A stretch of 64,000 nt of DNA from Bacilli bacterium. GTDB lineage: Bacteria; Bacillota_I; Bacilli_A; RF39; UBA660. The notes beneath the pieces were generated by a model. The model had not been told where the DNA came from. It saw only the letters and a program-made list of their open reading frames with translations, and ran no database searches. Positions 1-64,000 of the stretch are shown one piece after another. The stretch is from contig JAGCSA010000028.1 of NCBI GenBank assembly GCA_017964405.1, positions 2,282-66,281 on the forward strand. Reading direction: 5' to 3'. A program made the position numbers and the translations under genes. Numbering within the stretch: position 1 is the first letter of the stretch; every line of letters begins with the position of its first letter.

Positions 1-542
1 CCCTAATTTGGTAACACTAGAAAATACTACTAAATCATCGCCAACAGCTAAATCCATTGCACGAAGAATATCTTTCAAATTCTTTTCTTTTTTACTTCCT
101 CCTACTTTATCTGCTTTGGTAGCAATCACCGTAACAGGAAGATTATAGTACTTTAGAAAATTATACATTAATAAATCATCTTCTGTTGGTAAATGACGGA
201 AATCAATCAACATAAAAACCCTTCTTAGTTCTTGTCTTTTTCTAAATACTCTTCAATCATTAAACCAAACTTGTTTTGTGTCTTTTTATCTGTACTGGCA
301 TATCCATATCCAGGAACATCAATTAAATAAAATTCATGATTCACAGAATAAAAATTAAGAGTCTGTGTCTTACCAGGTTTGGAAGACGTATAAGCTAAAT
401 TATTACGAGAAAGAATAGAATTAATAAAACTACTCTTTCCAACATTACTACGTCCAACCAATAAAAACTCAGGTTTCCCTTCATCTGGATATTGGCTTCT
501 TCTCGTTGCAATCACATCCAAATTTGCATCTTTAATAATCAT
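1..542 (-). CDS. engB: Ribosome-biogenesis GTPase EngB/YsxC (3' end runs past window start; interrupted by -1 frameshift at T5 run 237-241)
   Basis: G1 motif GRSNVGKSS and G4 TKADK; EEYLEK|RQELRRVFMLIDFRH continues in another frame after a 5-nt homopolymer; reverse complement of 1-224 reads LIDFRHLPTEDD...VTVIATKADK...VVFSSVTKLG. Confidence 0.7.
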
Positions 543-553
543 ATAATCACCTT

Positions 554-1492
554 CTAGGAACGATATTCCTGTAATAATTGATCCAGATCTTCCATCATAG
601 CCATAGCCTCTTCTAATGTTTTTGTCTTCACACCACATGCATATTTATGCCCTCCACCATGATGAAGTTCTGCTACTTTATTAATCTCAGGTCCACGAGA
701 ACGAACAGAAACACGATATTGATCATTTTTCCGATCTTCCGTAATCGTAGCCCATACAAGAACATCTCGAATATAATTGAAGTTATTAATCATATTTCCT
801 GCAGAAGCACTATCAACCCCTAACTGATTAATCACTTCATCCGTTATTATAACATATCCAAGTTGATTTACTGTAATTTTTAGATTGAGAGCAATATATC
901 CTTCTAGTCGTACCTCATTTAAAGGTCTCAGATATAATTTCTCATAAGTCTTCCCTAAATCAATAGGATAAGCATCTAATAACTTGGAAACAGCAAAAAA
1001 TGTATGAGAACCACAACTATTAAATAAGAATCGATTCGAATCCGATACAATTCCCATATAGAGTAGTTCTGCAATCGAATCATTACATTGTAATTCTGTT
1101 TGAAAAATCATATTTAAAATAATTTCACAAGCAGAAGACTTATCTTCCTCAATAATCTCTAAATCACAAAACTTCTCCATAAAAGGATGATGATCAATTT
1201 TAATCGAATAAGATCCTTGAGAAAAGTCTAAACTATCTACTCTCTTGAAATCAGGAGTGTCGCATACGATTAATAAAGCATTTTCTACTTTTTCTAATTT
1301 ATCTAACTTTCCATAGTTTAAGAACTTACTACTACCGGTTCCAATCGCTAAAACTTTCTTTTCAGGATAAGTTAATAGAATCGAATCTCTTAATGCTAAT
1401 TGAGAACATAAAGCATCCGGATCTACCCCAATATGTCTAGCGATAACAATCGTATCATACTCCTTAATTTTTTGAATAACCTCATTATACAT
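554..1492 (-). CDS. nrnA: DHH/DHHA1 phosphoesterase (NrnA-like oligoribonuclease/pAp phosphatase)
   Basis: IARHIGVDPDALCS DHH motif; DHHA1-like GGGH C-terminus; length ~312 aa. Confidence 0.75.
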   Translation of the reverse strand: MYNEVIQKIKEYDTIVIARHIGVDPDALCSQLALRDSILLTYPEKKVLAIGTGSSKFLNYGKLDKLEKVENALLIVCDTPDFKRVDSLDFSQGSYSIKIDHHPFMEKFCDLEIIEEDKSSACEIILNMIFQTELQCNDSIAELLYMGIVSDSNRFLFNSCGSHTFFAVSKLLDAYPIDLGKTYEKLYLRPLNEVRLEGYIALNLKITVNQLGYVIITDEVINQLGVDSASAGNMINNFNYIRDVLVWATITEDRKNDQYRVSVRSRGPEINKVAELHHGGGHKYACGVKTKTLEEAMAMMEDLDQLLQEYRS

Positions 1493-1502
1493 GAATCATT
1501 TC

Positions 1503-2687
1503 CTATCTATTCTTTATTAAATTTAATGTATCTCTCGCAATCATTAATTCTTCATTTGTTGGGATAACCCAAACAGCAATCTTAGAAGCCTCCGTACTAA
1601 TCTTACAAGTCTCTCCACGAACAAGATTCTTTTCAGGATCAATTTCTACTCCAAAGACAGCAAGCTTCTCACATACTTCTTTACGGATCGCAGAATTATT
1701 CTCTCCTACTCCTGCCGTAAAGACAATCATATCGCATCCTTCTAATAAAGCATAATACTGTGCAATATAGTCAACAATACGACGTACATATTTATCTTTT
1801 GCACGAATGGCTTTTTCATTACCTTCTTCACATTGACTAACAATGTCTCTCAAATCATGACTATACTCACTCATTCCAAAGACACCACTATTTTTATTTA
1901 AGTCTTCAATAACCTCACTAGCATTCTTTCCTTCTTTTTCCATTACATAAGGAATAATAGAAGGATCTACATCTCCAGAACGAGTACCCATCATGATACC
2001 AGCTAAAGGAGTAAATCCCATACTCGTATCGACACACTTCATATTTTGAATAGCCGTAATAGAACCACCATTTCCAATATGACAACTAATTAATTTAAAG
2101 TCCTCTCGTCCAAGCATATCTTTTACAGTTTCTGCTATATAACGATGACTCGTTCCATGAGCACCATATTTACGAACACCATAATCTCCACACCAATGAT
2201 AAGGAACGGGATATAAATAAGTAACCTCATCCATTGTTTGATGGAATGCTGTATCAAATACAACAACCATTGGTACATCCGGTAAAGCTTCCTTAAAAGC
2301 TTTAATTCCTAGTAAATGAGCTGGATTATGAAGAGGAGCAAACTCTTTAAAAGCATCAATATCATCAATTACTTGGTTGGTTACAAAAACAGATTCAGAA
2401 TATTTACTTCCTCCATGAACAATTCTATGCCCTACTCCTTTAATCTCATCCAAAGAATGAATAATTTCTAGAGCAATTAATTTATCCAATAGAATCGTAA
2501 CAGCATCTGTATGATCTTTTAAAGGAATCTCTTCTGTAATCTTTTGACCATTATACTTAAAGGTATAACCACTACCATCAGAACCAATTCTTTCAAATTG
2601 ACCAGATACTAATACACTCTCATCAGTCATTTCAAATAAACTAAATTTTAAAGAACTACTACCTGCATTGATTGATATTATTTTCAT
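1503..2687 (-). CDS. ackA: Acetate kinase
   Basis: MKIISINAGSSSLKF N-terminus; full-length (394 aa) acetate/propionate kinase family. Confidence 0.9.
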   Translation of the reverse strand: MKIISINAGSSSLKFSLFEMTDESVLVSGQFERIGSDGSGYTFKYNGQKITEEIPLKDHTDAVTILLDKLIALEIIHSLDEIKGVGHRIVHGGSKYSESVFVTNQVIDDIDAFKEFAPLHNPAHLLGIKAFKEALPDVPMVVVFDTAFHQTMDEVTYLYPVPYHWCGDYGVRKYGAHGTSHRYIAETVKDMLGREDFKLISCHIGNGGSITAIQNMKCVDTSMGFTPLAGIMMGTRSGDVDPSIIPYVMEKEGKNASEVIEDLNKNSGVFGMSEYSHDLRDIVSQCEEGNEKAIRAKDKYVRRIVDYIAQYYALLEGCDMIVFTAGVGENNSAIRKEVCEKLAVFGVEIDPEKNLVRGETCKISTEASKIAVWVIPTNEELMIARDTLNLIKNR

Positions 2688-2738
2688 AATGTGCCCTCTT
2701 TCCTTAAATATAACAATATTATACTATAAAAAGCCCAA

Positions 2739-2762
2739 TAAAAAAAGAGATTTATCTCTCTT
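2739..2762 (-). terminator. Rho-independent terminator after PrsW-like gene
   Basis: Hairpin agagat-tt-atctct followed on the minus strand by a U7 run. Confidence 0.5.
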
Positions 2763-3671
2763 TCATCTTAAACGTAATCCACAATTTGGACAAAAATTAG
2801 CTCCTGCAACCTGTCTACCACAAATCGGACAGAATTGAGGCCCTGTTGTAGGAGGTAAAGGTGTCTCTACTGCAGGGGTTGCAACTGGAGGTGTAGGAGG
2901 AACAGTAGGATATTGATAATAAATATATCCTTGATCATTCTTCACAATACTACCCTCTTGAATATTAAGGGATAGATTATTCTGTACTTTTGCAACTTTA
3001 TCCACGGTAAGAAAGCATACGACAACCATAAAGACATAAAATAGGATAAAAGGAATTAATCCAATAATAGAATCTTCTGCTCCACTAGCAGCTAAAATAA
3101 ACGTATCATAGAAAGTATGTAATATAATAGGTGCTATAATACTAAGAATCATATTTTTCGCATATACTTTATGATTTCCACTAATTTGACCAACTTTTGC
3201 TTTGGAAAAGAAATATCCCATAGAAATCGCAAAACAAGTATGTCCAGGAACAGCTAAAATCGCTCTTAAGATGGCATTTCCAAGTCCATTTTGAAAAACA
3301 TACATAATATTTTCTAAACAAGCAAATCCGAGTGATACAAAGACTGCATAGACAATAACATCAAATACTTCATCAAACTCTTTACTACGATAACCCATAT
3401 ATTTTGTAACTAACCATTTAAATGCCTCTTCATATAAAGCTACCCCAAAAAGAATATTAAAGAAGATAGGAATAAAACCAGCCTTAGAATCTAATGGGAA
3501 GAAAGCCCCAAAAATAAGTTCACAAATAAGAACAGGAATAACCGATAAAAGTCCCAAACCAAACATAAGAGCCAACAACCAAGCTGGTTCTTTGTTTTTA
3601 TCTTTGGTATATATGAAAGTACATAAACCAAAAACTGGTAAAACAGCTGCACATAAGAGAATTGATGACAT
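2763..3671 (-). CDS. PrsW-family intramembrane metalloprotease with C-terminal zinc-ribbon
   Basis: Polytopic membrane protein with EExxK (YEEAFKW) and HxxxD (HTFYD) motifs; C-terminal CPICG...CPNCG. Confidence 0.55.
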   Translation of the reverse strand: MSSILLCAAVLPVFGLCTFIYTKDKNKEPAWLLALMFGLGLLSVIPVLICELIFGAFFPLDSKAGFIPIFFNILFGVALYEEAFKWLVTKYMGYRSKEFDEVFDVIVYAVFVSLGFACLENIMYVFQNGLGNAILRAILAVPGHTCFAISMGYFFSKAKVGQISGNHKVYAKNMILSIIAPIILHTFYDTFILAASGAEDSIIGLIPFILFYVFMVVVCFLTVDKVAKVQNNLSLNIQEGSIVKNDQGYIYYQYPTVPPTPPVATPAVETPLPPTTGPQFCPICGRQVAGANFCPNCGLRLR

Positions 3672-3758
3672 GAAAACCCACTTTCTTTCCTATTATCATT
3701 TAACAATCGATACAAGAGAAAGTCAAGAAAGGGAAAGAAAGAAGTTCGTCAATTGACA

Positions 3759-3783
3759 ATAAAAAAAGCTCTAAGAGCTTTTT
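3759..3783 (-). terminator. Rho-independent terminator after second acetate kinase
   Basis: aaagctct-aag-agagcttt hairpin plus T-run immediately 3' of the stop codon. Confidence 0.5.
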
Positions 3784-4981
3784 ATTTTTCACATACTAAT
3801 TGATAAGTATCACGAATAATCATAATTTCTTCATTCGTTGGAATAACATAAACAGGAATAGAAGATTTCTTTGTAGTAATCATTCCTTCATGAATCTCTT
3901 TAAATCCAGCAATCTTATCATTAATCTTCTTATCTACTTCAATACCAATTGGTTTTAATTTCGTAAGAATTGCTTCTCTTGTTTCACTACCATTTTCAAG
4001 GACACCAGCTGTCATAACCATAGCATCTACTTTACCGTCTAATTCAATATAGTATTCTGCAATAAAACGATTAATAATATCAACATACATATCCAAAGCA
4101 AGTTTTGCTCTTTCATCTCCAGCAGCAATTGCTTTTTCTACATCACGATTATCATTAAATCCACAGATACCTAATAAACCACTCTTCTTATTTAAATCAT
4201 TGGTAATTTCAGAAACATCTTTTCCTGTTTCTTTACAAACATATTCAATGATAGAAGGATCGATAGAACCACATCTAGTACCCATCATTAATCCATCTAA
4301 TGGGGTAAGACCCATCGTAGTATCATAACATTTACCATCTTTAATACAACTAATAGATGCTCCACTACCTACATGGCAAATAATTAAGTTTACTTTTTCT
4401 TTTCCAAGCATCTTCTTCATAGTCTCTGTAATATATTTATGACTCGTTCCATGGAATCCATATTTACGTACTCCGTACTTCTCATACCATTCATAAGGAA
4501 CTGGATACATATAATTAACAGGAGGCATTGTTTGATGGAATGCTGTATCAAATACTGCTACATTAGGAACTCCTGGTAAAGCTTTCTGCATTGCTTCAAT
4601 ACCAGCAAGATTTCCAGGATGATGAAGAGGTCCTAATTTAGTTAGATCTTTAATATCTTGTACAACTGTATCATCAATTAATACAGAATCACTATATTTT
4701 TCTCCTCCATGTAGAACTCTATGTCCTACTCCTTTAATTTCATCTAAACTCTTCACTGCTTTATGTTTTAAGATTTCCTCTAACATAACATCAACAGCTT
4801 CTGTATGATTCTTTAAATACTTTTCTCCTTTAATTTTTTCTCCATTGATTTTCGTATTCCAAAAAGAATCAGGAAAACCAATTTTTTCAATATAACCACT
4901 TATTAATACTTTCTCCTCAGGCATTTCAAATAATTGAAATTTTAAAGAACTACTACCTGCATTAACACATAAAAATTTCAT
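3782..4981 (-). CDS. Acetate/propionate kinase paralog
   Basis: MKFLCVNAGSSSLKFQLFEM; full-length ASKHA kinase clearly paralogous to 1503-2687. Confidence 0.85.
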   Translation of the reverse strand: MKFLCVNAGSSSLKFQLFEMPEEKVLISGYIEKIGFPDSFWNTKINGEKIKGEKYLKNHTEAVDVMLEEILKHKAVKSLDEIKGVGHRVLHGGEKYSDSVLIDDTVVQDIKDLTKLGPLHHPGNLAGIEAMQKALPGVPNVAVFDTAFHQTMPPVNYMYPVPYEWYEKYGVRKYGFHGTSHKYITETMKKMLGKEKVNLIICHVGSGASISCIKDGKCYDTTMGLTPLDGLMMGTRCGSIDPSIIEYVCKETGKDVSEITNDLNKKSGLLGICGFNDNRDVEKAIAAGDERAKLALDMYVDIINRFIAEYYIELDGKVDAMVMTAGVLENGSETREAILTKLKPIGIEVDKKINDKIAGFKEIHEGMITTKKSSIPVYVIPTNEEIMIIRDTYQLVCEK

Positions 4982-5070
4982 ACACACATCTCCTTTTCAT
5001 AACACACTTAAAGTACCAAAGAAACCTAAAAAAGTCAATAAAATCCAAGGATTTCTCTCATCAATTTTCT

Positions 5071-6255
5071 TTATAAAATATCGCCATATTCTTGATCGTC
5101 TTCTCGAACCACAATCGTGTTCATAGAAGAAACTGCTTCCTCGATCATAGGAAGATAATCAAACTTCAATTCTTCTTCTAAACAGGTATCCATTCTAGGA
5201 TTTATCACCGGATGTTTCGGAACAAATACCGTACAACAATCTTCATAGGGAAGAATACTCGTCTCAAATGTATCAATCTTTCGAGCAATCTCCATAATCT
5301 CTAATTTATCAAAACAAGCTACTGGTCGAATAACTGGTAAATTGGTAACAGAATTAATCACATTCATACTCGTTAATGTCTGAGAAGCAACTTGCCCAAT
5401 ACTTTCTCCATTGACAATGACATAAGCATTATGACTTCTACAAAGACGATCCATAATTCGATACATCATTCTTCTCATAATAGTAATACAATAATCATCC
5501 CTACAACACTCATAAATCTTTTCCTGAATTGGAGTAAAATTCACAATATGTAGATGAATCAAATCTGTATAGCTCGATAATTTTCTACAAAGAGTAATTA
5601 CCTTTTCTCTCGCTTCTGGGCTCGTATGAGGAATCGCTTCAAAATAAACGCAATCTAATTCCACTCCTCTTTTCATAGCCAAATAACCAGCTACAGGAGA
5701 ATCGATTCCTCCACTTAACATCAACATTCCTCTGGCTTGTGTCCCAACAGGATATCCACCACTTCCTTGATAAGAATGAAAATAAATATAGGTAGATTCT
5801 TCTCTAATTTCCACTTTAATCCATAAGTCTGGATGATGAACATCTACATGAATATTCGGAATATTCTTTAATAATAAACCACCAAGTACATGATTAAAAT
5901 CTTGGCTAGGGATTGGAAACTTCTTATCGCTTCTTTTAACATCTATTTTAAAAGTAGAAAATGCCTCTTGAGAAACTACCTCTAATAAAGTACTCTTAAT
6001 ACTCTCTTCTGTAGAATCACATACCACAGCAACTTGATAAGTATGAATTCCAAAAATCTTATTAATAATATTTTGAATATTTTCTAAATCTTTCTCTTCA
6101 AATAAAATCGTCATTCTGGCACGATCTTTCTCTATCGTAACAGGATAATTCTTTAACTTATTTTGAACAGAACGATACAAAGTATTAATAAAATAATTAC
6201 GGTTTCCCTTCTTCGTAGATAATTCCCCATATTTAATTAAAATAACACGTTTCAT
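5071..6255 (-). CDS. thiI: tRNA 4-thiouridine synthase ThiI
   Basis: THUMP-like N-terminus; PP-loop SGGIDSPVAGY. Confidence 0.85.
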   Translation of the reverse strand: MKRVILIKYGELSTKKGNRNYFINTLYRSVQNKLKNYPVTIEKDRARMTILFEEKDLENIQNIINKIFGIHTYQVAVVCDSTEESIKSTLLEVVSQEAFSTFKIDVKRSDKKFPIPSQDFNHVLGGLLLKNIPNIHVDVHHPDLWIKVEIREESTYIYFHSYQGSGGYPVGTQARGMLMLSGGIDSPVAGYLAMKRGVELDCVYFEAIPHTSPEAREKVITLCRKLSSYTDLIHLHIVNFTPIQEKIYECCRDDYCITIMRRMMYRIMDRLCRSHNAYVIVNGESIGQVASQTLTSMNVINSVTNLPVIRPVACFDKLEIMEIARKIDTFETSILPYEDCCTVFVPKHPVINPRMDTCLEEELKFDYLPMIEEAVSSMNTIVVREDDQEYGDIL

Positions 6256-6306
6256 AGGACACCTCCAACATGCATATTTTAACACAAAAAAAATAAGTCT
6301 TACAAC

Positions 6307-6933
6307 TTATTTTTTTACCTCTTCCTTTGTACGATAGAATATCTTAGTAACAATTTCACATTCACTACTCTCTTTAAAACTATCTACAAAATACTCATCT
6401 GTACCATATTTCTTATTATAATGATAAACAAAGTTTAATTCCTCTGTATATTGTTCAAAAACCTCTTTATCATCATCTAAACAGTTATACAATTCTTTTT
6501 CCTCTACATTGTCCCCTTCTAATTTCTTAGCACTCCATTCACTAACCTCATAGACAGGAACCTCTTCTGTATTCGCAAAATCAGCAGCATCTAATAGATA
6601 TTTACCACATCTTAAAGTAGCATAAGTTTTTCCTTCAACCGTATCTACTTTTGATTCATAAATATCACAAGTACCTCCTCCAAAAGGACTACGAATACTC
6701 TTTAAGAATCCTTCATCAATTGCCTCTTCTAAGTATACAGTATTTGTATAGTGAAAAGAAGCAATGTTTGTTGTAACAGCTTTTGAGAAAGATATCGCAT
6801 TATCTTTCATCGTTTCATATTTTTGATTTCCTGTACCCGTCAAGAATACGTAGAACAAGAATGCAAACACTACTAGTAATAATACAATCACAGTCATGAC
6901 TTCAATTTTTAAAAATCCTTTATTATTTTTCAT
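6307..6933 (-). CDS. Prepilin-type (class III signal) N-terminal domain protein, pseudopilin-like
   Basis: N-terminal KGFLKIEVMTVIVLL resembles the KGFTLIE prepilin peptidase site (G, E at +5) followed by a hydrophobic helix. Confidence 0.4.
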   Translation of the reverse strand: MKNNKGFLKIEVMTVIVLLLVVFAFLFYVFLTGTGNQKYETMKDNAISFSKAVTTNIASFHYTNTVYLEEAIDEGFLKSIRSPFGGGTCDIYESKVDTVEGKTYATLRCGKYLLDAADFANTEEVPVYEVSEWSAKKLEGDNVEEKELYNCLDDDKEVFEQYTEELNFVYHYNKKYGTDEYFVDSFKESSECEIVTKIFYRTKEEVKK

Positions 6934-8635
6934 AAATCTCCTTCAACTTTCCATATATATTTTCATCGATAAAAGACGTTGCCTTCATAGAATCTTCTAA
7001 AGATTCTCGATAATCTCCTCGATAAAATCTCTCCTCCGCATCCTTCAAGCATTCATCAACACCCTCATAAGAAGAACGAAATCGATTTAAATAAACAATA
7101 CATCTTTCTGCTAACTCAGCATGATGAATCATATCATTCGTTGTATTATAAAGTTTTAATACTAAATCTCTAGCAGTATCTACCCTTGTATTTAGGGTAC
7201 GAATCACAATTGGCTTTTGTTCTAATTCTCGAACGACTTCATTGATTGCATCATTTGCTTCCTCTAATTGAACAAAATAATTATTCGTAATGACAGGAAG
7301 CTTATAAGAACGAATCTCTTTCTTACAGTTCTTTAAGAATGTTTGAATCTCTTCTAACTGCTCTCTAGCTCTTACTTCATCATCATACATATTTCCAAGA
7401 GATTGTAAAGCCTCATCAAAATCCCCTTCCATACTCGTCAAACGATGAGTAAGTGTTTCCACTTCTTCATTTAACATTGAATATGGACAAGATTTTGCTT
7501 CCTCTTTTTGAACCATCTTCTTATAATCATCATTAATCATAACAAGAATCTTATTCACTTCATGAATAACACCAACATCTTCATCACTTAAATCATACAT
7601 CTTTTTAATATCATCTAACTGATCATAAACATCTTTTACTAACTTATTGGTTCTCTCTAATCTCTTAGAAAAATCTTTAGATACTTCTTCATATACTTTT
7701 CGAGATAATCTTTCTTTTTCAAAATCAATAAATAAGGAATCGTAATAAGAAAGCATTGTCTTTAAATCAAACATACAACCTTCCAAATTAATGACTTTTA
7801 CTTTATCTAAAATTCTCTCTAAGTTCTTTTTTGATTCTTCAATATTATAATCAATATTTAAGTAATCCAATACATATCCCTTTTCAACCATTTCCTGATA
7901 AGTAGCTTCTACTTCATTCATACGGTTTGGAATAACTGTTTGAATCATCAATAAGACATCTGGCATCTCTCGAATTAAGATTTCCATATGATCAATCATA
8001 TTATCAAGAGCTTTACAAATATGAACTACTTCATTATAATCATTTGCTTCCATAACTGTTTCAAAGTCTTGGAATCGTTTTTCAATATTTTCAAGTTGCA
8101 AATCCATAGCATCTTGCATCATACCATATAAATCTCTATGATCATTAAACTCTTTATTAAGAGCACGATATTTCGATTTTAATTTAATCACAATCGCCCG
8201 ATATTTAGCTTCACTCAAAGTAATATCACGAATCTCATCTAATAGATGTTCAGCAGCTTCTCTTACTTTATAAATCTCAATCTCTGTCTTAGCAATTCTA
8301 ACAATACAAGATTTATAATCTCTCTTCTCCACATAAACATCTAGATCAATTAACATATCGTCAATCACTGATAATCTTTTTTCTTTTATAAAAGTAAACT
8401 TATCTTGCCACTCTGTATATTTCTCTTCCATCTTATCATTCTTGATAATAGGTTCTACTTTCGATAGTTCAAGTAAAACCGGAGTAGAAGCAATTTGATT
8501 TCTTTCAATTTCCAGTTTTCTTAATTTATTTTTATAAAAATTAGTTTCAGCTTTTTTAACGAAATGAAGTATAACAATAACAATTACAAGACAAAGCACA
8601 ATAACAGAACCGATGATTAAAAATTGTCCTTGCAT
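6923..8635 (-). CDS. ezrA: Septation ring formation regulator EzrA
   Basis: Single N-terminal TM then ~540 aa coiled-coil-rich protein; conserved position next to rpsD as in Bacillus. Confidence 0.75.
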   Translation of the reverse strand: MQGQFLIIGSVIVLCLVIVIVILHFVKKAETNFYKNKLRKLEIERNQIASTPVLLELSKVEPIIKNDKMEEKYTEWQDKFTFIKEKRLSVIDDMLIDLDVYVEKRDYKSCIVRIAKTEIEIYKVREAAEHLLDEIRDITLSEAKYRAIVIKLKSKYRALNKEFNDHRDLYGMMQDAMDLQLENIEKRFQDFETVMEANDYNEVVHICKALDNMIDHMEILIREMPDVLLMIQTVIPNRMNEVEATYQEMVEKGYVLDYLNIDYNIEESKKNLERILDKVKVINLEGCMFDLKTMLSYYDSLFIDFEKERLSRKVYEEVSKDFSKRLERTNKLVKDVYDQLDDIKKMYDLSDEDVGVIHEVNKILVMINDDYKKMVQKEEAKSCPYSMLNEEVETLTHRLTSMEGDFDEALQSLGNMYDDEVRAREQLEEIQTFLKNCKKEIRSYKLPVITNNYFVQLEEANDAINEVVRELEQKPIVIRTLNTRVDTARDLVLKLYNTTNDMIHHAELAERCIVYLNRFRSSYEGVDECLKDAEERFYRGDYRESLEDSMKATSFIDENIYGKLKEIYEK

Positions 8636-8929
8636 ATACTCACCTCAATTCTAAGACTATTCTATCACAAATAATAGCAATATTTCTACATTTTTAGGAA
8701 AATAATCCCAAAGAATCCCATAAAATACAACAATTTCTTGACATATGAGAGGTTTTCAAATATAATTAAAAATGCAAATTCCTTGAAACAGCAGGAAATG
8801 GAATAAATTAATGTGTTTTTTAACCATAAATCAAGTAACAATTGCTGTTTATGTGAAAGAAGAAGAAAAACTCCCTAGTTTATGACCATTCCATTCAAGA
8901 TTTTGTAAGCAAAGAAAGGAGAGAGAACT

Positions 8930-9532
8930 ATGTCAAGATATACAGGACCAAGTTACAAGCAAGGTCGTCGTGTTGGTTTCTCTATTACAGAGACTGGAAG
9001 AGAATTATCTCGTCGTCCTTATGGACCAGGTCAACATGGAAATGAACGTAAAGGTAAATTATCAGATTATGGAACACAATTAAAAGAAAAACAAAAAGTT
9101 CGTTTCATGTATGGTATGAATGAAAGACAATTCAGAAAGACATTTGAAGAAGCTTGTAAAATGAAAGGTTCTAATGGTGAAAACTTCTTAAGATTACTAG
9201 AATCTAGATTAGATAACTTAGTATATCGTATTGGTTTTGCTACAACACGTCGTGGAGCTAGACAATTAGTTAATCACGGACATGTTACTGTTAATGGAAA
9301 GAAAGTAAATATTCCATCATACAGAGTAAAACCAGGAGATGTTATTTCTTTAAAAGAAGATCACAAGAACTTAAAAGTTGTAGTTGACTCTTTAGCTAAG
9401 ATTACAAAGAGAGTTGAATTCATTCATTATGATGAAGGAAAAATGGAAGCTACTTATGTAAGAATGCCTGAGAGAAATGAATTAAATGCAGATATTAATG
9501 AAGCATTAATCGTTGAATTCTACAATAAATAA
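8930..9532 (+). CDS. rpsD: 30S ribosomal protein S4
   Basis: [23 protein letters not shown]; 200 aa. Confidence 0.95.
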
Positions 9533-9537
9533 AAATA

Positions 9538-9562
9538 AAAGAACTCATAGAGTTCTTTTTTT
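9538..9562. terminator. Bidirectional rho-independent terminator between rpsD and the phosphatase gene
   Basis: aagaactc-ataga-gttctt hairpin flanked by A-run and T-run. Confidence 0.6.
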
Positions 9563-10094
9563 ATATTTCAAATTCCTCATAACTACCATTCGGAATCTTC
9601 CCATCTAATAAATTCCCCTTTAAAGGATCCTTTTTGATTAAATGACGAAGAGCACGATACGTTCCAGAATGAGTTACAATCAAAATACTCTTATCAGGGT
9701 ATTTTTCTTTAATCTCATTCAAAAAATCTTCACATCTCTCCAGAATATCCTGAACAGGTTCTACTCCATAATCAGAACGATTCTTATCATAATTCCAAAA
9801 TTGAAAAGCATTGTACTCTTCCACAGGTCTTCCTTCTAACTCTCCCATGTCTCTTTCTTGAATTCGATCGTCTCGAATAATCTCAACTCGGTCTCCTACA
9901 GCAACAAGAGCGGTCTCAAAACATCTAATAAATGGAGAAGTAAAACACAAATCGTAATGTAAGGCAGACAAATTATTTTTTAAACGAAGAGCCTGTCTTC
10001 TACCAGTCTCATTGAGTAGTACATTCTTTCTTCCTAATATTTTCCCTTCATAATTCTCTTCTGTCTCCCCATGACGTACAAGAGTAATTTTCAT
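9561..10094 (-). CDS. Histidine phosphatase family protein (phosphoglycerate mutase-like)
   Basis: LVRHGETEEN RHG catalytic motif. Confidence 0.8.
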   Translation of the reverse strand: MKITLVRHGETEENYEGKILGRKNVLLNETGRRQALRLKNNLSALHYDLCFTSPFIRCFETALVAVGDRVEIIRDDRIQERDMGELEGRPVEEYNAFQFWNYDKNRSDYGVEPVQDILERCEDFLNEIKEKYPDKSILIVTHSGTYRALRHLIKKDPLKGNLLDGKIPNGSYEEFEI

Positions 10095-11293
10095 GATTCT
10101 ACTCCTAAAACCTTTAAGGCTTTACTATAACGAATAAACTTACTCATATAACTTCCATCATCATAATAAGAGTATCCTACAATCATATATTCCCCTTTAT
10201 CATAAAGAATATCCGTAAAATAATCATCTCGATCTTCTCCATAAGAAATTGCATCAATATATTTTAAATTAAAATCATATTTCGCAATAATTCCATCATA
10301 AGAGTACTCGGTAATACCTCCCTCTTCTTGAGAAGTAGCCATCGTTCCAATCGCAACAACATGATCTTGATCATCAATAATAAGTTTATTGAATCTCTCA
10401 ATACCATCTCCTGTATAAACAGCTTGATCAATATAAACACAATGGAAATTATATCGTACAATCATCGCATCATTATTATCATTATCTCGTCTCAATGCCC
10501 CACAAATATAAATAAATTGATCAGAAGCAGCAATTCCACTAAATCCAAGAGAATCCGTCGTCTTATAATCATTATAGGTAATAAAATTACCCTCTAAATC
10601 ATACTGTACTAAAACTCCTAAATAATTATTGTCTGTACCAACGGTATAGATAGATCCATTATGAATTAATAAATCATTATAGATAGCACTCTTACTACTT
10701 CCATAAGTACGGTACCATAATAAATCTCCTTCTTTACTATACTTTACGAGAATCGCTCCACCCTCATGATCTCCTACTCTCGTATTACGATAAATACTTT
10801 GTCCCGTAACATAATATGCATCTTCTGTTACCACAATACTCGTAAATTTAGAATTATCTAGTAAAGAGAAATCCTTCTCAAATAAAACATTTCCTTCTTG
10901 ATCATATTTCACAATGAGAGCACGACGAATCGAATCTCGATGATCTTCTTCTGTCTTTTCATAACTACCAACGACAACAAAAGACTCTCCATCGACTACC
11001 ACTCCAAAGAAAGAACTATTATATCCAATATTATAAAGCTTTTCATAAGTCTTTTGTTTCTGAAGATCATATAAGGAAACCTTCGCTTTTTCATAAGCTA
11101 AATCATTGTCATTATTACTACCAACAGTGATATAGCCATCTCCTTTCGATACAATCGCATTAATACCTTCAAAATAAATAGAAGTCTCTTTTGGAAAGAA
11201 AACATGATAACCAACATAAAGGATTTCCAAAATCAAAATCGCAATACAGATAAATGAAATAGTTTGATAACGTCTTACTTTTCTACGATTCAT
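10091..11293 (-). CDS. Membrane-anchored beta-propeller-like repeat protein
   Basis: N-terminal TM; about six repeats of a-ILVKYd.eGnllW..yG type; 4-bp ATGA overlap with the downstream phosphatase. Confidence 0.4.
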   Translation of the reverse strand: MNRRKVRRYQTISFICIAILILEILYVGYHVFFPKETSIYFEGINAIVSKGDGYITVGSNNDNDLAYEKAKVSLYDLQKQKTYEKLYNIGYNSSFFGVVVDGESFVVVGSYEKTEEDHRDSIRRALIVKYDQEGNVLFEKDFSLLDNSKFTSIVVTEDAYYVTGQSIYRNTRVGDHEGGAILVKYSKEGDLLWYRTYGSSKSAIYNDLLIHNGSIYTVGTDNNYLGVLVQYDLEGNFITYNDYKTTDSLGFSGIAASDQFIYICGALRRDNDNNDAMIVRYNFHCVYIDQAVYTGDGIERFNKLIIDDQDHVVAIGTMATSQEEGGITEYSYDGIIAKYDFNLKYIDAISYGEDRDDYFTDILYDKGEYMIVGYSYYDDGSYMSKFIRYSKALKVLGVES

Positions 11294-11369
11294 AGATACC
11301 TCCTATTATCTTCATTTTATCATAGAATTCCCTTAATAAAAAAAGAAAATACAAAAATTGTATTTTCTT

Positions 11370-12602
11370 TTATTCATAGATTCCTAAATAATATTTTTTC
11401 TTACCACGACGAATCACAATATATTTTGATTCAATACAAGCGTCTCTGGTAAGAACAAACTCTAAATCCGTAATCTTATCTCCATTAACTGTTATAGAAG
11501 AATTGGATACAAATTCTCTTGCTTCTCTTTTACTAGAACAAACTCCACTATTCACAAGTAAATCTACAATATTCATATCTTCCGTTATGGTAAAAGAATC
11601 AATTCCTTTAAAAGCAACTTCTACATCTTTTGCCGTAAAGTTCTTAATATCTCCACTGAATAAACTCTCACTAATTTTTAAAGCTTCTTGGTAACTTTCT
11701 TCTCCATGAAGATCACGAATAATCTCATGAGCAAGTGCTTTATGAGCTTCTCTTAGTTCAGGTTGCTCCTTGTTTTTCTTTTCTAATTCTTGAATCTCTT
11801 CTACAGAAAGGAAAGTAAAGATCTTTAAATAATCAATGACTAAATCATCATCTACATTAATTAAATATTGATATAGTTCATAAGAAGAAGTCTTTTCCTC
11901 ATCTAACCATAAAGCATTTCCTTCGCTTTTACCAAACTTATTACCATACTTATCAAGTACAAGAGGCATCGTAAAAGCATAAGCATCTTTTCCAAGTTTC
12001 TTCTTAATTAAATCAATACCAGTCGTAATATTACCCCATTGATCAGAACCTTCTACCTGCATAATACAATTCTTATTTTCATATAACCATAAGAAATCAT
12101 ATCCTTGAATTAACATATAAGCAAATTCTGCAAACGTAATACCCGTCTCTAATCTACGTTTAATAATATCTTTATCTAACATATAATTAACCGTAATATA
12201 TTTACCAATATCTCTTAATACATCTGTAAATTCATATCCTTGGAACCAATCATAGTTATTGACCACTTCTGCTTCTCCATGGAAGATCTCCATAACTTGT
12301 TTCTTAATACCCTCTAAGTTATGATTCAATTGCTCCTTCGTAATAATTTCTCGCTCAGCCGTAGGTCTAGGATCTCCAATTAATCCAGTAGCACCTCCAC
12401 ATAATAAAATGGGATGATGTCCATATTTCGCCAATCTCTTCGCAGTGACTAAACTAGAATAATGTCCTAAATGTAATGAATCTGCTGTAGGATCTGTTCC
12501 CCAATAAAAAGTAACTCTCTCATTATTTAATTTATCGGCAATGTCATCCCCTGCAACATCTTTTATTAAACCTCTCCATTGTAATTCTTCAAAAAATGTC
12601 AT
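11370..12602 (-). CDS. tyrS: Tyrosyl-tRNA synthetase
   Basis: HLGHY and KFGKS class I motifs; C-terminal S4 domain. Confidence 0.95.
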   Translation of the reverse strand: MTFFEELQWRGLIKDVAGDDIADKLNNERVTFYWGTDPTADSLHLGHYSSLVTAKRLAKYGHHPILLCGGATGLIGDPRPTAEREIITKEQLNHNLEGIKKQVMEIFHGEAEVVNNYDWFQGYEFTDVLRDIGKYITVNYMLDKDIIKRRLETGITFAEFAYMLIQGYDFLWLYENKNCIMQVEGSDQWGNITTGIDLIKKKLGKDAYAFTMPLVLDKYGNKFGKSEGNALWLDEEKTSSYELYQYLINVDDDLVIDYLKIFTFLSVEEIQELEKKNKEQPELREAHKALAHEIIRDLHGEESYQEALKISESLFSGDIKNFTAKDVEVAFKGIDSFTITEDMNIVDLLVNSGVCSSKREAREFVSNSSITVNGDKITDLEFVLTRDACIESKYIVIRRGKKKYYLGIYE

Positions 12603-13144
12603 TTTCTCTCCTCCTCTAATTTCAAATCATATATTTCATCTAAATGATAACCATAATCTAAATAAATACCTTCTACATCTCGAGTCGTACAATCTTCTCT
12701 CGAAAAACCTAATACTTCTAATGCATGATAAACAGCATCTTCTGATGCCCCTTCAATTTCCAAATAAGTAGGAATCTTAGGCCAATAATCAATATCAATC
12801 TCTACTCCATTCAATTCATATTGAATTCTTCTGTTTTCTTGATATCCCTTTGCTTCATATCCTAACTCTTTTAATAAAAGATGGCATCTTTCAAAGTTAT
12901 CGACTTCTATTTCTAATTCTTGTGTTCCATCAATTTGAGACGTAACAAGATTCTTGATCGTTAAAGTCGTCTTCTCCCCATTCGTTCTAAGACGAATCCA
13001 TTTATTTTCTTGTTTGGGATGAAAATCATAAACATATCGTCTTTGTACATGATCCCAACAAAACTTCGCATGATACTCTTCTAGCTTTTTGATCACAGAT
13101 TCTGGATCAATCTCTAATACTCGTACTTCATATTCTGTATGCAT
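12599..13144 (-). CDS. CYTH domain protein (CyaB/YjbK-like triphosphatase)
   Basis: EVEVK-like N-terminus (EYEVRVLEID), ~180 aa CYTH architecture; translationally coupled to tyrS. Confidence 0.65.
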   Translation of the reverse strand: MHTEYEVRVLEIDPESVIKKLEEYHAKFCWDHVQRRYVYDFHPKQENKWIRLRTNGEKTTLTIKNLVTSQIDGTQELEIEVDNFERCHLLLKELGYEAKGYQENRRIQYELNGVEIDIDYWPKIPTYLEIEGASEDAVYHALEVLGFSREDCTTRDVEGIYLDYGYHLDEIYDLKLEEERK

Positions 13145-13360
13145 AAGCCCCTCCTAAAAACAAAAACGCGAAAACTCATCCTAAGGACGAATCTTCGCGG
13201 TACCACCTTAATTCATGTAAAACATGCACTCTACCCTTTAACGCAGGAAACGATTTTTCTCCCAGTCCGTATTTCATAAAAATGACTCTCTTAGTTTTCA
13301 CCAACCACTAAGTCTCTAAAAAGAAATCAGATTTATTACTAAAAACTCTTCCTTGAAAAC
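13145..13360 (-). promoter_or_regulatory. T-box riboswitch leader (Tyr specifier) with terminator, controlling the CYTH-tyrS operon
   Basis: Minus-strand RNA contains the T-box AAUUAAGGUGGUACCGCG (plus 13196-13213), a CGCGAA...UUCGCG + U-run terminator and AGGAGG-AUG; stem I AGAGA / GGUGAAAA elements and GAAAUACG specifier (UAC=Tyr); promoter TTGATT-17-TATAGT at 13395-13367. Confidence 0.75.
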
Positions 13361-13399
13361 ACAAATACTATATCATAATTCAAAGGATTAATCAATCCA

Positions 13400-14410
13400 T
13401 TAAGCAAAATATACCATCAATCGATAATCCCAACTTAATGTATCTTGATTAGCTGGATATTCATAATGATCTTCATTCGCTCCCTCAATTTCCTGGAATC
13501 CATTGCCATCTCCTTTGTCACACTCCCATTGATAATAAAGAGTATAACCATCAAATCCTTGAACATAAGAAGTTAAATGAATGATTCTTCCTTCCACCAT
13601 TACAGACTGACGATCTGAGAAGATTACAACCATTCTCTGACCCGTATTTTGAACACCAATGGTATCTGCAAGACCATCTGATAACCAAATAAATAACCAA
13701 CGATTCTGTCCATCTTCTGTCTCAATATTAACCCAATTATCCACAATCGATAGAATCGTAACTTCTGTACCAGCAGGTAAGACAACAGGATGATTCGTCT
13801 TTCCCTTCGCAGGATAACTATTTGTATCCTCTGGTAATACATAAGTCCATTGAGTCTCTAAGGTATCAGACTGAATATAAGTAACACTAAATTGTAGATT
13901 TAAAGTTAAATCAGAACTAGGTAAATCACTAGAAGTAATATCTTTTTTATATTCTACCCGTACAGTTAAATTCTTCTTACTTCCAGGATTTAAAAGATCT
14001 CCTGTCTGAACATCATAGGCATATGTATAACGAGTAGAATAATCCACTATATTTTCATAAGCACTATCAATTCCTGTTAAAGAAACAACCGATACTTTTC
14101 CAGGAATCGTACCAGCATTACTAACATCCACTGTAAATTCATAAAAATCTCCTGGTAGTTGAAGAGTAATCGTATAGGTAATCAACGTATTATTAGAAGC
14201 ATTAATTTCCGCAGGATAATCTCCCTCTGTAAGAGGAGCACTCTCTTCTTTCACAACTAAATTTTCAAAATGAATATCCCATCTAGTATCCTGAATCACA
14301 CTAGAACCATTAATCGTAAGTTGAGAAGTTAATAAAGCATAACCAATCGTGAGAAACAAAATAATTCCCACAAAGAGAAATATAAATATTTTCTTTTTAC
14401 AATTATGCAT
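13400..14410 (-). CDS. Exported/membrane-anchored protein, possible TasA/camelysin-like fold plus C-terminal extension
   Basis: N-terminal signal anchor; weak similarity to TasA (NLQFSVTYIQ vs KLQFSFEATQW). Confidence 0.3.
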   Translation of the reverse strand: MHNCKKKIFIFLFVGIILFLTIGYALLTSQLTINGSSVIQDTRWDIHFENLVVKEESAPLTEGDYPAEINASNNTLITYTITLQLPGDFYEFTVDVSNAGTIPGKVSVVSLTGIDSAYENIVDYSTRYTYAYDVQTGDLLNPGSKKNLTVRVEYKKDITSSDLPSSDLTLNLQFSVTYIQSDTLETQWTYVLPEDTNSYPAKGKTNHPVVLPAGTEVTILSIVDNWVNIETEDGQNRWLFIWLSDGLADTIGVQNTGQRMVVIFSDRQSVMVEGRIIHLTSYVQGFDGYTLYYQWECDKGDGNGFQEIEGANEDHYEYPANQDTLSWDYRLMVYFA

Positions 14411-14465
14411 CGTATAACCTCCTTCCTATGATCATCCTACTGTAATCATATCATATTCAAACAAA

Positions 14466-14492
14466 TAAAAAAAGATGGCAAAAACCATCTTT
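14466..14492 (-). terminator. Rho-independent terminator after ytxH
   Basis: agatgg-caaaaa-ccatct hairpin with U-run on the minus strand. Confidence 0.55.
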
Positions 14493-14889
14493 ATTTATTA
14501 GCTAATTTCTTTTGAGTATCTTTAGATACTTTAATAACACTATCTAATACATCATTAGCAGCTTTCTTAAGAGCTGGAGTTCCTTTATCTTTTGCTAAAT
14601 CAACTAATTCTTGAGCTTTTGCTTTTAAAGCATCTCCCTTTTCTTTAGCAATTTCTAAAGCTTTTTCTTTGTCTAGATCCACTAATTCCATTTTGATATC
14701 TTCTACTTTTCTCATGATGTCTTTTTTAACTTCAGCAACATCAATATTCTTAGCTTGATCCACTAATTCATCAAGTTTATTTTTTAATTCCTTTCTCGTT
14801 TCTTCACCAGACTTTGGAGCAAATAAAACTCCTAATCCAACTCCAATAGCAGCTCCTGCAAAAAATTTTCCAATTCCAGATTTACTCAT
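14491..14889 (-). CDS. ytxH: YtxH-like protein (DUF948/general stress family)
   Basis: FFAGAAIGVGLGVLFAPKSGEETRKEL then Lys/Glu-rich helix. Confidence 0.65.
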   Translation of the reverse strand: MSKSGIGKFFAGAAIGVGLGVLFAPKSGEETRKELKNKLDELVDQAKNIDVAEVKKDIMRKVEDIKMELVDLDKEKALEIAKEKGDALKAKAQELVDLAKDKGTPALKKAANDVLDSVIKVSKDTQKKLANK

Positions 14890-15181
14890 AATCTTCCTCC
14901 TCCTTATAATTTCCTCTAAATTTTCCAAATAGTTTTGAGATTAATGCAGATGCAGAAAATACAAAACTATCTGTAATACTTGAAATGCTATCAGATGCTC
15001 TTTTCATAACAGCAAATGCATCATTAAAAGTATTAACTTTATCATCTATATTATCAACTAGTCTATCAACTTTATCTAATATTTTTAATAGTCGTAATGC
15101 TACAACAATTAAAACGATTAATAAGATGATAGCAACGATATATAGAACAACCGGTAAAAATACATCAACAAATACTTCCAT
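14882..15181 (-). CDS. ytxG: DUF948 YtxG-like membrane protein
   Basis: N-terminal TM then helical domain; conserved pairing upstream of ytxH. Confidence 0.55.
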   Translation of the reverse strand: MEVFVDVFLPVVLYIVAIILLIVLIVVALRLLKILDKVDRLVDNIDDKVNTFNDAFAVMKRASDSISSITDSFVFSASALISKLFGKFRGNYKEEEDYE

Positions 15182-15195
15182 ATGAAATCTCCTTT

Positions 15196-16530
15196 CTAAT
15201 TATCTTCATCTCTGTACATAGAATCGATTAAATCAAACAAGTTATCGTCATCATCAATCGTAGCAGCAGGAACTTCATCAGAAGCCTTTTCTTCCTCAAC
15301 AGGTTTTTCTATTTCTTCTGGTTTCTCTTCTACTACTTTTTCTTCAACTGTCTCTTTTTTCTCTTCTACAACAGGAGTTTCCTCTTTCTTTGGTTGTTCT
15401 TCAACCAATTCTTCTGGTGGCTCCGTCTCAGGAGTAATTTCCATTGTTCTTTCAATAACAGGTTCATCCTCAACTGGTGGAATATTCATCGTATCTTTAA
15501 TATCTTCTTCTAAATCATCTGGTTTTTTCTTAGGAGCATTCTTATTACTAGCATCCACATAATCTACGTTATATTCAAGACCTAGATCATGATAATACTC
15601 CATGGCATCTCCCACTGTTATTTCTTTTACTTCTGGTTTCTTCTCATCACTTAAATCTACTAATAAGTTTTCATCCTCTTCTTTGTCTTCTACTTCAAAA
15701 GCAGGAGCAAGAGGTTTCGTATCTAAAGCAGGTGGAGAAGGTTCCGTCTCAGGAACAACCTCTTCTGTAGATCTTCTACCATAAGCCTTTGCACGAATAT
15801 CATCTAAATTCATATTAGATTTTGCATAACTAGAAGTAATATGAATTTCTCTCTTTGTAACAACATCTTCTTTTTTATAATTCTTATCTAAAATACCATA
15901 GATAGGAGAAATAATAGGACTAGGTTTAAAGTAAGATTTATCATCTTTACTCTCAGAGCCATACTCCTTGATAGATACTTGATAAGAAGGATCCATTCCA
16001 TAAGGTCTACTCTCACGAGCTTTAATTCGATAATCCTCATGAATCGTACTATATACTTTTTCTTTGACAGCATCATATTCACGAACATAATCTTTATCTG
16101 CATAATGATCCATTGCATTCACGGTTACCGGCTGTTGTGGCTGTTCTTGTGGTTGTGCCAAAATAGGTTCAATTGGTGTAGCATCCACAATTGGTTGTGG
16201 TGGTGCCTCTACAGGAGCAACAGGTGGCTCTGTCGTAGGAGCTATATAATCAATATCATCATCCATTACATTAAAATTATCACGGAATACTTCTTTTACT
16301 TTGTCATCAATAGGTCGAATTTCAAAATCTTCATCTTTTAATTCTTCTTCTTCAATTTCTTCAACTTTTTCTTCTCTTTTACCAGGAAGAACAATCTTCT
16401 TCGCAATTGGTTTTTCTTCAGTTGTTTCCGTATCTTTATTTTTGATCTTCTTCTCTTTTTTAGGTTTATCTTCTACTTCGACATATTCAACCTCAAAAAG
16501 AGCATTTTTAATCTTATCTAATACGCCCAT
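15196..16530 (-). CDS. Highly acidic, Pro/Glu/Lys-rich low-complexity protein
   Basis: 444-aa ORF with strong compositional bias (EEK/PE repeats), acidic C-terminus DDDDNLFDLIDSMYRDEDN. Confidence 0.4.
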   Translation of the reverse strand: MGVLDKIKNALFEVEYVEVEDKPKKEKKIKNKDTETTEEKPIAKKIVLPGKREEKVEEIEEEELKDEDFEIRPIDDKVKEVFRDNFNVMDDDIDYIAPTTEPPVAPVEAPPQPIVDATPIEPILAQPQEQPQQPVTVNAMDHYADKDYVREYDAVKEKVYSTIHEDYRIKARESRPYGMDPSYQVSIKEYGSESKDDKSYFKPSPIISPIYGILDKNYKKEDVVTKREIHITSSYAKSNMNLDDIRAKAYGRRSTEEVVPETEPSPPALDTKPLAPAFEVEDKEEDENLLVDLSDEKKPEVKEITVGDAMEYYHDLGLEYNVDYVDASNKNAPKKKPDDLEEDIKDTMNIPPVEDEPVIERTMEITPETEPPEELVEEQPKKEETPVVEEKKETVEEKVVEEKPEEIEKPVEEEKASDEVPAATIDDDDNLFDLIDSMYRDEDN

Positions 16531-16543
16531 GAGTTCACCTCTT

Positions 16544-17203
16544 TTAGTAATCTAAATCAATCTTTTCATCCTCTAAATATTTAGAATATTCTTCGTTCTC
16601 ATTTCTCTTCGCAACATCCATATAAGATTCCTTACTAGAATCAGCTTTAAACAAACTATAATCTTCTTCTTGATAGTCTAATACATTCTCACCAATTAAA
16701 CTTTCAAGAACCGTATTATTAAACGTTACAGAACGTAAGATATAGCACATATTATTAACAGAATCTACAAGATCTCTCTTAGAAACATAAGCTTCTATCT
16801 TTACATAATTATAAACAAATTGAATAAAGTACTTTCCTTCTACTTCATCAATCTGAATAAATCCTGTCTTATCTTTATAATTCAATAATTTAGAATAGTA
16901 AGAAGAAGGATTTTCTTCATACGTATTCTCAATATTATGAAAATAACTAATCGCATCCACATATAGATAATACTTATTATTATTTTGGTCTAATAACAAA
17001 GCATTATATTCATCTTTAGTAACAAAGGAAATTCCCTTTGGTAAATAATATTTATAACCATCATAATATACATTAAAGATCTTTGCTTTTTGAGATAACA
17101 AATAATCCATATTGGTATCAATTTGATCAGATTCAAGTCGATGAATACTACAACCAGTCACAAATAAAACAGTAATAGAGAGTAAAACAATTAACTTTTT
17201 CAT
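16544..17203 (-). CDS. Lipoprotein, unknown function
   Basis: Signal peptide with lipobox LFVTGC. Confidence 0.5.
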   Translation of the reverse strand: MKKLIVLLSITVLFVTGCSIHRLESDQIDTNMDYLLSQKAKIFNVYYDGYKYYLPKGISFVTKDEYNALLLDQNNNKYYLYVDAISYFHNIENTYEENPSSYYSKLLNYKDKTGFIQIDEVEGKYFIQFVYNYVKIEAYVSKRDLVDSVNNMCYILRSVTFNNTVLESLIGENVLDYQEEDYSLFKADSSKESYMDVAKRNENEEYSKYLEDEKIDLDY

Positions 17204-17278
17204 ATTTCACCTACTCTTCTTATATTATATCATTATTTTCCTAAATGTAAAAAGTTTTTATTTGATTTTACTTAGTTT

Positions 17279-17905
17279 TCACTCTTTCATACATCGTACA
17301 AAATAGATAGGCATCTCTTGATTAGAAAATTTATCTTCATATTCGGTTGTAACCTCAGGAATCCCTTCTGCATGAAGATCAAAAGATATTTCCTCTAATA
17401 CATATCCAAACGTACTAAAACTAACCAAAGAATATTGAAATAAAGAGGAATTATCCGTTCTCATTTCAATGACCTTTTTCCCACAAAAAACACTTTCATA
17501 CTTCTCTAAAAAGAAAGAACTAGATAGTCTTCTCAAATGATGTCTTTTTTTAGGCCAAGGATCAGAAAAATTCAAATAAATTTGGTCAATCTCATGATCA
17601 AAAAAAGTATCAATAAAAGAAGCATCTCCCCGAACCATGACTAAGTTTTTTAAACCATCTGGTATCTTTTGCAAAGCCTTCGCAATCACACTATCATATT
17701 TCTCAATTCCAATATAGTTAATATTGGGATGTAGTAAAGCATTTTGAATCACAAATTGACCCTTCCCCATCCCAATTTCTACAAAGATAGGATTGGAATT
17801 GGAAAAAACATCTTTCCATTTTCCTTTATAGTTTTCAGGATCACGAATCAAATAAGAAGATTGACTCATAATCTCTTCTTTATTTTTGACATTTCTAAGA
17901 CGCAT
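17279..17905 (-). CDS. trmB: tRNA (guanine-N7)-methyltransferase
   Basis: EIGMGKGQFVI SAM-binding motif; TrmB family. Confidence 0.85.
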   Translation of the reverse strand: MRLRNVKNKEEIMSQSSYLIRDPENYKGKWKDVFSNSNPIFVEIGMGKGQFVIQNALLHPNINYIGIEKYDSVIAKALQKIPDGLKNLVMVRGDASFIDTFFDHEIDQIYLNFSDPWPKKRHHLRRLSSSFFLEKYESVFCGKKVIEMRTDNSSLFQYSLVSFSTFGYVLEEISFDLHAEGIPEVTTEYEDKFSNQEMPIYFVRCMKE

Positions 17906-18082
17906 AATATCACCTAAAATTATTTTATCACAGAAAGGAAAATGCTTCAAAGAACAAATAATGAGAATTGAAAACAGAATCAAGAATTTAACATAGAAAC
18001 AATAAAAATCAAAAAGAAAAAAGATGGTTCTAAGAAATCATCTATGATATACTATTAGAAGAGAAAGAGAGGTCTCAAAAAG

Positions 18083-19411
18083 ATGCTAAAGTTAAAGAAC
18101 ATAGAAAAAGAAAAATTTGATGAATTTGTTCGTAACCATAAGACCAAATCTCATTTTCTACAATCTCTTTCTTGGGGAGAGTTTTCCAGAGTAAAAAAGA
18201 ATCTAACTCCCTATTACATGGGATTAGTAAATGACGAAGATGAAATCGTCGCAGCAACTCTACTCTTAGAAAAACATCTTCCAATGAATAAATGTTATTT
18301 CTATGCCCCTCGTGGATTTGTACTAGATTATAAAAAGAAAGAAATCGTACGAGAGATGACAAAGAGAGTAAAAGAATTTGCGAAAAGTAAAAAAGCAATC
18401 TTTGTAAAAATAGATCCGGATATTATCAGAAAATCAACCAATTATCAAAATGAAAAAACAGAAAATCCTGATTATAATGAGATCTTCCAAACTCTAAAAT
18501 CTTGTGGTTTTAAACATCAAGGATATACAAAAAACTTTGAGACAATGCAACCAAGATATACCTTCCGAGTAGATTTAACACAAAGTATGGAAGATATAGA
18601 AGAACACTTTTCGAAAACAACCAAACAAAGAATTGCAAAAGCACAAAAACTAGATACAGAAGTCATGATAGGAGACAAAAGTGACATCAAAGAGTTCTAT
18701 CATCTAATGACACTAACAGAATCTAGAAAAGATTTTATATCCTATAACGAAGATTATTATGAAACATTATATGAAATCTTTAATGGAAATGAATCTACAA
18801 AAGCTACTCTATTCTTAGGAAAAATCAATATCACAAAGACAATCAAAGCATTAGAAAACAATTTAAAAACAGTGAATAATCAAATCTCTATATTACCAAT
18901 TGATAATTTAAGTAAAAGTGCCAAAGCAAAATTAACAGAATTAACCAAGCAAAAAGAAAATATTCAAGCAGAAATTGATAAATATGGAGAAGCGAAAAAA
19001 GAATATGGAAATGAAATTACATTAAGTGCTCATATGATTATTGAATATGGAAACAAAGCATGGGTTTTATATGCAGGAAATCATAATATTTTAAGTGAAA
19101 CCTATGTAAACTATAGTACATATTATGAACACATGAAGTATTGTAAAGAAAAAGGAATTGAAATATATGATCAATTCGGTACCATTGGAGATCTATCCAA
19201 AAATAATCCACGTTTAGGATTACATGAATTTAAAAAGAAATTTGGAGGAGACTACATTGAATTCATGGGAGAATGGGATTTAATTACAGATCCTCTCTTC
19301 TACTTTGTATTTACTAAACTAGTCCCAATTTACCGAAAAATCATTAGAAAACAAAGTAAGAAAAAACTAGAAGAAGAACTAAATCAAGACAAAGAAAAAG
19401 AGATCGAATGA
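18083..19411 (+). CDS. FemAB-family peptidoglycan cross-bridge aminoacyltransferase
   Basis: FemAB/MurM fold with central coiled-coil insertion (NLKTVNNQ...QKENIQAEIDKYGEAKK). Confidence 0.75.
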   Translation: MLKLKNIEKEKFDEFVRNHKTKSHFLQSLSWGEFSRVKKNLTPYYMGLVNDEDEIVAATLLLEKHLPMNKCYFYAPRGFVLDYKKKEIVREMTKRVKEFAKSKKAIFVKIDPDIIRKSTNYQNEKTENPDYNEIFQTLKSCGFKHQGYTKNFETMQPRYTFRVDLTQSMEDIEEHFSKTTKQRIAKAQKLDTEVMIGDKSDIKEFYHLMTLTESRKDFISYNEDYYETLYEIFNGNESTKATLFLGKINITKTIKALENNLKTVNNQISILPIDNLSKSAKAKLTELTKQKENIQAEIDKYGEAKKEYGNEITLSAHMIIEYGNKAWVLYAGNHNILSETYVNYSTYYEHMKYCKEKGIEIYDQFGTIGDLSKNNPRLGLHEFKKKFGGDYIEFMGEWDLITDPLFYFVFTKLVPIYRKIIRKQSKKKLEEELNQDKEKEIE

Positions 19412-19425
19412 TCTCTTTTTTTCGA

Positions 19426-19716
19426 TTAAATATTTCCAGCAGCAGCAGCATCTGCTTGTTGGTTTCTACCAGTAACTTCATAGATATGATTTCTCATAGT
19501 AACAACATCTTGGTAGAAAGGCTCAAATTGACTTTTAACGTGAGCTAAATACTCAGCATTAACATCCTCTGATCCTCTACTTTCCCAGTGAGTACCATGT
19601 AACATTCTCATAAGTCCATCGATATCATCGAAAACATCATGAATACGGGTAGCACTATTATAAATATTATCGGCTAAGCTAATAGCACGATCATAATCAG
19701 CTTCTTGAAATTCCAT
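19426..19716 (-). CDS. Small helical WXG-like protein, last gene of the WXG cluster
   Basis: 96 aa, HWESRGSE turn; Ala-rich C-terminus. Confidence 0.4.
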   Translation of the reverse strand: MEFQEADYDRAISLADNIYNSATRIHDVFDDIDGLMRMLHGTHWESRGSEDVNAEYLAHVKSQFEPFYQDVVTMRNHIYEVTGRNQQADAAAAGNI

Positions 19717-19736
19717 TCAAATTCACCTCCAAATAA

Positions 19737-20036
19737 TTAGAATAGATGACTTCCAGCAGATGCTAGATCATCCTCATTATCACTCAATATTTTTGCAGAA
19801 GTAACAATATTTTCTCCTCTTTGAGTAAGTCTTTGCTTAAAGTCCATTAATTCAGCAGTTTTTCCTTCGAAAGAACCCTTGTATGCAGTAGCAGCAGGAC
19901 CATTCCAAATACTTAATAATTCATGAGTATTTGATTCTAATTTGTGAATTTCTCCTAAAAAATCTTCTGAACTATCAATGGTGCTTTTTCCATCTTGACT
20001 CATTCCACCAGCTTGTACAATTAAACCATCAGACAT
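19737..20036 (-). CDS. WXG100 (ESAT-6-like) family protein
   Basis: 99 aa; LSIWNGPAATAY W-x-G turn. Confidence 0.7.
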   Translation of the reverse strand: MSDGLIVQAGGMSQDGKSTIDSSEDFLGEIHKLESNTHELLSIWNGPAATAYKGSFEGKTAELMDFKQRLTQRGENIVTSAKILSDNEDDLASAGSHLF

Positions 20037-20122
20037 AATTTCTAACCTCCATTCTTAACTAAATTATATCATCAAAACCAAAAATGCAATATAAACTATT
20101 GTAAATATGACATTTTTTTACA

Positions 20123-20410
20123 CTATATTGAAATAGCAGCAAGTTGATCATCTAGTTCTTGAATCTGTTGAGCAGAGCTTTTAACAAACTCTCCAAAATC
20201 ATTCATTTCTTGTGCTTCTACAGTAGCAGCAGCTGTTTGTGTATTACAGGTTGTCATGAAAGAAGATTTGGCATCTCCATTCCATCCACTTAAATCAGAT
20301 TCAATATTAGATGCATACGTTGTAGTAGCAGTCTTTAAATCACTAGCAGCTGAAATCATCTTGTCTCCTGCCGCACTTACTTGACCAAAATCACAAACAA
20401 ATTTCGCCAT
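20123..20410 (-). CDS. WXG100 (ESAT-6-like) family protein
   Basis: 95 aa; LSGWNGDAKSSF W-x-G turn; ELDDQLAA C-terminus. Confidence 0.7.
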   Translation of the reverse strand: MAKFVCDFGQVSAAGDKMISAASDLKTATTTYASNIESDLSGWNGDAKSSFMTTCNTQTAAATVEAQEMNDFGEFVKSSAQQIQELDDQLAAISI

Positions 20411-20411
20411 A

Positions 20412-21851
20412 TTATACCTCCACAGCCGTAGTAGGCTTTGTTTCAGGTTGTCCCGTGGTTGGAGTTGTCTCAGGTGTTGTCTCCTCTGCTATCTTTACAT
20501 GAGGAGCCTCAGGTGCTTTTACCTTCTCAGAAGGTTTATCTTTTCCAACATAACGTAGAACACCATCCCAATTCTTATTGGAATAATTTGTAATACTAAT
20601 CTCATTACCACCAGAATCACCATCATGTCCATCTTGATTTCCGTGAGCTCCGATCATCTTACCATTTCCGTAATACATTTCTGTATGAGTACCTTCATGT
20701 AGTAAGACATCTCCTGGTTGTAACTTATTAACATCTGGAGTACCAGGAATCCATTCAAATCCTGCTTTTACAAATGCATTCTTCATATTACCGGTATAAC
20801 TAGCACCGGTTTCTTTTACCTTAATACCAGATGCTTCGTAAGCAGAGATAACAAAGGAAGAACAATCGTAATTTGGATTACCCCAACGAGTTTCTTGAGA
20901 ATATCCATGGGTATTATCATTGGCAGTTGCCGTTGCCCAATCAAGAGCAGAAGTAACATAAGCACCCACTGTATAAGTACGATCAGAACCTAAGTTCTGG
21001 ATCTTCGTAACATAATCTCCAATTTTTTCTTGGAAGTTACCTTCTCCATCTTTCTTCCAATCATCATTAACAAAGAATTTAACTTGATCCCCACATTTCT
21101 CATCAATTTGACCAATAATACACTTGAATTTTTGGCCATCTTTTAAGGTGAATTCAATCACATCTCCTACACTACCGTATACCTTAGCACAAGAGATAAT
21201 GAACATTCCACCAATTGTAGCATAACCAGCTTTATTATATTCTAAATCTTCATGTTCAAATAGCTTCTTACCAAGAGATGTGAGAGCATCTTTTGATACT
21301 TTATCATGAAGAATTCCCTTAACTTCTGTTTTAATATCAACTGGTTCCTTTGCAGGAGTTGTTTCAGGTGCAGTTGTCGTAGGAGCTTCCGTACTAGGAG
21401 TCGTAACAATTGGAGTATAGCCTCCACCTCCACCGGTAGAACCTCCGCCGCCACCACTATAAGTGCCGCCACTTCCACCAGTTGGATTACTGCCACCTTT
21501 ATTGTTATTATTACCGGTTGGATCACCAGGATTTTTTTGCTTTTCTTGCTCTTTTGCTTTCGCAGCATCCTCTGCTGCTTTTTCAGCAGAAGATTGGAAT
21601 TTTAAACTATTTTGTAAAGCTGTATGAGAAGATACAACCGTATTTAATACATTCGATGTATTTTTAATCTTTGTCACACAGGCTTCTATATTACTAGCAA
21701 TCACAGCTTTCGGAGAAGCAAAATCAAAATCTTCACAACTAGTATCATATCCACTAACAGAACTAGAAATACTAGAAACTTTCGATGCAAGTGCATCAAG
21801 AGAAGAAGCTCCTGCTGTAACAGCATCTGTTTCAATCATAAAAATTGACAT
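20412..21851 (-). CDS. LXG/WXG-like N-terminal domain fused via Gly-rich linker to NlpC/P60 peptidoglycan endopeptidase
   Basis: N-terminal ~100-aa helical domain; G/S/T-rich linker; NlpC/P60 core YDCSSFVISAY...HTEMYYGNG; Pro/Thr-rich tail. Confidence 0.7.
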   Translation of the reverse strand: MSIFMIETDAVTAGASSLDALASKVSSISSSVSGYDTSCEDFDFASPKAVIASNIEACVTKIKNTSNVLNTVVSSHTALQNSLKFQSSAEKAAEDAAKAKEQEKQKNPGDPTGNNNNKGGSNPTGGSGGTYSGGGGGSTGGGGGYTPIVTTPSTEAPTTTAPETTPAKEPVDIKTEVKGILHDKVSKDALTSLGKKLFEHEDLEYNKAGYATIGGMFIISCAKVYGSVGDVIEFTLKDGQKFKCIIGQIDEKCGDQVKFFVNDDWKKDGEGNFQEKIGDYVTKIQNLGSDRTYTVGAYVTSALDWATATANDNTHGYSQETRWGNPNYDCSSFVISAYEASGIKVKETGASYTGNMKNAFVKAGFEWIPGTPDVNKLQPGDVLLHEGTHTEMYYGNGKMIGAHGNQDGHDGDSGGNEISITNYSNKNWDGVLRYVGKDKPSEKVKAPEAPHVKIAEETTPETTPTTGQPETKPTTAVEV

Positions 21852-21869
21852 ATGATTCCTCCATTCTTA

Positions 21870-22775
21870 TTATGCTTTTTGAGCATCATAACCAACATAT
21901 CGTAATACCCCATCCCAAGGGAAATTAACATATTTAGATACATTGATTTCTTTTCCACTAGAGTCTCCATTTCGACCATCTTTGTCACCATGGGCTCCAA
22001 CATTCATACCATCTCCGATATACATCTCGGTATGATGATTCTCACTTAATAAAACATCTCCTGGCTGTAAATCATCCATTTTCGGATTACCAGGAATCCA
22101 TTCAAATCCAGCTTTCGTAAAAGCAGATCTCATATTTCCGGTATAACCGGCTCCTGCTTCTTTTACTTGAATACCTGCTGCCTCATAGGCAGAAATAACA
22201 AGAGAAGAACAGTCATAATTTGGATTTCCCCAACGAGTTTTTTGAGAATATCCATGGGAATTATCTGCTGCAACAGCAACAGCCCAATCAATCGCACCCT
22301 GTACAACAGACCCAACATTGGTTGCTGCTTTTGCAATCGTCTCTCCTGTTGCTAAATTCGTAGTAGCAATTGCAGTCGCTTCTAGCTTTGTTCCAGAAGC
22401 AGATGCTAAATTACTTTCAATTTGACTTTTTAAAGAAGCTAATTCATTTTGATAACGACTGACATCTGCAGAATACTTACTAGCAGCAGCAGTATCGTTA
22501 TTCGAAACAGCCTGATTATAATTCCCCTGAGAAATCGAAACATTTTGCTTACAAGTTTTATATTGTTCATACAAATCACAAGCAGTTGCAAAAGATTCCA
22601 TCTGTCCTTTAATCGCACTTAAGAATTCAGATGTAAACTGTTCGGCTTTTGAATGAAAACTATCATAACTACTTCCTTGCCAAGAACCACTTAATCCACT
22701 CACCGTAGAATCGTAATTGGAAGAGTAAGAAGCAAGATTCCCAGAATCAGATCTAACTTGTCCACCACTAACCAT
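21870..22775 (-). CDS. WXG-domain::NlpC/P60 peptidoglycan endopeptidase fusion
   Basis: N-terminal LSGSWQGSSYDSF W-x-G turn; C-terminal NlpC/P60 YDCSSLVISAY...HTEMYIGDG, ~70% identical to the domain of 20412-21851. Confidence 0.7.
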   Translation of the reverse strand: MVSGGQVRSDSGNLASYSSNYDSTVSGLSGSWQGSSYDSFHSKAEQFTSEFLSAIKGQMESFATACDLYEQYKTCKQNVSISQGNYNQAVSNNDTAAASKYSADVSRYQNELASLKSQIESNLASASGTKLEATAIATTNLATGETIAKAATNVGSVVQGAIDWAVAVAADNSHGYSQKTRWGNPNYDCSSLVISAYEAAGIQVKEAGAGYTGNMRSAFTKAGFEWIPGNPKMDDLQPGDVLLSENHHTEMYIGDGMNVGAHGDKDGRNGDSSGKEINVSKYVNFPWDGVLRYVGYDAQKA

Positions 22776-22865
22776 AAGTCCTCCTATGATATCCTATAAT
22801 ATAATTCTAGCATTTCTACCACATAATAACAAATTATTTTGTAGTTTTTTAAAGCAATTGACACT

Positions 22866-24518
22866 TTATTTTCTAAGGAGAATCCGAGAAATACTCTGAA
22901 AGAAATGATCTCCAAAAATAGACTTAGTAAGATGAGATTGCCATGCATAAAGAAAATACACAACAGAACCCATCAAAGCATAGAAGAGAATAATAAGGAA
23001 ATTCATCATTCTCACATTTGAATAAACCGGTACAAGGAATCGAATAAGTACTAATACAAAAATCATAAGGAGACTTCCACATAGTACATCAATAAAATTC
23101 TTTAATAGATTTTCAAAAGATACTTCATACTTTCGATTTAATAAAATCATACATAGTAAGAAAGAAACTCCATATCCTAGAATCGTCGCCGTAATAAATC
23201 CATAATAAGGAGGTAATCCAATCGAAGTAAAGGTTCTAAGTAAACTCATATTGAAAATGATTTTAATCAAGATTCCAACAAGTAAACAAATGAATACATC
23301 CTTATAATCTTTTAAAGTTTGTAAAGTCGTAATAACCGTTGTAAATAAAGAAACAACAAAACCTACAAAAATATAATAAGATAACACACTAGCTCCGTAA
23401 GTACTATCTCCATAGAATAATCCCCATACAGCCTTAGACAAGAAACAAATCCCAAATGTCATGGGAACAATAAAATACAAAAGCATACTAAGAGACAAAT
23501 TAATCTTTTGATTCAATTCACTCTTATCCTTCTTCACAAGACTCTCTGTTAAATTAGGAATTAAACTGACAATAATTCCGGTGGATACAGCTGCAATAAT
23601 CATATTAAATTTCTGGGCCCATGTAGAAAAAATACTATAGACCGTTTCTGCATCTACTGCAGAATAATTGGCATATGTAACTAGTCCTTTTACGACACTG
23701 ACCATATCAACATAATTGTACATAGATTTAAAGAAATCAATCATAATAAAAGGAATCGCATAAACAACAATCTTTTTTAAAATGACTTTATCGGAAACCA
23801 AAGGTTCATTCTTATCTCTAACTTTTTCTTGAAATTTACTTCTATTTTTTAAATATTTTTCTAATAAATAAAAGTAAGAAATAAAAGCACCTACGGTTGC
23901 TCCAAAAAGAGCAACTCCTACTACATTGGATAATGATAAATGAAAGACTTTTAGAGTAATCAAACTTCCGAAAATAATAATCAGAACTCGAAATAATTGT
24001 TCTAATACTTGAGAAATAGAGGGAGGGCTCATAATACGATGTCCTTCAAAATAACCACGATAAACACTTAATAAAGGCCCAATTAAAATAGCAGAAGCAA
24101 TGATACGTATAACGAGAGTAACATCTTCTACACTATTTCCTCCTACAACATCTCCTAATATACTTTTCGCAAGGATTGGTGCAAATAATACCACTAATAA
24201 GAAACAAATAAAGCCCATTAAAACAGAAAGCCATTTTCCTAAAACAAAAGCTCTCTTCTTTGCTTTAATATAACCAAGAGTTTGATATTCCGAAACAATT
24301 TTACTAATCGCTAAAGGAATACCTGCTGAAGATAAGGACAAGAAAAACAAATAGATCGTATAAGCATATCCATATAAAGCTCCTCCTTCATCTCCAATAA
24401 TAGAATGAAAAGGAATAACATATAAAATACCCATGATTTTCGTCAAAATAATGCCGACAGTTGTAATAACAGCACCTTTTACAAAGGTATTTTTTCGCAT
24501 AGTAATATCCTTCTTCAT
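22866..24518 (-). CDS. MOP-superfamily polysaccharide/lipid-II flippase (SpoVB/YtgP/MurJ-like)
   Basis: About 14 TM segments; KGAVITTVGIILTKIMGILYVIPF N-terminal signature. Confidence 0.7.
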   Translation of the reverse strand: MKKDITMRKNTFVKGAVITTVGIILTKIMGILYVIPFHSIIGDEGGALYGYAYTIYLFFLSLSSAGIPLAISKIVSEYQTLGYIKAKKRAFVLGKWLSVLMGFICFLLVVLFAPILAKSILGDVVGGNSVEDVTLVIRIIASAILIGPLLSVYRGYFEGHRIMSPPSISQVLEQLFRVLIIIFGSLITLKVFHLSLSNVVGVALFGATVGAFISYFYLLEKYLKNRSKFQEKVRDKNEPLVSDKVILKKIVVYAIPFIMIDFFKSMYNYVDMVSVVKGLVTYANYSAVDAETVYSIFSTWAQKFNMIIAAVSTGIIVSLIPNLTESLVKKDKSELNQKINLSLSMLLYFIVPMTFGICFLSKAVWGLFYGDSTYGASVLSYYIFVGFVVSLFTTVITTLQTLKDYKDVFICLLVGILIKIIFNMSLLRTFTSIGLPPYYGFITATILGYGVSFLLCMILLNRKYEVSFENLLKNFIDVLCGSLLMIFVLVLIRFLVPVYSNVRMMNFLIILFYALMGSVVYFLYAWQSHLTKSIFGDHFFQSISRILLRK

Positions 24519-24582
24519 AGTACCCTCCATTATAGTAATATCATAGCACAAAAAAACAAAAGGATAAACACTATCCTTTTGT

Positions 24583-25551
24583 TTAATAACCTCTTCCCCC
24601 TCTTGGATATTGAGCCATCTTATCTAAACAACTCATATTGTAAAAAATACTATCTTGAATTCTTCTCAAATTAAATAGAAGCCAATCATCCCAAGCATCT
24701 GAACGATTACGAATAACTAGATTCGTAACTTTTTGACGATAATCATCTCGATAAGCAGCATATTGTCTAGATCCATAGACAACTGGTAGTGGTAAATCTA
24801 AGAAGAGAGAATCATTGGCAAATTGATAAAGCATAGCACTCTGAAATAATCTTCCATATCGAGTATTTCCATCTTGAAATAATTGAAGAGCTGCTAACAA
24901 CCCATGACAAATCATAGGAAGAATCATGACATCATACCCGTCATTGGGTCTAACTCCACTATTGATAAAACCAAGGAATTTATCCATAGCCGTATCAATC
25001 TCCGTATGACGAAGAGGAAAATAACAAATCTCACGATTTTCAAAAAAATACTTTGTTCTAGGCTCTCCATAATAGTAAGATCCCACAAACTTCAAATCAT
25101 CTTCTCGAATTCCTTGTTTATTCTGAGAACTCGTACCCTGTAATAACACATCATGCATATAAATAAATTCCTCTTTCGTAATAGGATCTCCATTTTTAAT
25201 TTTCTCAAGTAATAAATCAATGGATACCTCATCTTCAAAATGACGACTTAAAGCAATTAAGAAAGAATCTTCTTTTTCAATCGATTGATTATCAATAATA
25301 TCCGAATCCTTTAATGTCTTCAAAAAAGTAGCTTGATCTTCCTCAGAGAATTCTCTTAATTTGTTCACATATTCTAGATACAAGTCTTTTGTATATTCTA
25401 TTTCTCCTTTGACTCTCTCACTAGGAGTATATTGATCTAAAACATCAAAAATCGATAACGTAGCAATAGGAGCCCCTGCATCAATTAACTTTTCAACTTG
25501 TGTTTGAGCAATTCTCTTTTCTTCTTCAAACGTCATAGCATCACCACCCAT
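24583..25551 (-). CDS. Fic/Fido-fold protein with degenerate active-site motif
   Basis: ALQLFQDGNTRYGR aligns to HPFx(D/E)GNGRxxR but His is replaced by Gln and the second Gly by Thr. Confidence 0.5.
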   Translation of the reverse strand: MGGDAMTFEEEKRIAQTQVEKLIDAGAPIATLSIFDVLDQYTPSERVKGEIEYTKDLYLEYVNKLREFSEEDQATFLKTLKDSDIIDNQSIEKEDSFLIALSRHFEDEVSIDLLLEKIKNGDPITKEEFIYMHDVLLQGTSSQNKQGIREDDLKFVGSYYYGEPRTKYFFENREICYFPLRHTEIDTAMDKFLGFINSGVRPNDGYDVMILPMICHGLLAALQLFQDGNTRYGRLFQSAMLYQFANDSLFLDLPLPVVYGSRQYAAYRDDYRQKVTNLVIRNRSDAWDDWLLFNLRRIQDSIFYNMSCLDKMAQYPRGGRGY

Positions 25552-25553
25552 GA

Positions 25554-27965
25554 TTATTTTACAACAATATTAACAATCTTTCCTTTGATAACAATTACCT
25601 TAACAACCTCATGTCCTTCCATATGTTTTTGAACATTTTCATTTTCAAGAGCTTTTTCTTGAATCGTAGCATCATCATCTTCCAAAGAAATGGTAATCGT
25701 ACCACGTACTTTTCCATTAACTTGAACAGCAATTTCTTTTGTAGATTCAACTGTCTTTTCCTCATCGTACGTTGGCCATTCTCCTTCACAAATAGGAGAA
25801 TATCCTAATTGTTCATTCATCTCTTCTGTTAAATGAGGAGCAATTGGATTTAATAATACTAATAGTAAATGATAATCTTCTTTTGTAATAGATTCATGAT
25901 CATCATAAGCATTCGCTAAAATCATCAAAGAAGAAATAACTGTATTATATCCCATATGAAGTAAATCATATTCTACTCTCTTAATCGTTTGATTTTGAAG
26001 AACTTCTAAGTCTTCACTAAATCCTTCTTGATCATTTACTTTATCTTTTAAACGTTCTACTTTATCAAGGAATCTTCTACATCCCTTTAAAGAATCCGTA
26101 CTCCAAGGAGCATCCATTTGATAATCTCCCATGAACATTTCATAGGTGCGAAGAGTATCAGCTCCATATTCTTTTACAATATCATCTGGATTCATGACAT
26201 TTCCTTTGGATTTACTCATCTTTTGACCATCAGAACCTAATACCATACCATGAGAAACTCTCGTCCAAATCATCTCTTTATGAGGAACTAATCCAATATT
26301 ATATAAGAATTGTACCCAGAATCTTGCATACAATAAGTGTCTAGCAGTATGCTCCATACCACCATTATACCAATCTACTCGATTCCAGTATTTCATAGCA
26401 TCCATACTAGCAAACTCTTTATCATTATGAGGATCCATAAAACGTAAGAAGTACCAAGAAGATCCAGCCCAGTTAGGCATCGTATCTGTCTCTCTTTTCG
26501 CATCTCCACCACACTCAGGACATTTGCAATTAACCCAATCCTTAATATTAGCAAGTGGACTTTCTCCATCCTCTGTAGGTTCATACTCTGCAACATCTGG
26601 TAGTAATAATGGTAAATCTTCTTCCTTCATAGGAACCCATCCACATTTAGGACAATTGATCATTGGAATTGGTTCTCCCCAGAATCTTTGTCTTGAGAAA
26701 ATCCAATCTCTCATTTTATAATTGTTAACTCTTCTACCAAATCCTTTTTTCTCAATCATATTGGCAATTTCAACACGAGCTTCATCGACAGTCATACCAT
26801 CAAATTCTTCTGAATTCATCATCTTGTATCCATGACCCATATACTCTGTCTTTTCAATCGCATGTTCCAAAATATCTCCACAATCAATCACTTGAATAAT
26901 TTCCAAATTGTGTTCTTTTGCATATTCAAAGTCTCTTTGATCATGACTAGGTACTGCCATAACAGCTCCTGTACCATAATCTCCTAATACAAAGTCTCCT
27001 AAGAAAATAGGAACTTCTTTTCCATTGACAGGGTTAATCGCTTTAATACCCTTAACCTCAACACCTGTTTTTCCTTTATTAAGTTCCGTTCTATCCATCG
27101 CACTCTTCTTAGCAGTCTCTTTGATATAAGCATTAACTTCGTCTTTATTTTCAACACGATCCATTAATTCTTTAATTAATTTTCCATCCGGTGCAATAAC
27201 AAAGAATGTAATACCATAAATCGTTTCAGGACAAGTCGTAAAGATAGAAAATTTACCTCCTCCTACGATATCGACATCAACTTCTACTCCTTCGCTCTTA
27301 CCAATCCAATTAATTTGACCCAATTTTACTCGATCCGCAAAATTCGTATCATCAAGTCCCTTTAATAAATCTTCTGCATAATCACTCATACGAAGCATCC
27401 ATTGACTCTTTTCTTTTTGTTCAACGACACTTCCACATCTTTCACAAACACCACCAGCAGCATCTTCATTCGAAAGAACACTCTTACAAGTAGGACACCA
27501 GTTAACAGGAACTGTATCCTTATAAGCCATTCCATGTTTATAGAATTGTAAGAATTGCCATTGGGTCCATTTATAATAATCTGGGTCGGTTGTAGAGAAT
27601 TCTCTACTCCAATCAAAAGAGAAACCAATAGACTTCATTTGAGCTTTAAATGTCTTAATATTTCTCTCCACTGCTTCCTTTGGATGAATGTGATTCTTAA
27701 TTGCATATTGCTCGGCAGGAGCTCCAAAAGCATCCCATCCCATTGGATATAAAACATTATATCCCTGCATTCTCATCATTCTTGCAATCGCATCTTGTGC
27801 CGTATAACTACGTACATGTCCTACATGTAATCCTGATCCACTTGGATAAGGAAATTCAACTAAAATATAATAAGGATCTTTCTTATCTCCATTTTTACAT
27901 TGAAATGACTTATGTTTATCCCAATAGGTTTGCCATTTCTTTTCCATTTGATTAATGTTTTCCAT
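25554..27965 (-). CDS. leuS: Leucyl-tRNA synthetase
   Basis: HVGHVRSY (HIGH) and KMSKSKGN motifs; 803 aa. Confidence 0.95.
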   Translation of the reverse strand: MENINQMEKKWQTYWDKHKSFQCKNGDKKDPYYILVEFPYPSGSGLHVGHVRSYTAQDAIARMMRMQGYNVLYPMGWDAFGAPAEQYAIKNHIHPKEAVERNIKTFKAQMKSIGFSFDWSREFSTTDPDYYKWTQWQFLQFYKHGMAYKDTVPVNWCPTCKSVLSNEDAAGGVCERCGSVVEQKEKSQWMLRMSDYAEDLLKGLDDTNFADRVKLGQINWIGKSEGVEVDVDIVGGGKFSIFTTCPETIYGITFFVIAPDGKLIKELMDRVENKDEVNAYIKETAKKSAMDRTELNKGKTGVEVKGIKAINPVNGKEVPIFLGDFVLGDYGTGAVMAVPSHDQRDFEYAKEHNLEIIQVIDCGDILEHAIEKTEYMGHGYKMMNSEEFDGMTVDEARVEIANMIEKKGFGRRVNNYKMRDWIFSRQRFWGEPIPMINCPKCGWVPMKEEDLPLLLPDVAEYEPTEDGESPLANIKDWVNCKCPECGGDAKRETDTMPNWAGSSWYFLRFMDPHNDKEFASMDAMKYWNRVDWYNGGMEHTARHLLYARFWVQFLYNIGLVPHKEMIWTRVSHGMVLGSDGQKMSKSKGNVMNPDDIVKEYGADTLRTYEMFMGDYQMDAPWSTDSLKGCRRFLDKVERLKDKVNDQEGFSEDLEVLQNQTIKRVEYDLLHMGYNTVISSLMILANAYDDHESITKEDYHLLLVLLNPIAPHLTEEMNEQLGYSPICEGEWPTYDEEKTVESTKEIAVQVNGKVRGTITISLEDDDATIQEKALENENVQKHMEGHEVVKVIVIKGKIVNIVVK

Positions 27966-28326
27966 TTTTAACCATTCCCTTCTTTTTATAAAATAAATAT
28001 ATTAAATGATAACTCATAAAAATTAAAAGTATAATCACAATAAATCCAATTGCTATCTCCCAGAGAAAAGAATCTACAAAAGATACAATGGTCACAGCAA
28101 TCGACATATCCAAACAAGAAGTAATACAACAGAGCTGCAGTAGTTGAGGATACGATATCTGATCAAAATCTAAATCATAACGAGATTTTAAATAACGAAT
28201 CTCCAGTAATTCCTTCTTCTGTTTTTTCTTTTTACCCTTATCCTTTTTCAGAGGCATAATAAAGAATAATTGATAAGTAACAAATAACAAAAGAAATGTT
28301 AAAACAAATAAAATCAATTCTTCCAT
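27952..28326 (-). CDS. Small membrane protein encoded between the leuS T-box and leuS
   Basis: GGAGGUG RBS then AUG at 28326; two hydrophobic helices flank a Lys-rich loop; overlaps leuS start by 14 nt. Confidence 0.45.
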   Translation of the reverse strand: MEELILFVLTFLLLFVTYQLFFIMPLKKDKGKKKKQKKELLEIRYLKSRYDLDFDQISYPQLLQLCCITSCLDMSIAVTIVSFVDSFLWEIAIGFIVIILLIFMSYHLIYLFYKKKGMVKNGKH

Positions 28327-28338
28327 AGACACCTCCAA

Positions 28339-28548
28339 AAAAAATAACTATAAATTTAAGGACGTATTAACGCGGTACCACCTTAATTCATAGTTATGAC
28401 TATACACTCTAGGATTGATAACGGAATCACCCAATTTACTCAAAAGACAAGTTCATAAACATTTCTTATCTATTTTCACCAACCATAGACTCTCTAAAAA
28501 GAAAATATTTACTACTACTTCTTTCTCATCGCAAAATATATGAATATT
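28339..28548 (-). promoter_or_regulatory. T-box riboswitch leader (Leu specifier) with terminator, upstream of small ORF-leuS
   Basis: T-box AAUUAAGGUGGUACCGCG (plus 28371-28388); stem I AGAGAGUC...GGUGAAAA; GAACUUG specifier (CUU=Leu); AACUAUGAAUUAAGG/CCUUAAAUUUAUAGUU + U8 terminator; promoter TTGGAT-16-TG-n-TATAAT (-10 at 28556-28561). Confidence 0.75.
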
Positions 28549-28604
28549 ATACCATAGAAAAGAAAGAATCCAAGTAAAAAACAGGATTTTTTCCTGTTTT
28601 TTTA

Positions 28605-31025
28605 TTAAATATCATTCATATAATCAAGTAGTTTTAAGAATAATCCAATATATTCTTTCGATAACCCACTCTTCTTTAATTTACGAATACCAATTCTCTT
28701 CTTATCAACAGTAGCATCACTGAAGATAATACGAGCAATATCCTCTTTTAAATACGTCTCAATCTTAAGATCCATCAAGACACTATCTAATTCATCATTA
28801 ACCAAACGAATGGTATCAATTTCAATATCTTTTCCCTTACAATTAATCGTTAACTGACCAATCGTAGGAGCTCCTTTAATCTCAACAATAAAGTCATTTC
28901 CATCAACATAGTTTTGACTCTCTAATTTTTCATTATTAAAGTAGACAATTACATCATCTGCATGTTTCGTATTCCGGAATACCATCTTATAATTACGTCT
29001 TTCAGGAGCAATACCACTCTTACCATCAATCGAACGAATAATAACCGTATAATTATCTCTCATGTAGTTATAATCGATAGATGTCTTTAAGAAATAACCT
29101 TCACGGTATAGAGCAGTCACACCATCATCTTCATACAAAGTATATGTATTACTGACTCCAGGGAAGATTTGAATCTCTAAATCCGTAGGAAGACCTATAT
29201 TATTGTAGTCACTTCTGTTGGAAATAGGAATAATACTTCCAGCATGTGCAAATACAGGATAATCATCCTCTTTAAAGAAAGATACATATTTCTTATTACC
29301 AGGGAACTTCTTACCAGTAACCCAGTCATACCAAACACCATCTGGTACAAAGAATTTATGAATGGAACGGTTCATGACAGGATCCTTTGGTTCCAAAATA
29401 GGACAAACCAATAATTGAGAACCAAAATAATACTGATTACGATAATTATCATCATCATAAACCCACATATAGTTATAATAGAAAGGCTGAATTAATGGTA
29501 CACCAGATTTGGTATAATTATAAGCCTCTGTATAAATATAAGGAATTAATCGGTGTCTTAATCGTAAATAGTTAGCTGCAATACTAAAGGTTTTAGCATC
29601 CCATACCCATGGTTCCTTCTTATAATATCTTCCACGAGCACCATGGAATCTTAAAATAGGACCAAATGTACTTAATTGAACATAACGCAGATATAATTCA
29701 CCATCTTCAATACCACCATGGTTACCACCGACATCATGACTCCACCAAGAAACACCAATGTTCGCAGCATTCAAATACATAAATGGTAAAGATTTTAAAG
29801 CCTTCCAACTAATTTCAGAAGATCCACCATATAAAACAGGATAACGGTGAGGAGCAAATACACCACCTCTACCTAAAATCATTGCTCTTTCATTACTATT
29901 TCTTCCAGAGTCTAGATACATATAGTGATTCAAAGCCCATAATTGAGTAACATCCATATTACCAGTAGAATCATTCCAGAAGAAGTCCACTCCTTGTGCT
30001 TCCAAAGGGTGCAAGAACATCTTAAATAAAACATCGATATGTTTTGGATTTAATGGATCAAAAGGAATCACACTATTATCCGTAACCCCTAAATATTGAC
30101 TAGCTTGTGGATAATACATTTCATGAGGATAAATCCCACCCGTAGGATTAACAACAACTCCTACACGAATACCACGTCTATGGAATTCTTGAATCATCGC
30201 TTTTGGATCTTGAATAAAGTCATGATTAAATGTATAACCAACTTTTAACTTCTTCTCTGTTTCCGTATTACGTATATGCCAATCATGATCAAATAACATA
30301 ACAGAAATAGGAATCGTTTCCCTTTCAAAATGACGAATTAAATTATGTAAACTCTCATCTGTATAAATCGTATTACGGCTCCACCAGTTACCAAGAGCAT
30401 ATCTTGGAATCATAGCAGGAGCACCTGTCATCTTAAAGTAATCGAATAAAGTCTGTCTAAAGTCACGATCATACATGAATACATACATATCAAAATGGTT
30501 AGGAAGAACATCTCCCATCGTACCATCTTCTTCAATGACTTTACTATAACTATCATCGATAGAAGCAAATCCATCGATCGAATATAATCCTTTTTGTAAA
30601 TTCTGTGGAATATTAACATCAACACTAACCATATTACCGAGTAAATTTCTAGCTTCTGGATGTCCTACATACCAATCTTTTCTACGATCACGATCACGAG
30701 ATAACAACGTAATCTTCAATGTTTTCATAGGATCAACCTTTGTTCCAACAAAAGGTTGTTCCTTAATATAACTTAAAGAAAAATATTTTGTAGTAACTTC
30801 CAATACATTGGCATCTTGACGTACAGAAAAATCTGGTAGTCCGATATTTCTTCTTCTTACCAGTTGTGTTGGTTTATCTAAAAATTGTCCATTGGGTGAA
30901 TATTCAAGTCTTACGATACGCTCGCTAATCACAGATATACGAAAGCGTGCCCCTTGGACAATGGCTTTCTTATCACTCTTTGCTTTTGAATAATCAACTT
31001 CAAATTGCCTTCCAAGTGGATACAT
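28605..31025 (-). CDS. Large glycoside hydrolase (GH31-like alpha-glycosidase)
   Basis: 806-aa cytoplasmic protein with TIM-barrel glycosidase-like central region; exact family uncertain. Confidence 0.4.
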   Translation of the reverse strand: MYPLGRQFEVDYSKAKSDKKAIVQGARFRISVISERIVRLEYSPNGQFLDKPTQLVRRRNIGLPDFSVRQDANVLEVTTKYFSLSYIKEQPFVGTKVDPMKTLKITLLSRDRDRRKDWYVGHPEARNLLGNMVSVDVNIPQNLQKGLYSIDGFASIDDSYSKVIEEDGTMGDVLPNHFDMYVFMYDRDFRQTLFDYFKMTGAPAMIPRYALGNWWSRNTIYTDESLHNLIRHFERETIPISVMLFDHDWHIRNTETEKKLKVGYTFNHDFIQDPKAMIQEFHRRGIRVGVVVNPTGGIYPHEMYYPQASQYLGVTDNSVIPFDPLNPKHIDVLFKMFLHPLEAQGVDFFWNDSTGNMDVTQLWALNHYMYLDSGRNSNERAMILGRGGVFAPHRYPVLYGGSSEISWKALKSLPFMYLNAANIGVSWWSHDVGGNHGGIEDGELYLRYVQLSTFGPILRFHGARGRYYKKEPWVWDAKTFSIAANYLRLRHRLIPYIYTEAYNYTKSGVPLIQPFYYNYMWVYDDDNYRNQYYFGSQLLVCPILEPKDPVMNRSIHKFFVPDGVWYDWVTGKKFPGNKKYVSFFKEDDYPVFAHAGSIIPISNRSDYNNIGLPTDLEIQIFPGVSNTYTLYEDDGVTALYREGYFLKTSIDYNYMRDNYTVIIRSIDGKSGIAPERRNYKMVFRNTKHADDVIVYFNNEKLESQNYVDGNDFIVEIKGAPTIGQLTINCKGKDIEIDTIRLVNDELDSVLMDLKIETYLKEDIARIIFSDATVDKKRIGIRKLKKSGLSKEYIGLFLKLLDYMNDI

Positions 31026-31111
31026 ATACCAAACACCTTCTTATTATTCTAATAACATAATATCATAATTAAAAAAAATAGCCAAGCAAAATGACTATTT
31101 TTTATAGGACT

Positions 31112-31837
31112 TTATTCTTTAAATTCCAGAGTACTATTAATCTTATCAATAACAGGAAGAGCCTCTTCCCAATTACCCTTTGTCATAATCTCAATAATAC
31201 CCATGGTAGTATATTTATCATTTCCTTTTGTTAAATATAAAATCTTCTTCGTATTATTGACTTTAATCTCATAAATTAAGAATAATCTCGAATTAACGGT
31301 CTTATCTCCAGAAGATAAAATCTCATACTTATTATTCGCAAGATCATTTTCTAGTAAAGTACGATCATCTACAAAAGCATCAAAATTATCAACGGTATTC
31401 TGATAAGAGAACGTATAGTTCACATTATCGGATACATATAAAGTTGTATCTTGTACCGTTGAAGTTAAATTACCCGGTACCGTAACTTTAAAGTTCTCAA
31501 TCGTTAATACTTTATCAGCTGCCTGTACATCTACTGGATTTGGATTCTTAGCTTGTTGGTTATTACGGACAACTGCTACGATAATAACAATAATCGAACC
31601 AATCATGACAATCAGTAATCCAGCATAGATCAAATAATCTGCTAACGTTAAATTTAATCTTCTCTTTTTTCTCCTAGAACTACCCTCTCTTAGAGTAATG
31701 GGTTTATAATCTGTGGACAATTCCCCAGATTCATCATCGAATTCTTCATCTTCGTCGTCATCCTCTAGATAACTTCCACACTCTAAACAATATTTAATTC
31801 CAGGTTTTAGATCAGCACCACAGTTTTTACAAACCAT
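31112..31837 (-). CDS. Zinc-ribbon domain membrane protein
   Basis: N-terminal CKNCG...CLECG ribbon, acidic linker, single TM, extracellular domain. Confidence 0.5.
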   Translation of the reverse strand: MVCKNCGADLKPGIKYCLECGSYLEDDDEDEEFDDESGELSTDYKPITLREGSSRRKKRRLNLTLADYLIYAGLLIVMIGSIIVIIVAVVRNNQQAKNPNPVDVQAADKVLTIENFKVTVPGNLTSTVQDTTLYVSDNVNYTFSYQNTVDNFDAFVDDRTLLENDLANNKYEILSSGDKTVNSRLFLIYEIKVNNTKKILYLTKGNDKYTTMGIIEIMTKGNWEEALPVIDKINSTLEFKE

Positions 31838-31848
31838 ACTATCACCCT

Positions 31849-32988
31849 CTATTTATTTAAAAATACAACACTATACTCCTCCAAAGACATATTATTATGT
31901 TCATATAAGTATTGTGCAATATCTTTCCCTACATAACGATAATGCCAAGGTTCCTTTCGAAATCCTGTCAAATCCTCATATCTCTCATCATATCTCATGA
32001 CAAATCCATAAAGATGAGCATTTTCAAGCATCCATCCATATTCTTTAGAACTAGCAAATGTACGAGAACTACGACTTCCAATATCAAAAGCAAGTCCCGT
32101 TTGATGTTCAGAATATCCTGGTCTTGCCACATACTTATCAACATATTCTTGTCCATAAGCATTTCGATAGAAATCAATTAATTCTACTTGATCTTGATAA
32201 CTACGATAAGCAGAATTAATCACTATTCCATATCCAGCAGCCTCTGCAGCACGACTCATCTCAATAAAAGCATTTAAAGCAAGTCTACTACATTCTAAAT
32301 CATCTTCTGATGCATATTCCGTACTAATAGATGTTAAATCATTGGGAACAAAATCTTCTGATAAATGATGATGTTTATTAACAAGCATATCCAAAGAAAA
32401 ATCAGGTACAGGAGTAGAATACTCATAATCTGGTTGATCCAAATCAAGATTAACCGCAATAACTGTCTCTATCTCATCTTCTCCTGTCTCATCAGAATAG
32501 GAAACATATCGATCATAATTTTCTAATTTCGCATAATCAATCGAAAAGAACTCTTCTAAATAATGAACCTTTTCTCTTTTAGAGAATTCTTTGACAGATT
32601 CTTCTGTTCCATGTTGAAAGATAATATTAATATCATTGTTACTATAACCTACTTTTAGTAAACGATTAATATTCTCAATAAAATGATTCTGCTCTACATA
32701 TTTTATTTTAGCATAATTATCCAAATATTGTTCCTTAAAATATTCACTTTCAAATGCTAAATTTAAGGTTTTATTCTCACCAATAGACATTACTTTCTCT
32801 TTATAACCAGAGAAAAGAATGGTATTACTAGCTTGTTCACTATAACCAAGCTTGGTAAGATCCGATATTTGAATACGATAAAAAATGAATATACCAAGAA
32901 CAAGACATAAGATGAATCCAACTATTTTTAAAACCGTCGCAAAAACAGGCTTCACATGAACACTCTTTATCTTTCTCAAGCATACCAC
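31849..32988 (-). CDS. M15B D-Ala-D-Ala carboxypeptidase (VanY-like), membrane-anchored
   Basis: SAYRSYQDQ and SEHQTGLAFD (SxHxxGxAxD) zinc-binding motifs. Confidence 0.7.
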   Translation of the reverse strand: MVCLRKIKSVHVKPVFATVLKIVGFILCLVLGIFIFYRIQISDLTKLGYSEQASNTILFSGYKEKVMSIGENKTLNLAFESEYFKEQYLDNYAKIKYVEQNHFIENINRLLKVGYSNNDINIIFQHGTEESVKEFSKREKVHYLEEFFSIDYAKLENYDRYVSYSDETGEDEIETVIAVNLDLDQPDYEYSTPVPDFSLDMLVNKHHHLSEDFVPNDLTSISTEYASEDDLECSRLALNAFIEMSRAAEAAGYGIVINSAYRSYQDQVELIDFYRNAYGQEYVDKYVARPGYSEHQTGLAFDIGSRSSRTFASSKEYGWMLENAHLYGFVMRYDERYEDLTGFRKEPWHYRYVGKDIAQYLYEHNNMSLEEYSVVFLNK

Positions 32989-33068
32989 CTAGTATAATAA
33001 TACCACAGTTCATTGTAAAAAACTACACTTTGTGATAGAATACAGTATGATTTGACAAGGAGATAACT

Positions 33069-33995
33069 ATGTTTCAATACTCAAATACAAATAAACGATA
33101 TCATACATTAGACTATTTCTATAAAGAAAAGTTCCATGAAAAAGTATTTAAAATTAGTTTAAATGCCGGTTTTACATGCCCTAATATAGATGGAACCGTA
33201 GGTCATGGAGGCTGTATCTACTGTTCGAATACAGGAAGTGGAGAATTTGGAGGAAAGAAAGAAGAACCTATTCTAAAACAATTTCAATCCATCAAAGAAA
33301 TGATGTTACAGAAATGGTCTAAAGGAAAATACATCGGTTATTTTCAAGCTCATACAAATACCTATGCTCCGGTAGAAGAATTAAAAAAAGTATATGAACC
33401 GATCCTACAACAAAAAGATGTAATAGGACTCAGTATCGCAACAAGACCAGACTCTATATCAGAAGAATGTTTAGACTATTTAGAAGAATTAAACAAAAGA
33501 ACTTATCTAACAGTAGAATTAGGTCTTCAAACAATCAATGAAAAAACATCAAAATTGATTAATCGTTGTCATACAGTAGAATGTTTAGAAAACATGGTAA
33601 AAAATTTGAGAAAAAGAAAGATCAATGTAGTCATTCATATTATCAATGGTCTTCCCTATGAAACAAAAGAAGATATGATTCGTACCGTTCAATTTATCAA
33701 TCAATTAGATATTCAAGGAATTAAAATACACATGTTAAGTATTCTAAAAAATACCCCTCTAGAAAAACTCTATCAAAAAGAACACTTCCATGTATTATCA
33801 AAAGAAGAATATATTGATATTGTTGTAACTCAATTAGAATATTTAAGACCGGAAATTGTCATTCATAGAATTACAGGAGATCCTGATCCCAAAGAATTAA
33901 TAGAACCAACTTGGTTAATCAAAAAATTTGGAGTCTTAAATGATATTGACAAAGAAATGGTAAAAAGAGATACCTATCAAGGAAAAAAAGTATAA
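33069..33995 (+). CDS. Radical SAM protein, TIGR01212/YtqA family
   Basis: CPNIDG...CIYC cysteine cluster. Confidence 0.8.
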   Translation: MFQYSNTNKRYHTLDYFYKEKFHEKVFKISLNAGFTCPNIDGTVGHGGCIYCSNTGSGEFGGKKEEPILKQFQSIKEMMLQKWSKGKYIGYFQAHTNTYAPVEELKKVYEPILQQKDVIGLSIATRPDSISEECLDYLEELNKRTYLTVELGLQTINEKTSKLINRCHTVECLENMVKNLRKRKINVVIHIINGLPYETKEDMIRTVQFINQLDIQGIKIHMLSILKNTPLEKLYQKEHFHVLSKEEYIDIVVTQLEYLRPEIVIHRITGDPDPKELIEPTWLIKKFGVLNDIDKEMVKRDTYQGKKV

Positions 33996-34069
33996 ATTAA
34001 TGAATCTATGATAAAATGTTAGTATAGGTGAGAGTTATGATATTAGAAATACAATGCAGTAGTGTAGAA

Positions 34070-35329
34070 ATGAACAGTATTATGTATATTGTAAAAAGTA
34101 TAATGACGACTTTAATGATAATTGCTCCTATATTAGCCATTATATCTCTTTCAATCCTACTAGTCAGAAAAGTAATGAAACCGGATGAAGAAAAATCAAC
34201 TAAGAAGATTAAAAATGTTTTTTTAGCACTCGCAATCTTATTCTTTATCCCAACAATCATGAATGTATTAATGTATGTATTAGGAGATTCTACCGATATT
34301 AGTAGTTGTTATACAACAGCTCAAAAAATAGATCCGAATAGTAATTATATTCCAATTGAAGACGAAAAAAATAATGCCATTGTTAATGCAGATGATTTCT
34401 ATGATGGATATCCACATCAATTAGATTTTTCTTGTAAAAGTAAAGAAATACAAGCAAACTTCTCTTGTGAAACCATCTACATTGTAGAAAGACATTATAA
34501 AGAATTTAATTATTACACCAAACAGCAAGTCATCGCAGGATATGGAGGATTTGATCATTGGATCAAGGCATTAAGAGGATACTTTGAAGAATACTATATG
34601 AAAGATCCAAAAGAAGTAACAAAAGCAAAAGACTTTCAAAAAATATCCGAATATGTATTTGGTTTAATGTATATTCATGGATTTGATTATTATAATGGAA
34701 CAACAATGGATAACTTTGATGATGGAACGAAATATTGTAAATGGGGCGGAAAATGTATCTATCTAAAAGATATTGCAGAAGCGAAAAGAATTGCCGCTGA
34801 AAAAGGAGAAGAACCAAAAATCGATTATCCTGTTGGTTCTGAAGATGCTTTCTATCCAGGAACCATGATCTATGGAGATAACGGTTCTATGAATGGAAAA
34901 AGATTTGATCAAGGAATCTCTGGAATGAACATGACGACCAACTGTAATAATTCAGTCGATATGGTCTACTATAAAGCAAAAATACTAGGAACAAAAGAAA
35001 GACCTTATTCTTCTGCAGACTATATGGCACAAGCAAGAGACTCTAAAAACAAAATTGTAACGAGTTTCAGTGATGCACAAATTGGAGATATCATTCATTT
35101 CTTTGAAGTACCAGTCGATCCCGGAAATCCATCTACATGGCAAGGATGGGGACATGTTGCCTATATCGGAGAAATAGATTACGAAAAAGGAATCATCACT
35201 GCTTATGATGGAGGAAGCTACTTCACCAGTAATCGAAATCATAAATGGACCTTCAGTAGAAATAATACGACATCTTCCCTATTTGGATTCGAAGGATGGG
35301 CTATTATTCATCTAGTAGATTTAAAATAA
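34070..35329 (+). CDS. Membrane-anchored protein with possible papain-fold (CHAP/NlpC-like) C-terminal domain
   Basis: Two N-terminal TM helices; C-terminal Cys (TTNCNNSVD) and His (GWGHVAYIGE) with hydrolase-like spacing; start codon uncertain. Confidence 0.35.
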   Translation: MNSIMYIVKSIMTTLMIIAPILAIISLSILLVRKVMKPDEEKSTKKIKNVFLALAILFFIPTIMNVLMYVLGDSTDISSCYTTAQKIDPNSNYIPIEDEKNNAIVNADDFYDGYPHQLDFSCKSKEIQANFSCETIYIVERHYKEFNYYTKQQVIAGYGGFDHWIKALRGYFEEYYMKDPKEVTKAKDFQKISEYVFGLMYIHGFDYYNGTTMDNFDDGTKYCKWGGKCIYLKDIAEAKRIAAEKGEEPKIDYPVGSEDAFYPGTMIYGDNGSMNGKRFDQGISGMNMTTNCNNSVDMVYYKAKILGTKERPYSSADYMAQARDSKNKIVTSFSDAQIGDIIHFFEVPVDPGNPSTWQGWGHVAYIGEIDYEKGIITAYDGGSYFTSNRNHKWTFSRNNTTSSLFGFEGWAIIHLVDLK

Positions 35330-35353
35330 AAAGAGGTTTAACCTCTTTTTTTA
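35329..35353 (+). terminator. Rho-independent terminator
   Basis: aaagaggtt-taa-cctcttt hairpin plus T7. Confidence 0.6.
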
Positions 35354-35430
35354 TGTTTAAAAAACAGAAAATCCCACTATATGTAAACAACGCGTCAATC
35401 AAGTGTCATTTTTTATGAAAAAATGTCAAT

Positions 35431-35464
35431 TTGACTAAAATATACACTGATCATGGTATATAAT
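35431..35464 (+). promoter_or_regulatory. Putative sigma-A promoter with extended -10 upstream of 35488 ORF
   Basis: TTGACT ... TGgTATATAAT; spacer longer than optimal if TTGACT is the -35. Confidence 0.35.
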
Positions 35465-35487
35465 AAAAGTAAGATAGGAGTGGGACT

Positions 35488-36231
35488 ATGAAATTGAATA
35501 GTAGAGAAACACAAATTCTTTCAATTGTTATAGCCGCATGGGGACTGTTTTTTGTAGGAAGTGGAACCTTCATGAGCCAAAGCAAAAAAACAATGACAAA
35601 AAACACCTACACAATTGATGTATCCGCAAAACAAATATCACAAGTACAAGCAAAGAAAAACGAAGTGATATTAAAGGATCTTACAGTTGAGGAAGGAAAA
35701 CCAATTAGTGCAAACGTTAAAGATTATTTAGAAAATCCTGATCAAATAACAGATACCATGTTAAATCTTTTATCCAAAGGATTAGATACATCTGCTGTTA
35801 ATGTGAATCAACCAGGAACATACACTTATTCTATTACATGCAAAAAGAAGATTTACCAAGCAAAAATCAATGTAGTCGCAAAAGTATTACCAAAAGTAAA
35901 TATTACATTAAAAGAAAAGAATATGCCTACAACAGGTACCATTTCAAGAAATATAAGAGACTATGTTTATGAAGAAATAACAGATGAAGTATATTACAAT
36001 ATGATTCTAGATTTAAAAGAAGTAATTGCTCATCAAAATATACCTGGAAGATATAAATATTCGATTACTTATAATGATGTTACCTATTATGGAGACTTCA
36101 TTATCCATGAACCAGTAGAAACAGCAAATACCAATATTGTATGTCCTACAGGAGCAACACAAGATCCTAATAATAATACTTGTATCTGCCAAGTAGGAAA
36201 CTACAATCCTGAAACAAAAGAATGTGAATAA
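35488..36231 (+). CDS. Exported/membrane-anchored protein with Cys-rich C-terminus
   Basis: N-terminal hydrophobic anchor; C-terminal CPTGATQDPNNNTCICQVGNYNPETKECE. Confidence 0.4.
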   Translation: MKLNSRETQILSIVIAAWGLFFVGSGTFMSQSKKTMTKNTYTIDVSAKQISQVQAKKNEVILKDLTVEEGKPISANVKDYLENPDQITDTMLNLLSKGLDTSAVNVNQPGTYTYSITCKKKIYQAKINVVAKVLPKVNITLKEKNMPTTGTISRNIRDYVYEEITDEVYYNMILDLKEVIAHQNIPGRYKYSITYNDVTYYGDFIIHEPVETANTNIVCPTGATQDPNNNTCICQVGNYNPETKECE

Positions 36232-36233
36232 TA

Positions 36234-36262
36234 AAAAGAATGCAAATGCATTCTTTTTTTTA
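36234..36262. terminator. Bidirectional terminator between convergent genes
   Basis: aagaatgca-aa-tgcattctt hairpin flanked by A-run and T-run. Confidence 0.6.
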
Positions 36263-37882
36263 ACTTAAATTAACAATATTACCATCAATAACATCAATAA
36301 GTTCCGCATTAGGCTTTCTAGATAATCCAGGCATGGTCATAATATCTCCCAATAGAACCGTAATGATACCAGCTCCATTATATAATTGAACATCTCGAAC
36401 CGTAACTTCAAAGTCTTTCGGAACACCTAATTTCTTAGGATCATCGGATAAAGAGTACTGAGTCTTTGCTATACAAATAGGAAGATCTGCTAAACCATTC
36501 TTCTTAATATCTTCAATCTTCTCTTTCGCTAATTTACTGAAATGAATTGTTTTCGCTCCATAGATTGTCTTACAGATCTTACGAACTTTACTTTCAATCG
36601 GACTATCTAATTTATATAATACCTTAAACTTACTCTTAGGAGCCTCTAAGATCTTATTTGCTAAATCAATAGCACCTTTTCCACCATCTGCATAAGCACT
36701 GGATACGGTGAAAGTATAACCCATCTTTTCTGCATGTTTCCGAACAAGTTCAATTTCCTCGTCTGTATCCGTATTAAACTTATTCAAACATACAACAACA
36801 TTCACACCATATCTCTTTAAGTTTTCATAATGCTTATCTAGATTGGCAAATCCTTTTTCTAATGCTTCATTATTCTTTTCAAATACTTGATCTTTTGGAA
36901 CACCACCATGATATTTCATCGCTTTAATCGTAGCAACCAAAACAACAGCATGAGGCTTTAATCCTCCTAGTCTACATTTAATATCCAAGAATTTTTCAGC
37001 CCCCAAATCGGCACCGAATCCAGCCTCTGTTACCACATAATCTGCATAACTCATAGCTGTCTTTGTCGCAATAATACTATTACATCCATGGGCAATATTC
37101 GCAAAAGGTCCTCCATGAATCAATGTAGGAGTATTTTCTAATGTTTGAACTAAGTTAGGCATCATCGCATCTTTTAATAAAGCAACTAAAGATCCTTCAA
37201 TATGTAAGTCTCTTACATAAACATATTCACCCTTACTATTCGTACCTACAATGATATTGCCAAGTTTTTCTCTTAAATCATCTAAAGAAGTTGCTAAACA
37301 GAATAATGCCATAACTTCACAAGCAGAAGTAATAGTAAAACTATCATGACGAGTACCAAGATCGACATCTCTTAAAGCACGATCATTTACATCTAAACAT
37401 CTTTTAAATAAAACATGTTGAATATCTAAACTATTTCCAAAATAAATATGATTATCAATAGCGGCACTAATTAAATTATTGGCAGAAGTAATCGCATGAA
37501 AGTCACCCGTAAAATGAAGATTAATATCTTCCATAGGAACCACTTGAGAATATCCTCCACCAGTAGCTCCACCCTTCATACCAAATACAGGTCCCATAGA
37601 AGGTTCACGTAAGGCAATAATAATCTTCTTTCCTAAAGCATTTAAAGCATCTCCTAATCCAATACTAACCGTTGTTTTACCCTCACCCATAGGAGTAGGA
37701 CTAATCGCAGTAACTAAGATTAATTTAGCCTGTTTTTTACGAGTTCCAATATGTTTAATTTTAGCTTTATAGTTTCCATATAACTCCAAATCATTCTTCT
37801 TTAATCCTATCTTTTTTCCAATATCAATAATAGATTTTTTATTACTATTTCTAGATATTTCTATATCTGTCATTTTTATCAC
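36260..37882 (-). CDS. fhs: Formate--tetrahydrofolate ligase
   Basis: PTPMGEGKTT P-loop; 540 aa. Confidence 0.9.
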   Translation of the reverse strand: MIKMTDIEISRNSNKKSIIDIGKKIGLKKNDLELYGNYKAKIKHIGTRKKQAKLILVTAISPTPMGEGKTTVSIGLGDALNALGKKIIIALREPSMGPVFGMKGGATGGGYSQVVPMEDINLHFTGDFHAITSANNLISAAIDNHIYFGNSLDIQHVLFKRCLDVNDRALRDVDLGTRHDSFTITSACEVMALFCLATSLDDLREKLGNIIVGTNSKGEYVYVRDLHIEGSLVALLKDAMMPNLVQTLENTPTLIHGGPFANIAHGCNSIIATKTAMSYADYVVTEAGFGADLGAEKFLDIKCRLGGLKPHAVVLVATIKAMKYHGGVPKDQVFEKNNEALEKGFANLDKHYENLKRYGVNVVVCLNKFNTDTDEEIELVRKHAEKMGYTFTVSSAYADGGKGAIDLANKILEAPKSKFKVLYKLDSPIESKVRKICKTIYGAKTIHFSKLAKEKIEDIKKNGLADLPICIAKTQYSLSDDPKKLGVPKDFEVTVRDVQLYNGAGIITVLLGDIMTMPGLSRKPNAELIDVIDGNIVNLS

Positions 37883-38067
37883 CTCAAAAAATATTATAAC
37901 ATAGTAATCTTTTTTTTCTAAGGAAAAAAAGCCCTAAAAATAGTTTTTTTCTATAAGGATTTTTAATAATTCAAATCCAATTCTTCCCACATATCATAAA
38001 ACCACGATTTGAAAGAAAAAAGTCTTTTCTATATAATCATTTCCGTTAAGAAAAAAGGAGGAATCAT

Positions 38068-39471
38068 ATGAAAAAAAAGATCATTTTCTTAATCACACTA
38101 TTGACAATTATCTTAGTAGGAAAGACAGTCCATGCAGAAGAATATACATTCTATGAAGCAGAATATCTAGATAAAATGTATATGAACAAGTATGAGTATG
38201 CAACAAACACTATCTATTATCAGAGAGCAAGACTCTTTCGAAATAGTCAAACGAAAGAAATTGCATATTGTATGGAACCATTACGGTTCTTCCAAGAAGG
38301 AAGTATCTATACGAGAACCAATGCTCCTAGTACTCTATCAGAAGAAAAGCTAAATCGAATCAAAAAGATTGCTTACTTCGGATGGAGATATAAAGATCAT
38401 TATGATGCATCCTGGTATGCTGTCGCACAAATGATGATTTGGAGAGAATCGAGTTCTGATATTGGAGACTACTACTTCACAGATACCTTAAATGGTCAAA
38501 GAACAAATGCTTTTGATTATCAAATGGATGAAATCAATCAATTAATCGAATCTTATGATCGAGAAATTCCAGTCGAGAATCAAACCATTACTCTAGTGGA
38601 AGGAATGACAAAAGAAATATCGATAGGAGATACTCTCGATTTTTATACAACTGATAATTCAGAAGTCACATTAGAAAATGGAGTAATCAAAATTCATCCA
38701 TTAGAAGAAGGAGAATACACGATTACCCTTCATAGAATCCAAGAAATCGTACATGGAATGCCTATGGAGATTTATGAATCAGAAACGAGTCAAAATATGA
38801 TTCAAAGAGGAGATTTAGATCCTAAAGAAGTCTCTTTTAAAATAAAAGTCATCCAAAACCATATAGAGATTCATAAAACAGATGAAGAAACAGATACTCC
38901 CCAGGGAGATGCTAGTCTAGATGGAGCTCTATTCGAATTATACGATGAAGAAGGAAATCTATATGATACGATTGAAATCATCCAGCAAACTGGAATTCTT
39001 ACTAGTATCCCATTCGGAACTTATACATTAAAAGAAGTGTCTCCAGGAATCGGATATGAATTAAACAAACAAGAATATACATTTACTCTTTCAGAAGAAA
39101 ATCCAAACTATGAAACAACCATCTCCAACAAGGTAATCAAAAAGAAAATCATCCTTGAAAAAACCTATGGAGAAGAAAACAAACCAGAAGAAAAAATAGA
39201 TTTTCAAATCTGGAAACAAGAAGAATTACTAGATACCATTACAACCGATGAAGAAGGAAAAGCAGAAATCATTCTACCCTATGGGATCTATATCATCAAA
39301 CAAGCCAATACAACAGAAGGATATGCTTTATTAGAACCATTCACCATCATCATAGAGAACTCTGAAGAAGAAATAATTTCCTTACATGACTTCAAAATAC
39401 CAGTACCAGATACATCATCTATCAGTATTCTTCAATATATTCTTCATACAATTGTGATGATTCTATGTTAA
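38068..39471 (+). CDS. Surface adhesin: thioester domain + two CnaB/prealbumin-fold domains + non-canonical sorting signal
   Basis: Signal peptide; AYCMEP thioester-type Cys motif; two FELYDEEGNL...GTYTLKEV / KAEIILPYGIYIIKQ CnaB-like units; C-terminal IPVPDTSS + hydrophobic tail. Confidence 0.55.
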   Translation: MKKKIIFLITLLTIILVGKTVHAEEYTFYEAEYLDKMYMNKYEYATNTIYYQRARLFRNSQTKEIAYCMEPLRFFQEGSIYTRTNAPSTLSEEKLNRIKKIAYFGWRYKDHYDASWYAVAQMMIWRESSSDIGDYYFTDTLNGQRTNAFDYQMDEINQLIESYDREIPVENQTITLVEGMTKEISIGDTLDFYTTDNSEVTLENGVIKIHPLEEGEYTITLHRIQEIVHGMPMEIYESETSQNMIQRGDLDPKEVSFKIKVIQNHIEIHKTDEETDTPQGDASLDGALFELYDEEGNLYDTIEIIQQTGILTSIPFGTYTLKEVSPGIGYELNKQEYTFTLSEENPNYETTISNKVIKKKIILEKTYGEENKPEEKIDFQIWKQEELLDTITTDEEGKAEIILPYGIYIIKQANTTEGYALLEPFTIIIENSEEEIISLHDFKIPVPDTSSISILQYILHTIVMILC

Positions 39472-40019
39472 AGAAAGTATTTTCCTTACTCTGTATCGGA
39501 ATGATGCTAGTAACAATCACAACCATCATGAAAATCAGTACAGAAGAAGCAATCATTCACACGATTCCCATACAATATCCAGAAAAAATAGCGAAAACAA
39601 AAACAATCCAAGTAGAACAACCAATCGGAAGAATTATCATTCCTAAGATTCAAATCAATCAATCGTTATATGATATCAATAGTCCCAAAAACAACATAGA
39701 AGAAAACATAACTATTCTAAAAGAATCTACTTTTCCAGATCAAGAAAACAGTCTCTTATTCATTGCAGCTCATTCTGGAAATACAAAAGTAGCTTTCTTT
39801 CAAAATCTTGATCAATTACAAATAGGAGATGAGATTCAGATACTCTATCAAAATCAAGAATACGAGTACAACATCATTGATATCTACGAACAAGAAAAAA
39901 ATGGCTATATCAGTGGAATGAGGCAAAAAACAAAAAGACAACTCATCTTAACAACGTGTTGTCCCAATAAAGATAATTGTCAATTAATCATTAATAGTAT
40001 AGAAAAAGAGTCTCATTAA
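39465..40019 (+). CDS. Sortase family transpeptidase
   Basis: N-terminal anchor; LFIAAHSG His region; LILTTCCP (TLxTC active site). Confidence 0.65.
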   Translation: MLKKVFSLLCIGMMLVTITTIMKISTEEAIIHTIPIQYPEKIAKTKTIQVEQPIGRIIIPKIQINQSLYDINSPKNNIEENITILKESTFPDQENSLLFIAAHSGNTKVAFFQNLDQLQIGDEIQILYQNQEYEYNIIDIYEQEKNGYISGMRQKTKRQLILTTCCPNKDNCQLIINSIEKESH

Positions 40020-41266
40020 GACTCTTTTATTAATATTCTCTTTGCTTCTTCAAACTGTGTATCAAAAGCATTGGGTTCTACATAAAATTCAGGGCTCTGT
40101 TCTACAACAACATCGGGAACAACCCCTATTCCTGTTACACTCTTTCCTTTCGGAGACAACCATTTCTCAATCGTAAATTTCATACTAGAACCATTACTGA
40201 AAGAAACAGTCTTTTGAACATTTCCTTTTCCATAACTATTGGTTCCCACAATCGTTGCCTTTTTATGGTCTTGAAAACAAGCAGCAACGACTTCTGCCGA
40301 AGATGCAGTTTCTCCATTGATTAAAACAACCATTGGATAATCCAAAGTCTGATTATTGAGAGAATAAACCTTCTTCCTAACTCCATTACTCTCGATTTGA
40401 TAAAGAACGGTTTTTTTAGGGAAAAAGCGACTCAAAATATTCTTAGCTTGTACTAAATGTCCTCCCGGATTATTTCGAATATCTAATATCAAAGAATCCA
40501 TTCCTTCCTTTTCTAATCTCTTCAATACTTTCTCAAATTGAGTATAAAAATGACTTGTAAAAATAGAAATACGAATATAACCAATCTTATGATCATCTTC
40601 TTCAATAATTTGTCCTAGTACGGTTTCAGCCTCTATTTTTTGTCGTTCAACAGAAAGTGTTAACTCTTCTTCTCCTCTTTGAACAACAAGCTCTAAAGAA
40701 GACCCAACATCTCCTTCTACTAATTTCTGTAATTCACCCGAATATATTCCCTTACAACTATGTCCATCTATACTGATAACTAGATCATTGATTTGAACAC
40801 CTGCCTTCTTCGCAGGACCATTCTCTAAAACCGATATCACACGATTATACTCTCCATCAAATTCAACAGTAATACCAATTCCTACATATTCTCCATCAAC
40901 AGATTCATTAAAACTACTAGTAGAATCAGGATCTAAGAAAGAAGAATAAGGATCTTCTAAAGAAGAAACCATTCCCTTAATCGCAGATTCAGCCAATTGA
41001 CTCTCGTCAACCTCTTCATAATAGTTATCCACAATATTATTATAGGCACTGACAATTTCTCCTAAATTAGTATTAGAACGTACTCTACTTAAATTACTAT
41101 TACCATACGTAATCATATAACCAATAATCACACCAAAAATAACAGAAATAAGAATCATCACAATAACTTCAAATAAAGAGAATTGTGAATCATTTTCCAT
41201 TCCACTTAAAAAGAACTGTTTCTTTTTCTTGTTATTTTTCTTTTTCTTCTTTTTATTCATAAACAC
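40016..41266 (-). CDS. S41 C-terminal processing peptidase with PDZ domain
   Basis: VLINGETASSAEVVA serine motif; SYGKG; N-terminal TM. Confidence 0.85.
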   Translation of the reverse strand: MFMNKKKKKKNNKKKKQFFLSGMENDSQFSLFEVIVMILISVIFGVIIGYMITYGNSNLSRVRSNTNLGEIVSAYNNIVDNYYEEVDESQLAESAIKGMVSSLEDPYSSFLDPDSTSSFNESVDGEYVGIGITVEFDGEYNRVISVLENGPAKKAGVQINDLVISIDGHSCKGIYSGELQKLVEGDVGSSLELVVQRGEEELTLSVERQKIEAETVLGQIIEEDDHKIGYIRISIFTSHFYTQFEKVLKRLEKEGMDSLILDIRNNPGGHLVQAKNILSRFFPKKTVLYQIESNGVRKKVYSLNNQTLDYPMVVLINGETASSAEVVAACFQDHKKATIVGTNSYGKGNVQKTVSFSNGSSMKFTIEKWLSPKGKSVTGIGVVPDVVVEQSPEFYVEPNAFDTQFEEAKRILIKES

Positions 41267-41295
41267 CTCATAGCAAAAAAGACAAAGAATGTCTT

Positions 41296-41862
41296 TTATC
41301 CTAAATAGTTCGTAATATTCTCTTCTCCTTCAAGATATTGAAGAACTACTCCATCTTTAAAATGAATTAAAGTAGGACCACTTACTTTTAAATCTGATAC
41401 ACTTTGAGGAGACGTATTAGATTCCTCTGATACATATCCTTTATTTAAAGCACCACTCATATCAACCGTATAAATTGTAAGGTTCTCTCCCTTGGCACGA
41501 TAAGAAGATACAGCTGTACTATAAGTAGTTAAATAATCAGAATTACTCTTATCATAATAAAGAACTAAATACTCATTCTCAGGCATAGAAAAACTTCTAC
41601 CAGCCATAATCTCTGTATAAGAAATACTACTATCTGTTACCACATTTTTCGAATTATCTTTCTCTTTTCCAGTAATCATTACTGTAATAAAGTAGAAAAG
41701 ACAGAAAACAAGAATAATAATGATACAAACCCAAAAGATTCTCTTAAAGTTCCCATCAAATTCTCCTACAGAATCAATCATACTAGAATGTTCTTTTTCA
41801 ACCTCTTGTTTCTTCTTTCTTTTAGAGTTACCCTTTGTATTCTTTATACTTCTTTTATTAGA
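41296..41862 (-). CDS. Membrane-anchored protein, thioredoxin-like fold without CxxC
   Basis: Basic N-terminus, one TM, YLVLYYDKSN...PTLIHFKDGVV fold-like elements. Confidence 0.35.
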   Translation of the reverse strand, partial: SNKRSIKNTKGNSKRKKKQEVEKEHSSMIDSVGEFDGNFKRIFWVCIIIILVFCLFYFITVMITGKEKDNSKNVVTDSSISYTEIMAGRSFSMPENEYLVLYYDKSNSDYLTTYSTAVSSYRAKGENLTIYTVDMSGALNKGYVSEESNTSPQSVSDLKVSGPTLIHFKDGVVLQYLEGEENITNYLG

Positions 41863-41930
41863 CATAAACCTCACCAAAAATTATTATAACATACAAGAAA
41901 TAAAGAAGCAAAAAAAGAGAGCTAAGCTCT

Positions 41931-43304
41931 CTATTTTTTCTCTGTAATCACAATCTTAACCTTCTTAGTCTTAGAAGAATAAGCAAGTTTCAAGTCAGAT
42001 CCTGTAACAGTAACTTCTACTTCGTGAACACCTACTTTGTAGTTCTTCAAATCTACATAAGCTGTAATATCAGTATCTTTGATATTTTCAAGTGCCTCTT
42101 CACTACCACTGACAACAACGGTTACTTTCCGATCTTCTTCACTGCTAGCTTGAACAACAAGTCCATCAGCAAGATTACGATAAGATACAGCAATATCTTT
42201 AAATTCCTTCGTTGTAGCATTATCGATTGTTACTTTAACGGTCATAGTCTTAGAACTAATCTCTGTAATACCCTTAGGTTTTTTCAAAGTAACACTATAA
42301 TCTTTATCTTTCTCAAGACCCGTAACATCAATTTCAACATCTAATTGTTGGATCTCATCAATAGCAGCTTGTTCTCCATAAACAGTAACTTTCGTAACAC
42401 TAGGAGAAATCGTTTTAATCGATTTACCGAATGCTAAGTCTCCAATTGGTACAACACGAATTGGAATCTCTTTACTTGGAGAAGTAATTGTTACATTAGC
42501 AGCCACACTCTTAGGAACAATCTCAACATCAATAATCTTACCATCACTATCATAAGCAACTAATGGAATATCTTTTACATTGATATCTCCTGCTTTTGGA
42601 TTTGGAATATTATTAACATCTAATAAAGCTCTAACCGTAGCTACCTGCTCTAATTTATATTTAGCACCTTTAATAATAACTTCTGCACGATCTAATTCTA
42701 CATTACTAATGTATAATTTCGTATCTAATTTATCTTGATTTAGAATATCATAAGTAAGAGTACGATTCTCACTTTCCTTCTCATAAATCGTAACATTAAC
42801 AGTAGAAGGATCTAATTTATAATCCAAAGATCTTAATCTTTGATTATATTTTAAAGTAACCTTATGAGTACCAGGTTTTAATCCTGTTAAATCAACAGTA
42901 ACACCTTTAGATGGAGATTGTTTTGCTAAGAAGATATGTCTTCTTTGTCCAATTAAAGTAATATCTACTTTATCAGGAAGACCTTCTACTACATAACTCT
43001 CTTCATTATAAACAGCTGTAACCGTTTGATCATATAAGATTTCTGCATATTGATCAATCATAACATTTGATTCATTATCGATATATAAGAATACAATAAA
43101 TGCCAGAATCAAACTAATAACTAATAAAGTGGACTTTTTACCGGCAAGACGATCAATCCCTTTAGCCCAACCTTTTGATAGATCAATAATTTTTAAAATA
43201 ATACGCGTAATCGGAGTAATTAAAATCTTATCAAAGAACATTCCAATACGACGAAATAGTTTTCCAAAAAATCTACTTATCTTCTTCATATATCTCTTCC
43301 TCAT
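41931..43304 (-). CDS. cdaR: CdaR/YbbR-domain regulator of diadenylate cyclase
   Basis: N-terminal TM then repeated YbbR-like beta domains; immediately downstream of cdaA. Confidence 0.75.
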   Translation of the reverse strand: MRKRYMKKISRFFGKLFRRIGMFFDKILITPITRIILKIIDLSKGWAKGIDRLAGKKSTLLVISLILAFIVFLYIDNESNVMIDQYAEILYDQTVTAVYNEESYVVEGLPDKVDITLIGQRRHIFLAKQSPSKGVTVDLTGLKPGTHKVTLKYNQRLRSLDYKLDPSTVNVTIYEKESENRTLTYDILNQDKLDTKLYISNVELDRAEVIIKGAKYKLEQVATVRALLDVNNIPNPKAGDINVKDIPLVAYDSDGKIIDVEIVPKSVAANVTITSPSKEIPIRVVPIGDLAFGKSIKTISPSVTKVTVYGEQAAIDEIQQLDVEIDVTGLEKDKDYSVTLKKPKGITEISSKTMTVKVTIDNATTKEFKDIAVSYRNLADGLVVQASSEEDRKVTVVVSGSEEALENIKDTDITAYVDLKNYKVGVHEVEVTVTGSDLKLAYSSKTKKVKIVITEKK

Positions 43305-44109
43305 TTACTTCTTCGTCTTCATCGTATTCAATATCTTGTTTAGGTTTTAATTCATCAATTAACATCATACGGACATCATCTAATGTTAAGTTGTATAACA
43401 TCTCTCCTTTTAAAGCAATCGATACTCTTCCAGTCTCTTCAGAAACAACAATACAAATAGCATCCGTTTCTTCTGCTAATCCAAGAGCAGCTCTATGTCT
43501 CGTTCCTAAACGTCTATTTAATTTAGGACTATTACTCGTTGGGAAAACAGCTCCCGCACAAGTAATACGATCACCTTGAATAATAACACCACCATCATGT
43601 AATGGATTTCCTTCATAGAAGATAGCAATCAATAAATCACTCGATAAATCAGCATATAACTTTTTCGCTTTATCAATATAATTTCCTAAACTGACATCTC
43701 TCTCAATAACAATTAAAGCACCAATTCTCTCTTTACGAAGATAATCAATCGCATTAATCATTTCATAAACTAAATGCTCTCTCTCATCTACTGTTAAAAC
43801 CTTATGTCTTCCTAGTAATTGATTTCTTCCTAATTGTTCCAAGATAGTACGAATCTCCGGTTGGAAGATAACAATCAAAGCAATAGGTCCCCATTGAATA
43901 ATATAATCTAGTAAATATCCAACGGTAATAAAATGAGCCCATCCACTAATAATCTTTAAAATAACAATAAATATTAATCCCTTAAAGATTAAAGATAATT
44001 TAACATTATTCTTAATATTCTTTAAGATAAAATAAAAGATTAACCATACTAACGTAATATCCGCAATCTTACGAAGTACAGTAAGTACATCTGTTAACGT
44101 AATAAACAT
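43273..44109 (-). CDS. cdaA: Diadenylate cyclase CdaA (DAC domain)
   Basis: Three N-terminal TMs; DAC motifs DGAVI-like (HDGGVIIQGDRI) and RHRAALGLAEETDA. Confidence 0.85.
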   Translation of the reverse strand: MFITLTDVLTVLRKIADITLVWLIFYFILKNIKNNVKLSLIFKGLIFIVILKIISGWAHFITVGYLLDYIIQWGPIALIVIFQPEIRTILEQLGRNQLLGRHKVLTVDEREHLVYEMINAIDYLRKERIGALIVIERDVSLGNYIDKAKKLYADLSSDLLIAIFYEGNPLHDGGVIIQGDRITCAGAVFPTSNSPKLNRRLGTRHRAALGLAEETDAICIVVSEETGRVSIALKGEMLYNLTLDDVRMMLIDELKPKQDIEYDEDEEVNEEEIYEEDK

Positions 44110-44233
44110 CGCGTCATCTCCTTATCCAGCACAAAGTCAAAAAAATAAGATTTCTTATTTTAAAACCCCATACCTATTAATATGATATCATTTTCTCCAT
44201 CATTTATCAACCAACAGAAAGAAAAAAGAGCAA

Positions 44234-46516
44234 TTAATTTTTCTTAAATGCTCTTCTAGTTCTCTCTTCTTTTGTTTTAATTTTAACAGCCTGATTAATC
44301 GCATCGGAATCTCGAAATTGAGTCTCATGGATTTTTTCAATAACCGTTAAATCCACTTTCTTTGTTTCCTTAGAGGCACTTTTTACACATAATCGCAAAC
44401 GATCTCCAAGATAATAGTTTTGTTCCCCATCTAAAGAAACCAAAGAATAACTTTCTTCACTATAAACATAATCTCCCTTTAAATCCCATACACGTACAGT
44501 AGCTTCTGCTAGGTTATCAAATTGTACAACCATACATTCATTGGAAAGACCGATAACCGTTGCTTCACACTCTTCTCCAATATGATGAGACATCATATCA
44601 GCAAACTGCATACGGAATACTTCTTGCTCTAAATCATCTGCCACTTTTTCCGTATGAGTCACTCTCTCTGCAATCTCAGGAAGTCTAGAAATCCATTTTT
44701 TTCTTTGAACCAATCCTGGATCTGGTCGAAAGACACAGTCCCAAGAAATATCCTGATTAATTTTATCACCATATCTTCTAGCTGGAGATGTTCCCTGCAT
44801 GTATTCATCTTCTGCCAATCCATTATGTCCCACATTCACTTCACTATATTTGGCACGTGATTGTGTCTTGATTAATTCTGTTAATAAGAAACTTGATAAT
44901 CTTCCACAATTAGAAACATGAGAAATAAGTTTTTGGAAAGCAGCATGATTGGATGCTAATTCTTCTGCATCATATCCATGAAAAGGAAGACCAATGGCAT
45001 CCAACATTTCTAAATACTTCTTTAATTTATCAACATTTGGTGCTTCATGAACACGATAAAGACATGGAATACCATGTTTCTGAAAGAATTTAGCTCTGGT
45101 AACATTAGCAATTAACATAAATTCTTCAATAATGTTTTCCGCAACATCTTGTGTACGAACACCAATATCTAACATATGACCATTCGGTCCATAAATACCA
45201 CTCGGTTCAGGTCGATTAAATTCATAAGCTCCGGCAGCCATTCTCTTATCATGCAGAATTTTAGCCAAATCTCTCATAACCTGTAGTGTTTGTTCATAAG
45301 ATTGATATTCTGTAGGAATATCTCCCCCTTTTAAGATTTGATTCACGGTATCATAATTCATTTTTAATTTAGAACGAGTAACAGTAGGAACATAACGGTA
45401 ATTTACTACTTTTCCTTCTGGAGTAATCTCTAAAATATCTGATATTGTCAAACGATCTTTATCTTGATTTAAAGAACCAATTTGATTGGCAATTTTACGA
45501 GGATAATTAGGAAGTACAATTCCACCAGGATAATAACTATTACCTTTACGGAATCCATCTCGATCAAGAGGAGATCCATAAGGAACTAAAGAACTAATAT
45601 CAATAATATCTACTTCTAAAACATAGTTTCCTCTTTCATTCTTATAACAACTAATGGCATCATCCATATCTTTTGTCGTAATACCATCTAAAGTAATCGT
45701 TTCATTTTGGGTACGATCTTCTCTTCCAATACGATCAACATCTCTTACTTCATCGATAATATGCTCTAGTTGTTCTAAAGATTCATTACTAAATTCATTA
45801 TCTACCCCTAATTTAAATGCTTCCCATAGAATATCTTCATTGGGATCATCTTTATGGTTAAATACTCTTACAATAGAAGCCGTATAAAAATTGGGAGCTG
45901 TTTGTTCCTCTAAAGAAACAGCAACTCTTTGTCCCTCAATCGCTTCCCCTTTTAAAGCAATGGTAATGGATTGTTTTTTCTTATCAATAGGACGTACAAA
46001 ATAACTAGAACCAATACAATAAACTTCTCCTGGAATATATTCTAGATTTCGATCTAAGACCTTAACAACCTTAATACCCTGAGTACCACCAATATCAATT
46101 AATACAAAATCTCCATCAATAGCACCATTCGTATTTTCTTTATGAACTTCATACTTTTCATTATTAACAACTAATTGACCATCCCGATCTACATAAGAGG
46201 TTGTAACAGATACTTTTCCACGACCATCTCGATTTCCATAAAATCTACCTTTTCGAAAAGAAGTTTTGGAAAAAGCAATATAATTCTCATTCGGAGTCAT
46301 ATAGATCTCATATTGAGTTACCCCTTCTCGAATCAGTTCCAATAATTCTTTCTTTTCTTCTGCCGTTAAAATAACATCGCTATGCAATTCTTCTGATTTC
46401 AACTTTTCAATTCTAGAAACAATTTTTTCAAAAGAAGCAGCCTTCTTTTCCTTTTTTAATGCTAGTTCTAGATAATGTTTCATTCCACTCATCCCCCAAT
46501 ACGTATACCTTAACAC
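44234..46516 (-). CDS. RNB-domain exoribonuclease (RNase II/R family paralog)
   Basis: ITLDGITTKDMDDAIS RNB motif; cold-shock/S1-like flanks. Confidence 0.75.
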   Translation of the reverse strand: MLRYTYWGMSGMKHYLELALKKEKKAASFEKIVSRIEKLKSEELHSDVILTAEEKKELLELIREGVTQYEIYMTPNENYIAFSKTSFRKGRFYGNRDGRGKVSVTTSYVDRDGQLVVNNEKYEVHKENTNGAIDGDFVLIDIGGTQGIKVVKVLDRNLEYIPGEVYCIGSSYFVRPIDKKKQSITIALKGEAIEGQRVAVSLEEQTAPNFYTASIVRVFNHKDDPNEDILWEAFKLGVDNEFSNESLEQLEHIIDEVRDVDRIGREDRTQNETITLDGITTKDMDDAISCYKNERGNYVLEVDIIDISSLVPYGSPLDRDGFRKGNSYYPGGIVLPNYPRKIANQIGSLNQDKDRLTISDILEITPEGKVVNYRYVPTVTRSKLKMNYDTVNQILKGGDIPTEYQSYEQTLQVMRDLAKILHDKRMAAGAYEFNRPEPSGIYGPNGHMLDIGVRTQDVAENIIEEFMLIANVTRAKFFQKHGIPCLYRVHEAPNVDKLKKYLEMLDAIGLPFHGYDAEELASNHAAFQKLISHVSNCGRLSSFLLTELIKTQSRAKYSEVNVGHNGLAEDEYMQGTSPARRYGDKINQDISWDCVFRPDPGLVQRKKWISRLPEIAERVTHTEKVADDLEQEVFRMQFADMMSHHIGEECEATVIGLSNECMVVQFDNLAEATVRVWDLKGDYVYSEESYSLVSLDGEQNYYLGDRLRLCVKSASKETKKVDLTVIEKIHETQFRDSDAINQAVKIKTKEERTRRAFKKN

Positions 46517-46551
46517 AAAATAGAATAAAAAAAAAGAGCAATTTGCTTGCT

Positions 46552-47571
46552 CTAAGAAATTCTTCTAACGGTAAGAATATGTGTACCAGATCCATTTAAC
46601 CAATAATTAACATCACTGACGATAACACCGGTACCATAATTAGCTGCATGAATCATCTGTCCATTACCAACATATAAAGCAGAATGGGTCGGATTTCCAT
46701 CCGAATAACCCCATATCAGAATATCTCCTGGTTGAGCCTCTGCATAGCTAACTCCATATCCTACATATTGTTGAGAATAAGAACTTCTACTAATAGAAAT
46801 GCCCATACAAGAATAGACATAAGATACAAATCCACTACAATCAAATCCATATGGACCTGCAGAATTCGCCATATATGGCATTCCAAGTAACGAATAAGCA
46901 ATGGAAACAACATCATTTCCTTGTGGATTCGCTGGGGCTCCATAATGAACAGGATAATAGACAGGAACTGGTTTTTCCTCTACTTCTAACTGATACGTTA
47001 AAGTAGCTTTATTACCAGAACCATCAACAGCTGTAATCGTAATTTGATGAGTTCCAACACTACTAATATCTCCATCAGAAGATAATGCATAGTATTTCAA
47101 ACTATCAGCAGGAGCATTTTCCAAAAACTCCAAATCCCCATCAATCGCATCATTAACAGATGCAATATTCTCTTTGAGATCATAGTCATCTCCCTCTGTA
47201 ATGGATACAGATTCATTCTTTAAAGAAATAATAGGAGATACCGTATCTACAACCGATATCACAACGGGTACATCTTTCACCATATTATCTTTTTTAACTT
47301 CTAGAATAACCTCTTGTGGTCCAAGAACACTGGTATCAAGATCCTGTTTTACAGAAACGATTTCACCATCAACCTCTTTTATCAATTTTTTGATATCATA
47401 ATTAGCAGTACCATATTCAACAGATGCAGTCTTTTTCACAACGACCTTAATACTTTGAAAAGTAGTGTAATTACGATATGCACAACAACTGATTATCATT
47501 ACGAATGATAACACCAACAATAAGAAGACGCGAATAACCTTCTTTATCGACGGTCTATCAAGACTTTTCAT
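46552..47571 (-). CDS. Membrane-anchored NlpC/P60 (C40) cell-wall endopeptidase with Ig-like domains
   Basis: YGFDCSGFVSYVY...HSALYVGNG...H catalytic triad region. Confidence 0.8.
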   Translation of the reverse strand: MKSLDRPSIKKVIRVFLLLVLSFVMIISCCAYRNYTTFQSIKVVVKKTASVEYGTANYDIKKLIKEVDGEIVSVKQDLDTSVLGPQEVILEVKKDNMVKDVPVVISVVDTVSPIISLKNESVSITEGDDYDLKENIASVNDAIDGDLEFLENAPADSLKYYALSSDGDISSVGTHQITITAVDGSGNKATLTYQLEVEEKPVPVYYPVHYGAPANPQGNDVVSIAYSLLGMPYMANSAGPYGFDCSGFVSYVYSCMGISISRSSYSQQYVGYGVSYAEAQPGDILIWGYSDGNPTHSALYVGNGQMIHAANYGTGVIVSDVNYWLNGSGTHILTVRRIS

Positions 47572-47744
47572 AAATAAAATCCTCCCTGATAAGTGATTAT
47601 TCTAACATAGGGAAAAATAGAAGTCAAAGAAGAAACCTATAAGAATATCTTATATTGTCTGGAAAGAAAGCAATAGCAACAAAAAAAGATGATTATAAAA
47701 ATCATCATTTTTTTAAATCTCATATACAAGTAATCTTATAAAAC

Positions 47745-48128
47745 TTAGCTGATATAATTGAAGTTTGTTCCAACACCAGTACCACCACTAGAAGGAGCAG
47801 CACTTGCAGTTGAACCAGATCCAAGACTTTCAGCAGCAGCTCTTAAAGCAGCTTCCTCTTCATCATATGCACTACAAATATTAGCAATACTACTAATAAA
47901 ATTTGCATGTGTTGAACCAAAATCAGTAAACATTTGATCTACTGTTTCGAAAGCAGCAAAATAAGTATCAGCTCCGGAACTAATCCAAGAACCTTTAAGA
48001 GTTGCAGCTTCATTACGAATCTGTGTAAATAGAGAATCTACTTCCGCATAAATATTGTTTATTTCTGTAGCTACTTGACCAACTGAATCTGTTTCTACAT
48101 CAATATTATTATCACCAATAAATGTCAT
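47745..48128 (-). CDS. ESAT-6/WXG100-like small protein
   Basis: 127 aa helical; LKGSWISSGADTYFAAFE turn; Ser/Gly-rich tail. Confidence 0.5.
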   Translation of the reverse strand: MTFIGDNNIDVETDSVGQVATEINNIYAEVDSLFTQIRNEAATLKGSWISSGADTYFAAFETVDQMFTDFGSTHANFISSIANICSAYDEEEAALRAAAESLGSGSTASAAPSSGGTGVGTNFNYIS

Positions 48129-48142
48129 CCGAAATCACTTCC

Positions 48143-48433
48143 CTATACCATTTTAGATAAAGCATCACTTAAAGCTTTATCAAATCCAGATGCTCTATCA
48201 CTTACAAATTTAGCATGTTTCTCTAATTCTGTATTGATTTTCTTTGCATCTGCACTAAAAGAATTATACTTTGTAACTAATGCTTGTCCAGCTTTATCTT
48301 TCCAAGAAGATGTTACTGAACTCATCTTAGTATCCATTTCAACAATTTTAGGTCCAAGTTCTCCAACTAAGCTCGTAATCTTAGCAGCATAACCAGCTGC
48401 CGCAGCAGTATCTACTTGTAAAGAAGAACCCAT
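48143..48433 (-). CDS. ESAT-6/WXG100-like small protein
   Basis: 96 aa; SSWKDKAGQA turn. Confidence 0.5.
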   Translation of the reverse strand: MGSSLQVDTAAAAGYAAKITSLVGELGPKIVEMDTKMSSVTSSWKDKAGQALVTKYNSFSADAKKINTELEKHAKFVSDRASGFDKALSDALSKMV

Positions 48434-48499
48434 ATAATCACTTCCTATACTTAGCTTAATTTAAAAAGAGCACATTGAATAATGTGCTGATTTTTTATA

Positions 48500-48892
48500 T
48501 TACATTACAGCTGCTGAGCTAACACCTGCACCAGTGCCACCGCCGCCACCAACTGATCCTACAGAAGATGGGCTGTGAGCTTGAATTACTCTTAGTAATT
48601 CTGCTTCCTCAGCATCGTATTCATTAGCAACTTTAGATAAAGCAGCAGCTAAATCTGTTAATGAAGCAGATACTGTATTGAATGCAGTCTTGTCAATTTC
48701 AACAAGATTAGTCTTTAAAGCACCACCAACAGCAGTACCTTCTCCACCACATGCAGCTACAGCATCATTACCAGCTTTGTTAACTGTATCAATTACTTGA
48801 CTAATTGTATTTAACTCAGTCGTTATAGTGGTAGCAGCGTCTACCAACGTACTGGTTTCTACATCAATTGCATTGTCTCCAACGAATGCCAT
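48500..48892 (-). CDS. ESAT-6-like small protein, paralog of 47745-48128
   Basis: Shares MxF(V/I)GDNxIDVET N-terminus and YDAEEAxLR motif with 47745-48128; Gly-rich tail. Confidence 0.5.
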   Translation of the reverse strand: MAFVGDNAIDVETSTLVDAATTITTELNTISQVIDTVNKAGNDAVAACGGEGTAVGGALKTNLVEIDKTAFNTVSASLTDLAAALSKVANEYDAEEAELLRVIQAHSPSSVGSVGGGGGTGAGVSSAAVM

Positions 48893-48930
48893 TAAAAATC
48901 ACTCCTTTATAATTATTATTTCTTTTTTTA

Positions 48931-49224
48931 TTAGTATAATTTTTGAACGTTCGTTCTTACTGTTTGTTGAGTAGCAGCAGCTTTAGATGCCATCTCATTT
49001 AATAGTTTTCTGTTAAGAGCTAAATTTGTTTCAATCTTCTCAAATTCAGTATTAGCAGCAGTAGCAACTTCCGTCCAATCAGAACCACCTTTATCGTTCC
49101 ATAGAGGGGAATCCATAGCAGTTTTAATTTTTGCTCTTGATGTAGCATAAGTAGTACATGCTGAATTGTATGTACCAGCTGCAGCAATCAATCCACTATT
49201 ATCAATTTGGAAAGCCATATCTAT
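48931..49224 (-). CDS. WXG100 (ESAT-6-like) family protein
   Basis: About 97 aa from MAFQIDNSGLIAAAG; PLWNDKGGSDW turn; resembles 20123-20410. Confidence 0.55.
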   Translation of the reverse strand: MDMAFQIDNSGLIAAAGTYNSACTTYATSRAKIKTAMDSPLWNDKGGSDWTEVATAANTEFEKIETNLALNRKLLNEMASKAAATQQTVRTNVQKLY

Positions 49225-49322
49225 CATACCTCCTATTCTCATTATAGCATAACAATCCATTTTGTCAAAAATAATCTACATTATTTTCAGCCTTACTTTA
49301 CACCGAACTGTCCCTTATTTTT

Positions 49323-51587
49323 TTATTGATCCATACCGATGCCTTGTAACCATTCTTTATCCATGAATGGTGCAGTAGCTTCTTCTAATTCACCCTCTTC
49401 ATGAGTTTCTTCAACAGTCTCAGTTTGTTCTAATGGGTTATTAGCAAATTGTACTTCATCAACATCGTTACTATCATCGAAGTAATCATCCATAGAGATT
49501 CCAGCATATACAAAGTCAGCATCATCAACATTTTCAAAACATTGATTAATAACATTATACATATTGTAATCATCAATAGCATTCTTACCATCAATAATCA
49601 TTGTAATGAACAATAAGTAGTCGATAATCTTATGTTTCTCATCAAACATAGAATATCCGTAAAGCTTAGCTAACTCTTCTTCGCAAGAAACACCTTCTTT
49701 AACAGCTTTATCAACTTTCTTAGAATGTTCTCTTAATTCACTAGCAAGAATCTTAAACTTAGAATTCTTGAATGTTTCAATTTCATCTTCAGAGAATCCA
49801 ACTTTCTTCATTAATTTAGAAACAATAGCTTGATAATCAGGCCCTAATGCTTCCCAATCTTCTGGAGTAAAGTGGATAACACTTAACTTCGTAGCAGCAA
49901 GGATTCCTCCACCAGCAGCAGCACTACCACCAGCAATACCAGCAGCAGCAATAATTCCTGCACTTGCTTTATTCGTATTGATTCCTTGAGTAGTTCCACC
50001 CATATGTGGTGCAACACCAGATGCTAATTTAGCAACCCCCTTACCGATGGCATCTGCAACTCCTGTAGCAGCACCAGCAGCTGTAGCTAAACCTTCTTTA
50101 GCAGCTCCAGCAACGGCAGCAGCAACGCCTCCACCTTCACCGGTCTTAACTCCTCCACCAGTAGTTCCACCACCAGGTTTCGTTGGATCTTCAGCTCCAG
50201 GAAGTCCTCCACCAATACTTGTACCAGGTGTCGTAGCAGGAGGATTGGTTGGATTGGTATCTCCACCAGGTTGTTCTCCAGTTGGTTCTCCACCTGTAGG
50301 TTCTTCTCCAGTAGGAACTTCACCAACAGGTTGAGGTGTTTCAGTAGAAGGTTGTTGTGGAAGTAAATCATGAATAATCTTTTGATATTCTTCCTCAGTA
50401 ATTTCACCCTTCTTCAATTTTTCATATGCATCACTAATTTGTTGCATTGCTTTTGCATAATCTTCTGGACTCATTTGACCAGTTCTAACACTTTCAAGCA
50501 TTGAATTAATATCAGCCAAAGCTTGAGCATATGTTTCTTGACTAACCTTACCAGAGGCAACTCCCTCAAGTAATTGATTAATATCACTCATTGTTTGATG
50601 ATATAGGTTATCATCAATCTTGCCATTCTTTAATAGATCCATTGCACCATTCATGGTGTCTAATGTAGCCTTATAAGTATCTTGATCGATTTGACCATTC
50701 TTTAATAAGGTTGCAGCATCTTCAATGTTATCCATTGTAGCAGCGAAAGATTCATCACTCATCTTATCAAGTGCTAAGCAATCCATAGCTTTATCCATCG
50801 TATCAAGAGTTTGTTTATAAGTATCCTCATCCATCTTACCATTTGCAACAGCGGCAGCTGCAGCATCCATAGCATCAAGGAACTTCGTATAAGCTTCTTC
50901 ACTCATCTTACCAGAGTCAACTAAACTCATAGCACGTTTCAACGCATCAACAGCCTTAGCATACGTTTCATCAGAAATCTTACCATCTTTTAAGATATCC
51001 ATTAAACTACTTAAAGTATCAATTGTATGAGCATACGTTTCATCTTTAATCTTCTTAGCTTTTAATAAAGCAATAGCAGCAGCAATGGCATTCAATGTCT
51101 TAGCATAAGATCCTTCACTCATCTTACCGTCATCACGAAGGCTCTTTGCCTTATCTTTGGCATCACATGTCTTAGCCCAAGACTCATCACTCATCTCATC
51201 AGGTTTTTCCTCATCACCCTTCTTACCAGGGCCATCAGGCGTAACCGGAGTAACACCTCCACCACCATTTGGTGTCTTGCTCTTACCAGCACCATCAATA
51301 TTTTCATTATCTTGTTCAATTAAAGCAGCAATATAAGCTCTAGCAGCTTCAATATTGGTTCTAGCGTCTGAAACAATTTTATCGGTAAAGGCAGCTAATG
51401 TTGAAAAGTATTGAATATCATATTCAGCACCTAAAGAACCGGTAGCTCCTTGGCTATTACCAGATCCATAATAATCTTCCAATGTGTTGCAAATTGTTTC
51501 TACATTACTTACTGCTTGTTCAGCATCAGCATAAATGATTTTAATATCAGCCATATTATTAGTCGAATAGACAAGTTCGACTAGCAC
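49323..51587 (-). CDS. Large secreted/effector-like protein: WXG/LXG-like N-domain + 24-aa tandem repeats + Gly/Ala-rich hydrophobic segments + acidic C-terminal domain
   Basis: 754-aa ORF (start GTG 51587 or ATG 51551); helical N-terminus; ~10.5 repeats GKMSxExYxKxLDxMxxAxxLLKx; PT/G-rich linker; GGGVAAAVAGAA and IIAAAGIAGGSAAAGGGILAA segments. Confidence 0.6.
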   Translation of the reverse strand: MLVELVYSTNNMADIKIIYADAEQAVSNVETICNTLEDYYGSGNSQGATGSLGAEYDIQYFSTLAAFTDKIVSDARTNIEAARAYIAALIEQDNENIDGAGKSKTPNGGGGVTPVTPDGPGKKGDEEKPDEMSDESWAKTCDAKDKAKSLRDDGKMSEGSYAKTLNAIAAAIALLKAKKIKDETYAHTIDTLSSLMDILKDGKISDETYAKAVDALKRAMSLVDSGKMSEEAYTKFLDAMDAAAAAVANGKMDEDTYKQTLDTMDKAMDCLALDKMSDESFAATMDNIEDAATLLKNGQIDQDTYKATLDTMNGAMDLLKNGKIDDNLYHQTMSDINQLLEGVASGKVSQETYAQALADINSMLESVRTGQMSPEDYAKAMQQISDAYEKLKKGEITEEEYQKIIHDLLPQQPSTETPQPVGEVPTGEEPTGGEPTGEQPGGDTNPTNPPATTPGTSIGGGLPGAEDPTKPGGGTTGGGVKTGEGGGVAAAVAGAAKEGLATAAGAATGVADAIGKGVAKLASGVAPHMGGTTQGINTNKASAGIIAAAGIAGGSAAAGGGILAATKLSVIHFTPEDWEALGPDYQAIVSKLMKKVGFSEDEIETFKNSKFKILASELREHSKKVDKAVKEGVSCEEELAKLYGYSMFDEKHKIIDYLLFITMIIDGKNAIDDYNMYNVINQCFENVDDADFVYAGISMDDYFDDSNDVDEVQFANNPLEQTETVEETHEEGELEEATAPFMDKEWLQGIGMDQ

Positions 51588-51824
51588 CTCTTTTCATTAT
51601 TTAGTAAGAAGTTGTCCATCTCTTCCCACAAATGATCGTCAACAAAGAGTGTTTATAAAGATTTCTCTTTATTTTCTACTATCAAGCACATAAAAACTTG
51701 CTAGCAGACACCTACTCTATAATATATTTTAATATAACCTGTTGTCTCATTTCAACAACAAATTTTGATTTTATTGAATAATTGACATTTTATGAAAAAA
51801 TAACTGTAAAAAAGAGTCAATTAA

Positions 51825-52406
51825 TTATTTTGTTTTCTCCGTTCTAGAAATATACCAAAAGAACAAAGAACCAAAGTAATTTCCAAGAATAGCAAAAACC
51901 AAAGACCAATCAAAAGTTCTCGCAACTCCTAACGTAATAACATTCGCAATACAGTGTTGAAATCCACAGAATATAAATAAAGGAATACCAAAGATAATAC
52001 CAAGAGGTGTTTTTTCTCGATACATCTTAACGGCAATATACATAATCGTTCCGCATAAGAATGCTTTAATAAAGAATGGAATAGAACACTCCCAAGTATC
52101 CACTTTCGCTACAGCAGTCTTAATAAGTTCAGGATCTGCATAACTATATAGTAATCCAAATAAGTATCCAGCAATCAAATTGACAACTAAAATAATCATT
52201 AAATCAAGAAAAGGAATCTTATCCTCAATAAAGAATCCACATTTCCCTGTAAATAGATTTTGTCCTAAATAACAGACCCCTAGTAATCCAAATGCAAAAA
52301 TAACGGGTCCAATGGGAGTCCCCAATTTCAACAATGCATAATTTCCTAAAGAAATTAAAAAAGCAGCCCCTATACTCTTTAATATTAATTCTTTCTTACC
52401 TTTCAT
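51825..52406 (-). CDS. Polytopic membrane protein with formate/nitrite-transporter-like motifs
   Basis: LGQNLFTGK and FQHCIANVITLGVA resemble FNT signatures, but the protein is short (193 aa). Confidence 0.3.
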   Translation of the reverse strand: MKGKKELILKSIGAAFLISLGNYALLKLGTPIGPVIFAFGLLGVCYLGQNLFTGKCGFFIEDKIPFLDLMIILVVNLIAGYLFGLLYSYADPELIKTAVAKVDTWECSIPFFIKAFLCGTIMYIAVKMYREKTPLGIIFGIPLFIFCGFQHCIANVITLGVARTFDWSLVFAILGNYFGSLFFWYISRTEKTK

Positions 52407-52462
52407 ATAATCACCTTAAAAAAAGTATATCACAAATAAAAAAAGATTGTGAAAAACAATCT

Positions 52463-53029
52463 TTATTTCTTCTCTACTTTTGGTATAACTTTATCCATAA
52501 ATCTCTTTTCCTTTTGAACAGGAACTTCTTTCTCTGTATAACGAGATGCTAAAAGAGATAATTCATGATAAAATTTCTCAAATTCTTGATAATAATATCC
52601 ATATTGAGAACCACTCGTACGAATCCTTACCTTGATTCTCTCTTTTAAAACAGCATTTAAAACTTCTTGATATAACATCACATAAATAGAATGATCACTT
52701 AATTGTAACTTTAAAGTATTATCTGGATCCGTATCAGAATGCCAAGTAATTGATTGATTCTCAATATTAATAAAATCTTCAGGAAGACCCGTATCATTAT
52801 ATAAATAATATCTACCAATAATGGATTTCATCAATCCCTCAAAAACTCGATATGTCTCATCTTCCTCCGGTTCTCTTCTAGAGTGATAATCAATCGGAAC
52901 TGAAAGAGATGGATTTGCCGTACAAAACCAAATATCCCCATCAGGATATTTCTCAACACTAAAACGTTTCCCATCTTTTCCAATAATAATATCTCCATGG
53001 TCTTCTTTAATCTCAAAATGCTTCTCCAT
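52463..53029 (-). CDS. Hypothetical cytoplasmic protein
   Basis: 188-aa ORF with coding-like composition; no recognisable motif. Confidence 0.4.
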   Translation of the reverse strand: MEKHFEIKEDHGDIIIGKDGKRFSVEKYPDGDIWFCTANPSLSVPIDYHSRREPEEDETYRVFEGLMKSIIGRYYLYNDTGLPEDFINIENQSITWHSDTDPDNTLKLQLSDHSIYVMLYQEVLNAVLKERIKVRIRTSGSQYGYYYQEFEKFYHELSLLASRYTEKEVPVQKEKRFMDKVIPKVEKK

Positions 53030-53095
53030 AGAATCCCCTCATCTCGATTGTTATTATAACATTCCTATCCTAAAAAAACAATTTAATATAAATAA

Positions 53096-53124
53096 TTGGT
53101 AAAAATATAAAATAATGTTATAAT
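53096..53124 (+). promoter_or_regulatory. Sigma-A type promoter with extended -10
   Basis: TTGGTA-17 nt-TGtTATAAT, then AAGAGGA RBS and ATG at 53144. Confidence 0.5.
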
Positions 53125-53143
53125 GAAATAAGAGGATGGTATT

Positions 53144-53740
53144 ATGCTAGAAATAAAAGAAATACCAGAAATGGGTGGAAGTGAAGAGCTTGAAAAAGTA
53201 TGTTATACCCTTTATGGTTATCGCGAAAAAGGAATCGATGCTTTTTATGATTTTAATGGAGTTAAAATCTATTCAAAAAATATAACAGGTCCTGATTCCA
53301 TCGAAAAAATGTATCAAAAAGTATATGGATGCAGTTATGCAGAACATGTCAAAGAAAAAGCAAAGAAACAAAGACCAATATGGTTAGAAAGTGGTTATCA
53401 AATACTTCCTACAGAAAAACACGAAAGATGGGAACAATTTGTAGATAGTGTGATTGAAGCAATGGATTCTTATGCTCATGGACCTAATCCCATAACGGAT
53501 ACATTGGTAAATATTGCAAGAATCAATTCAATTGCTAGTGAGCAAGAATTACGGGAATTCATTTGGACTTTGGATGGTTCCAATAAAGTATTAATCAAGG
53601 CAGCCATCGAGTTTTCTAATAAAGGAGACCTCATTCGAAAAATAGTTTGGGGAGATAAATCTGGAGAGGATATAACGGCAAAAGATCTAGTAGAAGAAGA
53701 ACAACCAGCAGAAGAAACAAAACAATCCCCAATAAAATAA
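53144..53740 (+). CDS. Hypothetical protein
   Basis: 198-aa ORF with promoter and RBS; no recognisable motif. Confidence 0.4.
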   Translation: MLEIKEIPEMGGSEELEKVCYTLYGYREKGIDAFYDFNGVKIYSKNITGPDSIEKMYQKVYGCSYAEHVKEKAKKQRPIWLESGYQILPTEKHERWEQFVDSVIEAMDSYAHGPNPITDTLVNIARINSIASEQELREFIWTLDGSNKVLIKAAIEFSNKGDLIRKIVWGDKSGEDITAKDLVEEEQPAEETKQSPIK

Positions 53741-53808
53741 TAATAGACGAGCATTGCTCGTCTTTTTTCATGAAAAAAACTAACATTTCTGTTAGTTATA
53801 AATCAATA

Positions 53809-54191
53809 TGGTGGAGATGAGGAGAATCGAACTCCTGTCCGAAAATAGAGCTACATAAACCTCTACAAGCTTAGTTAACTAATTAATTTCGCATAATAAC
53901 CAAGTAGTTAACGACCAAGTTACTATACTAGTCTTAAAATTCTTTCTATCCTATAGACGTAGGATAGCTATAACCTATCAAAATGATCCTCGAAAGGGCT
54001 CCTAGGTGAGAACCCTTAAGAAGAGCTAGCCTTATTTATTCTATTAGGCAAAAGCAACAGCTTGGTTTGCGCCAAACAATGTTACTATAGCATTTTTAAT
54101 TTTATTTGCATTTATTTTTTTTCGCCCGTGACGTGGACATTCCGACTTGCCATCTATGCTCTCTTATTCCCGTCGAAACCAAGTCATCCCC
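53809..54191 (-). ncRNA. ssrA: tmRNA (SsrA)
   Basis: 5' GGGGAUGACUUGGUUUCGACGGG and 3' GGACAGGAGUUCGAUUCUCCUCAUCUCCACCA; internal tag ORF ANKIKNAIVTLFGANQAVAFA-stop; directly downstream of smpB. Confidence 0.85.
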
Positions 54192-54255
54192 ATGTGTATA
54201 GATTATACCATAAAAATAGGATTTTGAAAAGAGAAAAAAAGACACCAAGTGTCTT

Positions 54256-54693
54256 TTAATGATTCTTAATATTTTTCTGAACATCTCTTTGAATATCTCG
54301 TTCTTTCATAGTCTCTCTCTTATCATAAGTCTTTTTACCACGACAAACTCCTAATAATACCTTTAAAAGATTATCTTTGAAATAAATCTTTAAAGGAACA
54401 AGAGTTAATCCTTGTTGTTCAATTGCCTGTGTCATTTTTTTGATCTCTTTCTTATGAAGTAATAACTTACGACTTCTTGTTTCATTATGATTAAAGATGT
54501 TTCCTTCTTTATAAGCACCAATGTACATATTTAATAGAAAAACTTCTCCATTACGAACAATCCCATAGGAATCCTTAATATTACAATGTCCATTACGAAC
54601 AGATTTAATTTCTGTTCCTGTTAAAACAATTCCCGCTTCATATTCTTCTTCTACAAAATAATCAAATTTCGCTCTTCTATTCAATATCTCCAT
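54256..54693 (-). CDS. smpB: SsrA-binding protein
   Basis: 145 aa; conserved SmpB sequence and position between rnr and ssrA. Confidence 0.9.
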   Translation of the reverse strand: MEILNRRAKFDYFVEEEYEAGIVLTGTEIKSVRNGHCNIKDSYGIVRNGEVFLLNMYIGAYKEGNIFNHNETRSRKLLLHKKEIKKMTQAIEQQGLTLVPLKIYFKDNLLKVLLGVCRGKKTYDKRETMKERDIQRDVQKNIKNH

Positions 54694-54697
54694 ATTC

Positions 54698-55912
54698 TCA
54701 CTCCCAAGTAAGACCCCATGTTAAATCAGGATATCTCTTATTGACAATTGCCTTATACTTTTCATAATAACTATCATGATTTCTTAATTCACTATCTGTT
54801 AAAGTAGGATACATTTTGACTCTAAAATCAGAACTCCATCCTCTTCTTTGAGTAACTGTTGTATAAATAAGCTCTGCTTTTGGATCCACTACCGTATTGG
54901 TTTTTGTACCATCGACTCCTACATGTTTTCTTAAAGTAACTTCCATCGCAAGGCCTGTATAATTATCAACATCTAATTGATCACTGATGAAATTACCTAA
55001 GGAGTAAACAACAAACGTTTTTCCGCCATTAATATATTCAACAGTTTGTACTACATGAGGATGAGCCCCAATAATCAAATCGACTCCCAAATTGGATAAG
55101 TGATTAGCAATCTCATCTTGTTTCCAATCTACATTCCAAGCATATTCAGTACCCCAATGCATCGCAACAATAACGAAATCAACCTTATCACGAACACTAG
55201 CAATATCAGCTTCTGCCTTTTCTGGACTATAGACACTATTTAAATAATCTTTTCCATAAGGGGTCTCTAATCCATTGGTCCAAATCGTATAAGAGATAAA
55301 AGCATATTTAATATGATTGACTTCATATACTTTCGCAACACTTTCTGCTCTCTCTTCATAACTAGCCCATTGTCCAGAAGCAGCTACATCCGGATGTCCC
55401 TTCCAGTATTCTACTGAATGAAGAACACCGGTCTCTCCCTTATCCATCGTATGATTTGTTGCTAAAGAAACCATATTGAAACCTGCATCGATAAAAGCAT
55501 CTCCACAAGCATCAGGAGTATTAAATCTAGGATAATTAGAATATCCTAAATCCGCTCCACCTAAAATAGTCTCTTGATTATAATAAGCAATATCATAATG
55601 AGAAGCAATTGGTTTAATATACTCTAACATTGGTTTAAAATCATAAGATCCATCATTCTGTTTTGCATCTAAATAAATACTAGAGTGAATTAAAGCATCT
55701 CCTACCATAAAAACCTTTGCTTCATAATCAACATCTTCTTTTTGTACCTCTATTTTTCGAGAAACCTTTGTTTCCTTCTTCTCTGTTTGAAAGAAATTTG
55801 TCTTAACAAAAAGAAAATATCCTCCTACTCCTAAACAACAAACTACAAGGAAAAGCAAAAGAACAATCAAAGGTCCTTTTTTTAATTTTGTTCTTTTCTT
55901 TGTATGTTCCAT
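54698..55912 (-). CDS. CapA/PgsA-family metallophosphatase (poly-gamma-glutamate capsule synthesis-like)
   Basis: N-terminal TM; AMHWGTEY and GAHPHVVQ motifs. Confidence 0.7.
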   Translation of the reverse strand: MEHTKKRTKLKKGPLIVLLLFLVVCCLGVGGYFLFVKTNFFQTEKKETKVSRKIEVQKEDVDYEAKVFMVGDALIHSSIYLDAKQNDGSYDFKPMLEYIKPIASHYDIAYYNQETILGGADLGYSNYPRFNTPDACGDAFIDAGFNMVSLATNHTMDKGETGVLHSVEYWKGHPDVAASGQWASYEERAESVAKVYEVNHIKYAFISYTIWTNGLETPYGKDYLNSVYSPEKAEADIASVRDKVDFVIVAMHWGTEYAWNVDWKQDEIANHLSNLGVDLIIGAHPHVVQTVEYINGGKTFVVYSLGNFISDQLDVDNYTGLAMEVTLRKHVGVDGTKTNTVVDPKAELIYTTVTQRRGWSSDFRVKMYPTLTDSELRNHDSYYEKYKAIVNKRYPDLTWGLTWE

Positions 55913-55914
55913 AA

Positions 55915-58026
55915 TTAACTTACCTTTCTAACAATTTCAAAATCAACTGTTTTTTCTTCTTTATTAGCTCTAACTACTTTGACAACAACTCTTTCTCCAA
56001 TCGAATACTTCATATGACTCTTTTCTCCTGTAAGAGTTAAGTGTTCTTCATCAAAATGATAGAAATCATCCAACTCTCTTAAAGGAACTAACCCTTCAAT
56101 TAAGTTATCTAATTCTACAAACATACCAAAACTAGTAATAGAAGAAATCATACCTTCAAAAGTCTCCCCAATATGTTTTTCCATATATTCAGCCATCTTC
56201 ATATCATCGACTTCTCTCTCACAATCAACAGATGCTCTCTCTCTTTCAGAAGAATGTTCTGCAATACCAGGAAGTTTTTCTTCCCATTTATGAACCGTCT
56301 CCATATCAGCATGACCATCAAATAAATACGTATGAAGTAAACGATGAACCGTCGTATCTGGGAATCGACGTATCGGAGAAGTAAAATGCGTATAACAATC
56401 ACTTGCTAAACCATAATGTCCTAAGTTATCAGGACTATAAATAGCCTTCTTCATACTTCTTAATAACAAATTAGAAAGAATCTTATATTCTGGTTTATCC
56501 TCTAATTGAAAAACAATATCTTGAACAAACTTAGGACTTAAGTCCTTCAAATCTCCATTGACATGATATCCAAGTCCACTGACAAATCCTAAGAAACTAC
56601 GAATCTTATCTTCCTCTGGAGTTTCATGAATACGATAAATAAAAGGAAGATTCATAAAATAAATATGAGTTGCCACACACTCATTAGCAGCAATCATAAA
56701 GTCTTCTATTAACTTTTCTCCTGTACCACGGTCTCTTAATACAACATCCGTAGGAACACAGTTCTCATCTACTAAGATTTTAGCCTCATCAACAGCAAAA
56801 TCAATATAACCTCTCTTAATCTTTGCCTTTCTTAAAATATCCGCTAACTCTGCCATTGTTTTTAAGTCATATACATAAGGCTCATATTCATCAGGAACCT
56901 GATCTTTTTCTAAGATACTATTAACTTTCTTATAAGTCATTTGAATTCGAGAACGAATGACACTTGGGAAAATCTCATAATCCAATTGTTTTCCTGCTCC
57001 ATCGAACTCCATCACACATGAGATTGCTAAACGATCTACATTTGGATTTAAAGAACAAATTCCATTGGATAATTCATGAGGAATCATAGGAATAACACGG
57101 TCTACTAAATAAACACTCGTTCCCCTCTCTTCAGCTGCTTCATTTAAAGCAGTGCCCTCTCTTACATAATAACTGACATCTGCAATATGAACTCCTAATT
57201 GATAATGACCATTCGATAAAATTTTAATACTAATGGCATCATCAATATCTTTTGTATCATCTCCATCAATCGTAAAAATAGTCTCTTCTCTTAAATCTCT
57301 ACGATCTTTCATCTCTTCTTCTGAGACTTCCATCGGAATATGTTTTACTTCATTCTTTACTTCATCAGAAAATTCTACAGGAATATTATATTTATAAATA
57401 ATAGAAAGAATATCCACTCCTGGATCATTTTGATGTCCCAAGATTTCCATAACTCTTCCTTCATATCTTCCAGAACTATTCAATTTCTTCTCTAAACGAA
57501 CAACTACTTTATGCCCGTCTACAGCATTTAAACTCTTTCCTTTTGGAATCTCAATCATTAACTTAATCTTATTATCATCTAATTGAATATGACCAATTCC
57601 CTTATCATCAAATGTAATAACACCAACAAAATTGGTCATCTTACGAGCAAGAATCTTTAAAACTCTACCCTCTAAACGATCCAAATTCATTTTACTCGTT
57701 ATTTCAACTAAAACAACATCATCATGAATAGCCCCATTCATATTCTCTTGCGATACATAAATATCATCATCTAAATTTTCTACTTCTACAAATCCAAAAC
57801 CCTTTTTATTAACACGCATGATACCTTTTCGAAGATGACTATTCTCTAGTAACATATACTTATTCTTATTAGAGTGATAAATCAAAACCTCTTCTTCTAA
57901 TTGTTTCAAATCCTTTAATAAAATTTCTAATTCTTCTGCTGTCGATATTTCTAAGGATTCTTGCAATTCATCAATATCTAAAGCACGATCTGTATTTCTA
58001 AGTACATTGAGAATACTCTCTCTCAT
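55915..58026 (-). CDS. rnr: Ribonuclease R
   Basis: FTIDGDDTKDIDDAIS RNB motif; C-terminal S1 domain; rnr-smpB-ssrA synteny. Confidence 0.9.
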   Translation of the reverse strand: MRESILNVLRNTDRALDIDELQESLEISTAEELEILLKDLKQLEEEVLIYHSNKNKYMLLENSHLRKGIMRVNKKGFGFVEVENLDDDIYVSQENMNGAIHDDVVLVEITSKMNLDRLEGRVLKILARKMTNFVGVITFDDKGIGHIQLDDNKIKLMIEIPKGKSLNAVDGHKVVVRLEKKLNSSGRYEGRVMEILGHQNDPGVDILSIIYKYNIPVEFSDEVKNEVKHIPMEVSEEEMKDRRDLREETIFTIDGDDTKDIDDAISIKILSNGHYQLGVHIADVSYYVREGTALNEAAEERGTSVYLVDRVIPMIPHELSNGICSLNPNVDRLAISCVMEFDGAGKQLDYEIFPSVIRSRIQMTYKKVNSILEKDQVPDEYEPYVYDLKTMAELADILRKAKIKRGYIDFAVDEAKILVDENCVPTDVVLRDRGTGEKLIEDFMIAANECVATHIYFMNLPFIYRIHETPEEDKIRSFLGFVSGLGYHVNGDLKDLSPKFVQDIVFQLEDKPEYKILSNLLLRSMKKAIYSPDNLGHYGLASDCYTHFTSPIRRFPDTTVHRLLHTYLFDGHADMETVHKWEEKLPGIAEHSSERERASVDCEREVDDMKMAEYMEKHIGETFEGMISSITSFGMFVELDNLIEGLVPLRELDDFYHFDEEHLTLTGEKSHMKYSIGERVVVKVVRANKEEKTVDFEIVRKVS

Positions 58027-58104
58027 AGTATCACCTTCTATTATATTATAAAGTATTTTCCCCTAGATAACTAGTCTTTTTCAAAAGAAAAAGGACCGAA
58101 GTCC

Positions 58105-58320
58105 TTAAATAAACATAGATACTAAACAAAGGATAAAGAAAGCAAATCCTAATAACATCGTAATTCTTGTAATAACAAGTTCTGATCCTCTTTCCTTACG
58201 ATTCATAAACAATTCGCTTTGTCCACCAGAAATAATTTGAGGACCTGCATCAGACTTAGCTCCTTGTAGTAATACAATAATAATTAATAAAATTGATACA
58301 ATTAATAATGCAATTTGCAT
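58105..58320 (-). CDS. secG: Preprotein translocase subunit SecG
   Basis: 71 aa, two TM helices, LLQGAKSDAG motif. Confidence 0.8.
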   Translation of the reverse strand: MQIALLIVSILLIIIVLLQGAKSDAGPQIISGGQSELFMNRKERGSELVITRITMLLGFAFFILCLVSMFI

Positions 58321-58525
58321 AATATCCCTCCGTTACAACATCAATATAATACCATAAAACCATTGGGATTGCAACTAAAATCAATGGAGAACAAATCCCT
58401 ATAACAAATCCCATTTTTAATAACATAATCATAATAATAGCAAGTATATAGTACTATACAAATGAACATAAATACATTTATCTTTTAATTAGTGTAATAA
58501 CACTACACTTTTTTATAACTAAAAA

Positions 58526-59296
58526 TTAATGAAAGAATCCTCCAGCAAAATTTCTACCTTTCTTGCTTGGATCGACTCTAGCAGCACTATTGGAATAAAA
58601 ATTAGGATCCGTTATGGTATCAAATGGACTCATCATAATGCCTCCCACTCTTCTCTCTCTCAATTGTTTTAAGACAACTTTTCTTAAATCAATATGATAA
58701 AGACCATCTTCTCCTAATGTAATAGCATCCTTCCATGCCTCCTCATCCGTTGCCCACTTTGGATAACTATCATAAGTCCAAGTTCTTCCTGCACAAGCAG
58801 AAACATAGGTAAGAATTTCTTCATCACGAGAAGCATGTGCTTCTTCCAAGGCATCAATCACTAACATTGGCATCTTTTTATCAATCAAATCCGCACTACA
58901 GTGACCAACGGCCAAAGCTTGATGACGAGGATCATATGCCATAATAACAGGGCAATCTGCAACAGGATGTCCAATGACAACTCCAGGAGTTCGATCTGTA
59001 ACAATTAAGATATCCTCTGGAATATCGGTCCATCCCTCTGGATTGGCTTCTACATAGTCTTGTGTAATTTCAAACCATGTACCTCTCTTATGTTCTTGGT
59101 CAGCCATAAACATCTTATGACCATCAAATCCCGCAACACGTCCTACCATAAGACGTCTCTTTAAAAAGGCACTCCATCTCATCTCAGGAGTATAACTTTC
59201 TGGATAAAAAGACTGCGAAGCATTCATATTACCATAATGATTCCCTGTTTCTAATATTGTTAAAGCTTGATTTCCTAAGATAATATTTCTAACCAT
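58526..59296 (-). CDS. pgeF: YfiH/PgeF family (laccase-domain purine nucleoside phosphorylase / peptidoglycan editing factor)
   Basis: GHPVADCPVIM and GHCSA motifs. Confidence 0.7.
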   Translation of the reverse strand: MVRNIILGNQALTILETGNHYGNMNASQSFYPESYTPEMRWSAFLKRRLMVGRVAGFDGHKMFMADQEHKRGTWFEITQDYVEANPEGWTDIPEDILIVTDRTPGVVIGHPVADCPVIMAYDPRHQALAVGHCSADLIDKKMPMLVIDALEEAHASRDEEILTYVSACAGRTWTYDSYPKWATDEEAWKDAITLGEDGLYHIDLRKVVLKQLRERRVGGIMMSPFDTITDPNFYSNSAARVDPSKKGRNFAGGFFH

Positions 59297-59348
59297 AGAC
59301 TCATCTCCAAACATGCTATATTATAACATATTCATACATACAAAACAA

Positions 59349-60098
59349 TTAAATCTCTTCAAGGATTTCATAACTTCTTGTAATTAAATCATCACTCTTA
59401 TCATTCACAATCTCTAAAGATCCAGAAGAAGATTCTTTTAATAAATGGTGAGATTCCAATTGACGTTTTACCTCTTGAGATACTCCTACGCATCCATCCA
59501 ATAATAAAGCATTTGGTAATACTTCTTGAATCTCTTTCTTAATCAAAGAATAATGCGTACAACCAAGTACAATCGAATCAGCATTATCTTGATAAGGAAG
59601 CAGTAAATCCTGAAGAAGGGCTTTTACTTTCTCCATTTCTCCCAACTCAATCAAATGGGCAAGATCTCCTCCTGATATATTAAATAATTCTTGATCTTTA
59701 TCCGTATAATCATGAATTAATTCCTGCACTCTTTTAGATTTTGTAGTATAAGGAGTGGAAAGAATAATCGTATGCTTACAATGAGAATCATAAGCAACTT
59801 TAATAGCAGGAACTGTCCCAACAAAAATCATTTGAGGATATAGTTCCCGTAACTTCTTCATACAAGAAGTAGTCGCTGTATTACAAGCAATCACAATAAT
59901 CTTACAATCTCTCTCTAATAGATAATCCACAATATGAGAAGTGATTTCAATTAATTCCTCTTCACTCTTTACTCCATAAGGATTATGAATACTATCTTCA
60001 TAAAATAAATAATCTTCATTCGGTAATAACTTCATCAATTCTTTTAAAACAGATAATCCACCTAATCCTGAATCAAATACACCTATTTTTCCATTCAT
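59349..60098 (-). CDS. murI: Glutamate racemase
   Basis: GVFDSGLGGLSVL and CNTATT motifs. Confidence 0.9.
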   Translation of the reverse strand: MNGKIGVFDSGLGGLSVLKELMKLLPNEDYLFYEDSIHNPYGVKSEEELIEITSHIVDYLLERDCKIIVIACNTATTSCMKKLRELYPQMIFVGTVPAIKVAYDSHCKHTIILSTPYTTKSKRVQELIHDYTDKDQELFNISGGDLAHLIELGEMEKVKALLQDLLLPYQDNADSIVLGCTHYSLIKKEIQEVLPNALLLDGCVGVSQEVKRQLESHHLLKESSSGSLEIVNDKSDDLITRSYEILEEI

Positions 60099-60101
60099 AT
60101 T

Positions 60102-61451
60102 CTACCTCTTCAATTGAGAGACTTTCTCTTTAAACTCTGCTCCACGAACTTCACATTCTTTATATTGATCCCAACTAGCAGAAGCAGGAGAAAGTAACAC
60201 AACATCTCCCTCTTTGGCAATCAAAGCAGCTTGATCAAATCCATTTGACAAATGTTCATAAACATAAACCTCTTTGGAAAGAGATTCTGCATACTCGCGA
60301 ACTCTTTCTCGACATTGACCAATCGCAATAATCGCTTTCACATGCTTCATATAAGGAGTTAAATCCTCAAAATTTTGTCCTCTTTCTAATCCCCCTAAGA
60401 ATAAGATAATGGGTCTTTCAAAAGAAGATAAGGCAATCTGTGTACATTTAATATTCGTAGCTTCTGTATCATTATAATATTCTACTCCACAAACAGTATC
60501 TACGTATTCCAAACGATGTTCTACCCCCTTAAATTCCGAAATTGTATCAACAATATCTTCATTAGAGACATCAAATTCTTTCGCAACCATAATCGCAGCC
60601 ATACAATTTTCTACATTATGCATTCCTTTAATCTTAATAGAATCAATACTCATAATCTTCTCATCATAATAATAGATATCTCTTCCCTCTAAATGACATC
60701 CCTCAATTTTCTCTTTAGAAGAAAAATACTTTTTCTCGGAAGATACATTCTTTAATTCTTCCATAACATCCCTATTATCATGATTTAAAATCGCAATATC
60801 ATGAGAATCTTGTTGATAAAACATTTTGGCTTTGACTTCTTTATAATGCTCATAAGTCTTCATAAAATCAATATGGGCTTCACTGAAATTCGTAACAACC
60901 CCTACATGAGGATGAAATTCTTTCAAATTCTCTCCCTGTTGACAAGATACTTCCATCACAAGAATCGTATCCGAATGAATTTGATTTAAAACTCCACTTA
61001 AAGGAAATCCAATATTACCCGCTAAAACAACGCGGTCCCCATAAGCATGATGAAGAATTTCATATGAAAGAGTCGTTGTCGTTGTCTTACCATTCGTACC
61101 AGTAATTCCTACAATTTGGACTCCTTCTGGTAAGAGACGATAAGCCATCTCAACTTCATTAATCACTTCAACACCCAATTCTCTTGCTTTTAATACATAG
61201 GGATGGTCAATCGGAACCCCCGGATTCTTAATCAAATAATCAAAAGAAGAATCTAAAAGATCTTCTGGATGAGAACCTAAAACTAGTTCTACTCCTAATT
61301 CTCTCAATTCTAAAATCTTATCTGCTTCAAGCTTTTCCTCTTCTTTCGCATCATTTAATAGTACTTGATTTCCTCTTTGAATTAATAACTTCGCAGCTTC
61401 ATAACCACTTCTCGCAAATCCTAAGATTAATATTTTTTTATGTTCAAACAT
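60102..61451 (-). CDS. murD: UDP-N-acetylmuramoyl-L-alanine--D-glutamate ligase
   Basis: GITGTNGKTTTTTL P-loop; 449 aa Mur ligase. Confidence 0.9.
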   Translation of the reverse strand: MFEHKKILILGFARSGYEAAKLLIQRGNQVLLNDAKEEEKLEADKILELRELGVELVLGSHPEDLLDSSFDYLIKNPGVPIDHPYVLKARELGVEVINEVEMAYRLLPEGVQIVGITGTNGKTTTTTLSYEILHHAYGDRVVLAGNIGFPLSGVLNQIHSDTILVMEVSCQQGENLKEFHPHVGVVTNFSEAHIDFMKTYEHYKEVKAKMFYQQDSHDIAILNHDNRDVMEELKNVSSEKKYFSSKEKIEGCHLEGRDIYYYDEKIMSIDSIKIKGMHNVENCMAAIMVAKEFDVSNEDIVDTISEFKGVEHRLEYVDTVCGVEYYNDTEATNIKCTQIALSSFERPIILFLGGLERGQNFEDLTPYMKHVKAIIAIGQCRERVREYAESLSKEVYVYEHLSNGFDQAALIAKEGDVVLLSPASASWDQYKECEVRGAEFKEKVSQLKR

Positions 61452-61565
61452 AGAATCACCACTTTTATTATACTACAATCTGTAAAGAAAAATCATTTAT
61501 TATTCTTTATTGAAAGATGAGAAGAATTTATGATATAATGAACTAGAATAAGGAAGTGGCTAGAG

Positions 61566-62816
61566 ATGAAAATAGTGAAATTAAATCCAGCACAATTTGA
61601 TCGTTTTGCTTCAAACCATCGCTATCGTAACTATTACCAAACCTCTATGTATGGTTCAGTGATGTCAAAATTTGGTTATCGATGCCAATACCTTGGAGTA
61701 GTCAATGAATACAATAAACTAATTGGTGCTTCTCTTGTCATTTATAAAGAAGTATGGAGAAAAAATAAAATTGCCTATGCTCCAAGAGGATTCTTATTCA
61801 ATTATGAAGACAAAGAACAAACAGAAGAACTTGCCAGTCTATTAAAAAGAACACTAGGAAAACAAAACTTTATGTTAATGAGAATGGATCCCTTCATTCC
61901 TCTATCCGTAAGAGATACAGAAGGAAATATTATGAATACCAATGATGCAGGAAATGATATTATTCATAATCTAGAAGATGCAGGATTCGATTATCTAGGA
62001 AAAAACTTATATTTTGAAACAGAAAAACCTAGATGGGAAGCTCTTGTTATGTTACAAAGAGATGTAAGAGACATCTTCGCAAGACTAGATAAAAGAACAA
62101 GAAATAAGATCAGAAAAGCAAAAGGAAATGGTCTAGTCGTTGTAAAAGATGAATCACAAAACATCAACCGTTTATACCAATATGTAGGAAAGAAAGATCA
62201 TAAACCATTATCTTTTTATCGAGAAATGGTTAATAACTTTGGAAAAGATATCGATATCTTCTACGCAAAATTACGAACAGAATCTTATATCGTAAATAGT
62301 AGAAGAAATTATGAAAAAGAACAAGAATATAATGATAATCTAGCAGAAAGAATTCAAGATATCAGCCTAGATCCAAAAGAAAGAGAAGCATTCTTAAATA
62401 AAAAGATGGAATCTGATAAATTAATTACTGCTTATAAAAACAGTCTATTAAAGGCAACAGATCTATTAAAACAAAGACCAGAAGGAATCATTGTCGCAGG
62501 AGCTATGGTGATTAAATATGATAATGCTGCATATATATTTACAGAAGGAGTAGATAGTTCCTATAGTGCGATTAGTGCAAGTACTTTAATGAAATGGCAA
62601 TTGATTGAAACCTATAATGAACAAGGATTTAAATATATCAATTTAAATGCAATCGTAGGAGACTTTGAAAATAAAAATCCAAAGAAAAATCCATATATTG
62701 GATTAAATGAATCAAAATTAGGTTTTAATGCAACAGTAACAGAATATATTGGAGAATTTGATATTGTATTAAATAGTTTCTCTTATAATCTATATAAAAA
62801 AGTAAATAAAGAATAA
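61566..62816 (+). CDS. FemAB-family peptidoglycan cross-bridge aminoacyltransferase, second paralog
   Basis: YAPRGFLFNYEDKEQ conserved block shared with 18083-19411; central coiled-coil. Confidence 0.75.
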   Translation: MKIVKLNPAQFDRFASNHRYRNYYQTSMYGSVMSKFGYRCQYLGVVNEYNKLIGASLVIYKEVWRKNKIAYAPRGFLFNYEDKEQTEELASLLKRTLGKQNFMLMRMDPFIPLSVRDTEGNIMNTNDAGNDIIHNLEDAGFDYLGKNLYFETEKPRWEALVMLQRDVRDIFARLDKRTRNKIRKAKGNGLVVVKDESQNINRLYQYVGKKDHKPLSFYREMVNNFGKDIDIFYAKLRTESYIVNSRRNYEKEQEYNDNLAERIQDISLDPKEREAFLNKKMESDKLITAYKNSLLKATDLLKQRPEGIIVAGAMVIKYDNAAYIFTEGVDSSYSAISASTLMKWQLIETYNEQGFKYINLNAIVGDFENKNPKKNPYIGLNESKLGFNATVTEYIGEFDIVLNSFSYNLYKKVNKE

Positions 62817-62836
62817 GAAAACGTATAAAGAAAACT

Positions 62837-63904
62837 TTATACGTTTTTTTCATCATCATATACAACTTCTACAACATTCGTAAAATATGGTTGTCCAATC
62901 CGATCTGGCTTAGAAGAATCATCTACAATTAAACCCGTTTTCGTATCAATCTTGGTTAAACACATTCCGACATTGCAATCCGAATCACAAACATGTGCAA
63001 CCGTAATACAATCATTATCTTTATAGACGATCATTCCCACATGACCCTTCATATAAGCAATATCTCCTGCTTTCACACGGCCATATACACCTTCTGCTGT
63101 AATAGACTCACAATTTCCTAGATTATAATAAGACTTTTCGCCTTTCCCAGAATTGGTCGTCGTAAAACAATCAATCGAATCCGTAGAGACTCCTCCATTA
63201 TAGAGAGCCCAATTCACAAACCCAGAACAATCCATTCCATAAACTCGTTGCTCATTAAAATGATTATCATATTGAATGGTACCCCAATCAGGATTAACAC
63301 CATCCTGATTTTTTTGATGTCCTGCTGCCCAGAAATAAGAAATATGAGGGAACTCGGTTGCTAAAAACATAGCATCCGCCACTACCTTTAAACGAATTTT
63401 AGATAATTTATCATTCATTTCATGGAAAGCATCATTATAATAAGTAGTCTCATATCCTGGAAGCAATATATCTTTGGAGATTACTTCATTTAAAGGAGTA
63501 GTTCCATTCCCAAATTTCCGATGAAGATAATCAGAAAACAACTGAATACTCATCGATTCAAATCCTTTTTCTTCATGTTCATCAATCATATAAATCCCAT
63601 CAAATAATTTTAATTCTCTTTTATCCCCAAGTCCTAAGGAATACTCAATACTAGCATCCAAAGACTGCTCCATATCAGAAACTAATGAATCAATTCCAAG
63701 AGAAACAGCATCTGTATCCTGATACAAAGAATCAGCTGAAATACCATCAAAACAACCATCATGCATAGAACTGACATTCAAAATTTGAGAAACAGCACTA
63801 TCCAAAGTATTGAACACATTCTCTTGTCCTTTTAAACGACTAAAATCAGAAAGAGAAGTAATGGATTGTGTTAATAGATTATAATCTACGTAAAGGCTAG
63901 ACAT
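62837..63904 (-). CDS. LXG/WXG-like N-terminal helical domain fused to NlpC/P60 endopeptidase, third family member
   Basis: N-terminus MSSLYVDYNLLTQSITSLSDF...; C-terminal GMDCSGFVNWALYNGG...GHVGMIV...H. Confidence 0.6.
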   Translation of the reverse strand: MSSLYVDYNLLTQSITSLSDFSRLKGQENVFNTLDSAVSQILNVSSMHDGCFDGISADSLYQDTDAVSLGIDSLVSDMEQSLDASIEYSLGLGDKRELKLFDGIYMIDEHEEKGFESMSIQLFSDYLHRKFGNGTTPLNEVISKDILLPGYETTYYNDAFHEMNDKLSKIRLKVVADAMFLATEFPHISYFWAAGHQKNQDGVNPDWGTIQYDNHFNEQRVYGMDCSGFVNWALYNGGVSTDSIDCFTTTNSGKGEKSYYNLGNCESITAEGVYGRVKAGDIAYMKGHVGMIVYKDNDCITVAHVCDSDCNVGMCLTKIDTKTGLIVDDSSKPDRIGQPYFTNVVEVVYDDEKNV

Positions 63905-63907
63905 CTA

Positions 63908-64000
63908 TATCATCCCCTTTACTTGATTATATTTATTTTGATAATAAGTAATAGACTCCTTACAAGCACTCATATCATGACTCAAAGAAGAGCGATAACT
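63908..64000 (-). CDS. 3' end of an upstream ORF continuing beyond the window (stop abuts ATG of 62837-63904)
   Basis: In-frame ...SYRSSLSHDMSACKESITYYQNKYNQVKGMI-stop; TAG immediately precedes the next ATG. Confidence 0.3.

Follow-up and report, generated by a model that had tools for sequence, protein, structure and literature searches.

Paired WXG100-like genes and an unannotated large protein form a cassette beside ssrA in an uncultured gut bacterium

Introduction

WXG100 pairs bearing a WxG-type motif and a YxxxD/E-type motif are the signature of ESX/type VII substrates. The small proteins described here share with EsxA/EsxB (ESAT-6/CFP-10; PF06013, TIGR03930) the form of predicted helical hairpins of about 100 aa encoded by adjacent gene pairs, where one partner carries a Trp turn motif and the other a YxxxD/E-like motif following helix 2. 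In addition, two of them (B3 and B4) score above the Pfam threshold, and there are profile matches to solved EsxA, EsxB, and CFP-10. A second group of related systems includes the LXG toxins with Lap1/Lap2 of T7SSb, such as TelA-C of S. intermedius (PMC10801868). Like our locus, they combine a large protein that has an N-terminal helical region with two or more adjacent genes for small alpha-helical partners, the N-terminus is a module common to different C-terminal cargoes, and the loci are multi-copy and variable. The third group, the glycine-zipper T7SSb toxins TelE, TspA, and EsxX (PMC10434224; PMC12744356), resembles our locus in that the large protein carries a conserved Gly/Ala-rich hydrophobic segment within its C-terminal part and is encoded with several small partner proteins. 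TelE binds two small proteins through its LXG domain (bioRxiv 10.64898/2026.03.12.711312; PMC10434224).

Here, we analyzed a cassette within a 64-kb stretch of DNA (the window) from an uncultured low-GC gut bacterium. It consists of five minus-strand ORFs, namely one large gene (BIG) and four small genes (B1-B4; 95, 130, 96, and 127 aa), all of which were found where an earlier sequence-only reading had placed them. The flanking genes named in that reading were identified as well: a conventional NlpC/P60 hydrolase gene (46552..47571, minus strand; Pfam NLPC_P60, 78.8 bits) and the tmRNA gene ssrA (53809..54191, minus strand; ARAGORN; Rfam RF00023, 173.6 bits). We propose, with a probability of about 50%, that the cassette is type-VII-style (ESX/WXG100) cargo composed of WXG100 pairs and a large partner.

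The small proteins

The four small genes had been described as WXG100-like, and this was borne out by Pfam for B3 and B4 and by paralogy and profile comparisons for B1 and B2. B3 (48143..48433, minus strand; 96 aa, W-K-D-K-A-G turn) scored 32.6 bits against Pfam WXG100 (gathering score, 27.3) and 29.7 bits against TIGR03930. For B4 (47745..48128, minus strand; 127 aa, with 'SWISSG', 'AYDEEEAAL' (YxxxE), and a Gly/Ser tail), the scores were 28.2 and 34.9 bits, respectively. Furthermore, the B3 profile matched CFP-10/EsxB (E 5e-4); H. pylori HP0062 was among the weak PDB matches.

B1 (48931..49218, minus strand; 95 aa, W-x-D-x-x-G turn) had no match in Pfam, and its family profile matched the solved WXG100 proteins SAG1039, gbs1074, and EsxA (E 0.002-0.17) and the B3 family (hhalign E 2.2e-5). 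Its W40, D42, and G45 are invariant in four orthologues. B2 (48500..48892, minus strand; 130 aa, helical, with a C-terminal 'EYDAEEAELL' (YxxxE) and a Gly/Ser tail) reached just 12.7 bits against Pfam WXG100. However weak that score, B2 matched the B3 family over 88 columns (hhalign E 4.8e-5), and its alignment with B4 (27% identity over 126 aa, E 2e-13) marks the two as paralogues, as already recognized in the earlier reading. The motifs quoted there (SWISSGADTYFAAFE, PLWNDKGG, and YD(A/E)EEA) are all present. On sequence grounds, B1-B4 are members of the WXG100/ESAT-6 superfamily.

B1-B4 are two duplicated pairs, each with a WxDxxG-type partner (B1, B3) and a YDxEE-type partner (B2, B4), and the YDxEE motif fits the YxxxD/E pattern. 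This arrangement follows from the alignments, from a terminator-like hairpin (48469..48488, minus strand) that separates the first pair (B1-B2) from the second (B3-B4), from the promoter before B1, and from a duplicated 5′ block. The block is 57 nt long, covers the B4 5′ end and ribosome-binding region (48091-48147), and is repeated at B2 (48855-48911) with 75% identity. The promoter upstream of B1 (49241..49268, minus strand) is a consensus sigma-70 promoter (TTGACA-16-TATAAT, extended TG; 12/12 matches). Because this perfect promoter falls inside the longer ORF and gene callers use the 95-aa form, B1 starts at 49218 ('MAFQIDN') and is shorter than that ORF.

The large protein

The BIG gene (49323..51554, minus strand, as are all features below) is an ORF that encodes a putative single-pass membrane protein, the founding member within the window of an unannotated family. 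Its start is most likely the ATG at 51554 ('MADIKIIY', 743 aa) rather than the GTG giving 754 aa, because the exact 743-aa product has been called on 9 metagenome contigs and the 754-aa version is unrecorded. Of the 754-aa repeat protein reported earlier, the repeats were found and the length was revised.

The N-terminus (aa 1-88; 51291..51554) is predicted to form a helical hairpin with a conserved turn motif, aromatic-G-G...YF. AlphaFold2 gave helices at 8-30 and 47-86 (pLDDT 50-75), and G42, Y49, F50, and L53 are invariant in six homologues. A WXG/LXG-like character had been claimed for this region. However, it lacks statistically supported similarity to either WXG100 or LXG, hhalign found no link to the small WXG100 families, and what is left is a helix-turn-helix predicted with moderate confidence. 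No signal peptide was found at the N-terminus; residues 8-86 are predicted to be helical instead. No sequence test identified BIG as an LXG/WXG protein, and conservation is concentrated in its C-terminus, in contrast to polymorphic toxins.

About twelve SHOCT-like helical repeats of 24 residues follow at aa 119-407 (50334..51200), seen in the repeat listing and as 72-nt units in the DNA (repeat families D2-D4). AlphaFold2 predicted twelve helices (pLDDT above 93), and the sole Foldseek matches of this predicted rod were designed helical-repeat proteins. Next comes a low-complexity linker (aa 408-526; 49977..50333), Pro/Gly/Thr-rich and then Ala/Gly-rich, which is mostly predicted to be disordered (AlphaFold2 mean pLDDT about 30-48 per 10-residue block). 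The Ala/Gly-rich hydrophobic segment ASAGIIAAAGIAGGSAAAGGGILAATKL (aa ~527-556; 49887..49976), a Kyte-Doolittle peak, is a candidate for a transmembrane helix or a small-xxx-small (glycine-zipper-like) segment. The conserved C-terminal domain (aa 557-697; 49464..49886; 'FTPEDW...YLLFITMIIDGKN...YNMYN') is the defining module of the family, and its conserved ~112 aa were unmatched among solved (PDB) structures. The protein ends with an acidic disordered tail and the terminal peptide DKEWLQGIGMDQ (49326..49463), which has the conserved KEWLxGIG end.

The BIG family and its gene contexts

The BIG family is undescribed, unannotated, and rare, with 90 matching cluster representatives in 1.84 billion proteins. 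In a Pfam scan of 68 members, no family covered them and no LXG domain was found in any. The domains are acidic and contain Cys, and the tails have a mean of 31% D/E. In 38 of the 89 domain-bearing members, the C-terminal end is W-[LI]-[KQRTENS]-x-[ILMV]-[GE], most commonly (K/E)(E/D)WL(K/Q)xIG. Most members have an uncharged Ala/Gly-rich stretch at most 50 residues upstream of the C-terminal domain, and in most of the closer homologues K/R stands directly after it. In addition, many members carry extra copies of the C-terminal domain N-terminal to the hydrophobic segment. Within the family, SHOCT-like repeats are limited to the closest relatives (P0001, P0008, P0018, P0055, L025, and L026).

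Identity between BIG and its close relatives was 25-26% in the N-terminus, 60-80% in the hydrophobic segment, 65-74% in the C-domain, and 76-96% in the flanking genes. It is possible, although we hold it only tentatively, that BIG is a surface anchor with N-out/C-in topology. We propose this topology because there is no signal peptide, Pro/Gly/Thr-rich sequence precedes the segment, K/R follows it, and the N-terminus evolves fast relative to the conserved segment and C-domain. However, N-terminal copies of the 'cytoplasmic' domain in many family members are awkward for a simple N-out/C-in model. A further point against a membrane anchor is the low AlphaFold2 confidence in the hydrophobic segment, where no confident helix was predicted.

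A BIG-family gene adjoins at least one small WXG100-like gene in all eight other contexts that show neighbors, from at least six different organisms; these small neighbors were recognized by motifs and by Pfam matches that were faint or weak, and only the L007 gene had a statistical link to B1-B4. This gene, a B1 orthologue (39% identity), lies downstream of the closest family member, P0001. In L008, genes of 101 and 99 aa are upstream of the BIG-family gene. The cassette is tandemly duplicated in L010, and L013 has genes of 97 and 95 aa and three large genes in tandem. The gene order of L025 and L026 is that of the window, and the distant members in L081 and L082 come after two paired genes, each of about 100 aa.

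These contexts bear on the idea that BIG is an antibacterial membrane-depolarizing type VII toxin of the TelE/TspA/EsxX kind, whose small-xxx-small segment would enter the competitor membrane with B1-B4 as targeting or chaperone partners. The conserved glycine-zipper-like hydrophobic segment near the C-terminus, the adjacent small helical partner genes (as with TelE), the tandem arrays in L010 and L013, and the variable presence and fast divergence of the cassette agree with it. Furthermore, a short FNT-family membrane protein is encoded between the cassette and ssrA (Pfam; 51825..52406, minus strand); it accompanies the cassette in the window and L025, and in principle it could be an immunity factor. 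However, the FNT protein is conserved in a housekeeping-like manner (76% identity in L025), the other cassette contexts lack it, and in L008, L010, L013, and L082 the large gene is followed by prfB, the next cassette, or housekeeping genes instead of a membrane-protein immunity gene. The LXG domain is undetectable, and the conserved part of BIG is C-terminal (segment, soluble ~112-aa domain, acidic tail, and terminal peptide) with a variable N-terminus, the reverse of LXG toxins. We regard a toxin as unlikely.

The second WXG100 locus and the search for type VII machinery

A similar locus had been reported at 19.4-22.8 kb, and we found that it encodes two NlpC/P60+ELLD proteins and, after them, three WXG100 proteins. 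The resemblance suggested between 20123-20410 and 48931-49224 stands at the superfamily level but not as close paralogy (30.6% across 49 aa; E 0.02 against a database of 10 sequences). The small proteins of the two loci are not closely related, and the proposed dispersed multigene family was not upheld. The two loci are connected differently: the N-terminal 82 aa of the 479-aa hydrolase of this locus are 45% identical to the N-terminus of the BIG-family member P0059 (E 2e-19), and the BIG-family N-terminal module is swappable with that of the peptidoglycan hydrolase.

The window has no ORF above 806 aa, and neither FtsK/SpoIIIE (EssC) nor any other core component of T7SSb was identified in it; the scan covered about half of its larger genes, all of them unrelated or unassigned. 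Such genes were also absent from roughly 4-8 kb past each window end and from the eleven distinct BIG-family loci inspected. Since an EssC-type ATPase was missing from the window, from the sequence directly outside it, and from the related loci, we infer the type VII link rather than observe it.

The absence of EssC from all these places would agree with a reading without export, in which the WXG100-like proteins and BIG build a scaffold, either intracellular or tethered to the membrane, for example, for cell-envelope growth, in a genome without a type VII system. Cassettes sit amid housekeeping and cell-wall genes (NlpC/P60, MurJ, YkuD, FemAB, prfB, and ftsEX-pcsB), codon usage is native, and the acidic, Cys-containing BIG domains would also suit it. 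In addition, orphan WXG100-like proteins occur without a type VII system, as with HP0062 of H. pylori, an organism that is not known to have one. However, WXG100 pairs with WxG-type and YxxxD/E-type motifs mark ESX/type VII substrates, and a housekeeping scaffold would not usually have N-terminal parts and small proteins that diverge very fast beside flanks of 76-96% identity. Furthermore, at 19.4-22.8 kb an N-terminal module of this kind is joined to NlpC/P60 wall hydrolases; these must leave the cytoplasm to act, yet have no signal peptides, which counts against a scaffold. Such a role seems to us improbable.

Variability of the ssrA flank

The interval from ssrA (upstream boundary) to the NlpC/P60 gene (conserved downstream boundary) is a variable islet rather than a recognizable mobile island. 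Besides the cassette, it holds the FNT gene and two orphan genes (52463..53029, minus strand; 53144..53740, plus strand) between the cassette and ssrA. The NlpC/P60 gene beside RNB is conserved in all relatives compared. In the more distant relatives L020, L022, and L023, the order is smpB-ssrA-NlpC/P60-RNB, and the cassette, FNT, and both orphan genes are absent from the gap. In L025 and L026, the cassette is strongly diverged and rearranged; in L025, FNT is retained but relocated, and the orphan genes are absent. The cassette diverges far faster than its flanks.

An island at ssrA had been suggested earlier; the variable flank was found, and a mobile element was not. Site-specific integration at the ssrA 3′ end would agree with the position directly 3′ of ssrA, the empty site in L020, L022, and L023, and the different gene content between the window and L025. 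However, there is no integrase or recombinase gene in 44-54 kb, and neither an att repeat nor a directly repeated ssrA 3′ end was found. The codon-usage check showed no anomaly, with a GC3 of 0.10-0.21 in cassette genes and 0.18-0.23 in core genes. PHROGs and PADLOC gave no matches, nor did BIG residues 557-742 against phage and plasmid sequences. Furthermore, the cassette family occupies different chromosomal sites in other lineages, for example, a gltD-like/prfB site. A mobile island is very improbable.

A type-VII-style cargo and comparison with known systems

If the cassette is type-VII-style cargo, the small proteins would form EsxA/EsxB-like heterodimers and escort the BIG hairpin N-terminus to an EssC-dependent type VIIb exporter whose genes lie at another place in the genome. 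The Ala/Gly-rich hydrophobic segment would anchor BIG, leaving the rapidly evolving hairpin, the helical-repeat rod, and the Pro/Gly/Thr linker outside, and the conserved ~112-aa domain, acidic tail, and KEWLxGIG peptide may remain cytoplasmic as a docking module. Against the cargo reading, there is no T7SSb core gene in the regions inspected, the BIG N-terminus is without LXG/WXG100 similarity, and the WXG turns are non-canonical.

Compared with EsxA/EsxB, the turn is WxDxxG (B1, B3) or WISSG (B4) instead of WxG, B2 and B4 (127-130 aa) are extended at the C-terminus by Gly/Ser-rich sequence, the pair is tandemly duplicated, and there is no FtsK/SpoIIIE ATPase gene nearby. Unlike LXG toxins, none of the 68 BIG-family members scanned has a detectable LXG domain, conservation lies in the C-terminus and variability in the N-terminus, there is no evident immunity gene, and the partner genes are downstream, not upstream, in the lineage of the window. 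In contrast to TelE, TspA, and EsxX, BIG continues beyond its hydrophobic segment with the conserved folded ~112-aa domain, the acidic tail, and the terminal peptide, and there is no downstream membrane immunity protein. Finally, the BIG repeat 'GKMSEEEYxKxLDxMD' resembles the consensus of SHOCT (PF09851; 25 bits, E 1.5e-5) but scores under the gathering threshold of 27, and SHOCT is a single C-terminal module, whereas BIG has a 12-fold internal tandem repeat that is predicted to form a rod.

Organization of the cassette

The cassette consists of five co-directional genes on the minus strand, bounded by a conventional NlpC/P60 hydrolase gene (46552-47571, minus strand) and the gene of a short membrane protein of the FNT family (51825-52406, minus strand). 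The ORF of the large gene starts either at GTG 51587 (754 aa) or at ATG 51554 (743 aa) on the minus strand. Nine metagenome contigs carry the 743-aa product in the same gene order, and the 754-aa form was absent from the metagenome contig records. Downstream lie four small genes, B1 (48931-49218), B2 (48500-48892, 130 aa), B3 (48143-48433, 96 aa), and B4 (47745-48128, 127 aa), all on the minus strand. Since a perfect promoter (TTGACA-16-TATAAT, 49268-49241) falls inside the longer ORF of the first small gene, B1 is best read as a protein of 95 aa. In addition, a terminator-like hairpin (48488-48469) is located between B1-B2 and B3-B4. The locus seen in the sequence-only reading, a large gene and four small genes, was thus confirmed with corrected start codons (ATG 51554 for the large gene, and the 95-aa form for B1).

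Two RNB-family exoribonuclease genes bracket the region (44234-46483 and 55915-58026, minus strand). They encode RNase R (703 aa) and a second RNB protein (749 aa) without S1 domain, and their mutual identity is about 31-32%. The second RNB protein diverges unusually fast among relatives (44-81% identity, vs 86-96% for CdaA). Elsewhere in the window, the plus strand at 38068-40019 encodes a 467-aa SpaA-type pilin (TED/SpaA domains) and, downstream of it, a 184-aa sortase, which points to sortase-assembled pili in this organism. Furthermore, there are two T-box leaders (Rfam RF00230) on the minus strand, at 13180-13362 (101.5 bits) and 28355-28538 (112.6 bits), one of them upstream of a 128-aa ORF and leuS.

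The four small proteins belong to the WXG100 superfamily

In the Pfam scan, B3 (32.6 bits) and B4 (28.2 bits) scored above the gathering threshold of WXG100/ESAT-6 (PF06013, 27.3 bits), and both also matched the NCBIfam family WXG100_ESAT6. B2 taken alone stayed below the threshold (12.7 bits), and B1 gave no match. B2 is a paralog of B4 (E 2e-13), and the two genes share a repeated 57-nt block that includes the start codon and the ribosome-binding region. Profile comparisons by hhalign linked the B1 family, consisting of B1 and its orthologs from L007, L025, and L026 (related metagenome loci), to the B3 family (E 2.2e-5), and the B2/B4 family to the B3 family across 88 columns (E 4.8e-5). The B1 family also matched the solved WXG100 proteins SAG1039, gbs1074, and EsxA (E 0.002-0.17), and the B3 family matched CFP-10/EsxB (E 5e-4). 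The small proteins are 95-130 aa long, and these family profiles aligned over their full length to the solved hairpin proteins 3gvm, 3o9o, 2vrz, 3fav, and 1wa8 (E 5e-4 to 0.17). Taken together, the Pfam scores of B3 and B4, the B2-B4 paralogy, and the profile matches indicate at the sequence level that all four are members of the WXG100 superfamily, and they read as a pair duplicated in tandem.

The strict W-x-G turn motif is not present in B1 (WNDKGG), B3 (WKDKAG), or B4 (WISSG). The turns of B1 and B3 are conserved among orthologs as W-x-D-x-x-G, and in the B1 family W40, D42, and G45 are invariant. B2 and B4 share a conserved YDxEE motif followed by a Gly/Ser tail. This motif fits the YxxxD/E pattern, which is a known ESX secretion signal.

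The large protein and its family

AlphaFold2 predicted a helix-turn-helix at the N-terminus of the large protein (residues 8-30 and 47-86, pLDDT 50-75), followed by twelve helical repeats of 24 residues (residues 119-407, pLDDT >93) that resemble SHOCT at a sub-threshold 25 bits. A linker (residues 408-526), first rich in Pro/Gly/Thr and then in Ala/Gly, is predicted to be mostly disordered. It leads to a hydrophobic segment, ASAGIIAAAGIAGGSAAAGGGILAATKL (residues about 527-556, low pLDDT), a compact domain (residues 557-697, pLDDT about 95), and a disordered acidic tail (residues 698-743) with the C-terminal end DKEWLQGIGMDQ.

We found no family describing this protein in Pfam, NCBIfam, PADLOC, or PHROGs, and a PDB sequence search found nothing. 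When 1.84 billion representatives were searched exhaustively with HMMER, only 90 relatives were returned, and the part they have in common is the C-terminal region. A word-indexed search with the full-length protein gave low-complexity candidates only and no match, and the same search with the C-terminal domain gave only four fragments. In the species-representative genomes, the single protein as query gave no match, and a 10-sequence alignment matched two MAGs only, both labelled "uncultured Bacilli/Bacillales". The large protein is a member of an unannotated family whose C-terminal domain matches no solved (PDB) structure. The family occurs in uncultured Bacilli from metagenomes that, judged by their sample names, derive from the guts of ruminants and rabbits.

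The family shares an architecture of a helical N-terminal region of about 100 aa, a variable middle, the hydrophobic segment, the domain, and the acidic tail. The N-terminal regions fall into several sequence types that are mutually unrelated, and the middle consists of SHOCT-like repeats or additional copies of the domain of about 112 aa. The hydrophobic segment is Ala/Gly-rich and directly followed by Lys/Arg in most closer homologs. A C-terminal peptide of the (K/E)(E/D)WL(K/Q)xIG type occurs in 38 of the 89 domain-bearing members.

The sequence-only reading had called the locus ESAT-6-like and the N-terminus of the large protein WXG/LXG-like. The first proposal holds for B1-B4, and the second found no backing. 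LXG (PF04740) did not match the large protein at E<=1 and was absent among the families listed for 68 family members in a scan at E<=0.01, and hhalign found no relation between the N-terminus of the large protein and the small WXG100 families. Furthermore, the predicted N-terminal hairpin spans about 85 aa, compared with about 200 aa for the LXG domain.

Gene context of the family and the link to locus A

In all eight other contexts showing neighbors, the family member adjoins at least one small WXG100-like gene. Recognition of most of these neighbors relied on their turn motifs and on Pfam matches that were faint or weak, and only the L007 gene was statistically linked to B1-B4. In L007, the B1 ortholog comes after P0001, the closest homolog of the large protein. 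The close relatives L025 and L026 keep the order of one large gene and then four small genes. In the more distant L008, L010, and L013, two genes of about 99 and 100 aa and one of about 250-290 aa precede the large gene, all located between a gltD-like oxidoreductase gene and prfB, and the still more distant members in L081 and L082 have the same upstream pair. The small proteins next to related large genes carry canonical WxG turns (WTG, WFG, WYG, and WWG).

In this other cassette type, the mid-size gene that separates the large gene from the WXG100 pair is conserved (241-291 aa) and was seen in L008 (8034-8801), L010 (9089-9964 and 12905-13696), L013 (5874-6599), and L082 (9133-9987). Its product is without a Pfam family and has a Trp/Tyr/Cys-rich C-terminal half, and the window's cassette has no counterpart. 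In L010 (8366-15672), the cassette is amplified in tandem into two units. The small proteins that the two units encode have the same sequences, suggesting a recent duplication. In addition, L013 (5167-12124) contains three consecutive large paralogs of 566, 519, and 707 aa.

Locus A, the first WXG100 locus of the window (19426-22775, minus strand), encodes two peptidoglycan hydrolases (301 and 479 aa) of the NlpC/P60 + ELLD (PF25309) type, both without signal peptide, followed by three WXG100 genes of 95-99 aa. The proposed resemblance of one small product (20123-20410) to B1 proved weak (30.6% over 49 aa, E 0.02). The 301-aa hydrolase has a WXG100-like N-terminus with a sub-threshold WXG100 match and a canonical SWQGSS motif. 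In the 479-aa hydrolase (20412-21851), residues 1-82 match the N-terminus of P0059, which belongs to the large-protein family, at 45% identity (E 2e-19). N-terminal modules are thus exchanged between wall hydrolase and membrane-protein cargo. The neighbors of P0059 in L012 are Fic, YkuD L,D-transpeptidase, and MurJ genes. Locus A shares the Fic/MurJ neighborhood (L012, 2056-3189 and 7443-9095), and L012 adds YkuD. In the window, the Fic-domain gene (24583-25551) and the MurJ-like flippase gene (22866-24551) flank locus A on the minus strand.

Variability of the ssrA islet

Related metagenome loci were fetched with the flanking RNB exoribonuclease as query, and the window genes were then mapped on them. 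In L020, L022, and L023 (SmpB 75-76% and CdaA 86-87% identical to the window), the order is smpB-ssrA-NlpC/P60-RNB, with nothing in the 197-709 bp between ssrA and NlpC/P60. L026 is closer in its flanks (RNB 81%, CdaA 96%, and YbbR 92%), and it has a diverged cassette (large protein 46.6%, B2 41%, and B3 27% identical). In L025 (RNB 77%), the cassette directly adjoins ssrA, FNT has shifted downstream, and the remaining accessory genes are not those of the window. As the sequence-only reading had suspected, the cassette is thus variably present, and its absence from three loci and its divergence or rearrangement in two others identify the site as a variable islet.

The tmRNA gene lies at 53809-54191 on the minus strand, and the tag peptide predicted by ARAGORN, ANKIKNAIVTLFGANQAVAFA, is long (21 residues) with AFA at its end. 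Between ssrA and the FNT gene are two orphan genes of 188 aa (52463-53029, minus strand) and 198 aa (53144-53740, plus strand), with a bidirectional terminator nearby (53745-53763). Neither matched Pfam, PADLOC, or PHROGs, and both are missing from the L025 islet; as a speculation, they might be immunity-like. At their position in L025, directly 3' of ssrA, is a gene for a 133-aa product with hydrophobic stretches (2153-2554), which indicates turnover of the islet content. The FNT protein was judged unlikely as an immunity protein, given its housekeeping-like conservation and its absence from other cassette contexts.

A variable block next to ssrA could be a mobile island integrated there. We consider this highly improbable. 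No integrase or recombinase gene was found near the islet, and no ssrA repeat was found among the 20 listed of 51 direct-repeat families in 44000-54300. The codon-usage comparison also spoke against an island, because GC3 of the cassette genes (0.10-0.21) is native, in line with the core genes (0.18-0.23); their raised total GC results from the Ala/Gly/Pro content. Integration at ssrA was therefore rejected as the mechanism. A phage, plasmid, or defence origin was also rejected, since residues 557-742 gave no phage or plasmid match in tblastn, and neither PHROGs nor PADLOC matched any cassette or islet protein.

Conservation and possible topology of the large protein

The identity of the large protein to its L026 and L025 counterparts rises from 26% and 25% in the N-terminus and 43% and 34% in the repeats to 80% and 60% in the hydrophobic segment; in the C-domain it is 74% and 65%. 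Judged from these sequences, the presumed exposed parts evolve fast. This gradient, the missing signal peptide, and the surroundings of the hydrophobic segment (a Pro/Gly/Thr stretch ahead of it and Lys/Arg behind it) suggest that the protein may be anchored at the surface by the hydrophobic segment in an N-out/C-in orientation, rather than being a classical toxin. We hold this view only tentatively, because other members have copies of the domain upstream of the segment and AlphaFold helix confidence for the segment is low.

The conserved small-xxx-small pattern of the Ala/Gly segment would also suit a membrane-depolarising glycine-zipper toxin like TelE, TspA, or EsxX. The architecture around the segment differs. 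Given the conserved C-terminus and the missing immunity gene, we regard such a toxin as unlikely. Conceivably, the large-protein family represents a new class of single-pass surface proteins without signal peptide. Dedicated WXG100 pairs would aid the export of the long N-terminal region to the outside of the cell (through type VII, or through an unknown route if the lineage has no EssC), and a cytoplasmic domain of novel fold and a tethered docking peptide at the C-terminus would remain inside. On this rather doubtful reading, the family would be a WXG100-dependent device for transmembrane display or signalling, not a toxin.

Search for a type VII machine

There is no FtsK/SpoIIIE (EssC-like) gene in the window, in which no ORF exceeds 806 aa. 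About half of the window's larger genes were scanned, and every one of these has an unrelated function or none assigned. On longer contigs of the same species, the roughly 4-8 kb beyond each window end contain only housekeeping genes and no EssC-like gene, and none was found at eleven distinct family loci with flanks. Our literature searches on T7SSb in Erysipelotrichaceae, on "endolysin-like domain" with WXG100, and on WXG100 with NlpC found nothing relevant. Since no EssC-like gene is within reach, the type VII connection is drawn from family membership and architecture and not from an observed machine. Instead, the genome might lack a type VII system, with the cassette forming a non-secretory scaffold. 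The missing EssC-like gene would agree with this, and the WXG100 membership of B1-B4 points to the type VII connection; we think a scaffold improbable. With a probability of about one half, we propose that the cassette is type-VII-style cargo, in which two EsxA/EsxB-like pairs would escort the hairpin N-terminus of the large partner.

Implications and comparison with known systems

If the type VII link holds, type VIIb cargo extends past soluble WXG100 proteins and LXG toxins, and it would take in a conserved membrane-anchored family with a domain unmatched in PDB. Should EssC be missing from these genomes, the cassettes would offer a clean case for testing the role of WXG100 pairs in the absence of a type VII machine. 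Together with locus A, the family shows that N-terminal hairpin modules swap between NlpC/P60 wall hydrolases and a membrane protein. In addition, because their presumed exposed parts diverge fast, these proteins probably take part in interactions between cells or between phage and host in the gut.

Islands at ssrA carry a tyrosine integrase and, at the far boundary, a direct repeat of the ssrA 3' end, whereas the window's islet shows neither (for the repeat, among the 20 listed of 51 families). LXG polymorphic toxins (PF04740) have a variable C-terminal toxin domain and a cognate immunity gene downstream. Here, however, conservation of the large protein is highest in its C-terminal region, and the downstream genes are WXG100-like or housekeeping.

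Follow-up and report, generated by a model that had tools for sequence, protein, structure and literature searches.

A WXG100-associated 743-residue protein with a twelve-unit helical repeat array from an uncultured gut bacterium

Gene call and genomic neighborhood

The window (i.e., the whole stretch of DNA that was analyzed; 64 kb) carries on its minus strand a coding sequence for a 743-aa protein of an uncultured gut bacterium (49323..51554; ATG at 51554, stop codon at 49323-49325). The mechanical ORF is longer (49323..51587, minus strand; 754 aa counted from the GTG at 51587), and this GTG falls within a Shine-Dalgarno-like sequence, AAAAGAGGTG. Both the gene callers and the sequence favor the ATG as the start codon. 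The stability of the hairpin between the Shine-Dalgarno-like sequence and the ATG was not above that of shuffled sequences (z = -0.74). Residue numbers given below count from the ATG or from the GTG, as indicated. The 743-aa protein has no Sec signal peptide, and its N-terminus contains no hydrophobic stretch.

Two genes with significant Pfam WXG100 matches and two related small genes lie directly downstream, all on the minus strand. From the 743-aa gene outward, they encode a small helical WXG100-like protein (95 aa; 48931..49218; a gene call with no Pfam match), a small helical protein with a Gly-rich tail (130 aa; 48500..48892), a WXG100 family protein (96 aa; 48143..48433; Pfam WXG100, E = 9.6e-8, 32.6 bits, cutoff 27.3; NCBIfam WXG100_ESAT6, E = 5.7e-7), and a WXG100 family protein with a Gly/Ser-rich tail (127 aa; 47745..48128; Pfam WXG100, E = 2.2e-6, 28.2 bits, cutoff 27.3; NCBIfam WXG100_ESAT6, E = 1.3e-8). 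On the basis of cross-matches and clustering, the 130-aa protein is a paralogue of the 127-aa protein.

The family to which the 743-aa protein belongs travels with WXG100 (EsxA/EsxB-type) genes, which flank its members at every locus with enough sequence. Small EsxA/EsxB-like genes adjoin the family gene at seven loci (L001, L002, L009, L013, L014, L015, and L017); W-x-G motifs were read in the small genes of two of these (L001 and L002), and a counterpart of the 95-aa gene lies directly downstream of the orthologue at two (L009 and L017). Neither an ATPase of the EssC/FtsK type nor any other type VII core gene turned up in the window (ORF lists and partial Pfam annotation), whose annotated parts include no ORF of EssC size and no FtsK/SpoIIIE match; the same holds for the annotated ORFs within 10 kb on either side at L001 and L002. 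The family loci likewise have no conserved immunity-type or downstream membrane gene, their neighbors being soluble WXG100-like proteins and housekeeping genes.

A phage or defense origin was dropped, as searches of phage records (tblastn), PHROGs, and PADLOC came back empty for the protein and its small neighbors. The module begins about 2.2 kb from ssrA. A genomic island at this tmRNA gene was set aside, since none of the direct repeats in 43000..53860 copies the end of ssrA; no ORF lying from ssrA to the RNase R paralogue matched an integrase domain.

An array of twelve diverged 24-residue units

Twelve in-phase repeats occupy residues 130-417 (GTG numbering; 50337..51200, minus strand), as judged from the register, a periodicity test, and an AlphaFold2 model. 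Each unit is exactly 24 aa long, with zero indels, and the consensus is G-K-(M/I)-(S/D)-x-E-x-Y-x-K-x-(L/M)-D-x-(I/M)-x-x-A-x-x-L-L-K-x. Residue identity at a lag of 24 was 0.333, whereas 2000 shuffled versions reached at most 0.168 at any lag. An earlier interpretation of this DNA from its letters (here, the sequence-only reading) had described about 10.5 near-perfect tandem copies. The repeats are real, but they number twelve and are far from near-perfect: the 10 core units (50409..51128, minus strand) share on average 32% pairwise identity at the protein level (range, 17 to 62%) and 53% at the DNA level (range, 40 to 68%). Nor was the 72-bp array of that reading recovered, since Tandem Repeats Finder reported no period-72 array at a score of 50 or 30; only sub-segments with 60 to 80% identity were seen, spaced at multiples of 72 nt. 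A diverged orthologue (75% identical across the C-terminal region) also has 12 units; these are old, diverged repeats.

The sole basis for suspecting an assembly artifact, or a hypervariable tandem array with an unreliable copy number, was the near-perfect identity assumed in the sequence-only reading. The probability of this explanation is negligible in view of the divergence among the units and the Tandem Repeats Finder result; in addition, the identical ATG-started 743-aa product was called on nine contigs from at least four independent metagenome assemblies, each time with the same neighbors. This recurrence and the 12-unit orthologue leave misassembly and strain-level copy-number instability unsupported. 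In practical terms, the array is stable and its assembly correct, which matters for annotation.

In the AlphaFold2 model, every unit consists of a single helix of 19 residues and a turn of 5 (x-G-K-(M/I)-S), in place of the two-helix unit proposed earlier, and the 12 helices (pLDDT, 90 to 98) are predicted to form a rigid helix-turn-helix-turn rod. The best Foldseek match of the rod was a de novo designed flat helix-turn repeat protein, and no natural family was recovered. Designed repeat proteins of this kind (e.g., PDB 8ugc, FD15) have equal-length helices and short turns like those of the rod, and theirs is the sole structural resemblance found; they are evolutionarily unrelated to it, and the match is weak (E = 7e-3; TM-score, 0.18 to 0.29). 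A profile of the repeat unit gave nothing below E = 0.6 against PDB sequences. The 743-aa protein has no Pfam match to TPR or Sel1 at E ≤ 1, and the units of these families comprise 34 to 36 aa and two helices, whereas here a single helix recurs every 24 aa. The repeat is thus a natural one-helix-per-unit helix-turn-helix-turn array whose only look-alikes in the structure search are designed proteins.

The earlier view that the repeat belongs to no well-known family stands, as no Pfam match exceeded the threshold and the sole sub-threshold match was that of the last unit to SHOCT. This unit (residues 383-409) matched Pfam SHOCT (PF09851) with an E value of 1.5e-5 and 25 bits, below the 27-bit gathering score. 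When the 11 junction segments were scanned singly, only that of the last unit matched SHOCT, again below the gathering score, and one matched SHOCT_2 (E = 0.016), and sub-threshold matches of the SHOCT type were found in five of the eight repeat-bearing homologues. SHOCT is a motif of about 30 aa in which two helices are arranged about a strongly conserved Gly, and it also has a strongly conserved Glu (PMC3581485). The shape of the motif fits the array: AlphaFold2 predicts a helix, a 5-residue turn, and a helix around the conserved Gly, and the turn bears a SHOCT-like G-x-(I/M)-(S/T)-x-E-x-(Y/F) motif, comparable to the G-x-I-(S/T)-x-E-E-(Y/F) of the SHOCT group (PF09851, SHOCT_2 PF20612, and SHOCT-like PF22746; about 28 aa, two helices). 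The 10 core units have Gly at position 1 (8 units), Glu or Asp at position 6 (8 units), and Tyr or Phe at position 8 (10 units). SHOCT is normally present in a single copy and lies no more than 50 residues from the C-terminus in 89% of cases (PMC3581485), whereas in the protein described here twelve internal units are fused to one another (residues 130-417 of 754). Since the fused units have a period of 24 aa, each helix is common to two adjacent SHOCT-like motifs. The array suggests how a short SHOCT motif could be concatenated into a solenoid.

A WXG100-sized hairpin at the N-terminus

Residues 1-88 (ATG numbering; 51291..51554, minus strand) are predicted to form a WXG100/LXG-like helical hairpin on the basis of AlphaFold2 (helices at residues 8-29, 34-41, and 46-88; pLDDT, 56 to 89) and weak profile matches. 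These matches are to DUF5344 (N-terminus of the 743-aa protein) and to YwqH-like proteins (hairpin head); a profile of 48 family N-termini, compared with PDB sequences, gave full-length matches to the LXG domain 8gmh_B (E = 0.029) and to EsxB (E = 0.04). The N-terminal 90 residues resemble WXG100/ESAT-6 proteins (PF06013) in forming a predicted helix-turn-helix hairpin of WXG100 size. They differ from these proteins in three respects: neither the N-terminus of the 743-aa protein nor any of the 48 family members matches Pfam WXG100, the hairpin loop, which reads YYGSGNSQGATGSLGAEY, has no W-x-G, and the hairpin is fused to 650 further residues. Pfam LXG had no match to the 743-aa protein at E ≤ 1 and none at E ≤ 0.05 among the 48 family N-termini.

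Linker, Gly/Ala stretches, and a family-defining C-terminal region

The sequence-only reading had placed a PT/G-rich linker, two hydrophobic stretches made only of Gly and Ala, and an acidic C-terminal part after the repeats. All these parts are present, and the C-terminal part carries a net charge of -28 (residues 576-754, GTG numbering). The linker (residues 418-483, GTG numbering; 50139..50336, minus strand) is a low-complexity region rich in Pro, Thr, Gly, and Glu (Gly, 27%; Pro, 19%; AlphaFold2 pLDDT, <50). Its DNA shows a degenerate 15/30-nt periodicity (50260..50332), and its sequence and length differ across the family.

The hydrophobic character described earlier was confirmed only for the second stretch. 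The first stretch (49998..50138, minus strand) contains K, E, and D and is therefore not a membrane span. It overlaps a conserved amphipathic motif (consensus, ..LDAIGKGAxKLAxGISP..) whose columns are conserved in 46 to 48 of 51 aligned members (Pro in 37 of 47), and AlphaFold2 gives it a helix of only 7 residues. The second stretch (residues 541-568, GTG numbering; 49884..49967, minus strand) alone is charge-free with a transmembrane-like hydropathy (about residues 543-566; Kyte-Doolittle 19-residue maximum, 1.64); it is a candidate helix for spanning a membrane or inserting into one. The corresponding segment was present in all 57 members analyzed (median Kyte-Doolittle value, 1.71), where its columns are conserved up to 96% (one Gly in 48 of 50) and Lys or Arg always follows; the net charge of its flanks in these members is +0.6 on the N-terminal side versus +2.1 on the C-terminal side. 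The simple sum of the Hessa scale for the segment is marginal (+2.8 kcal/mol).

The sequence-only reading called the segments glycine-zipper-like, but the strict pattern GxxxGxxxG is missing from this protein. Residues 541-568 contain none of the patterns GxxxGxxxG, (G/A/S)xxxGxxxG, and GxxxGxxx(G/S/T), and only a single GxxxG. Across the family, GxxxG occurs in 52 of the 57 members, while the strict GxxxGxxxG occurs in 6, i.e., more rarely than the 13.7 expected from composition-matched shuffles.

The second stretch is followed by a conserved globular domain of about 140 aa, here called domain X (49473..49883, minus strand), which is the family-defining module and has no fold match in the PDB and no detectable structural relative. 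The protein ends in an acidic disordered tail (49326..49472, minus strand; net charge of -18 across the last 55 residues) with a conserved end motif, (K/D)(E/D)WL(K/Q)GIG(I/M)(D/E). The terminal EWLxGIG is common to most family members, and in distant ones the end motif runs on into a second Gly/Ala hydrophobic stretch.

The family was found by an exhaustive HMMER search, which recovered 90 cluster representatives (E ≤ 1e-3), 40 of which passed a cutoff of E ≤ 1e-30. A word-indexed search gave nothing with the full protein and three matches with the C-terminal half, probably due to Gly/Ala words swamping the candidate list, and an alignment query recovered 15 relatives only. The family is undescribed and unannotated and has no characterized homologue. 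Its carriers are uncultured low-G+C Bacilli of the gut and rumen, and in most relatives the gene is found at one chromosomal position, with a gltD-like gene on one side and prfB on the other. The hydrophobic segment and the C-terminal domain form the shared core, and the N-terminal and central parts vary. In many relatives, copies of domain X flank the hydrophobic segment on both sides.

Possible membrane role of the Gly/Ala segment

If the protein were a soluble multidomain protein, its Gly/Ala stretches would be flexible linkers without a membrane role. The positive Hessa-scale sum agrees with this, as do the occurrence of domain X on either side of the segment in relatives and the AlphaFold2 model, in which residues 415-554 (ATG numbering), both stretches included, are low-confidence coil (pLDDT of about 30). 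The sequence-only reading had staked its membrane proposal on the Gly/Ala segments not being disordered and on the repeat not falling into a cytoplasmic scaffold family; the repeat was indeed assigned to no such family, while the model of the Gly/Ala region points the other way. The linkers next to the segment vary freely, yet the segment itself keeps its length, its charge-free state, and its Gly/Ala columns in the 57 members and always precedes Lys or Arg, which makes the soluble alternative improbable. The second Gly/Ala segment, which ranks among the best conserved parts of the 57-member alignment set, is no random linker.

The protein might also be an unsecreted, membrane-anchored cytoplasmic scaffold whose hairpin and rod lie inside, whose segment acts as a signal-anchor, and whose domain X faces outward and works with envelope enzymes such as an NlpC/P60 hydrolase. 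A protein of this type with an N-terminal membrane anchor is encoded about 1.2 kb downstream in the window, although it is not among the neighbors at the other family loci compared. The absence of a Sec signal peptide and of a nearby secretion ATPase would be expected of a scaffold, and SHOCT-like motifs are often borne by the cytoplasmic tails of membrane proteins (PMC3581485). The excess of basic residues on the C-terminal side of the segment argues that domain X lies inside, and a scaffold would offer no account of why WXG100 genes are constantly linked to the family; we consider the scaffold unlikely, if still worth bearing in mind.

Gram-positive surface proteins have repeats, a Pro/Thr linker, a hydrophobic segment, and basic residues in this order. 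The 743-aa protein shares this order of parts with sortase-anchored proteins as a resemblance only; it has no signal peptide and no LPXTG, and a conserved 190-aa region follows its hydrophobic segment. A sortase substrate was rejected: an SP(Y/F)TG-like string precedes the segment in only 3 of the 57 members, and the 743-aa protein has APHMG.

Comparison with type VII effectors and proposed role

Close parallels are found in the type VIIb LXG effectors (TelE of Streptococcus gallolyticus; EsxX and TspA of Staphylococcus aureus). Like the 743-aa protein, they are large and helical, have no Sec signal, have adjacent genes for small helical partners of the WXG100/Lap type (four small genes downstream here, two of them Pfam WXG100), and combine an N-terminal helical targeting domain with a hydrophobic segment that has a high content of Gly and small residues (PMC10434224; PMC12744356). 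Glycine-rich hydrophobic segments are membrane active in TelE, whose toxicity depends on its C-terminal glycine zipper (PMC10434224), and in EsxX, which PMC12744356 describes as a glycine-zipper depolarizing toxin. By these precedents, the 743-aa protein could be a pore-forming or membrane-depolarizing antibacterial toxin that is exported by a type VII system and whose Gly/Ala segment oligomerizes as a glycine zipper in the target membrane. The WXG100 gene context and the conserved hydrophobic segment, with its GxxxG in most members, accord with such a toxin. There are also differences: Pfam LXG is unmatched, the strict glycine zipper is absent here and under-represented in the family, no conserved downstream membrane or immunity gene and no type VII core genes lie nearby, and PADLOC had no match. 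Moreover, the hydrophobic segment is internal and precedes a conserved 190-aa region with its globular domain, the constant C-terminus and variable N-terminal and central parts are opposite to the conservation of polymorphic toxins, and most relatives share one chromosomal position. A toxin of this type is therefore a doubtful explanation.

We tentatively favor, with somewhat less than even confidence, a type VII secretion-associated envelope protein that is membrane held or membrane inserting and has a rigid helical stalk. In this proposal, the hairpin would pair with the adjacent small WXG100-like proteins and would direct the protein to a type VII secretion machine whose genes lie in another part of the genome. 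A length-setting stalk or a wall-spanning spacer may be formed by the rod of repeats together with the Pro/Thr linker. Once it has passed through the cytoplasm, the Gly/Ala segment would hold the protein in a membrane or insert into one, and we infer that its marginal hydrophobicity fits a segment that has to cross the cytoplasm before insertion. At the constant end, the C-terminal domain and tail would provide a function or a docking site, and the variable N-terminal and central parts would be exposed. Several observations run against this proposal: no type VII core gene was seen in the annotated sequence of the window or within 10 kb at L001 and L002, the hairpin is without a W-x-G and without a Pfam WXG100 or LXG match, the Gly/Ala region is modeled as low-confidence coil, and the copies of domain X on both sides of the hydrophobic segment in many relatives make a fixed single-pass topology awkward.

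A more specific version, to which we give a low probability, is a new class of type VII clients that are kept unreleased. With neither a Sec signal nor a sortase, the hairpin, stalk, and spacer would be passed to the outside; the marginally hydrophobic Gly/Ala segment would come to a halt in the membrane of the producer, and domain X and the tail would remain cytoplasmic. If true, this would constitute a third route for variable surface display on Gram-positive cells, in which the number of repeats determines how far the stalk extends.

On the whole, the 743-aa protein is neither an unstable repeat gene product nor a proven pore former; it probably belongs to the envelope, either exported or held in a membrane. 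If the link to type VII secretion holds, the protein range of these machines would widen to long modular proteins in which a rigid stalk of helical repeats is combined with a membrane segment inside the chain and a conserved C-terminal domain without a recognizable fold relative.

Architecture and stability of the repeat array

The open reading frame of the window protein (49323..51587, minus strand) encodes 754 aa counted from a GTG codon, which sits within a Shine-Dalgarno-like AAAAGAGGTG. The next in-frame start is an ATG at 51554 (743-aa product), which the gene callers chose on all contigs with this gene; residues follow the GTG numbering unless stated otherwise. A Shine-Dalgarno-like AAAAGAGG (51594-51587, minus strand) lies 32 nt from this ATG, and an 8-bp hairpin (about 51583-51560, minus strand) occupies the spacer and would bring both close; its energy (-8.8 kcal/mol) is no better than that of shuffled sequences (z = -0.74).

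The protein carries 12 repeat units of exactly 24 aa with zero indels (window 50337..51200, anchored on a G-K-(M/I)-S turn; unit starts at residues 130, 154, ... 394), of which units 1 and 12 are degenerate. The interval in which the sequence-only reading had placed the repeats (i.e., 50370..51140) falls within these limits. The 24-aa periodicity greatly exceeds chance (lag-24 identity, 0.333; maximum over all lags in 2,000 shuffles, 0.168). The units are not near perfect, as had been claimed: the mean identity of the ten core units is just 32% for protein and 53% for DNA, Tandem Repeats Finder returned no period-72 array at a score of 50 or 30, and a gapless repeat search recovered only sub-segments 60 to 80% identical at spacings that are multiples of 72 nt.

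Misassembly and strain-level variation in copy number had also been suspected. The exact 743-aa product is recorded on nine contigs. Four of these places were compared; each is from a separate sample (one ENA study contributed two assemblies, and the others are a further ENA assembly and a Logan assembly), and the neighboring genes are the same at all four. A diverged orthologue at locus L009 (75% identity over the C-terminal region) also has twelve units, which match those of the window protein partially, unit by unit (diagonal mean, 10.1/24 identities; off-diagonal, 6.9). Given the same product in four samples and the same unit number in the orthologue, both suspicions are unsupported, and an assembly artefact behind the array is excluded for practical purposes. 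Repeat number differs across relatives more distant than L009. In the relatives P0055 and P0018, the 24-aa units are nearly identical to one another (LLESGKMSEESYLKT...), which indicates that the array can expand; recent expansion of this repeat does take place in other family members, in contrast to the window.

Predicted structure and relation to SHOCT

With an alignment of 51 family members as input, AlphaFold2 predicted twelve helices at residues 123-396 (ATG numbering; pLDDT, 90 to 98), i.e., ten of 19 residues, one of 20, and a last one of 10, separated by turns of 4 to 5 residues. One 24-aa unit therefore corresponds to one helix plus an x-G-K-(M/I)-S turn, and helix-turn-helix-turn takes two units, which corrects the earlier proposal of a two-helix unit. 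Foldseek found nothing natural in the PDB resembling the repeat rod; the best match was 8ugc (E = 7e-3), a flat helix-turn-helix-turn repeat protein that was designed de novo.

Pfam gave no TPR, Sel1, or other repeat match, in line with the sequence-only reading, in which the repeat was not recognised as a known family. The last unit matched Pfam SHOCT (PF09851; E = 1.5e-5) at 25 bits, just missing the cut-off of 27 bits. When the eleven helix-turn-helix junctions were scanned singly, SHOCT appeared at the last unit only and SHOCT_2 at one other (E = 0.016), and sub-threshold SHOCT-type matches occurred in five of eight repeat-bearing homologues. The 24-aa unit retains the features by which SHOCT is defined (PMC3581485): a pair of helices, with a Gly and an acidic residue conserved. 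We read the array as concatenated SHOCT-like motifs in which every helix is common to two neighbors, a likeness that does not establish formal membership.

Residues 1-88 (ATG numbering) form a helical hairpin predicted with moderate confidence, and since a hydrophobic N-terminal stretch is absent, the protein has no Sec signal. The repeats are followed by a Pro/Thr/Gly/Glu linker (27% Gly and 19% Pro) and two Gly/Ala stretches, the first of which contains K, E, and D and overlaps a conserved amphipathic motif (consensus, LDAIGKGAxKLAxGISP). The second (about residues 543-566) is uncharged, with a 19-residue Kyte-Doolittle mean of up to 1.64. Domain X (140 aa within the last 190 residues; pLDDT above 90) had no match in BFVD, Pfam, NCBIfam, PHROGs, or PADLOC, and the acidic tail terminates in KEWLQGIGMDQ. 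For the one-helix repeat rod and domain X as modeled, the available libraries offered no natural structural counterpart.

The family and its hydrophobic segment

An exhaustive HMMER search over 1.84 billion representatives identified 90 relatives at E <= 1e-3 (40 at E <= 1e-30). The family core consists of the hydrophobic segment, domain X, the acidic tail, and a terminal (K/D)(E/D)WL(K/Q)GIG motif. The middle region is variable: few members have 24-aa repeats, P0028 has 'STYGTA' repeats, and in many members the 24-aa repeats are replaced by one to four additional domain X copies located before the hydrophobic segment (P0002, P0015, P0059, P0072, and other relatives; loci L010, L011, L013, L014, and L015). 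Such copies would leave the putative membrane span with a domain X fold on either side, an arrangement that no single-pass topology comfortably explains. In three distant relatives (P0064, P0074, and P0080), the terminal DWLYGLGIG motif runs on into a second Gly/Ala hydrophobic stretch (GLGIGLGAVAGAGAA). The EWLxGIG with which the window protein ends may be left over from a second membrane-active element.

The hydrophobic segment was found in all 57 members analyzed (median Kyte-Doolittle value, 1.71; at least 1.6 in 42 members). Gly, Ala, or Ser accounts for 63% of its residues, a simple Hessa-scale sum is marginal (+2.8 kcal/mol), and the net charges of its flanks are +0.6 (N side) and +2.1 (C side). 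The proposed glycine-zipper pore is not borne out, since strict zipper patterns are absent from the window protein, and family members have them less often than shuffled controls do (6/57 observed versus 13.7). A single GxxxG is common (52/57 members, near the top of the shuffle range). The missing strict zipper and the AlphaFold2 model, in which the entire 415-554 region (ATG numbering) is coil (pLDDT, about 30), argue for a mere flexible linker, whereas the high conservation of single columns (e.g., one Gly in 48/50 members) argues against one; we consider a soluble protein with a conserved linker quite improbable.

Genomic context

Four small helical genes lie directly 3' of the large gene (48931..49218, 48500..48892, 48143..48433, and 47745..48128). 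Two of them are WXG100 genes by Pfam and NCBIfam, and the other two encode small proteins, paralogous or related, whose tails are Gly-rich. The 127-aa (47745-48128) and 130-aa (48500-48892) products are paralogous, with similar N-termini (MTFIGDNNIDVET and MAFVGDNAIDVET), and their start regions have in common a 57-nt stretch of 75% identity (48091-48147 and 48855-48911), which suggests that a two-gene cassette was duplicated. The intergenic region from the large gene to the first small gene contains a perfect 12/12 sigma-70 consensus with an extended -10 (49241-49268, minus strand; TTGACA, 16 nt, TG-TATAAT), and the second small gene is followed by a hairpin that resembles a terminator and has T runs on each strand (48469-48488, minus strand). 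These elements suggest that the small genes may be transcribed apart from the large gene, possibly in two pairs.

An NlpC/P60 hydrolase gene (N-terminal anchor) comes after the small genes. Upstream of the large gene are a short gene resembling formate/nitrite transporters, two unknown ORFs, and genes for tmRNA, SmpB, and RNase R. The transporter-family ORF (51825-52406) encodes only 193 aa, aligned with gaps to profile positions 21-234 of 240, and may be a shortened or divergent member. The window has two RNB-domain exoribonucleases (44234-46516 and 55915-58026): the one adjoining smpB/tmRNA comprises the complete RNase R domain set (OB, CSD2, RNB, and S1), and the one adjoining the NlpC/P60 gene has RNB and CSD2 only and is below the RNase R equivalog cut-off. 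At 38068-40019, a SpaA-type pilin gene (TED and SpaA domains) adjoins a sortase gene, which indicates sortase-dependent pili and a Gram-positive wall in this organism; the genes for MurD, FemAB, and glutamate racemase are at 59349-62816.

Relatives occur on nine metagenome contigs and in three MAGs of uncultured Bacilli, of which one is from sheep rumen and one from rabbit, and most of their loci lie between a gltD-like gene and prfB. EsxA/EsxB-like small genes adjoin the family gene at every locus with sufficient sequence; in L001 and L002, where these genes were read, they have W-x-G and Y-x-G turns. L001 has two tandem paralogues of the large gene. A second conserved family (300-470 aa; no significant Pfam match) is directly upstream in six loci (L001, 4735-8711; L008, 9096-9986; L010, 93-1529; L011, 31-705; L012, 1648-2538; L013, 498-1823) and absent from the window. 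A profile of 48 family N-termini gave weak, full-length matches to PDB sequences of an LXG domain (E = 0.029) and EsxB (E = 0.04), and these N-termini had no Pfam WXG100 or LXG match. No EssC-size ORF or FtsK/SpoIIIE match was found in the annotated parts of the window or within 10 kb at L001 and L002. We regard a membrane scaffold that is not secreted as unlikely.

Interpretation

Our best reading, held tentatively, is a type VII-associated envelope protein. Three points favor it: WXG100 genes are constantly linked, the hairpin head has no signal, and published type VIIb substrates, i.e., TelE (PMC10434224) and EsxX (PMC12744356), have a Gly-rich membrane-active segment. For targeting, the small neighbors would pair with the N-terminal hairpin; the repeat rod would form a spacer with the Pro/Thr linker; and the marginally hydrophobic Gly/Ala segment would hold the protein in a membrane or insert it into one. 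In context and overall layout, the window protein resembles LXG-type clients of type VIIb systems, and our tests did not place it among SHOCT, LXG, WXG100, glycine-zipper toxin, TPR/Sel1, or sortase-substrate families. A classical toxin is a weaker explanation than a type VII-associated envelope protein, with only a slim chance in our estimate: the strict zipper and an immunity gene are missing, a constant C-terminus with a variable N-terminal half is the reverse of polymorphic toxins, and the chromosomal position is fixed in most relatives.

The near-perfect unstable repeats and the glycine-zipper pore of the sequence-only reading fail. The locus still represents an undescribed family from uncultured gut Bacilli with a consistent link to WXG100 genes, and this family merits follow-up.

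Follow-up and report, generated by a model that had tools for sequence, protein, structure and literature searches.

A candidate two-partner, type VII-like exported peptidoglycan hydrolase from a gut Bacilli bacterium

How would a cell wall enzyme that begins with a helical head, and carries no signal peptide, reach its substrate? The question is raised by a gene for a 355-aa protein close to the end of the 64,000-nucleotide stretch of DNA analysed here (the window), which comes from a gut bacterium. The protein begins with MSSLYVDYNLLTQSITSLSDF and contains neither a signal peptide nor a transmembrane (TM) segment, its maximal hydrophobicity over the first 60 aa being 0.87. An identical protein (P0001, 100%) is present on five contigs and bears the NCBI name 'hypothetical protein [Bacilli bacterium]'. 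The explanation that we prefer, to which we assign a probability of roughly 0.55, is that it is a two-partner, type VII-like exported peptidoglycan hydrolase. The features on which the argument draws are collected in Table 1.

Table 1. Position of the hydrolase gene, its domains and its flanking elements within the window
Feature	Position	Strand	Basis and remarks
355-aa protein gene	62837..63904	-	ORF list; helical head, then low-confidence linker, then NlpC/P60-like catalytic domain
Partner gene, last 31 codons and TAG	63905..64000	-	Full gene of 161 aa at L001:3999-4484, past the window edge
Putative ribosome-binding site of the hydrolase gene, Shine-Dalgarno-like AAGGGG	63914..63919	-	Read from sequence; within the partner's last codons, conserved C-terminal V-K/E-G
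N-terminal head, aa 1-110	63575..63904	-	AF2 secondary structure, pLDDT 50-64; profile search; alignment of 21 heads
Loop motif H48-D49-G50-C51 (CAT GAT GGT TGT)	63752..63763	-	Position held by W-x-G in WXG100 proteins
Helix 2 end, Y88-S-L-G-L-G-D94	63623..63643	-	Local version of [FY]xxxE; head alignment
Linker, aa 111-147	63464..63574	-	Poorly conserved; pLDDT 30-38 across about aa 81-150
NlpC/P60/CHAP-like catalytic domain, aa 148-351	62852..63463	-	Invariant columns, PF00877, PDB profile, Foldseek, local HMM
Cys226 codon	63227-63229	-	Invariant column
His288 codon	63041-63043	-	Invariant column
His304 codon	62993-62995	-	Invariant column
Hairpin, 13-bp stem, T-runs either side	62818..62847	.	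Terminator scan; equals L001:5542-5571

The original prediction held that the stop codon of an upstream frame abuts the ATG of the hydrolase gene, and this is what the sequence contains: the upstream frame terminates ...ITYYQNKYNQVKGMI-TAG, with its TAG at 63905-63907 and the ATG at 63902-63904. Ahead of the upstream gene, after the tuf terminator, TTGATT-17-TGnTATACT forms a candidate promoter site, in a scan whose total was not above chance (12 found vs 10.3 expected). At the other end, the hydrolase gene is convergent with a FemAB gene (61566-62816) across a spacing of 20 bp, and the hairpin located there probably serves both genes as a bidirectional terminator. No immunity gene stands next to the hydrolase gene in the window, the next gene being this FemAB. 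The GC content of the pair equals that of its surroundings. Its neighbours also include murD and murI, and the order tuf, gene pair, femAB, murD is kept in four species at 41-100% identity. A second lineage has an equally fixed arrangement, with the pair placed between prsW/ftsW and rluB/polC.

The upstream gene was recovered in full from longer contigs. It encodes an all-helical protein of 161 aa with four predicted helical segments, which has neither a signal peptide nor a TM segment and falls in no Pfam or NCBIfam family; Foldseek of its model returned generic helical hairpins only and was uninformative, and a homologue search with its sequence, restricted by a word filter, recovered the protein itself alone. 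An unrelated housekeeping gene at this position would have spoken against the original prediction of a coupled upstream gene, possibly encoding a WXG-like partner; tuf lies one gene further up. What precedes the hydrolase gene is a dedicated, tightly coupled helical partner, but at 161 aa it is not a 100-aa WXG100 protein and appears, from its sequence, to belong to an undescribed family. DUF3130 and DUF3958 targeting factors were likewise not present upstream of the hydrolase gene, where this single protein stands instead. Partners are homologous across clades (E 7e-10), with G159 invariant in the family alignment. Strict adjacency of head and partner is observed wherever upstream sequence is available: the partner HMM matches the gene directly upstream of every such head-bearing gene, in clade 1 (four species), clade 2, L025, L106 (ahead of a NAGPA cargo protein) and L109, and in L105 it matches the N-terminus of a 550-aa protein. 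The gap between partner and head gene ranges from -4 to +13 nt (L007, L018, L025, L026, L009, L106, L109).

The C-terminal part of the 355-aa protein contains the motifs PxxxYFWxGGH (aa 186-196), GMDCSGFVNW (aa 223-232) and GHVGMIV (aa 287-293). Cys226 (DCSGF), His288 (GHVGM) and His304 (VAHV) are invariant in 13/13 aligned homologues that share 25-70% identity, which supplies the constellation required of an NlpC/P60 triad, namely a DCSG-type Cys, a His ~50-60 residues on and a third polar residue. The match of the window copy to PF00877 (NLPC_P60) falls under the Pfam gathering score of 23 (14.3 bits, E=0.043). Across the family, all 13 members match PF00877 at E<=1 (best 1.8e-4), nine of them match CHAP, and the gathering score is exceeded by the relatives P0030 (28.6 bits) and L025 (24.3 bits); a local catalytic HMM recognizes the 355-aa protein at E=5e-85. 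A papain-like alpha+beta fold is predicted for the domain. Its profile matches NLP/P60, Tn916 Orf14-like and CwlO wall hydrolases among PDB entries, and the top Foldseek matches of the window copy are CHAP/NlpC-P60 lysins that do not reach significance (E 0.08-0.4). Together, these comparisons indicate that aa 148-351 form a divergent domain of the NlpC/P60/CHAP superfamily of cysteine peptidases, a placement that holds for the family as a whole; the window copy alone lies below cutoff and would not be called.

These matches bear on two other origins for the enzyme. Phage CHAP lysins and wall hydrolases of the Tn916 kind figure among its best PDB and fold matches, and one IMG/VR contig carries a relative of the catalytic domain (n=1), as might be expected of a lysin left behind by a mobile element, whether prophage or conjugative; an endolysin, tail lysin or hydrolase of the CwlT or Tn916 Orf14 type would qualify. 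We rejected this origin as extremely improbable: tblastn gave 0 matches in 50,697 phage records, no gene for phage or conjugation functions accompanies the pair, which has tuf, femAB and murD around it, the synteny extends over four species and the GC content is native. The second would make the protein a divisome hydrolase of the CwlO/PcsB/RipC type, whose N-terminal coiled coil would dock on FtsEX and thereby switch on the NlpC/P60 domain. The general plan agrees, with a helical region at the N-terminus and an NlpC/P60 or CHAP domain behind it, the CwlO catalytic profile is matched weakly (E 0.034) and the gene neighbourhood concerns the cell wall. CwlO/PcsB/RipC-type enzymes carry Sec signal peptides, however, whereas the 355-aa protein has no Sec signal and no ftsEX gene lies nearby. 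Moreover, its head has no sequence similarity to RipC, CwlO or PcsB and is a short predicted hairpin that is common to cargo other than hydrolases and always paired with a dedicated, cytoplasmic-looking partner. Control by FtsEX is therefore very unlikely.

In the AF2 model of the head, helix 1 spans about aa 8-47 and helix 2 about aa 57-90, joined by a loop at about aa 48-56, all predicted with low confidence (pLDDT 50-64). A head profile searched against 1.84e9 representatives detected 21 proteins, every match lying at the extreme N-terminus, and a metagenome scan with the head alignment added two short contigs only. Among 24 head-bearing proteins with differing C-terminal parts, H48 of the loop never varies, and the conservation of D49 and C51 is 90% or more. 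Most heads end helix 2 with [FY]xxxE (consensus F-x-x-A-E); the window clade spaces these residues irregularly (YSLGLGD), so that its YxxxD/E-like motif is only approximate. The cargo behind the head is NlpC/P60-like, a NAGPA phosphodiester glycosidase (1.5e-17), another enzyme-like domain, or a tail-anchored low-complexity protein with a long Ser/Thr/Pro-rich stalk and a single C-terminal TM segment. The head is a portable N-terminal module, and its family has the LXG-type layout of a conserved N-domain followed by variable C-terminal cargo.

The original prediction described the protein as an LXG/WXG-like N-domain fused to an NlpC/P60 core. The superfamily of the core was borne out and the helical N-terminal part is predicted to be a hairpin, but membership of LXG or WXG100 was not supported, as no family matched and neither a WxG nor an LxG loop is present, its place being taken by H-D-x-C. 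The window protein has no match to WXG100 (PF06013 / TIGR03930) at E<=10, and its head none in Pfam and NCBIfam. Pfam LXG (PF04740) matches 0/24 head-bearing proteins at E<=1, the conserved LxG being absent, and Pfam WXG100 matches 1/24, under its cutoff: this head, of P0036, reaches E=0.0023 (18.6 vs 27.3 bits) and matches TIGR03930 at 8e-4 over the whole model. When the head was aligned with 11 WXG-like sequences by hhalign, the matches were collinear and placed its loop on the WxG loop, with P=2.5e-4 to 2e-3 and probabilities of 13-43% (controls: reversed 0.019, column shuffles at least 0.46). Similarly, in a search of 4141 ORFs with the head HMM, five of the eight best distinct sub-threshold matches were WxG-motif proteins. 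The likeness of the head to WXG100 thus stays sub-threshold throughout, and by sequence the head appears to fall outside Pfam LXG and WXG100.

The window had also been proposed to contain at least three dispersed members of one fusion family. The gene at 62837-63904 is, as predicted, more diverged than the pair at 20-22 kb, with BLASTP detecting no significant similarity to 20412-21851, 21870-22775 or 49323-51587. The head did not match the N-domains of these proteins significantly either (20412-21851, hhalign P=0.016 and HMM E=0.84; 21870-22775, hhalign P=0.53; 49323-51587, hhalign P=0.035). The catalytic domains of the 20-22 kb pair are ELLD-type vs divergent NLPC_P60 here, and 49323-51587 contains no NlpC/P60 domain at all. 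Because the N-domains are not detectably homologous and the catalytic families differ, these proteins share an architecture and do not form one fusion family. The strongest NlpC/P60 match in the window, 46552-47571, was missing from the earlier list and has a membrane anchor. Two window proteins lie above the Pfam cutoff for WXG100 (47745-48128 and 19737-20036), and the genome also encodes a WxG-motif::NlpC/P60 fusion. A homologue search started from a WXG100 protein of the window recovered no other protein.

The absence of a signal peptide or TM segment from both partners would suit an enzyme that never leaves the cytoplasm, namely a gamma-D-Glu-diamino-acid peptidase like YkfC, whose substrates would be precursors of peptidoglycan or recycled peptides and whose head and partner would serve only for oligomerization or regulation. 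Precursors in the cytoplasm are the substrates of the neighbours murD, murI and femAB, 3m1u, a putative gamma-D-glutamyl-L-diamino acid endopeptidase, is among the top fold matches of the catalytic domain, and stand-alone catalytic relatives (P0005-P0007) have neither head nor signal, so a missing signal need not imply type VII export. Set against this, some of the other proteins with this head must lie outside the cytoplasm, such as the NAGPA glycosidase and those with Ser/Thr/Pro-rich stalks and a single C-terminal TM segment, and the genes associate with WXG100 and DUF4176 genes. In addition, among the more remote members of the wider catalytic family found in genome loci, most possess a TM or signal segment at the N-terminus and therefore act outside the membrane. 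We consider a purely cytoplasmic role improbable.

Related loci connect the pair with type VII secretion genes. In L009/L020, L105 and L109 the pair stands with WXG100-like genes and DUF4176, the DUF4176 gene coming right before the partner gene in clade 2, L105 and L109. Proteins of the DUF4176 family are chaperones of T7SSb toxins (PMC12478183). At the window locus no DUF4176 gene is present, and none of the T7SS core genes (EssC/FtsK-SpoIIIE, EssB, EsaA, YukD) was found across the window and the 10 kb around each related locus.

According to the preferred model, the 161-aa and 355-aa genes would constitute a translationally coupled two-gene operon, with its own promoter-like site past the tuf terminator and the bidirectional terminator at its 3' end. 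The head would be a WXG100-superfamily-like helix-loop-helix with an HDxC loop and a YxxxD/E-like motif after helix 2, and we infer that it pairs with the helical partner in a heterodimeric helical bundle. This bundle could provide a composite signal for export by a type VII-like route, as in EsxA/EsxB, PE/PPE and LXG/Lap complexes, and would carry the Sec-signal-less NlpC/P60-type cysteine peptidase (Cys226/His288/His304) across the membrane. Once exported, the peptidase may cleave the stem peptides or cross-bridges of peptidoglycan.

The same export could instead deliver a weapon against other bacteria, a type VII effector of the polymorphic kind that would break down the wall of competitors while the producer protects itself through wall chemistry, FemAB altering the cross-bridge. 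Lif and Zif alter the cross-bridge in this way, protecting against lysostaphin and zoocin A. Interchangeable C-terminal cargo on the head follows the logic of polymorphic toxins, the WXG100/DUF4176 clusters around the pair in other lineages are typical of T7SSb effector islands, and both signal-less NlpC/P60 loci of the window converge on a FemAB paralogue (18083-19411; 61566-62816). Furthermore, the putative T7SS toxins catalogued in Mycobacteriales include WXG100-like::NlpC/P60 proteins accompanied by Lap/Tap-like genes (PMC13444075). On the other hand, the hydrolase gene of the window is followed by FemAB 20 bp away and not by a small immunity gene. In clade 2, a membrane PTS_EIIB-like gene follows the hydrolase gene, but this candidate immunity gene is not consistently adjacent, being split from it by another gene in L110. 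A FemAB gene beside murD and murI is equally expected of a housekeeping FemX, adjacency to FemAB is absent in L025, clade 2 and L109, and the locus is fixed, syntenic and core in at least two lineages, which is not the behaviour of a variable island. A weapon is thus unlikely, though it deserves serious consideration. For the exported two-partner hydrolase we lean towards a role on the producer's own wall (remodelling, separation or clearing of the secretion path), because the pair is a syntenic core feature beside cell wall synthesis genes and has no dedicated immunity gene.

A broader and more speculative reading is that the HDxC hairpin and its ~160-aa partner represent an undescribed class of bipartite export signal, which, in a group of uncultured low-GC gut Bacilli, would stand in for the Sec signal peptides of housekeeping proteins of the envelope, wall hydrolases as well as tail-anchored surface proteins. 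Routine wall maintenance, not warfare, would then be the task of a pathway that is type VII-like or of a kind still unknown. We put this forward tentatively and on balance doubt it; it is suggested by the genes being core, fixed by murD/murI/femAB or ftsW/prsW, and free of immunity genes.

What is understood of type VII secretion in Bacillota comes almost wholly from the WXG100 and LXG substrates of cultured pathogens. The locus points to a third kind of head and partner, unmodelled by Pfam and NCBIfam, whose cargo in uncultured Bacilli of the rumen and gut comprises cell wall enzymes and surface proteins. Were export confirmed, the rules for recognizing type VII cargo would widen, profiles of head and partner could annotate such cargo in metagenomes, and the core-genome place of the pair among genes for peptidoglycan synthesis would speak for a part of the pathway in normal wall growth as well. 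Should export not be confirmed, the work still describes a divergent family of NlpC/P60 proteins and the helical partner that is obligate to it.

Among known systems, WXG100 proteins (EsxA/EsxB) resemble the head in being ~100-aa two-helix hairpins (here predicted, pLDDT 50-64) with a conserved loop motif, an adjacent helical partner under tight translational coupling and no Sec signal. Most heads share the YxxxD/E-like motif after helix 2, and true WXG100 genes occur at the same loci in other lineages and supply the best sub-threshold matches of the head HMM. Unlike in WXG100, the loop of the head is H-D-x-C and not W-x-G, with an HMM match that is not significant; the hairpin forms the front of a 355-aa enzyme, where WXG100 proteins are free and of 100 aa; and the partner, with 161 aa and four predicted helical segments, forms a separate unmodelled family.

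The LXG toxins of T7SSb, with their Lap1/Lap2 partners and DUF4176 (Ltc) chaperones, likewise combine an N-terminal helical targeting domain and variable C-terminal cargo (PMC12478183, PMC9600955), with small helical partner genes directly upstream and a low-confidence middle region, and in clade 2, L105 and L109 the DUF4176 gene is also found just upstream of the partner. In contrast to them, the proteins described here do not match Pfam LXG, DUF3130 or DUF3958, the head measures about 110 aa vs about 200 aa for LXG, and one partner of 161 aa replaces two of about 100 aa. The window locus, moreover, has no DUF4176 or adjacent immunity gene, and is core and syntenic and not a variable island.

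In the PE/PPE pairs of mycobacterial ESX systems, a short two-helix YxxxD/E protein pairs with a longer multi-helix protein and either may bear an enzyme domain, and WXG100-like heads with NlpC/P60 cargo have been reported bioinformatically in Mycobacteriales (PMC13444075). The present proteins come from Bacillota MAGs, have no sequence relationship to either and are encoded with the long partner first; we regard the PE/PPE likeness as an analogy of design only.

Finally, the catalytic domain shares with NlpC/P60 and CHAP endopeptidases (CwlO, LytF, YkfC, Tn916 Orf14, phage CHAP lysins and EssH) the DCSG Cys, the GH(V/I)G His, a third His, a preceding Y-x-W-G-G-type motif and a predicted papain-like alpha+beta fold. 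It differs in scoring under the Pfam cutoff in the window copy and in a C-terminal extension, TKIDTxTGLIVDD...R.G..YFT, that is specific to the window family. Known endopeptidases of these types, EssH included, use Sec, whereas the window protein has no signal peptide. As EssH of S. aureus illustrates, T7SSb can depend on a dedicated hydrolase of the NlpC/P60 superfamily (PMC13059805, PMC10765036).

Two tightly coupled genes make up the locus: one for an undescribed helical partner and, after it, one for a protein that joins an undescribed HDxC hairpin head to a divergent NlpC/P60 peptidase. The ORF list of the window contains the 355-aa frame at 62837-63904 (-) with its ATG start and the sequence quoted in the original prediction. 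On the same strand is the abutting partial frame, whose TAG (63905-63907) touches the ATG (63902-63904). This upstream frame, which ends ...YYQNKYNQVKGMI-TAG, runs off the window edge. The exact 355-aa protein, named 'hypothetical protein [Bacilli bacterium]' by NCBI, is found on eight contigs, and the longest (75.7 kb) gives the order rpsG - fusA - tuf - 161 aa - 355 aa - <femAB - murD - murI; the cut frame is therefore a 161-aa protein, for which no Pfam or NCBIfam family was found. Ahead of the 161-aa gene lie the tuf terminator and a promoter-like TTGATT-17-TATACT with an extended -10; this site is no more than a candidate, because the number of such sites in the promoter scan was not above chance. 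At the other end, the hairpin serves as a terminator common to the 355-aa gene and the convergent FemAB gene. Within partner residues 157-161 (window 63908-63922 (-)), the codon of the invariant C-terminal Gly lies inside the AAGGGG of the hydrolase gene, and the conservation of this Gly may reflect translational constraint as much as protein constraint.

Features of the module, its relatives and the window
Feature	Location	Strand	Detail
355-aa hydrolase gene	62837-63904	-	ATG start
AAGGGG ribosome-binding run	63914-63919	-	within last codons of upstream frame
13-bp-stem hairpin, T-runs on both sides	62818-62847		overlaps hydrolase stop codon; terminator scan
WXG100 gene above Pfam cutoff	47745-48128		NCBI: 'WXG100 family type VII secretion target'
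WXG100 gene above Pfam cutoff	19737-20036	-	28.4 bits
Near-cutoff WXG100 gene	20123-20410	-	25.1 bits
W-Q-G loop protein fused to ELLD/NlpC-P60 domain	21870-22775
Partner HMM match, gene directly upstream of head gene	locus L025		3e-33
Partner HMM match, gene directly upstream of head gene	locus L109		5e-21
Partner HMM match, gene directly upstream of head gene	locus L106		8e-20; cargo NAGPA
NlpC/P60-like cargo behind head	proteins P0024, P0030, P0035, P0037, P0039
NAGPA phosphodiester glycosidase behind head	protein P0031		1.5e-17
Further enzyme-like domain behind head	protein P0025
Long Ser/Thr/Asn/Pro-rich stretches, single C-terminal TM helix, acidic tail behind head	proteins P0032, P0034, P0036

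The pair is found at an identical core position in four species (41-100% identity), and a second lineage keeps it fixed between prsW/ftsW and rluB/polC; across loci, the spacing from partner gene to head gene is -4 to +13 nt. At 0.315, the GC content of the hydrolase stretch is the same as in the remainder of the window. RUG12586, an Erysipelotrichaceae MAG, has the syntenic orthologue broken into two ORFs, one of 103 aa and one of 173 aa (L026:9998-10309, 10357-10878), with the linker region missing; this reflects either a pseudogene or an error of assembly. The prsW...polC lineage encodes, downstream of the hydrolase, a ~103-aa protein that combines an N-terminal TM helix with a PTS_EIIB-like domain (E 2.6e-5; L009:8429-8740, L109:12445-12753); its gene adjoins the hydrolase gene in L009, and a glycosyltransferase gene intervenes in L110.

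The partner is 25% identical over its full length to a 154-aa protein encoded upstream of the distant homologue P0012 (E 7e-10), and an alignment of six sequences has 22 invariant positions. Besides the loci in the table, the partner HMM matched the gene directly upstream of the head gene in the four clade-1 species (window/L001, L007, L018, L026) and in clade 2 (L009, L020, L023); in L105 its match was the N-terminal part of a 550-aa protein encoded upstream of tail-anchored P0036 (9.5e-9). The strict pairing and the coupling of the two genes speak for a putative stoichiometric complex of partner and head protein. A single-sequence AF2 model of the partner (mean pLDDT 75) has helices at 17-44, 52-126 (with a one-residue break at 73) and 130-160, and places the conserved E..G-L-S in the first loop; a fold search with it was uninformative.

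The head was modelled by AF2, at low confidence, as helix 7-46, loop and helix 56-89 (8-47 and 57-90 in the full protein). A profile of aa 1-146 searched against 1.84e9 representatives returned 21 proteins, all matched from their first residues, and L009:4726-6345, a match of the local head HMM, has the same tail-anchored layout as P0032, P0034 and P0036. Across 24 head-bearing proteins His48 never varies, and conservation of Asp49 and Cys51 is at least 90%; in most heads [FY]-x-x-x-E closes helix 2, a motif only approximated in the window clade (Y88-SLGLG-D94). The same residues are thus conserved in front of differing downstream parts, which makes the head a portable N-terminal module. A cytoplasmic, YkfC-like role for the 355-aa protein is hard to reconcile with a head common to clearly extracytoplasmic cargo. 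The same search returned P0022 (161 aa, signal peptide), in which ~70 aa nearly identical to the clade-2 head helix 2 precede a HELGH motif; chimeric assembly or recombination may account for it.

By membership the head is not WXG or LXG: none of the 24 head-bearing proteins matched LXG, and one, P0036, matched WXG100 (E 0.0023; TIGR03930 8e-4). Aligned by hhalign with 11 WXG-like sequences from the window and L009, the head was collinear, loop on loop (P 2.5e-4 under one column rule, 2e-3 under the other; reversed control 0.019, thirty column shuffles at least 0.46), and WxG-motif proteins made up five of the eight best distinct sub-threshold matches of the head HMM among 4141 ORFs. These results suggest a weak resemblance to WXG. 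The original prediction, confirmed as an observation, is partly supported in its interpretation: in the comparison of N-domains that it proposed, kinship of the head with those of 20412-21851, 21870-22775 and 49323-51587 was not borne out (P 0.016, 0.53 and 0.035; HMM E at least 0.84), and 49323-51587 is without an NlpC/P60 domain. The latter (-) has a helical N-terminus, ~30-aa helical repeats, a Gly/Ala/Pro-rich stretch, one TM helix and an acidic tail, the layout of the tail-anchored head proteins, and the head HMM finds no match there.

WXG100-like and DUF4176 genes accompany the pair in other lineages. In clade 2 (L009, L020) and in L109, prsW is followed by several ~100-aa helical genes, three of which in L009 give sub-threshold WXG100 matches, one with a W-S-G loop. 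A large gene comes next, then in L009 and L020 a tail-anchored head protein (the corresponding L109 gene, 591 aa, has no head HMM match), and in all three the order ends with DUF4176, partner and head::NlpC/P60. L105 carries two WXG100 genes, two DUF4176 genes and a partner-domain/head pair. DUF4176 proteins are chaperones for toxins exported by T7SSb (PMC12478183). Given its WXG100 genes and the W-Q-G::ELLD/NlpC-P60 protein, the window genome apparently makes use of WXG100-type proteins, also as fusions with wall hydrolases. No EssC-like gene was seen in the 64-kb window or in any retrieved flank of related loci. Three ~95-aa ORFs (19426-19716, 19737-20036, 20123-20410 (-)) follow directly, on the downstream side, after the 479-aa NlpC/P60 protein (20412-21851), the first beginning 1 nt past its stop; as two of them are WXG100 genes, 19.4-22.8 kb is a cluster of WXG100 genes and two hydrolases. 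The clearest NlpC/P60 protein of the window (46552-47571 (-), E 3.5e-22), missing from the original prediction, starts with a membrane anchor or signal segment, and its gene follows closely downstream of the WXG100 gene 47745-48128. The window also has a pair of RNase II/R-type (RNB domain) paralogues, 44234-46516 (-) and 55915-58026 (-), not more than 12 kb apart.

The C-terminal half is a divergent cysteine peptidase of the NlpC/P60 superfamily and has a Cys-His-His triad. Alone, the protein matched only PF00877 (E=0.043, 14.3 bits vs cutoff 23), and only 17 relatives were found among 5.8e9 proteins. All 13 aligned sequences matched NLPC_P60 and 9 of the 13 CHAP; more distant head-bearing relatives passed the cutoff (P0030 28.6 bits, L025 24.3 bits). 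Invariant columns include P186, Y190, G195, H196, D225-C226-S227-G228-F229, W232, G280-D281, H288, G290 and H304 (full-length numbering; one lower in alignment A1 and in the AF2 model, neither of which includes Met1). A profile search of PDB sequences returned NLP/P60 lipoprotein, Tn916-type wall hydrolases and CwlO; the AF2 model, confident in this half only, gave weak best Foldseek matches (E 0.08-0.4) to CHAP/NlpC-P60 lysins and a gamma-D-Glu-diamino-acid endopeptidase. That the protein is a lysin from a phage or ICE is unlikely, with no tblastn match in 50,697 phage records and only one IMG/VR relative. Relatives of the catalytic domain, >120 in a genome scan, come from uncultured gut Bacilli, Erysipelotrichaceae, Mollicutes-like organisms and Clostridia. 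Most of the more distant relatives begin with a membrane anchor or signal segment, which the closest stand-alone forms lack, so the domain normally acts outside the membrane. A rival reading, a CwlO/PcsB-type client of FtsEX, would need a Sec signal. Those closest forms (215-290 aa; L012:8001-8681, L015:8001-8861, L027:834-2407, L028, L029) have neither head nor signal peptide; L027 has two tandem copies, and the gene of stand-alone P0007 comes after that of a 1164-aa protein with TM segments and a HEIGH motif.

The 355-aa protein is thus predicted, as the most likely reading, to be a type VII-like exported wall hydrolase. A polymorphic toxin would fit the interchangeable cargo and the effector-island neighbours, and putative toxins of the form WXG100-like::NlpC/P60, accompanied by Lap/Tap-like genes, are catalogued for Mycobacteriales (PMC13444075). 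However, a weapon accords poorly with the fixed core position in both lineages, the native composition and the lack of a consistently adjacent immunity gene, which inclines us towards an action on the wall of the producer itself. Two FemAB-family paralogues, 18083-19411 (+) and 61566-62816 (+), each converge on a signal-less helical::NlpC/P60 locus. Chance may explain this, FemAB adjoining murD being also ordinary, or there may be a functional link, such as a cross-bridge change protecting the producer, which would speculatively bridge the own-wall and weapon readings; FemAB-type enzymes are the self-protection factors for lysostaphin and zoocin A.
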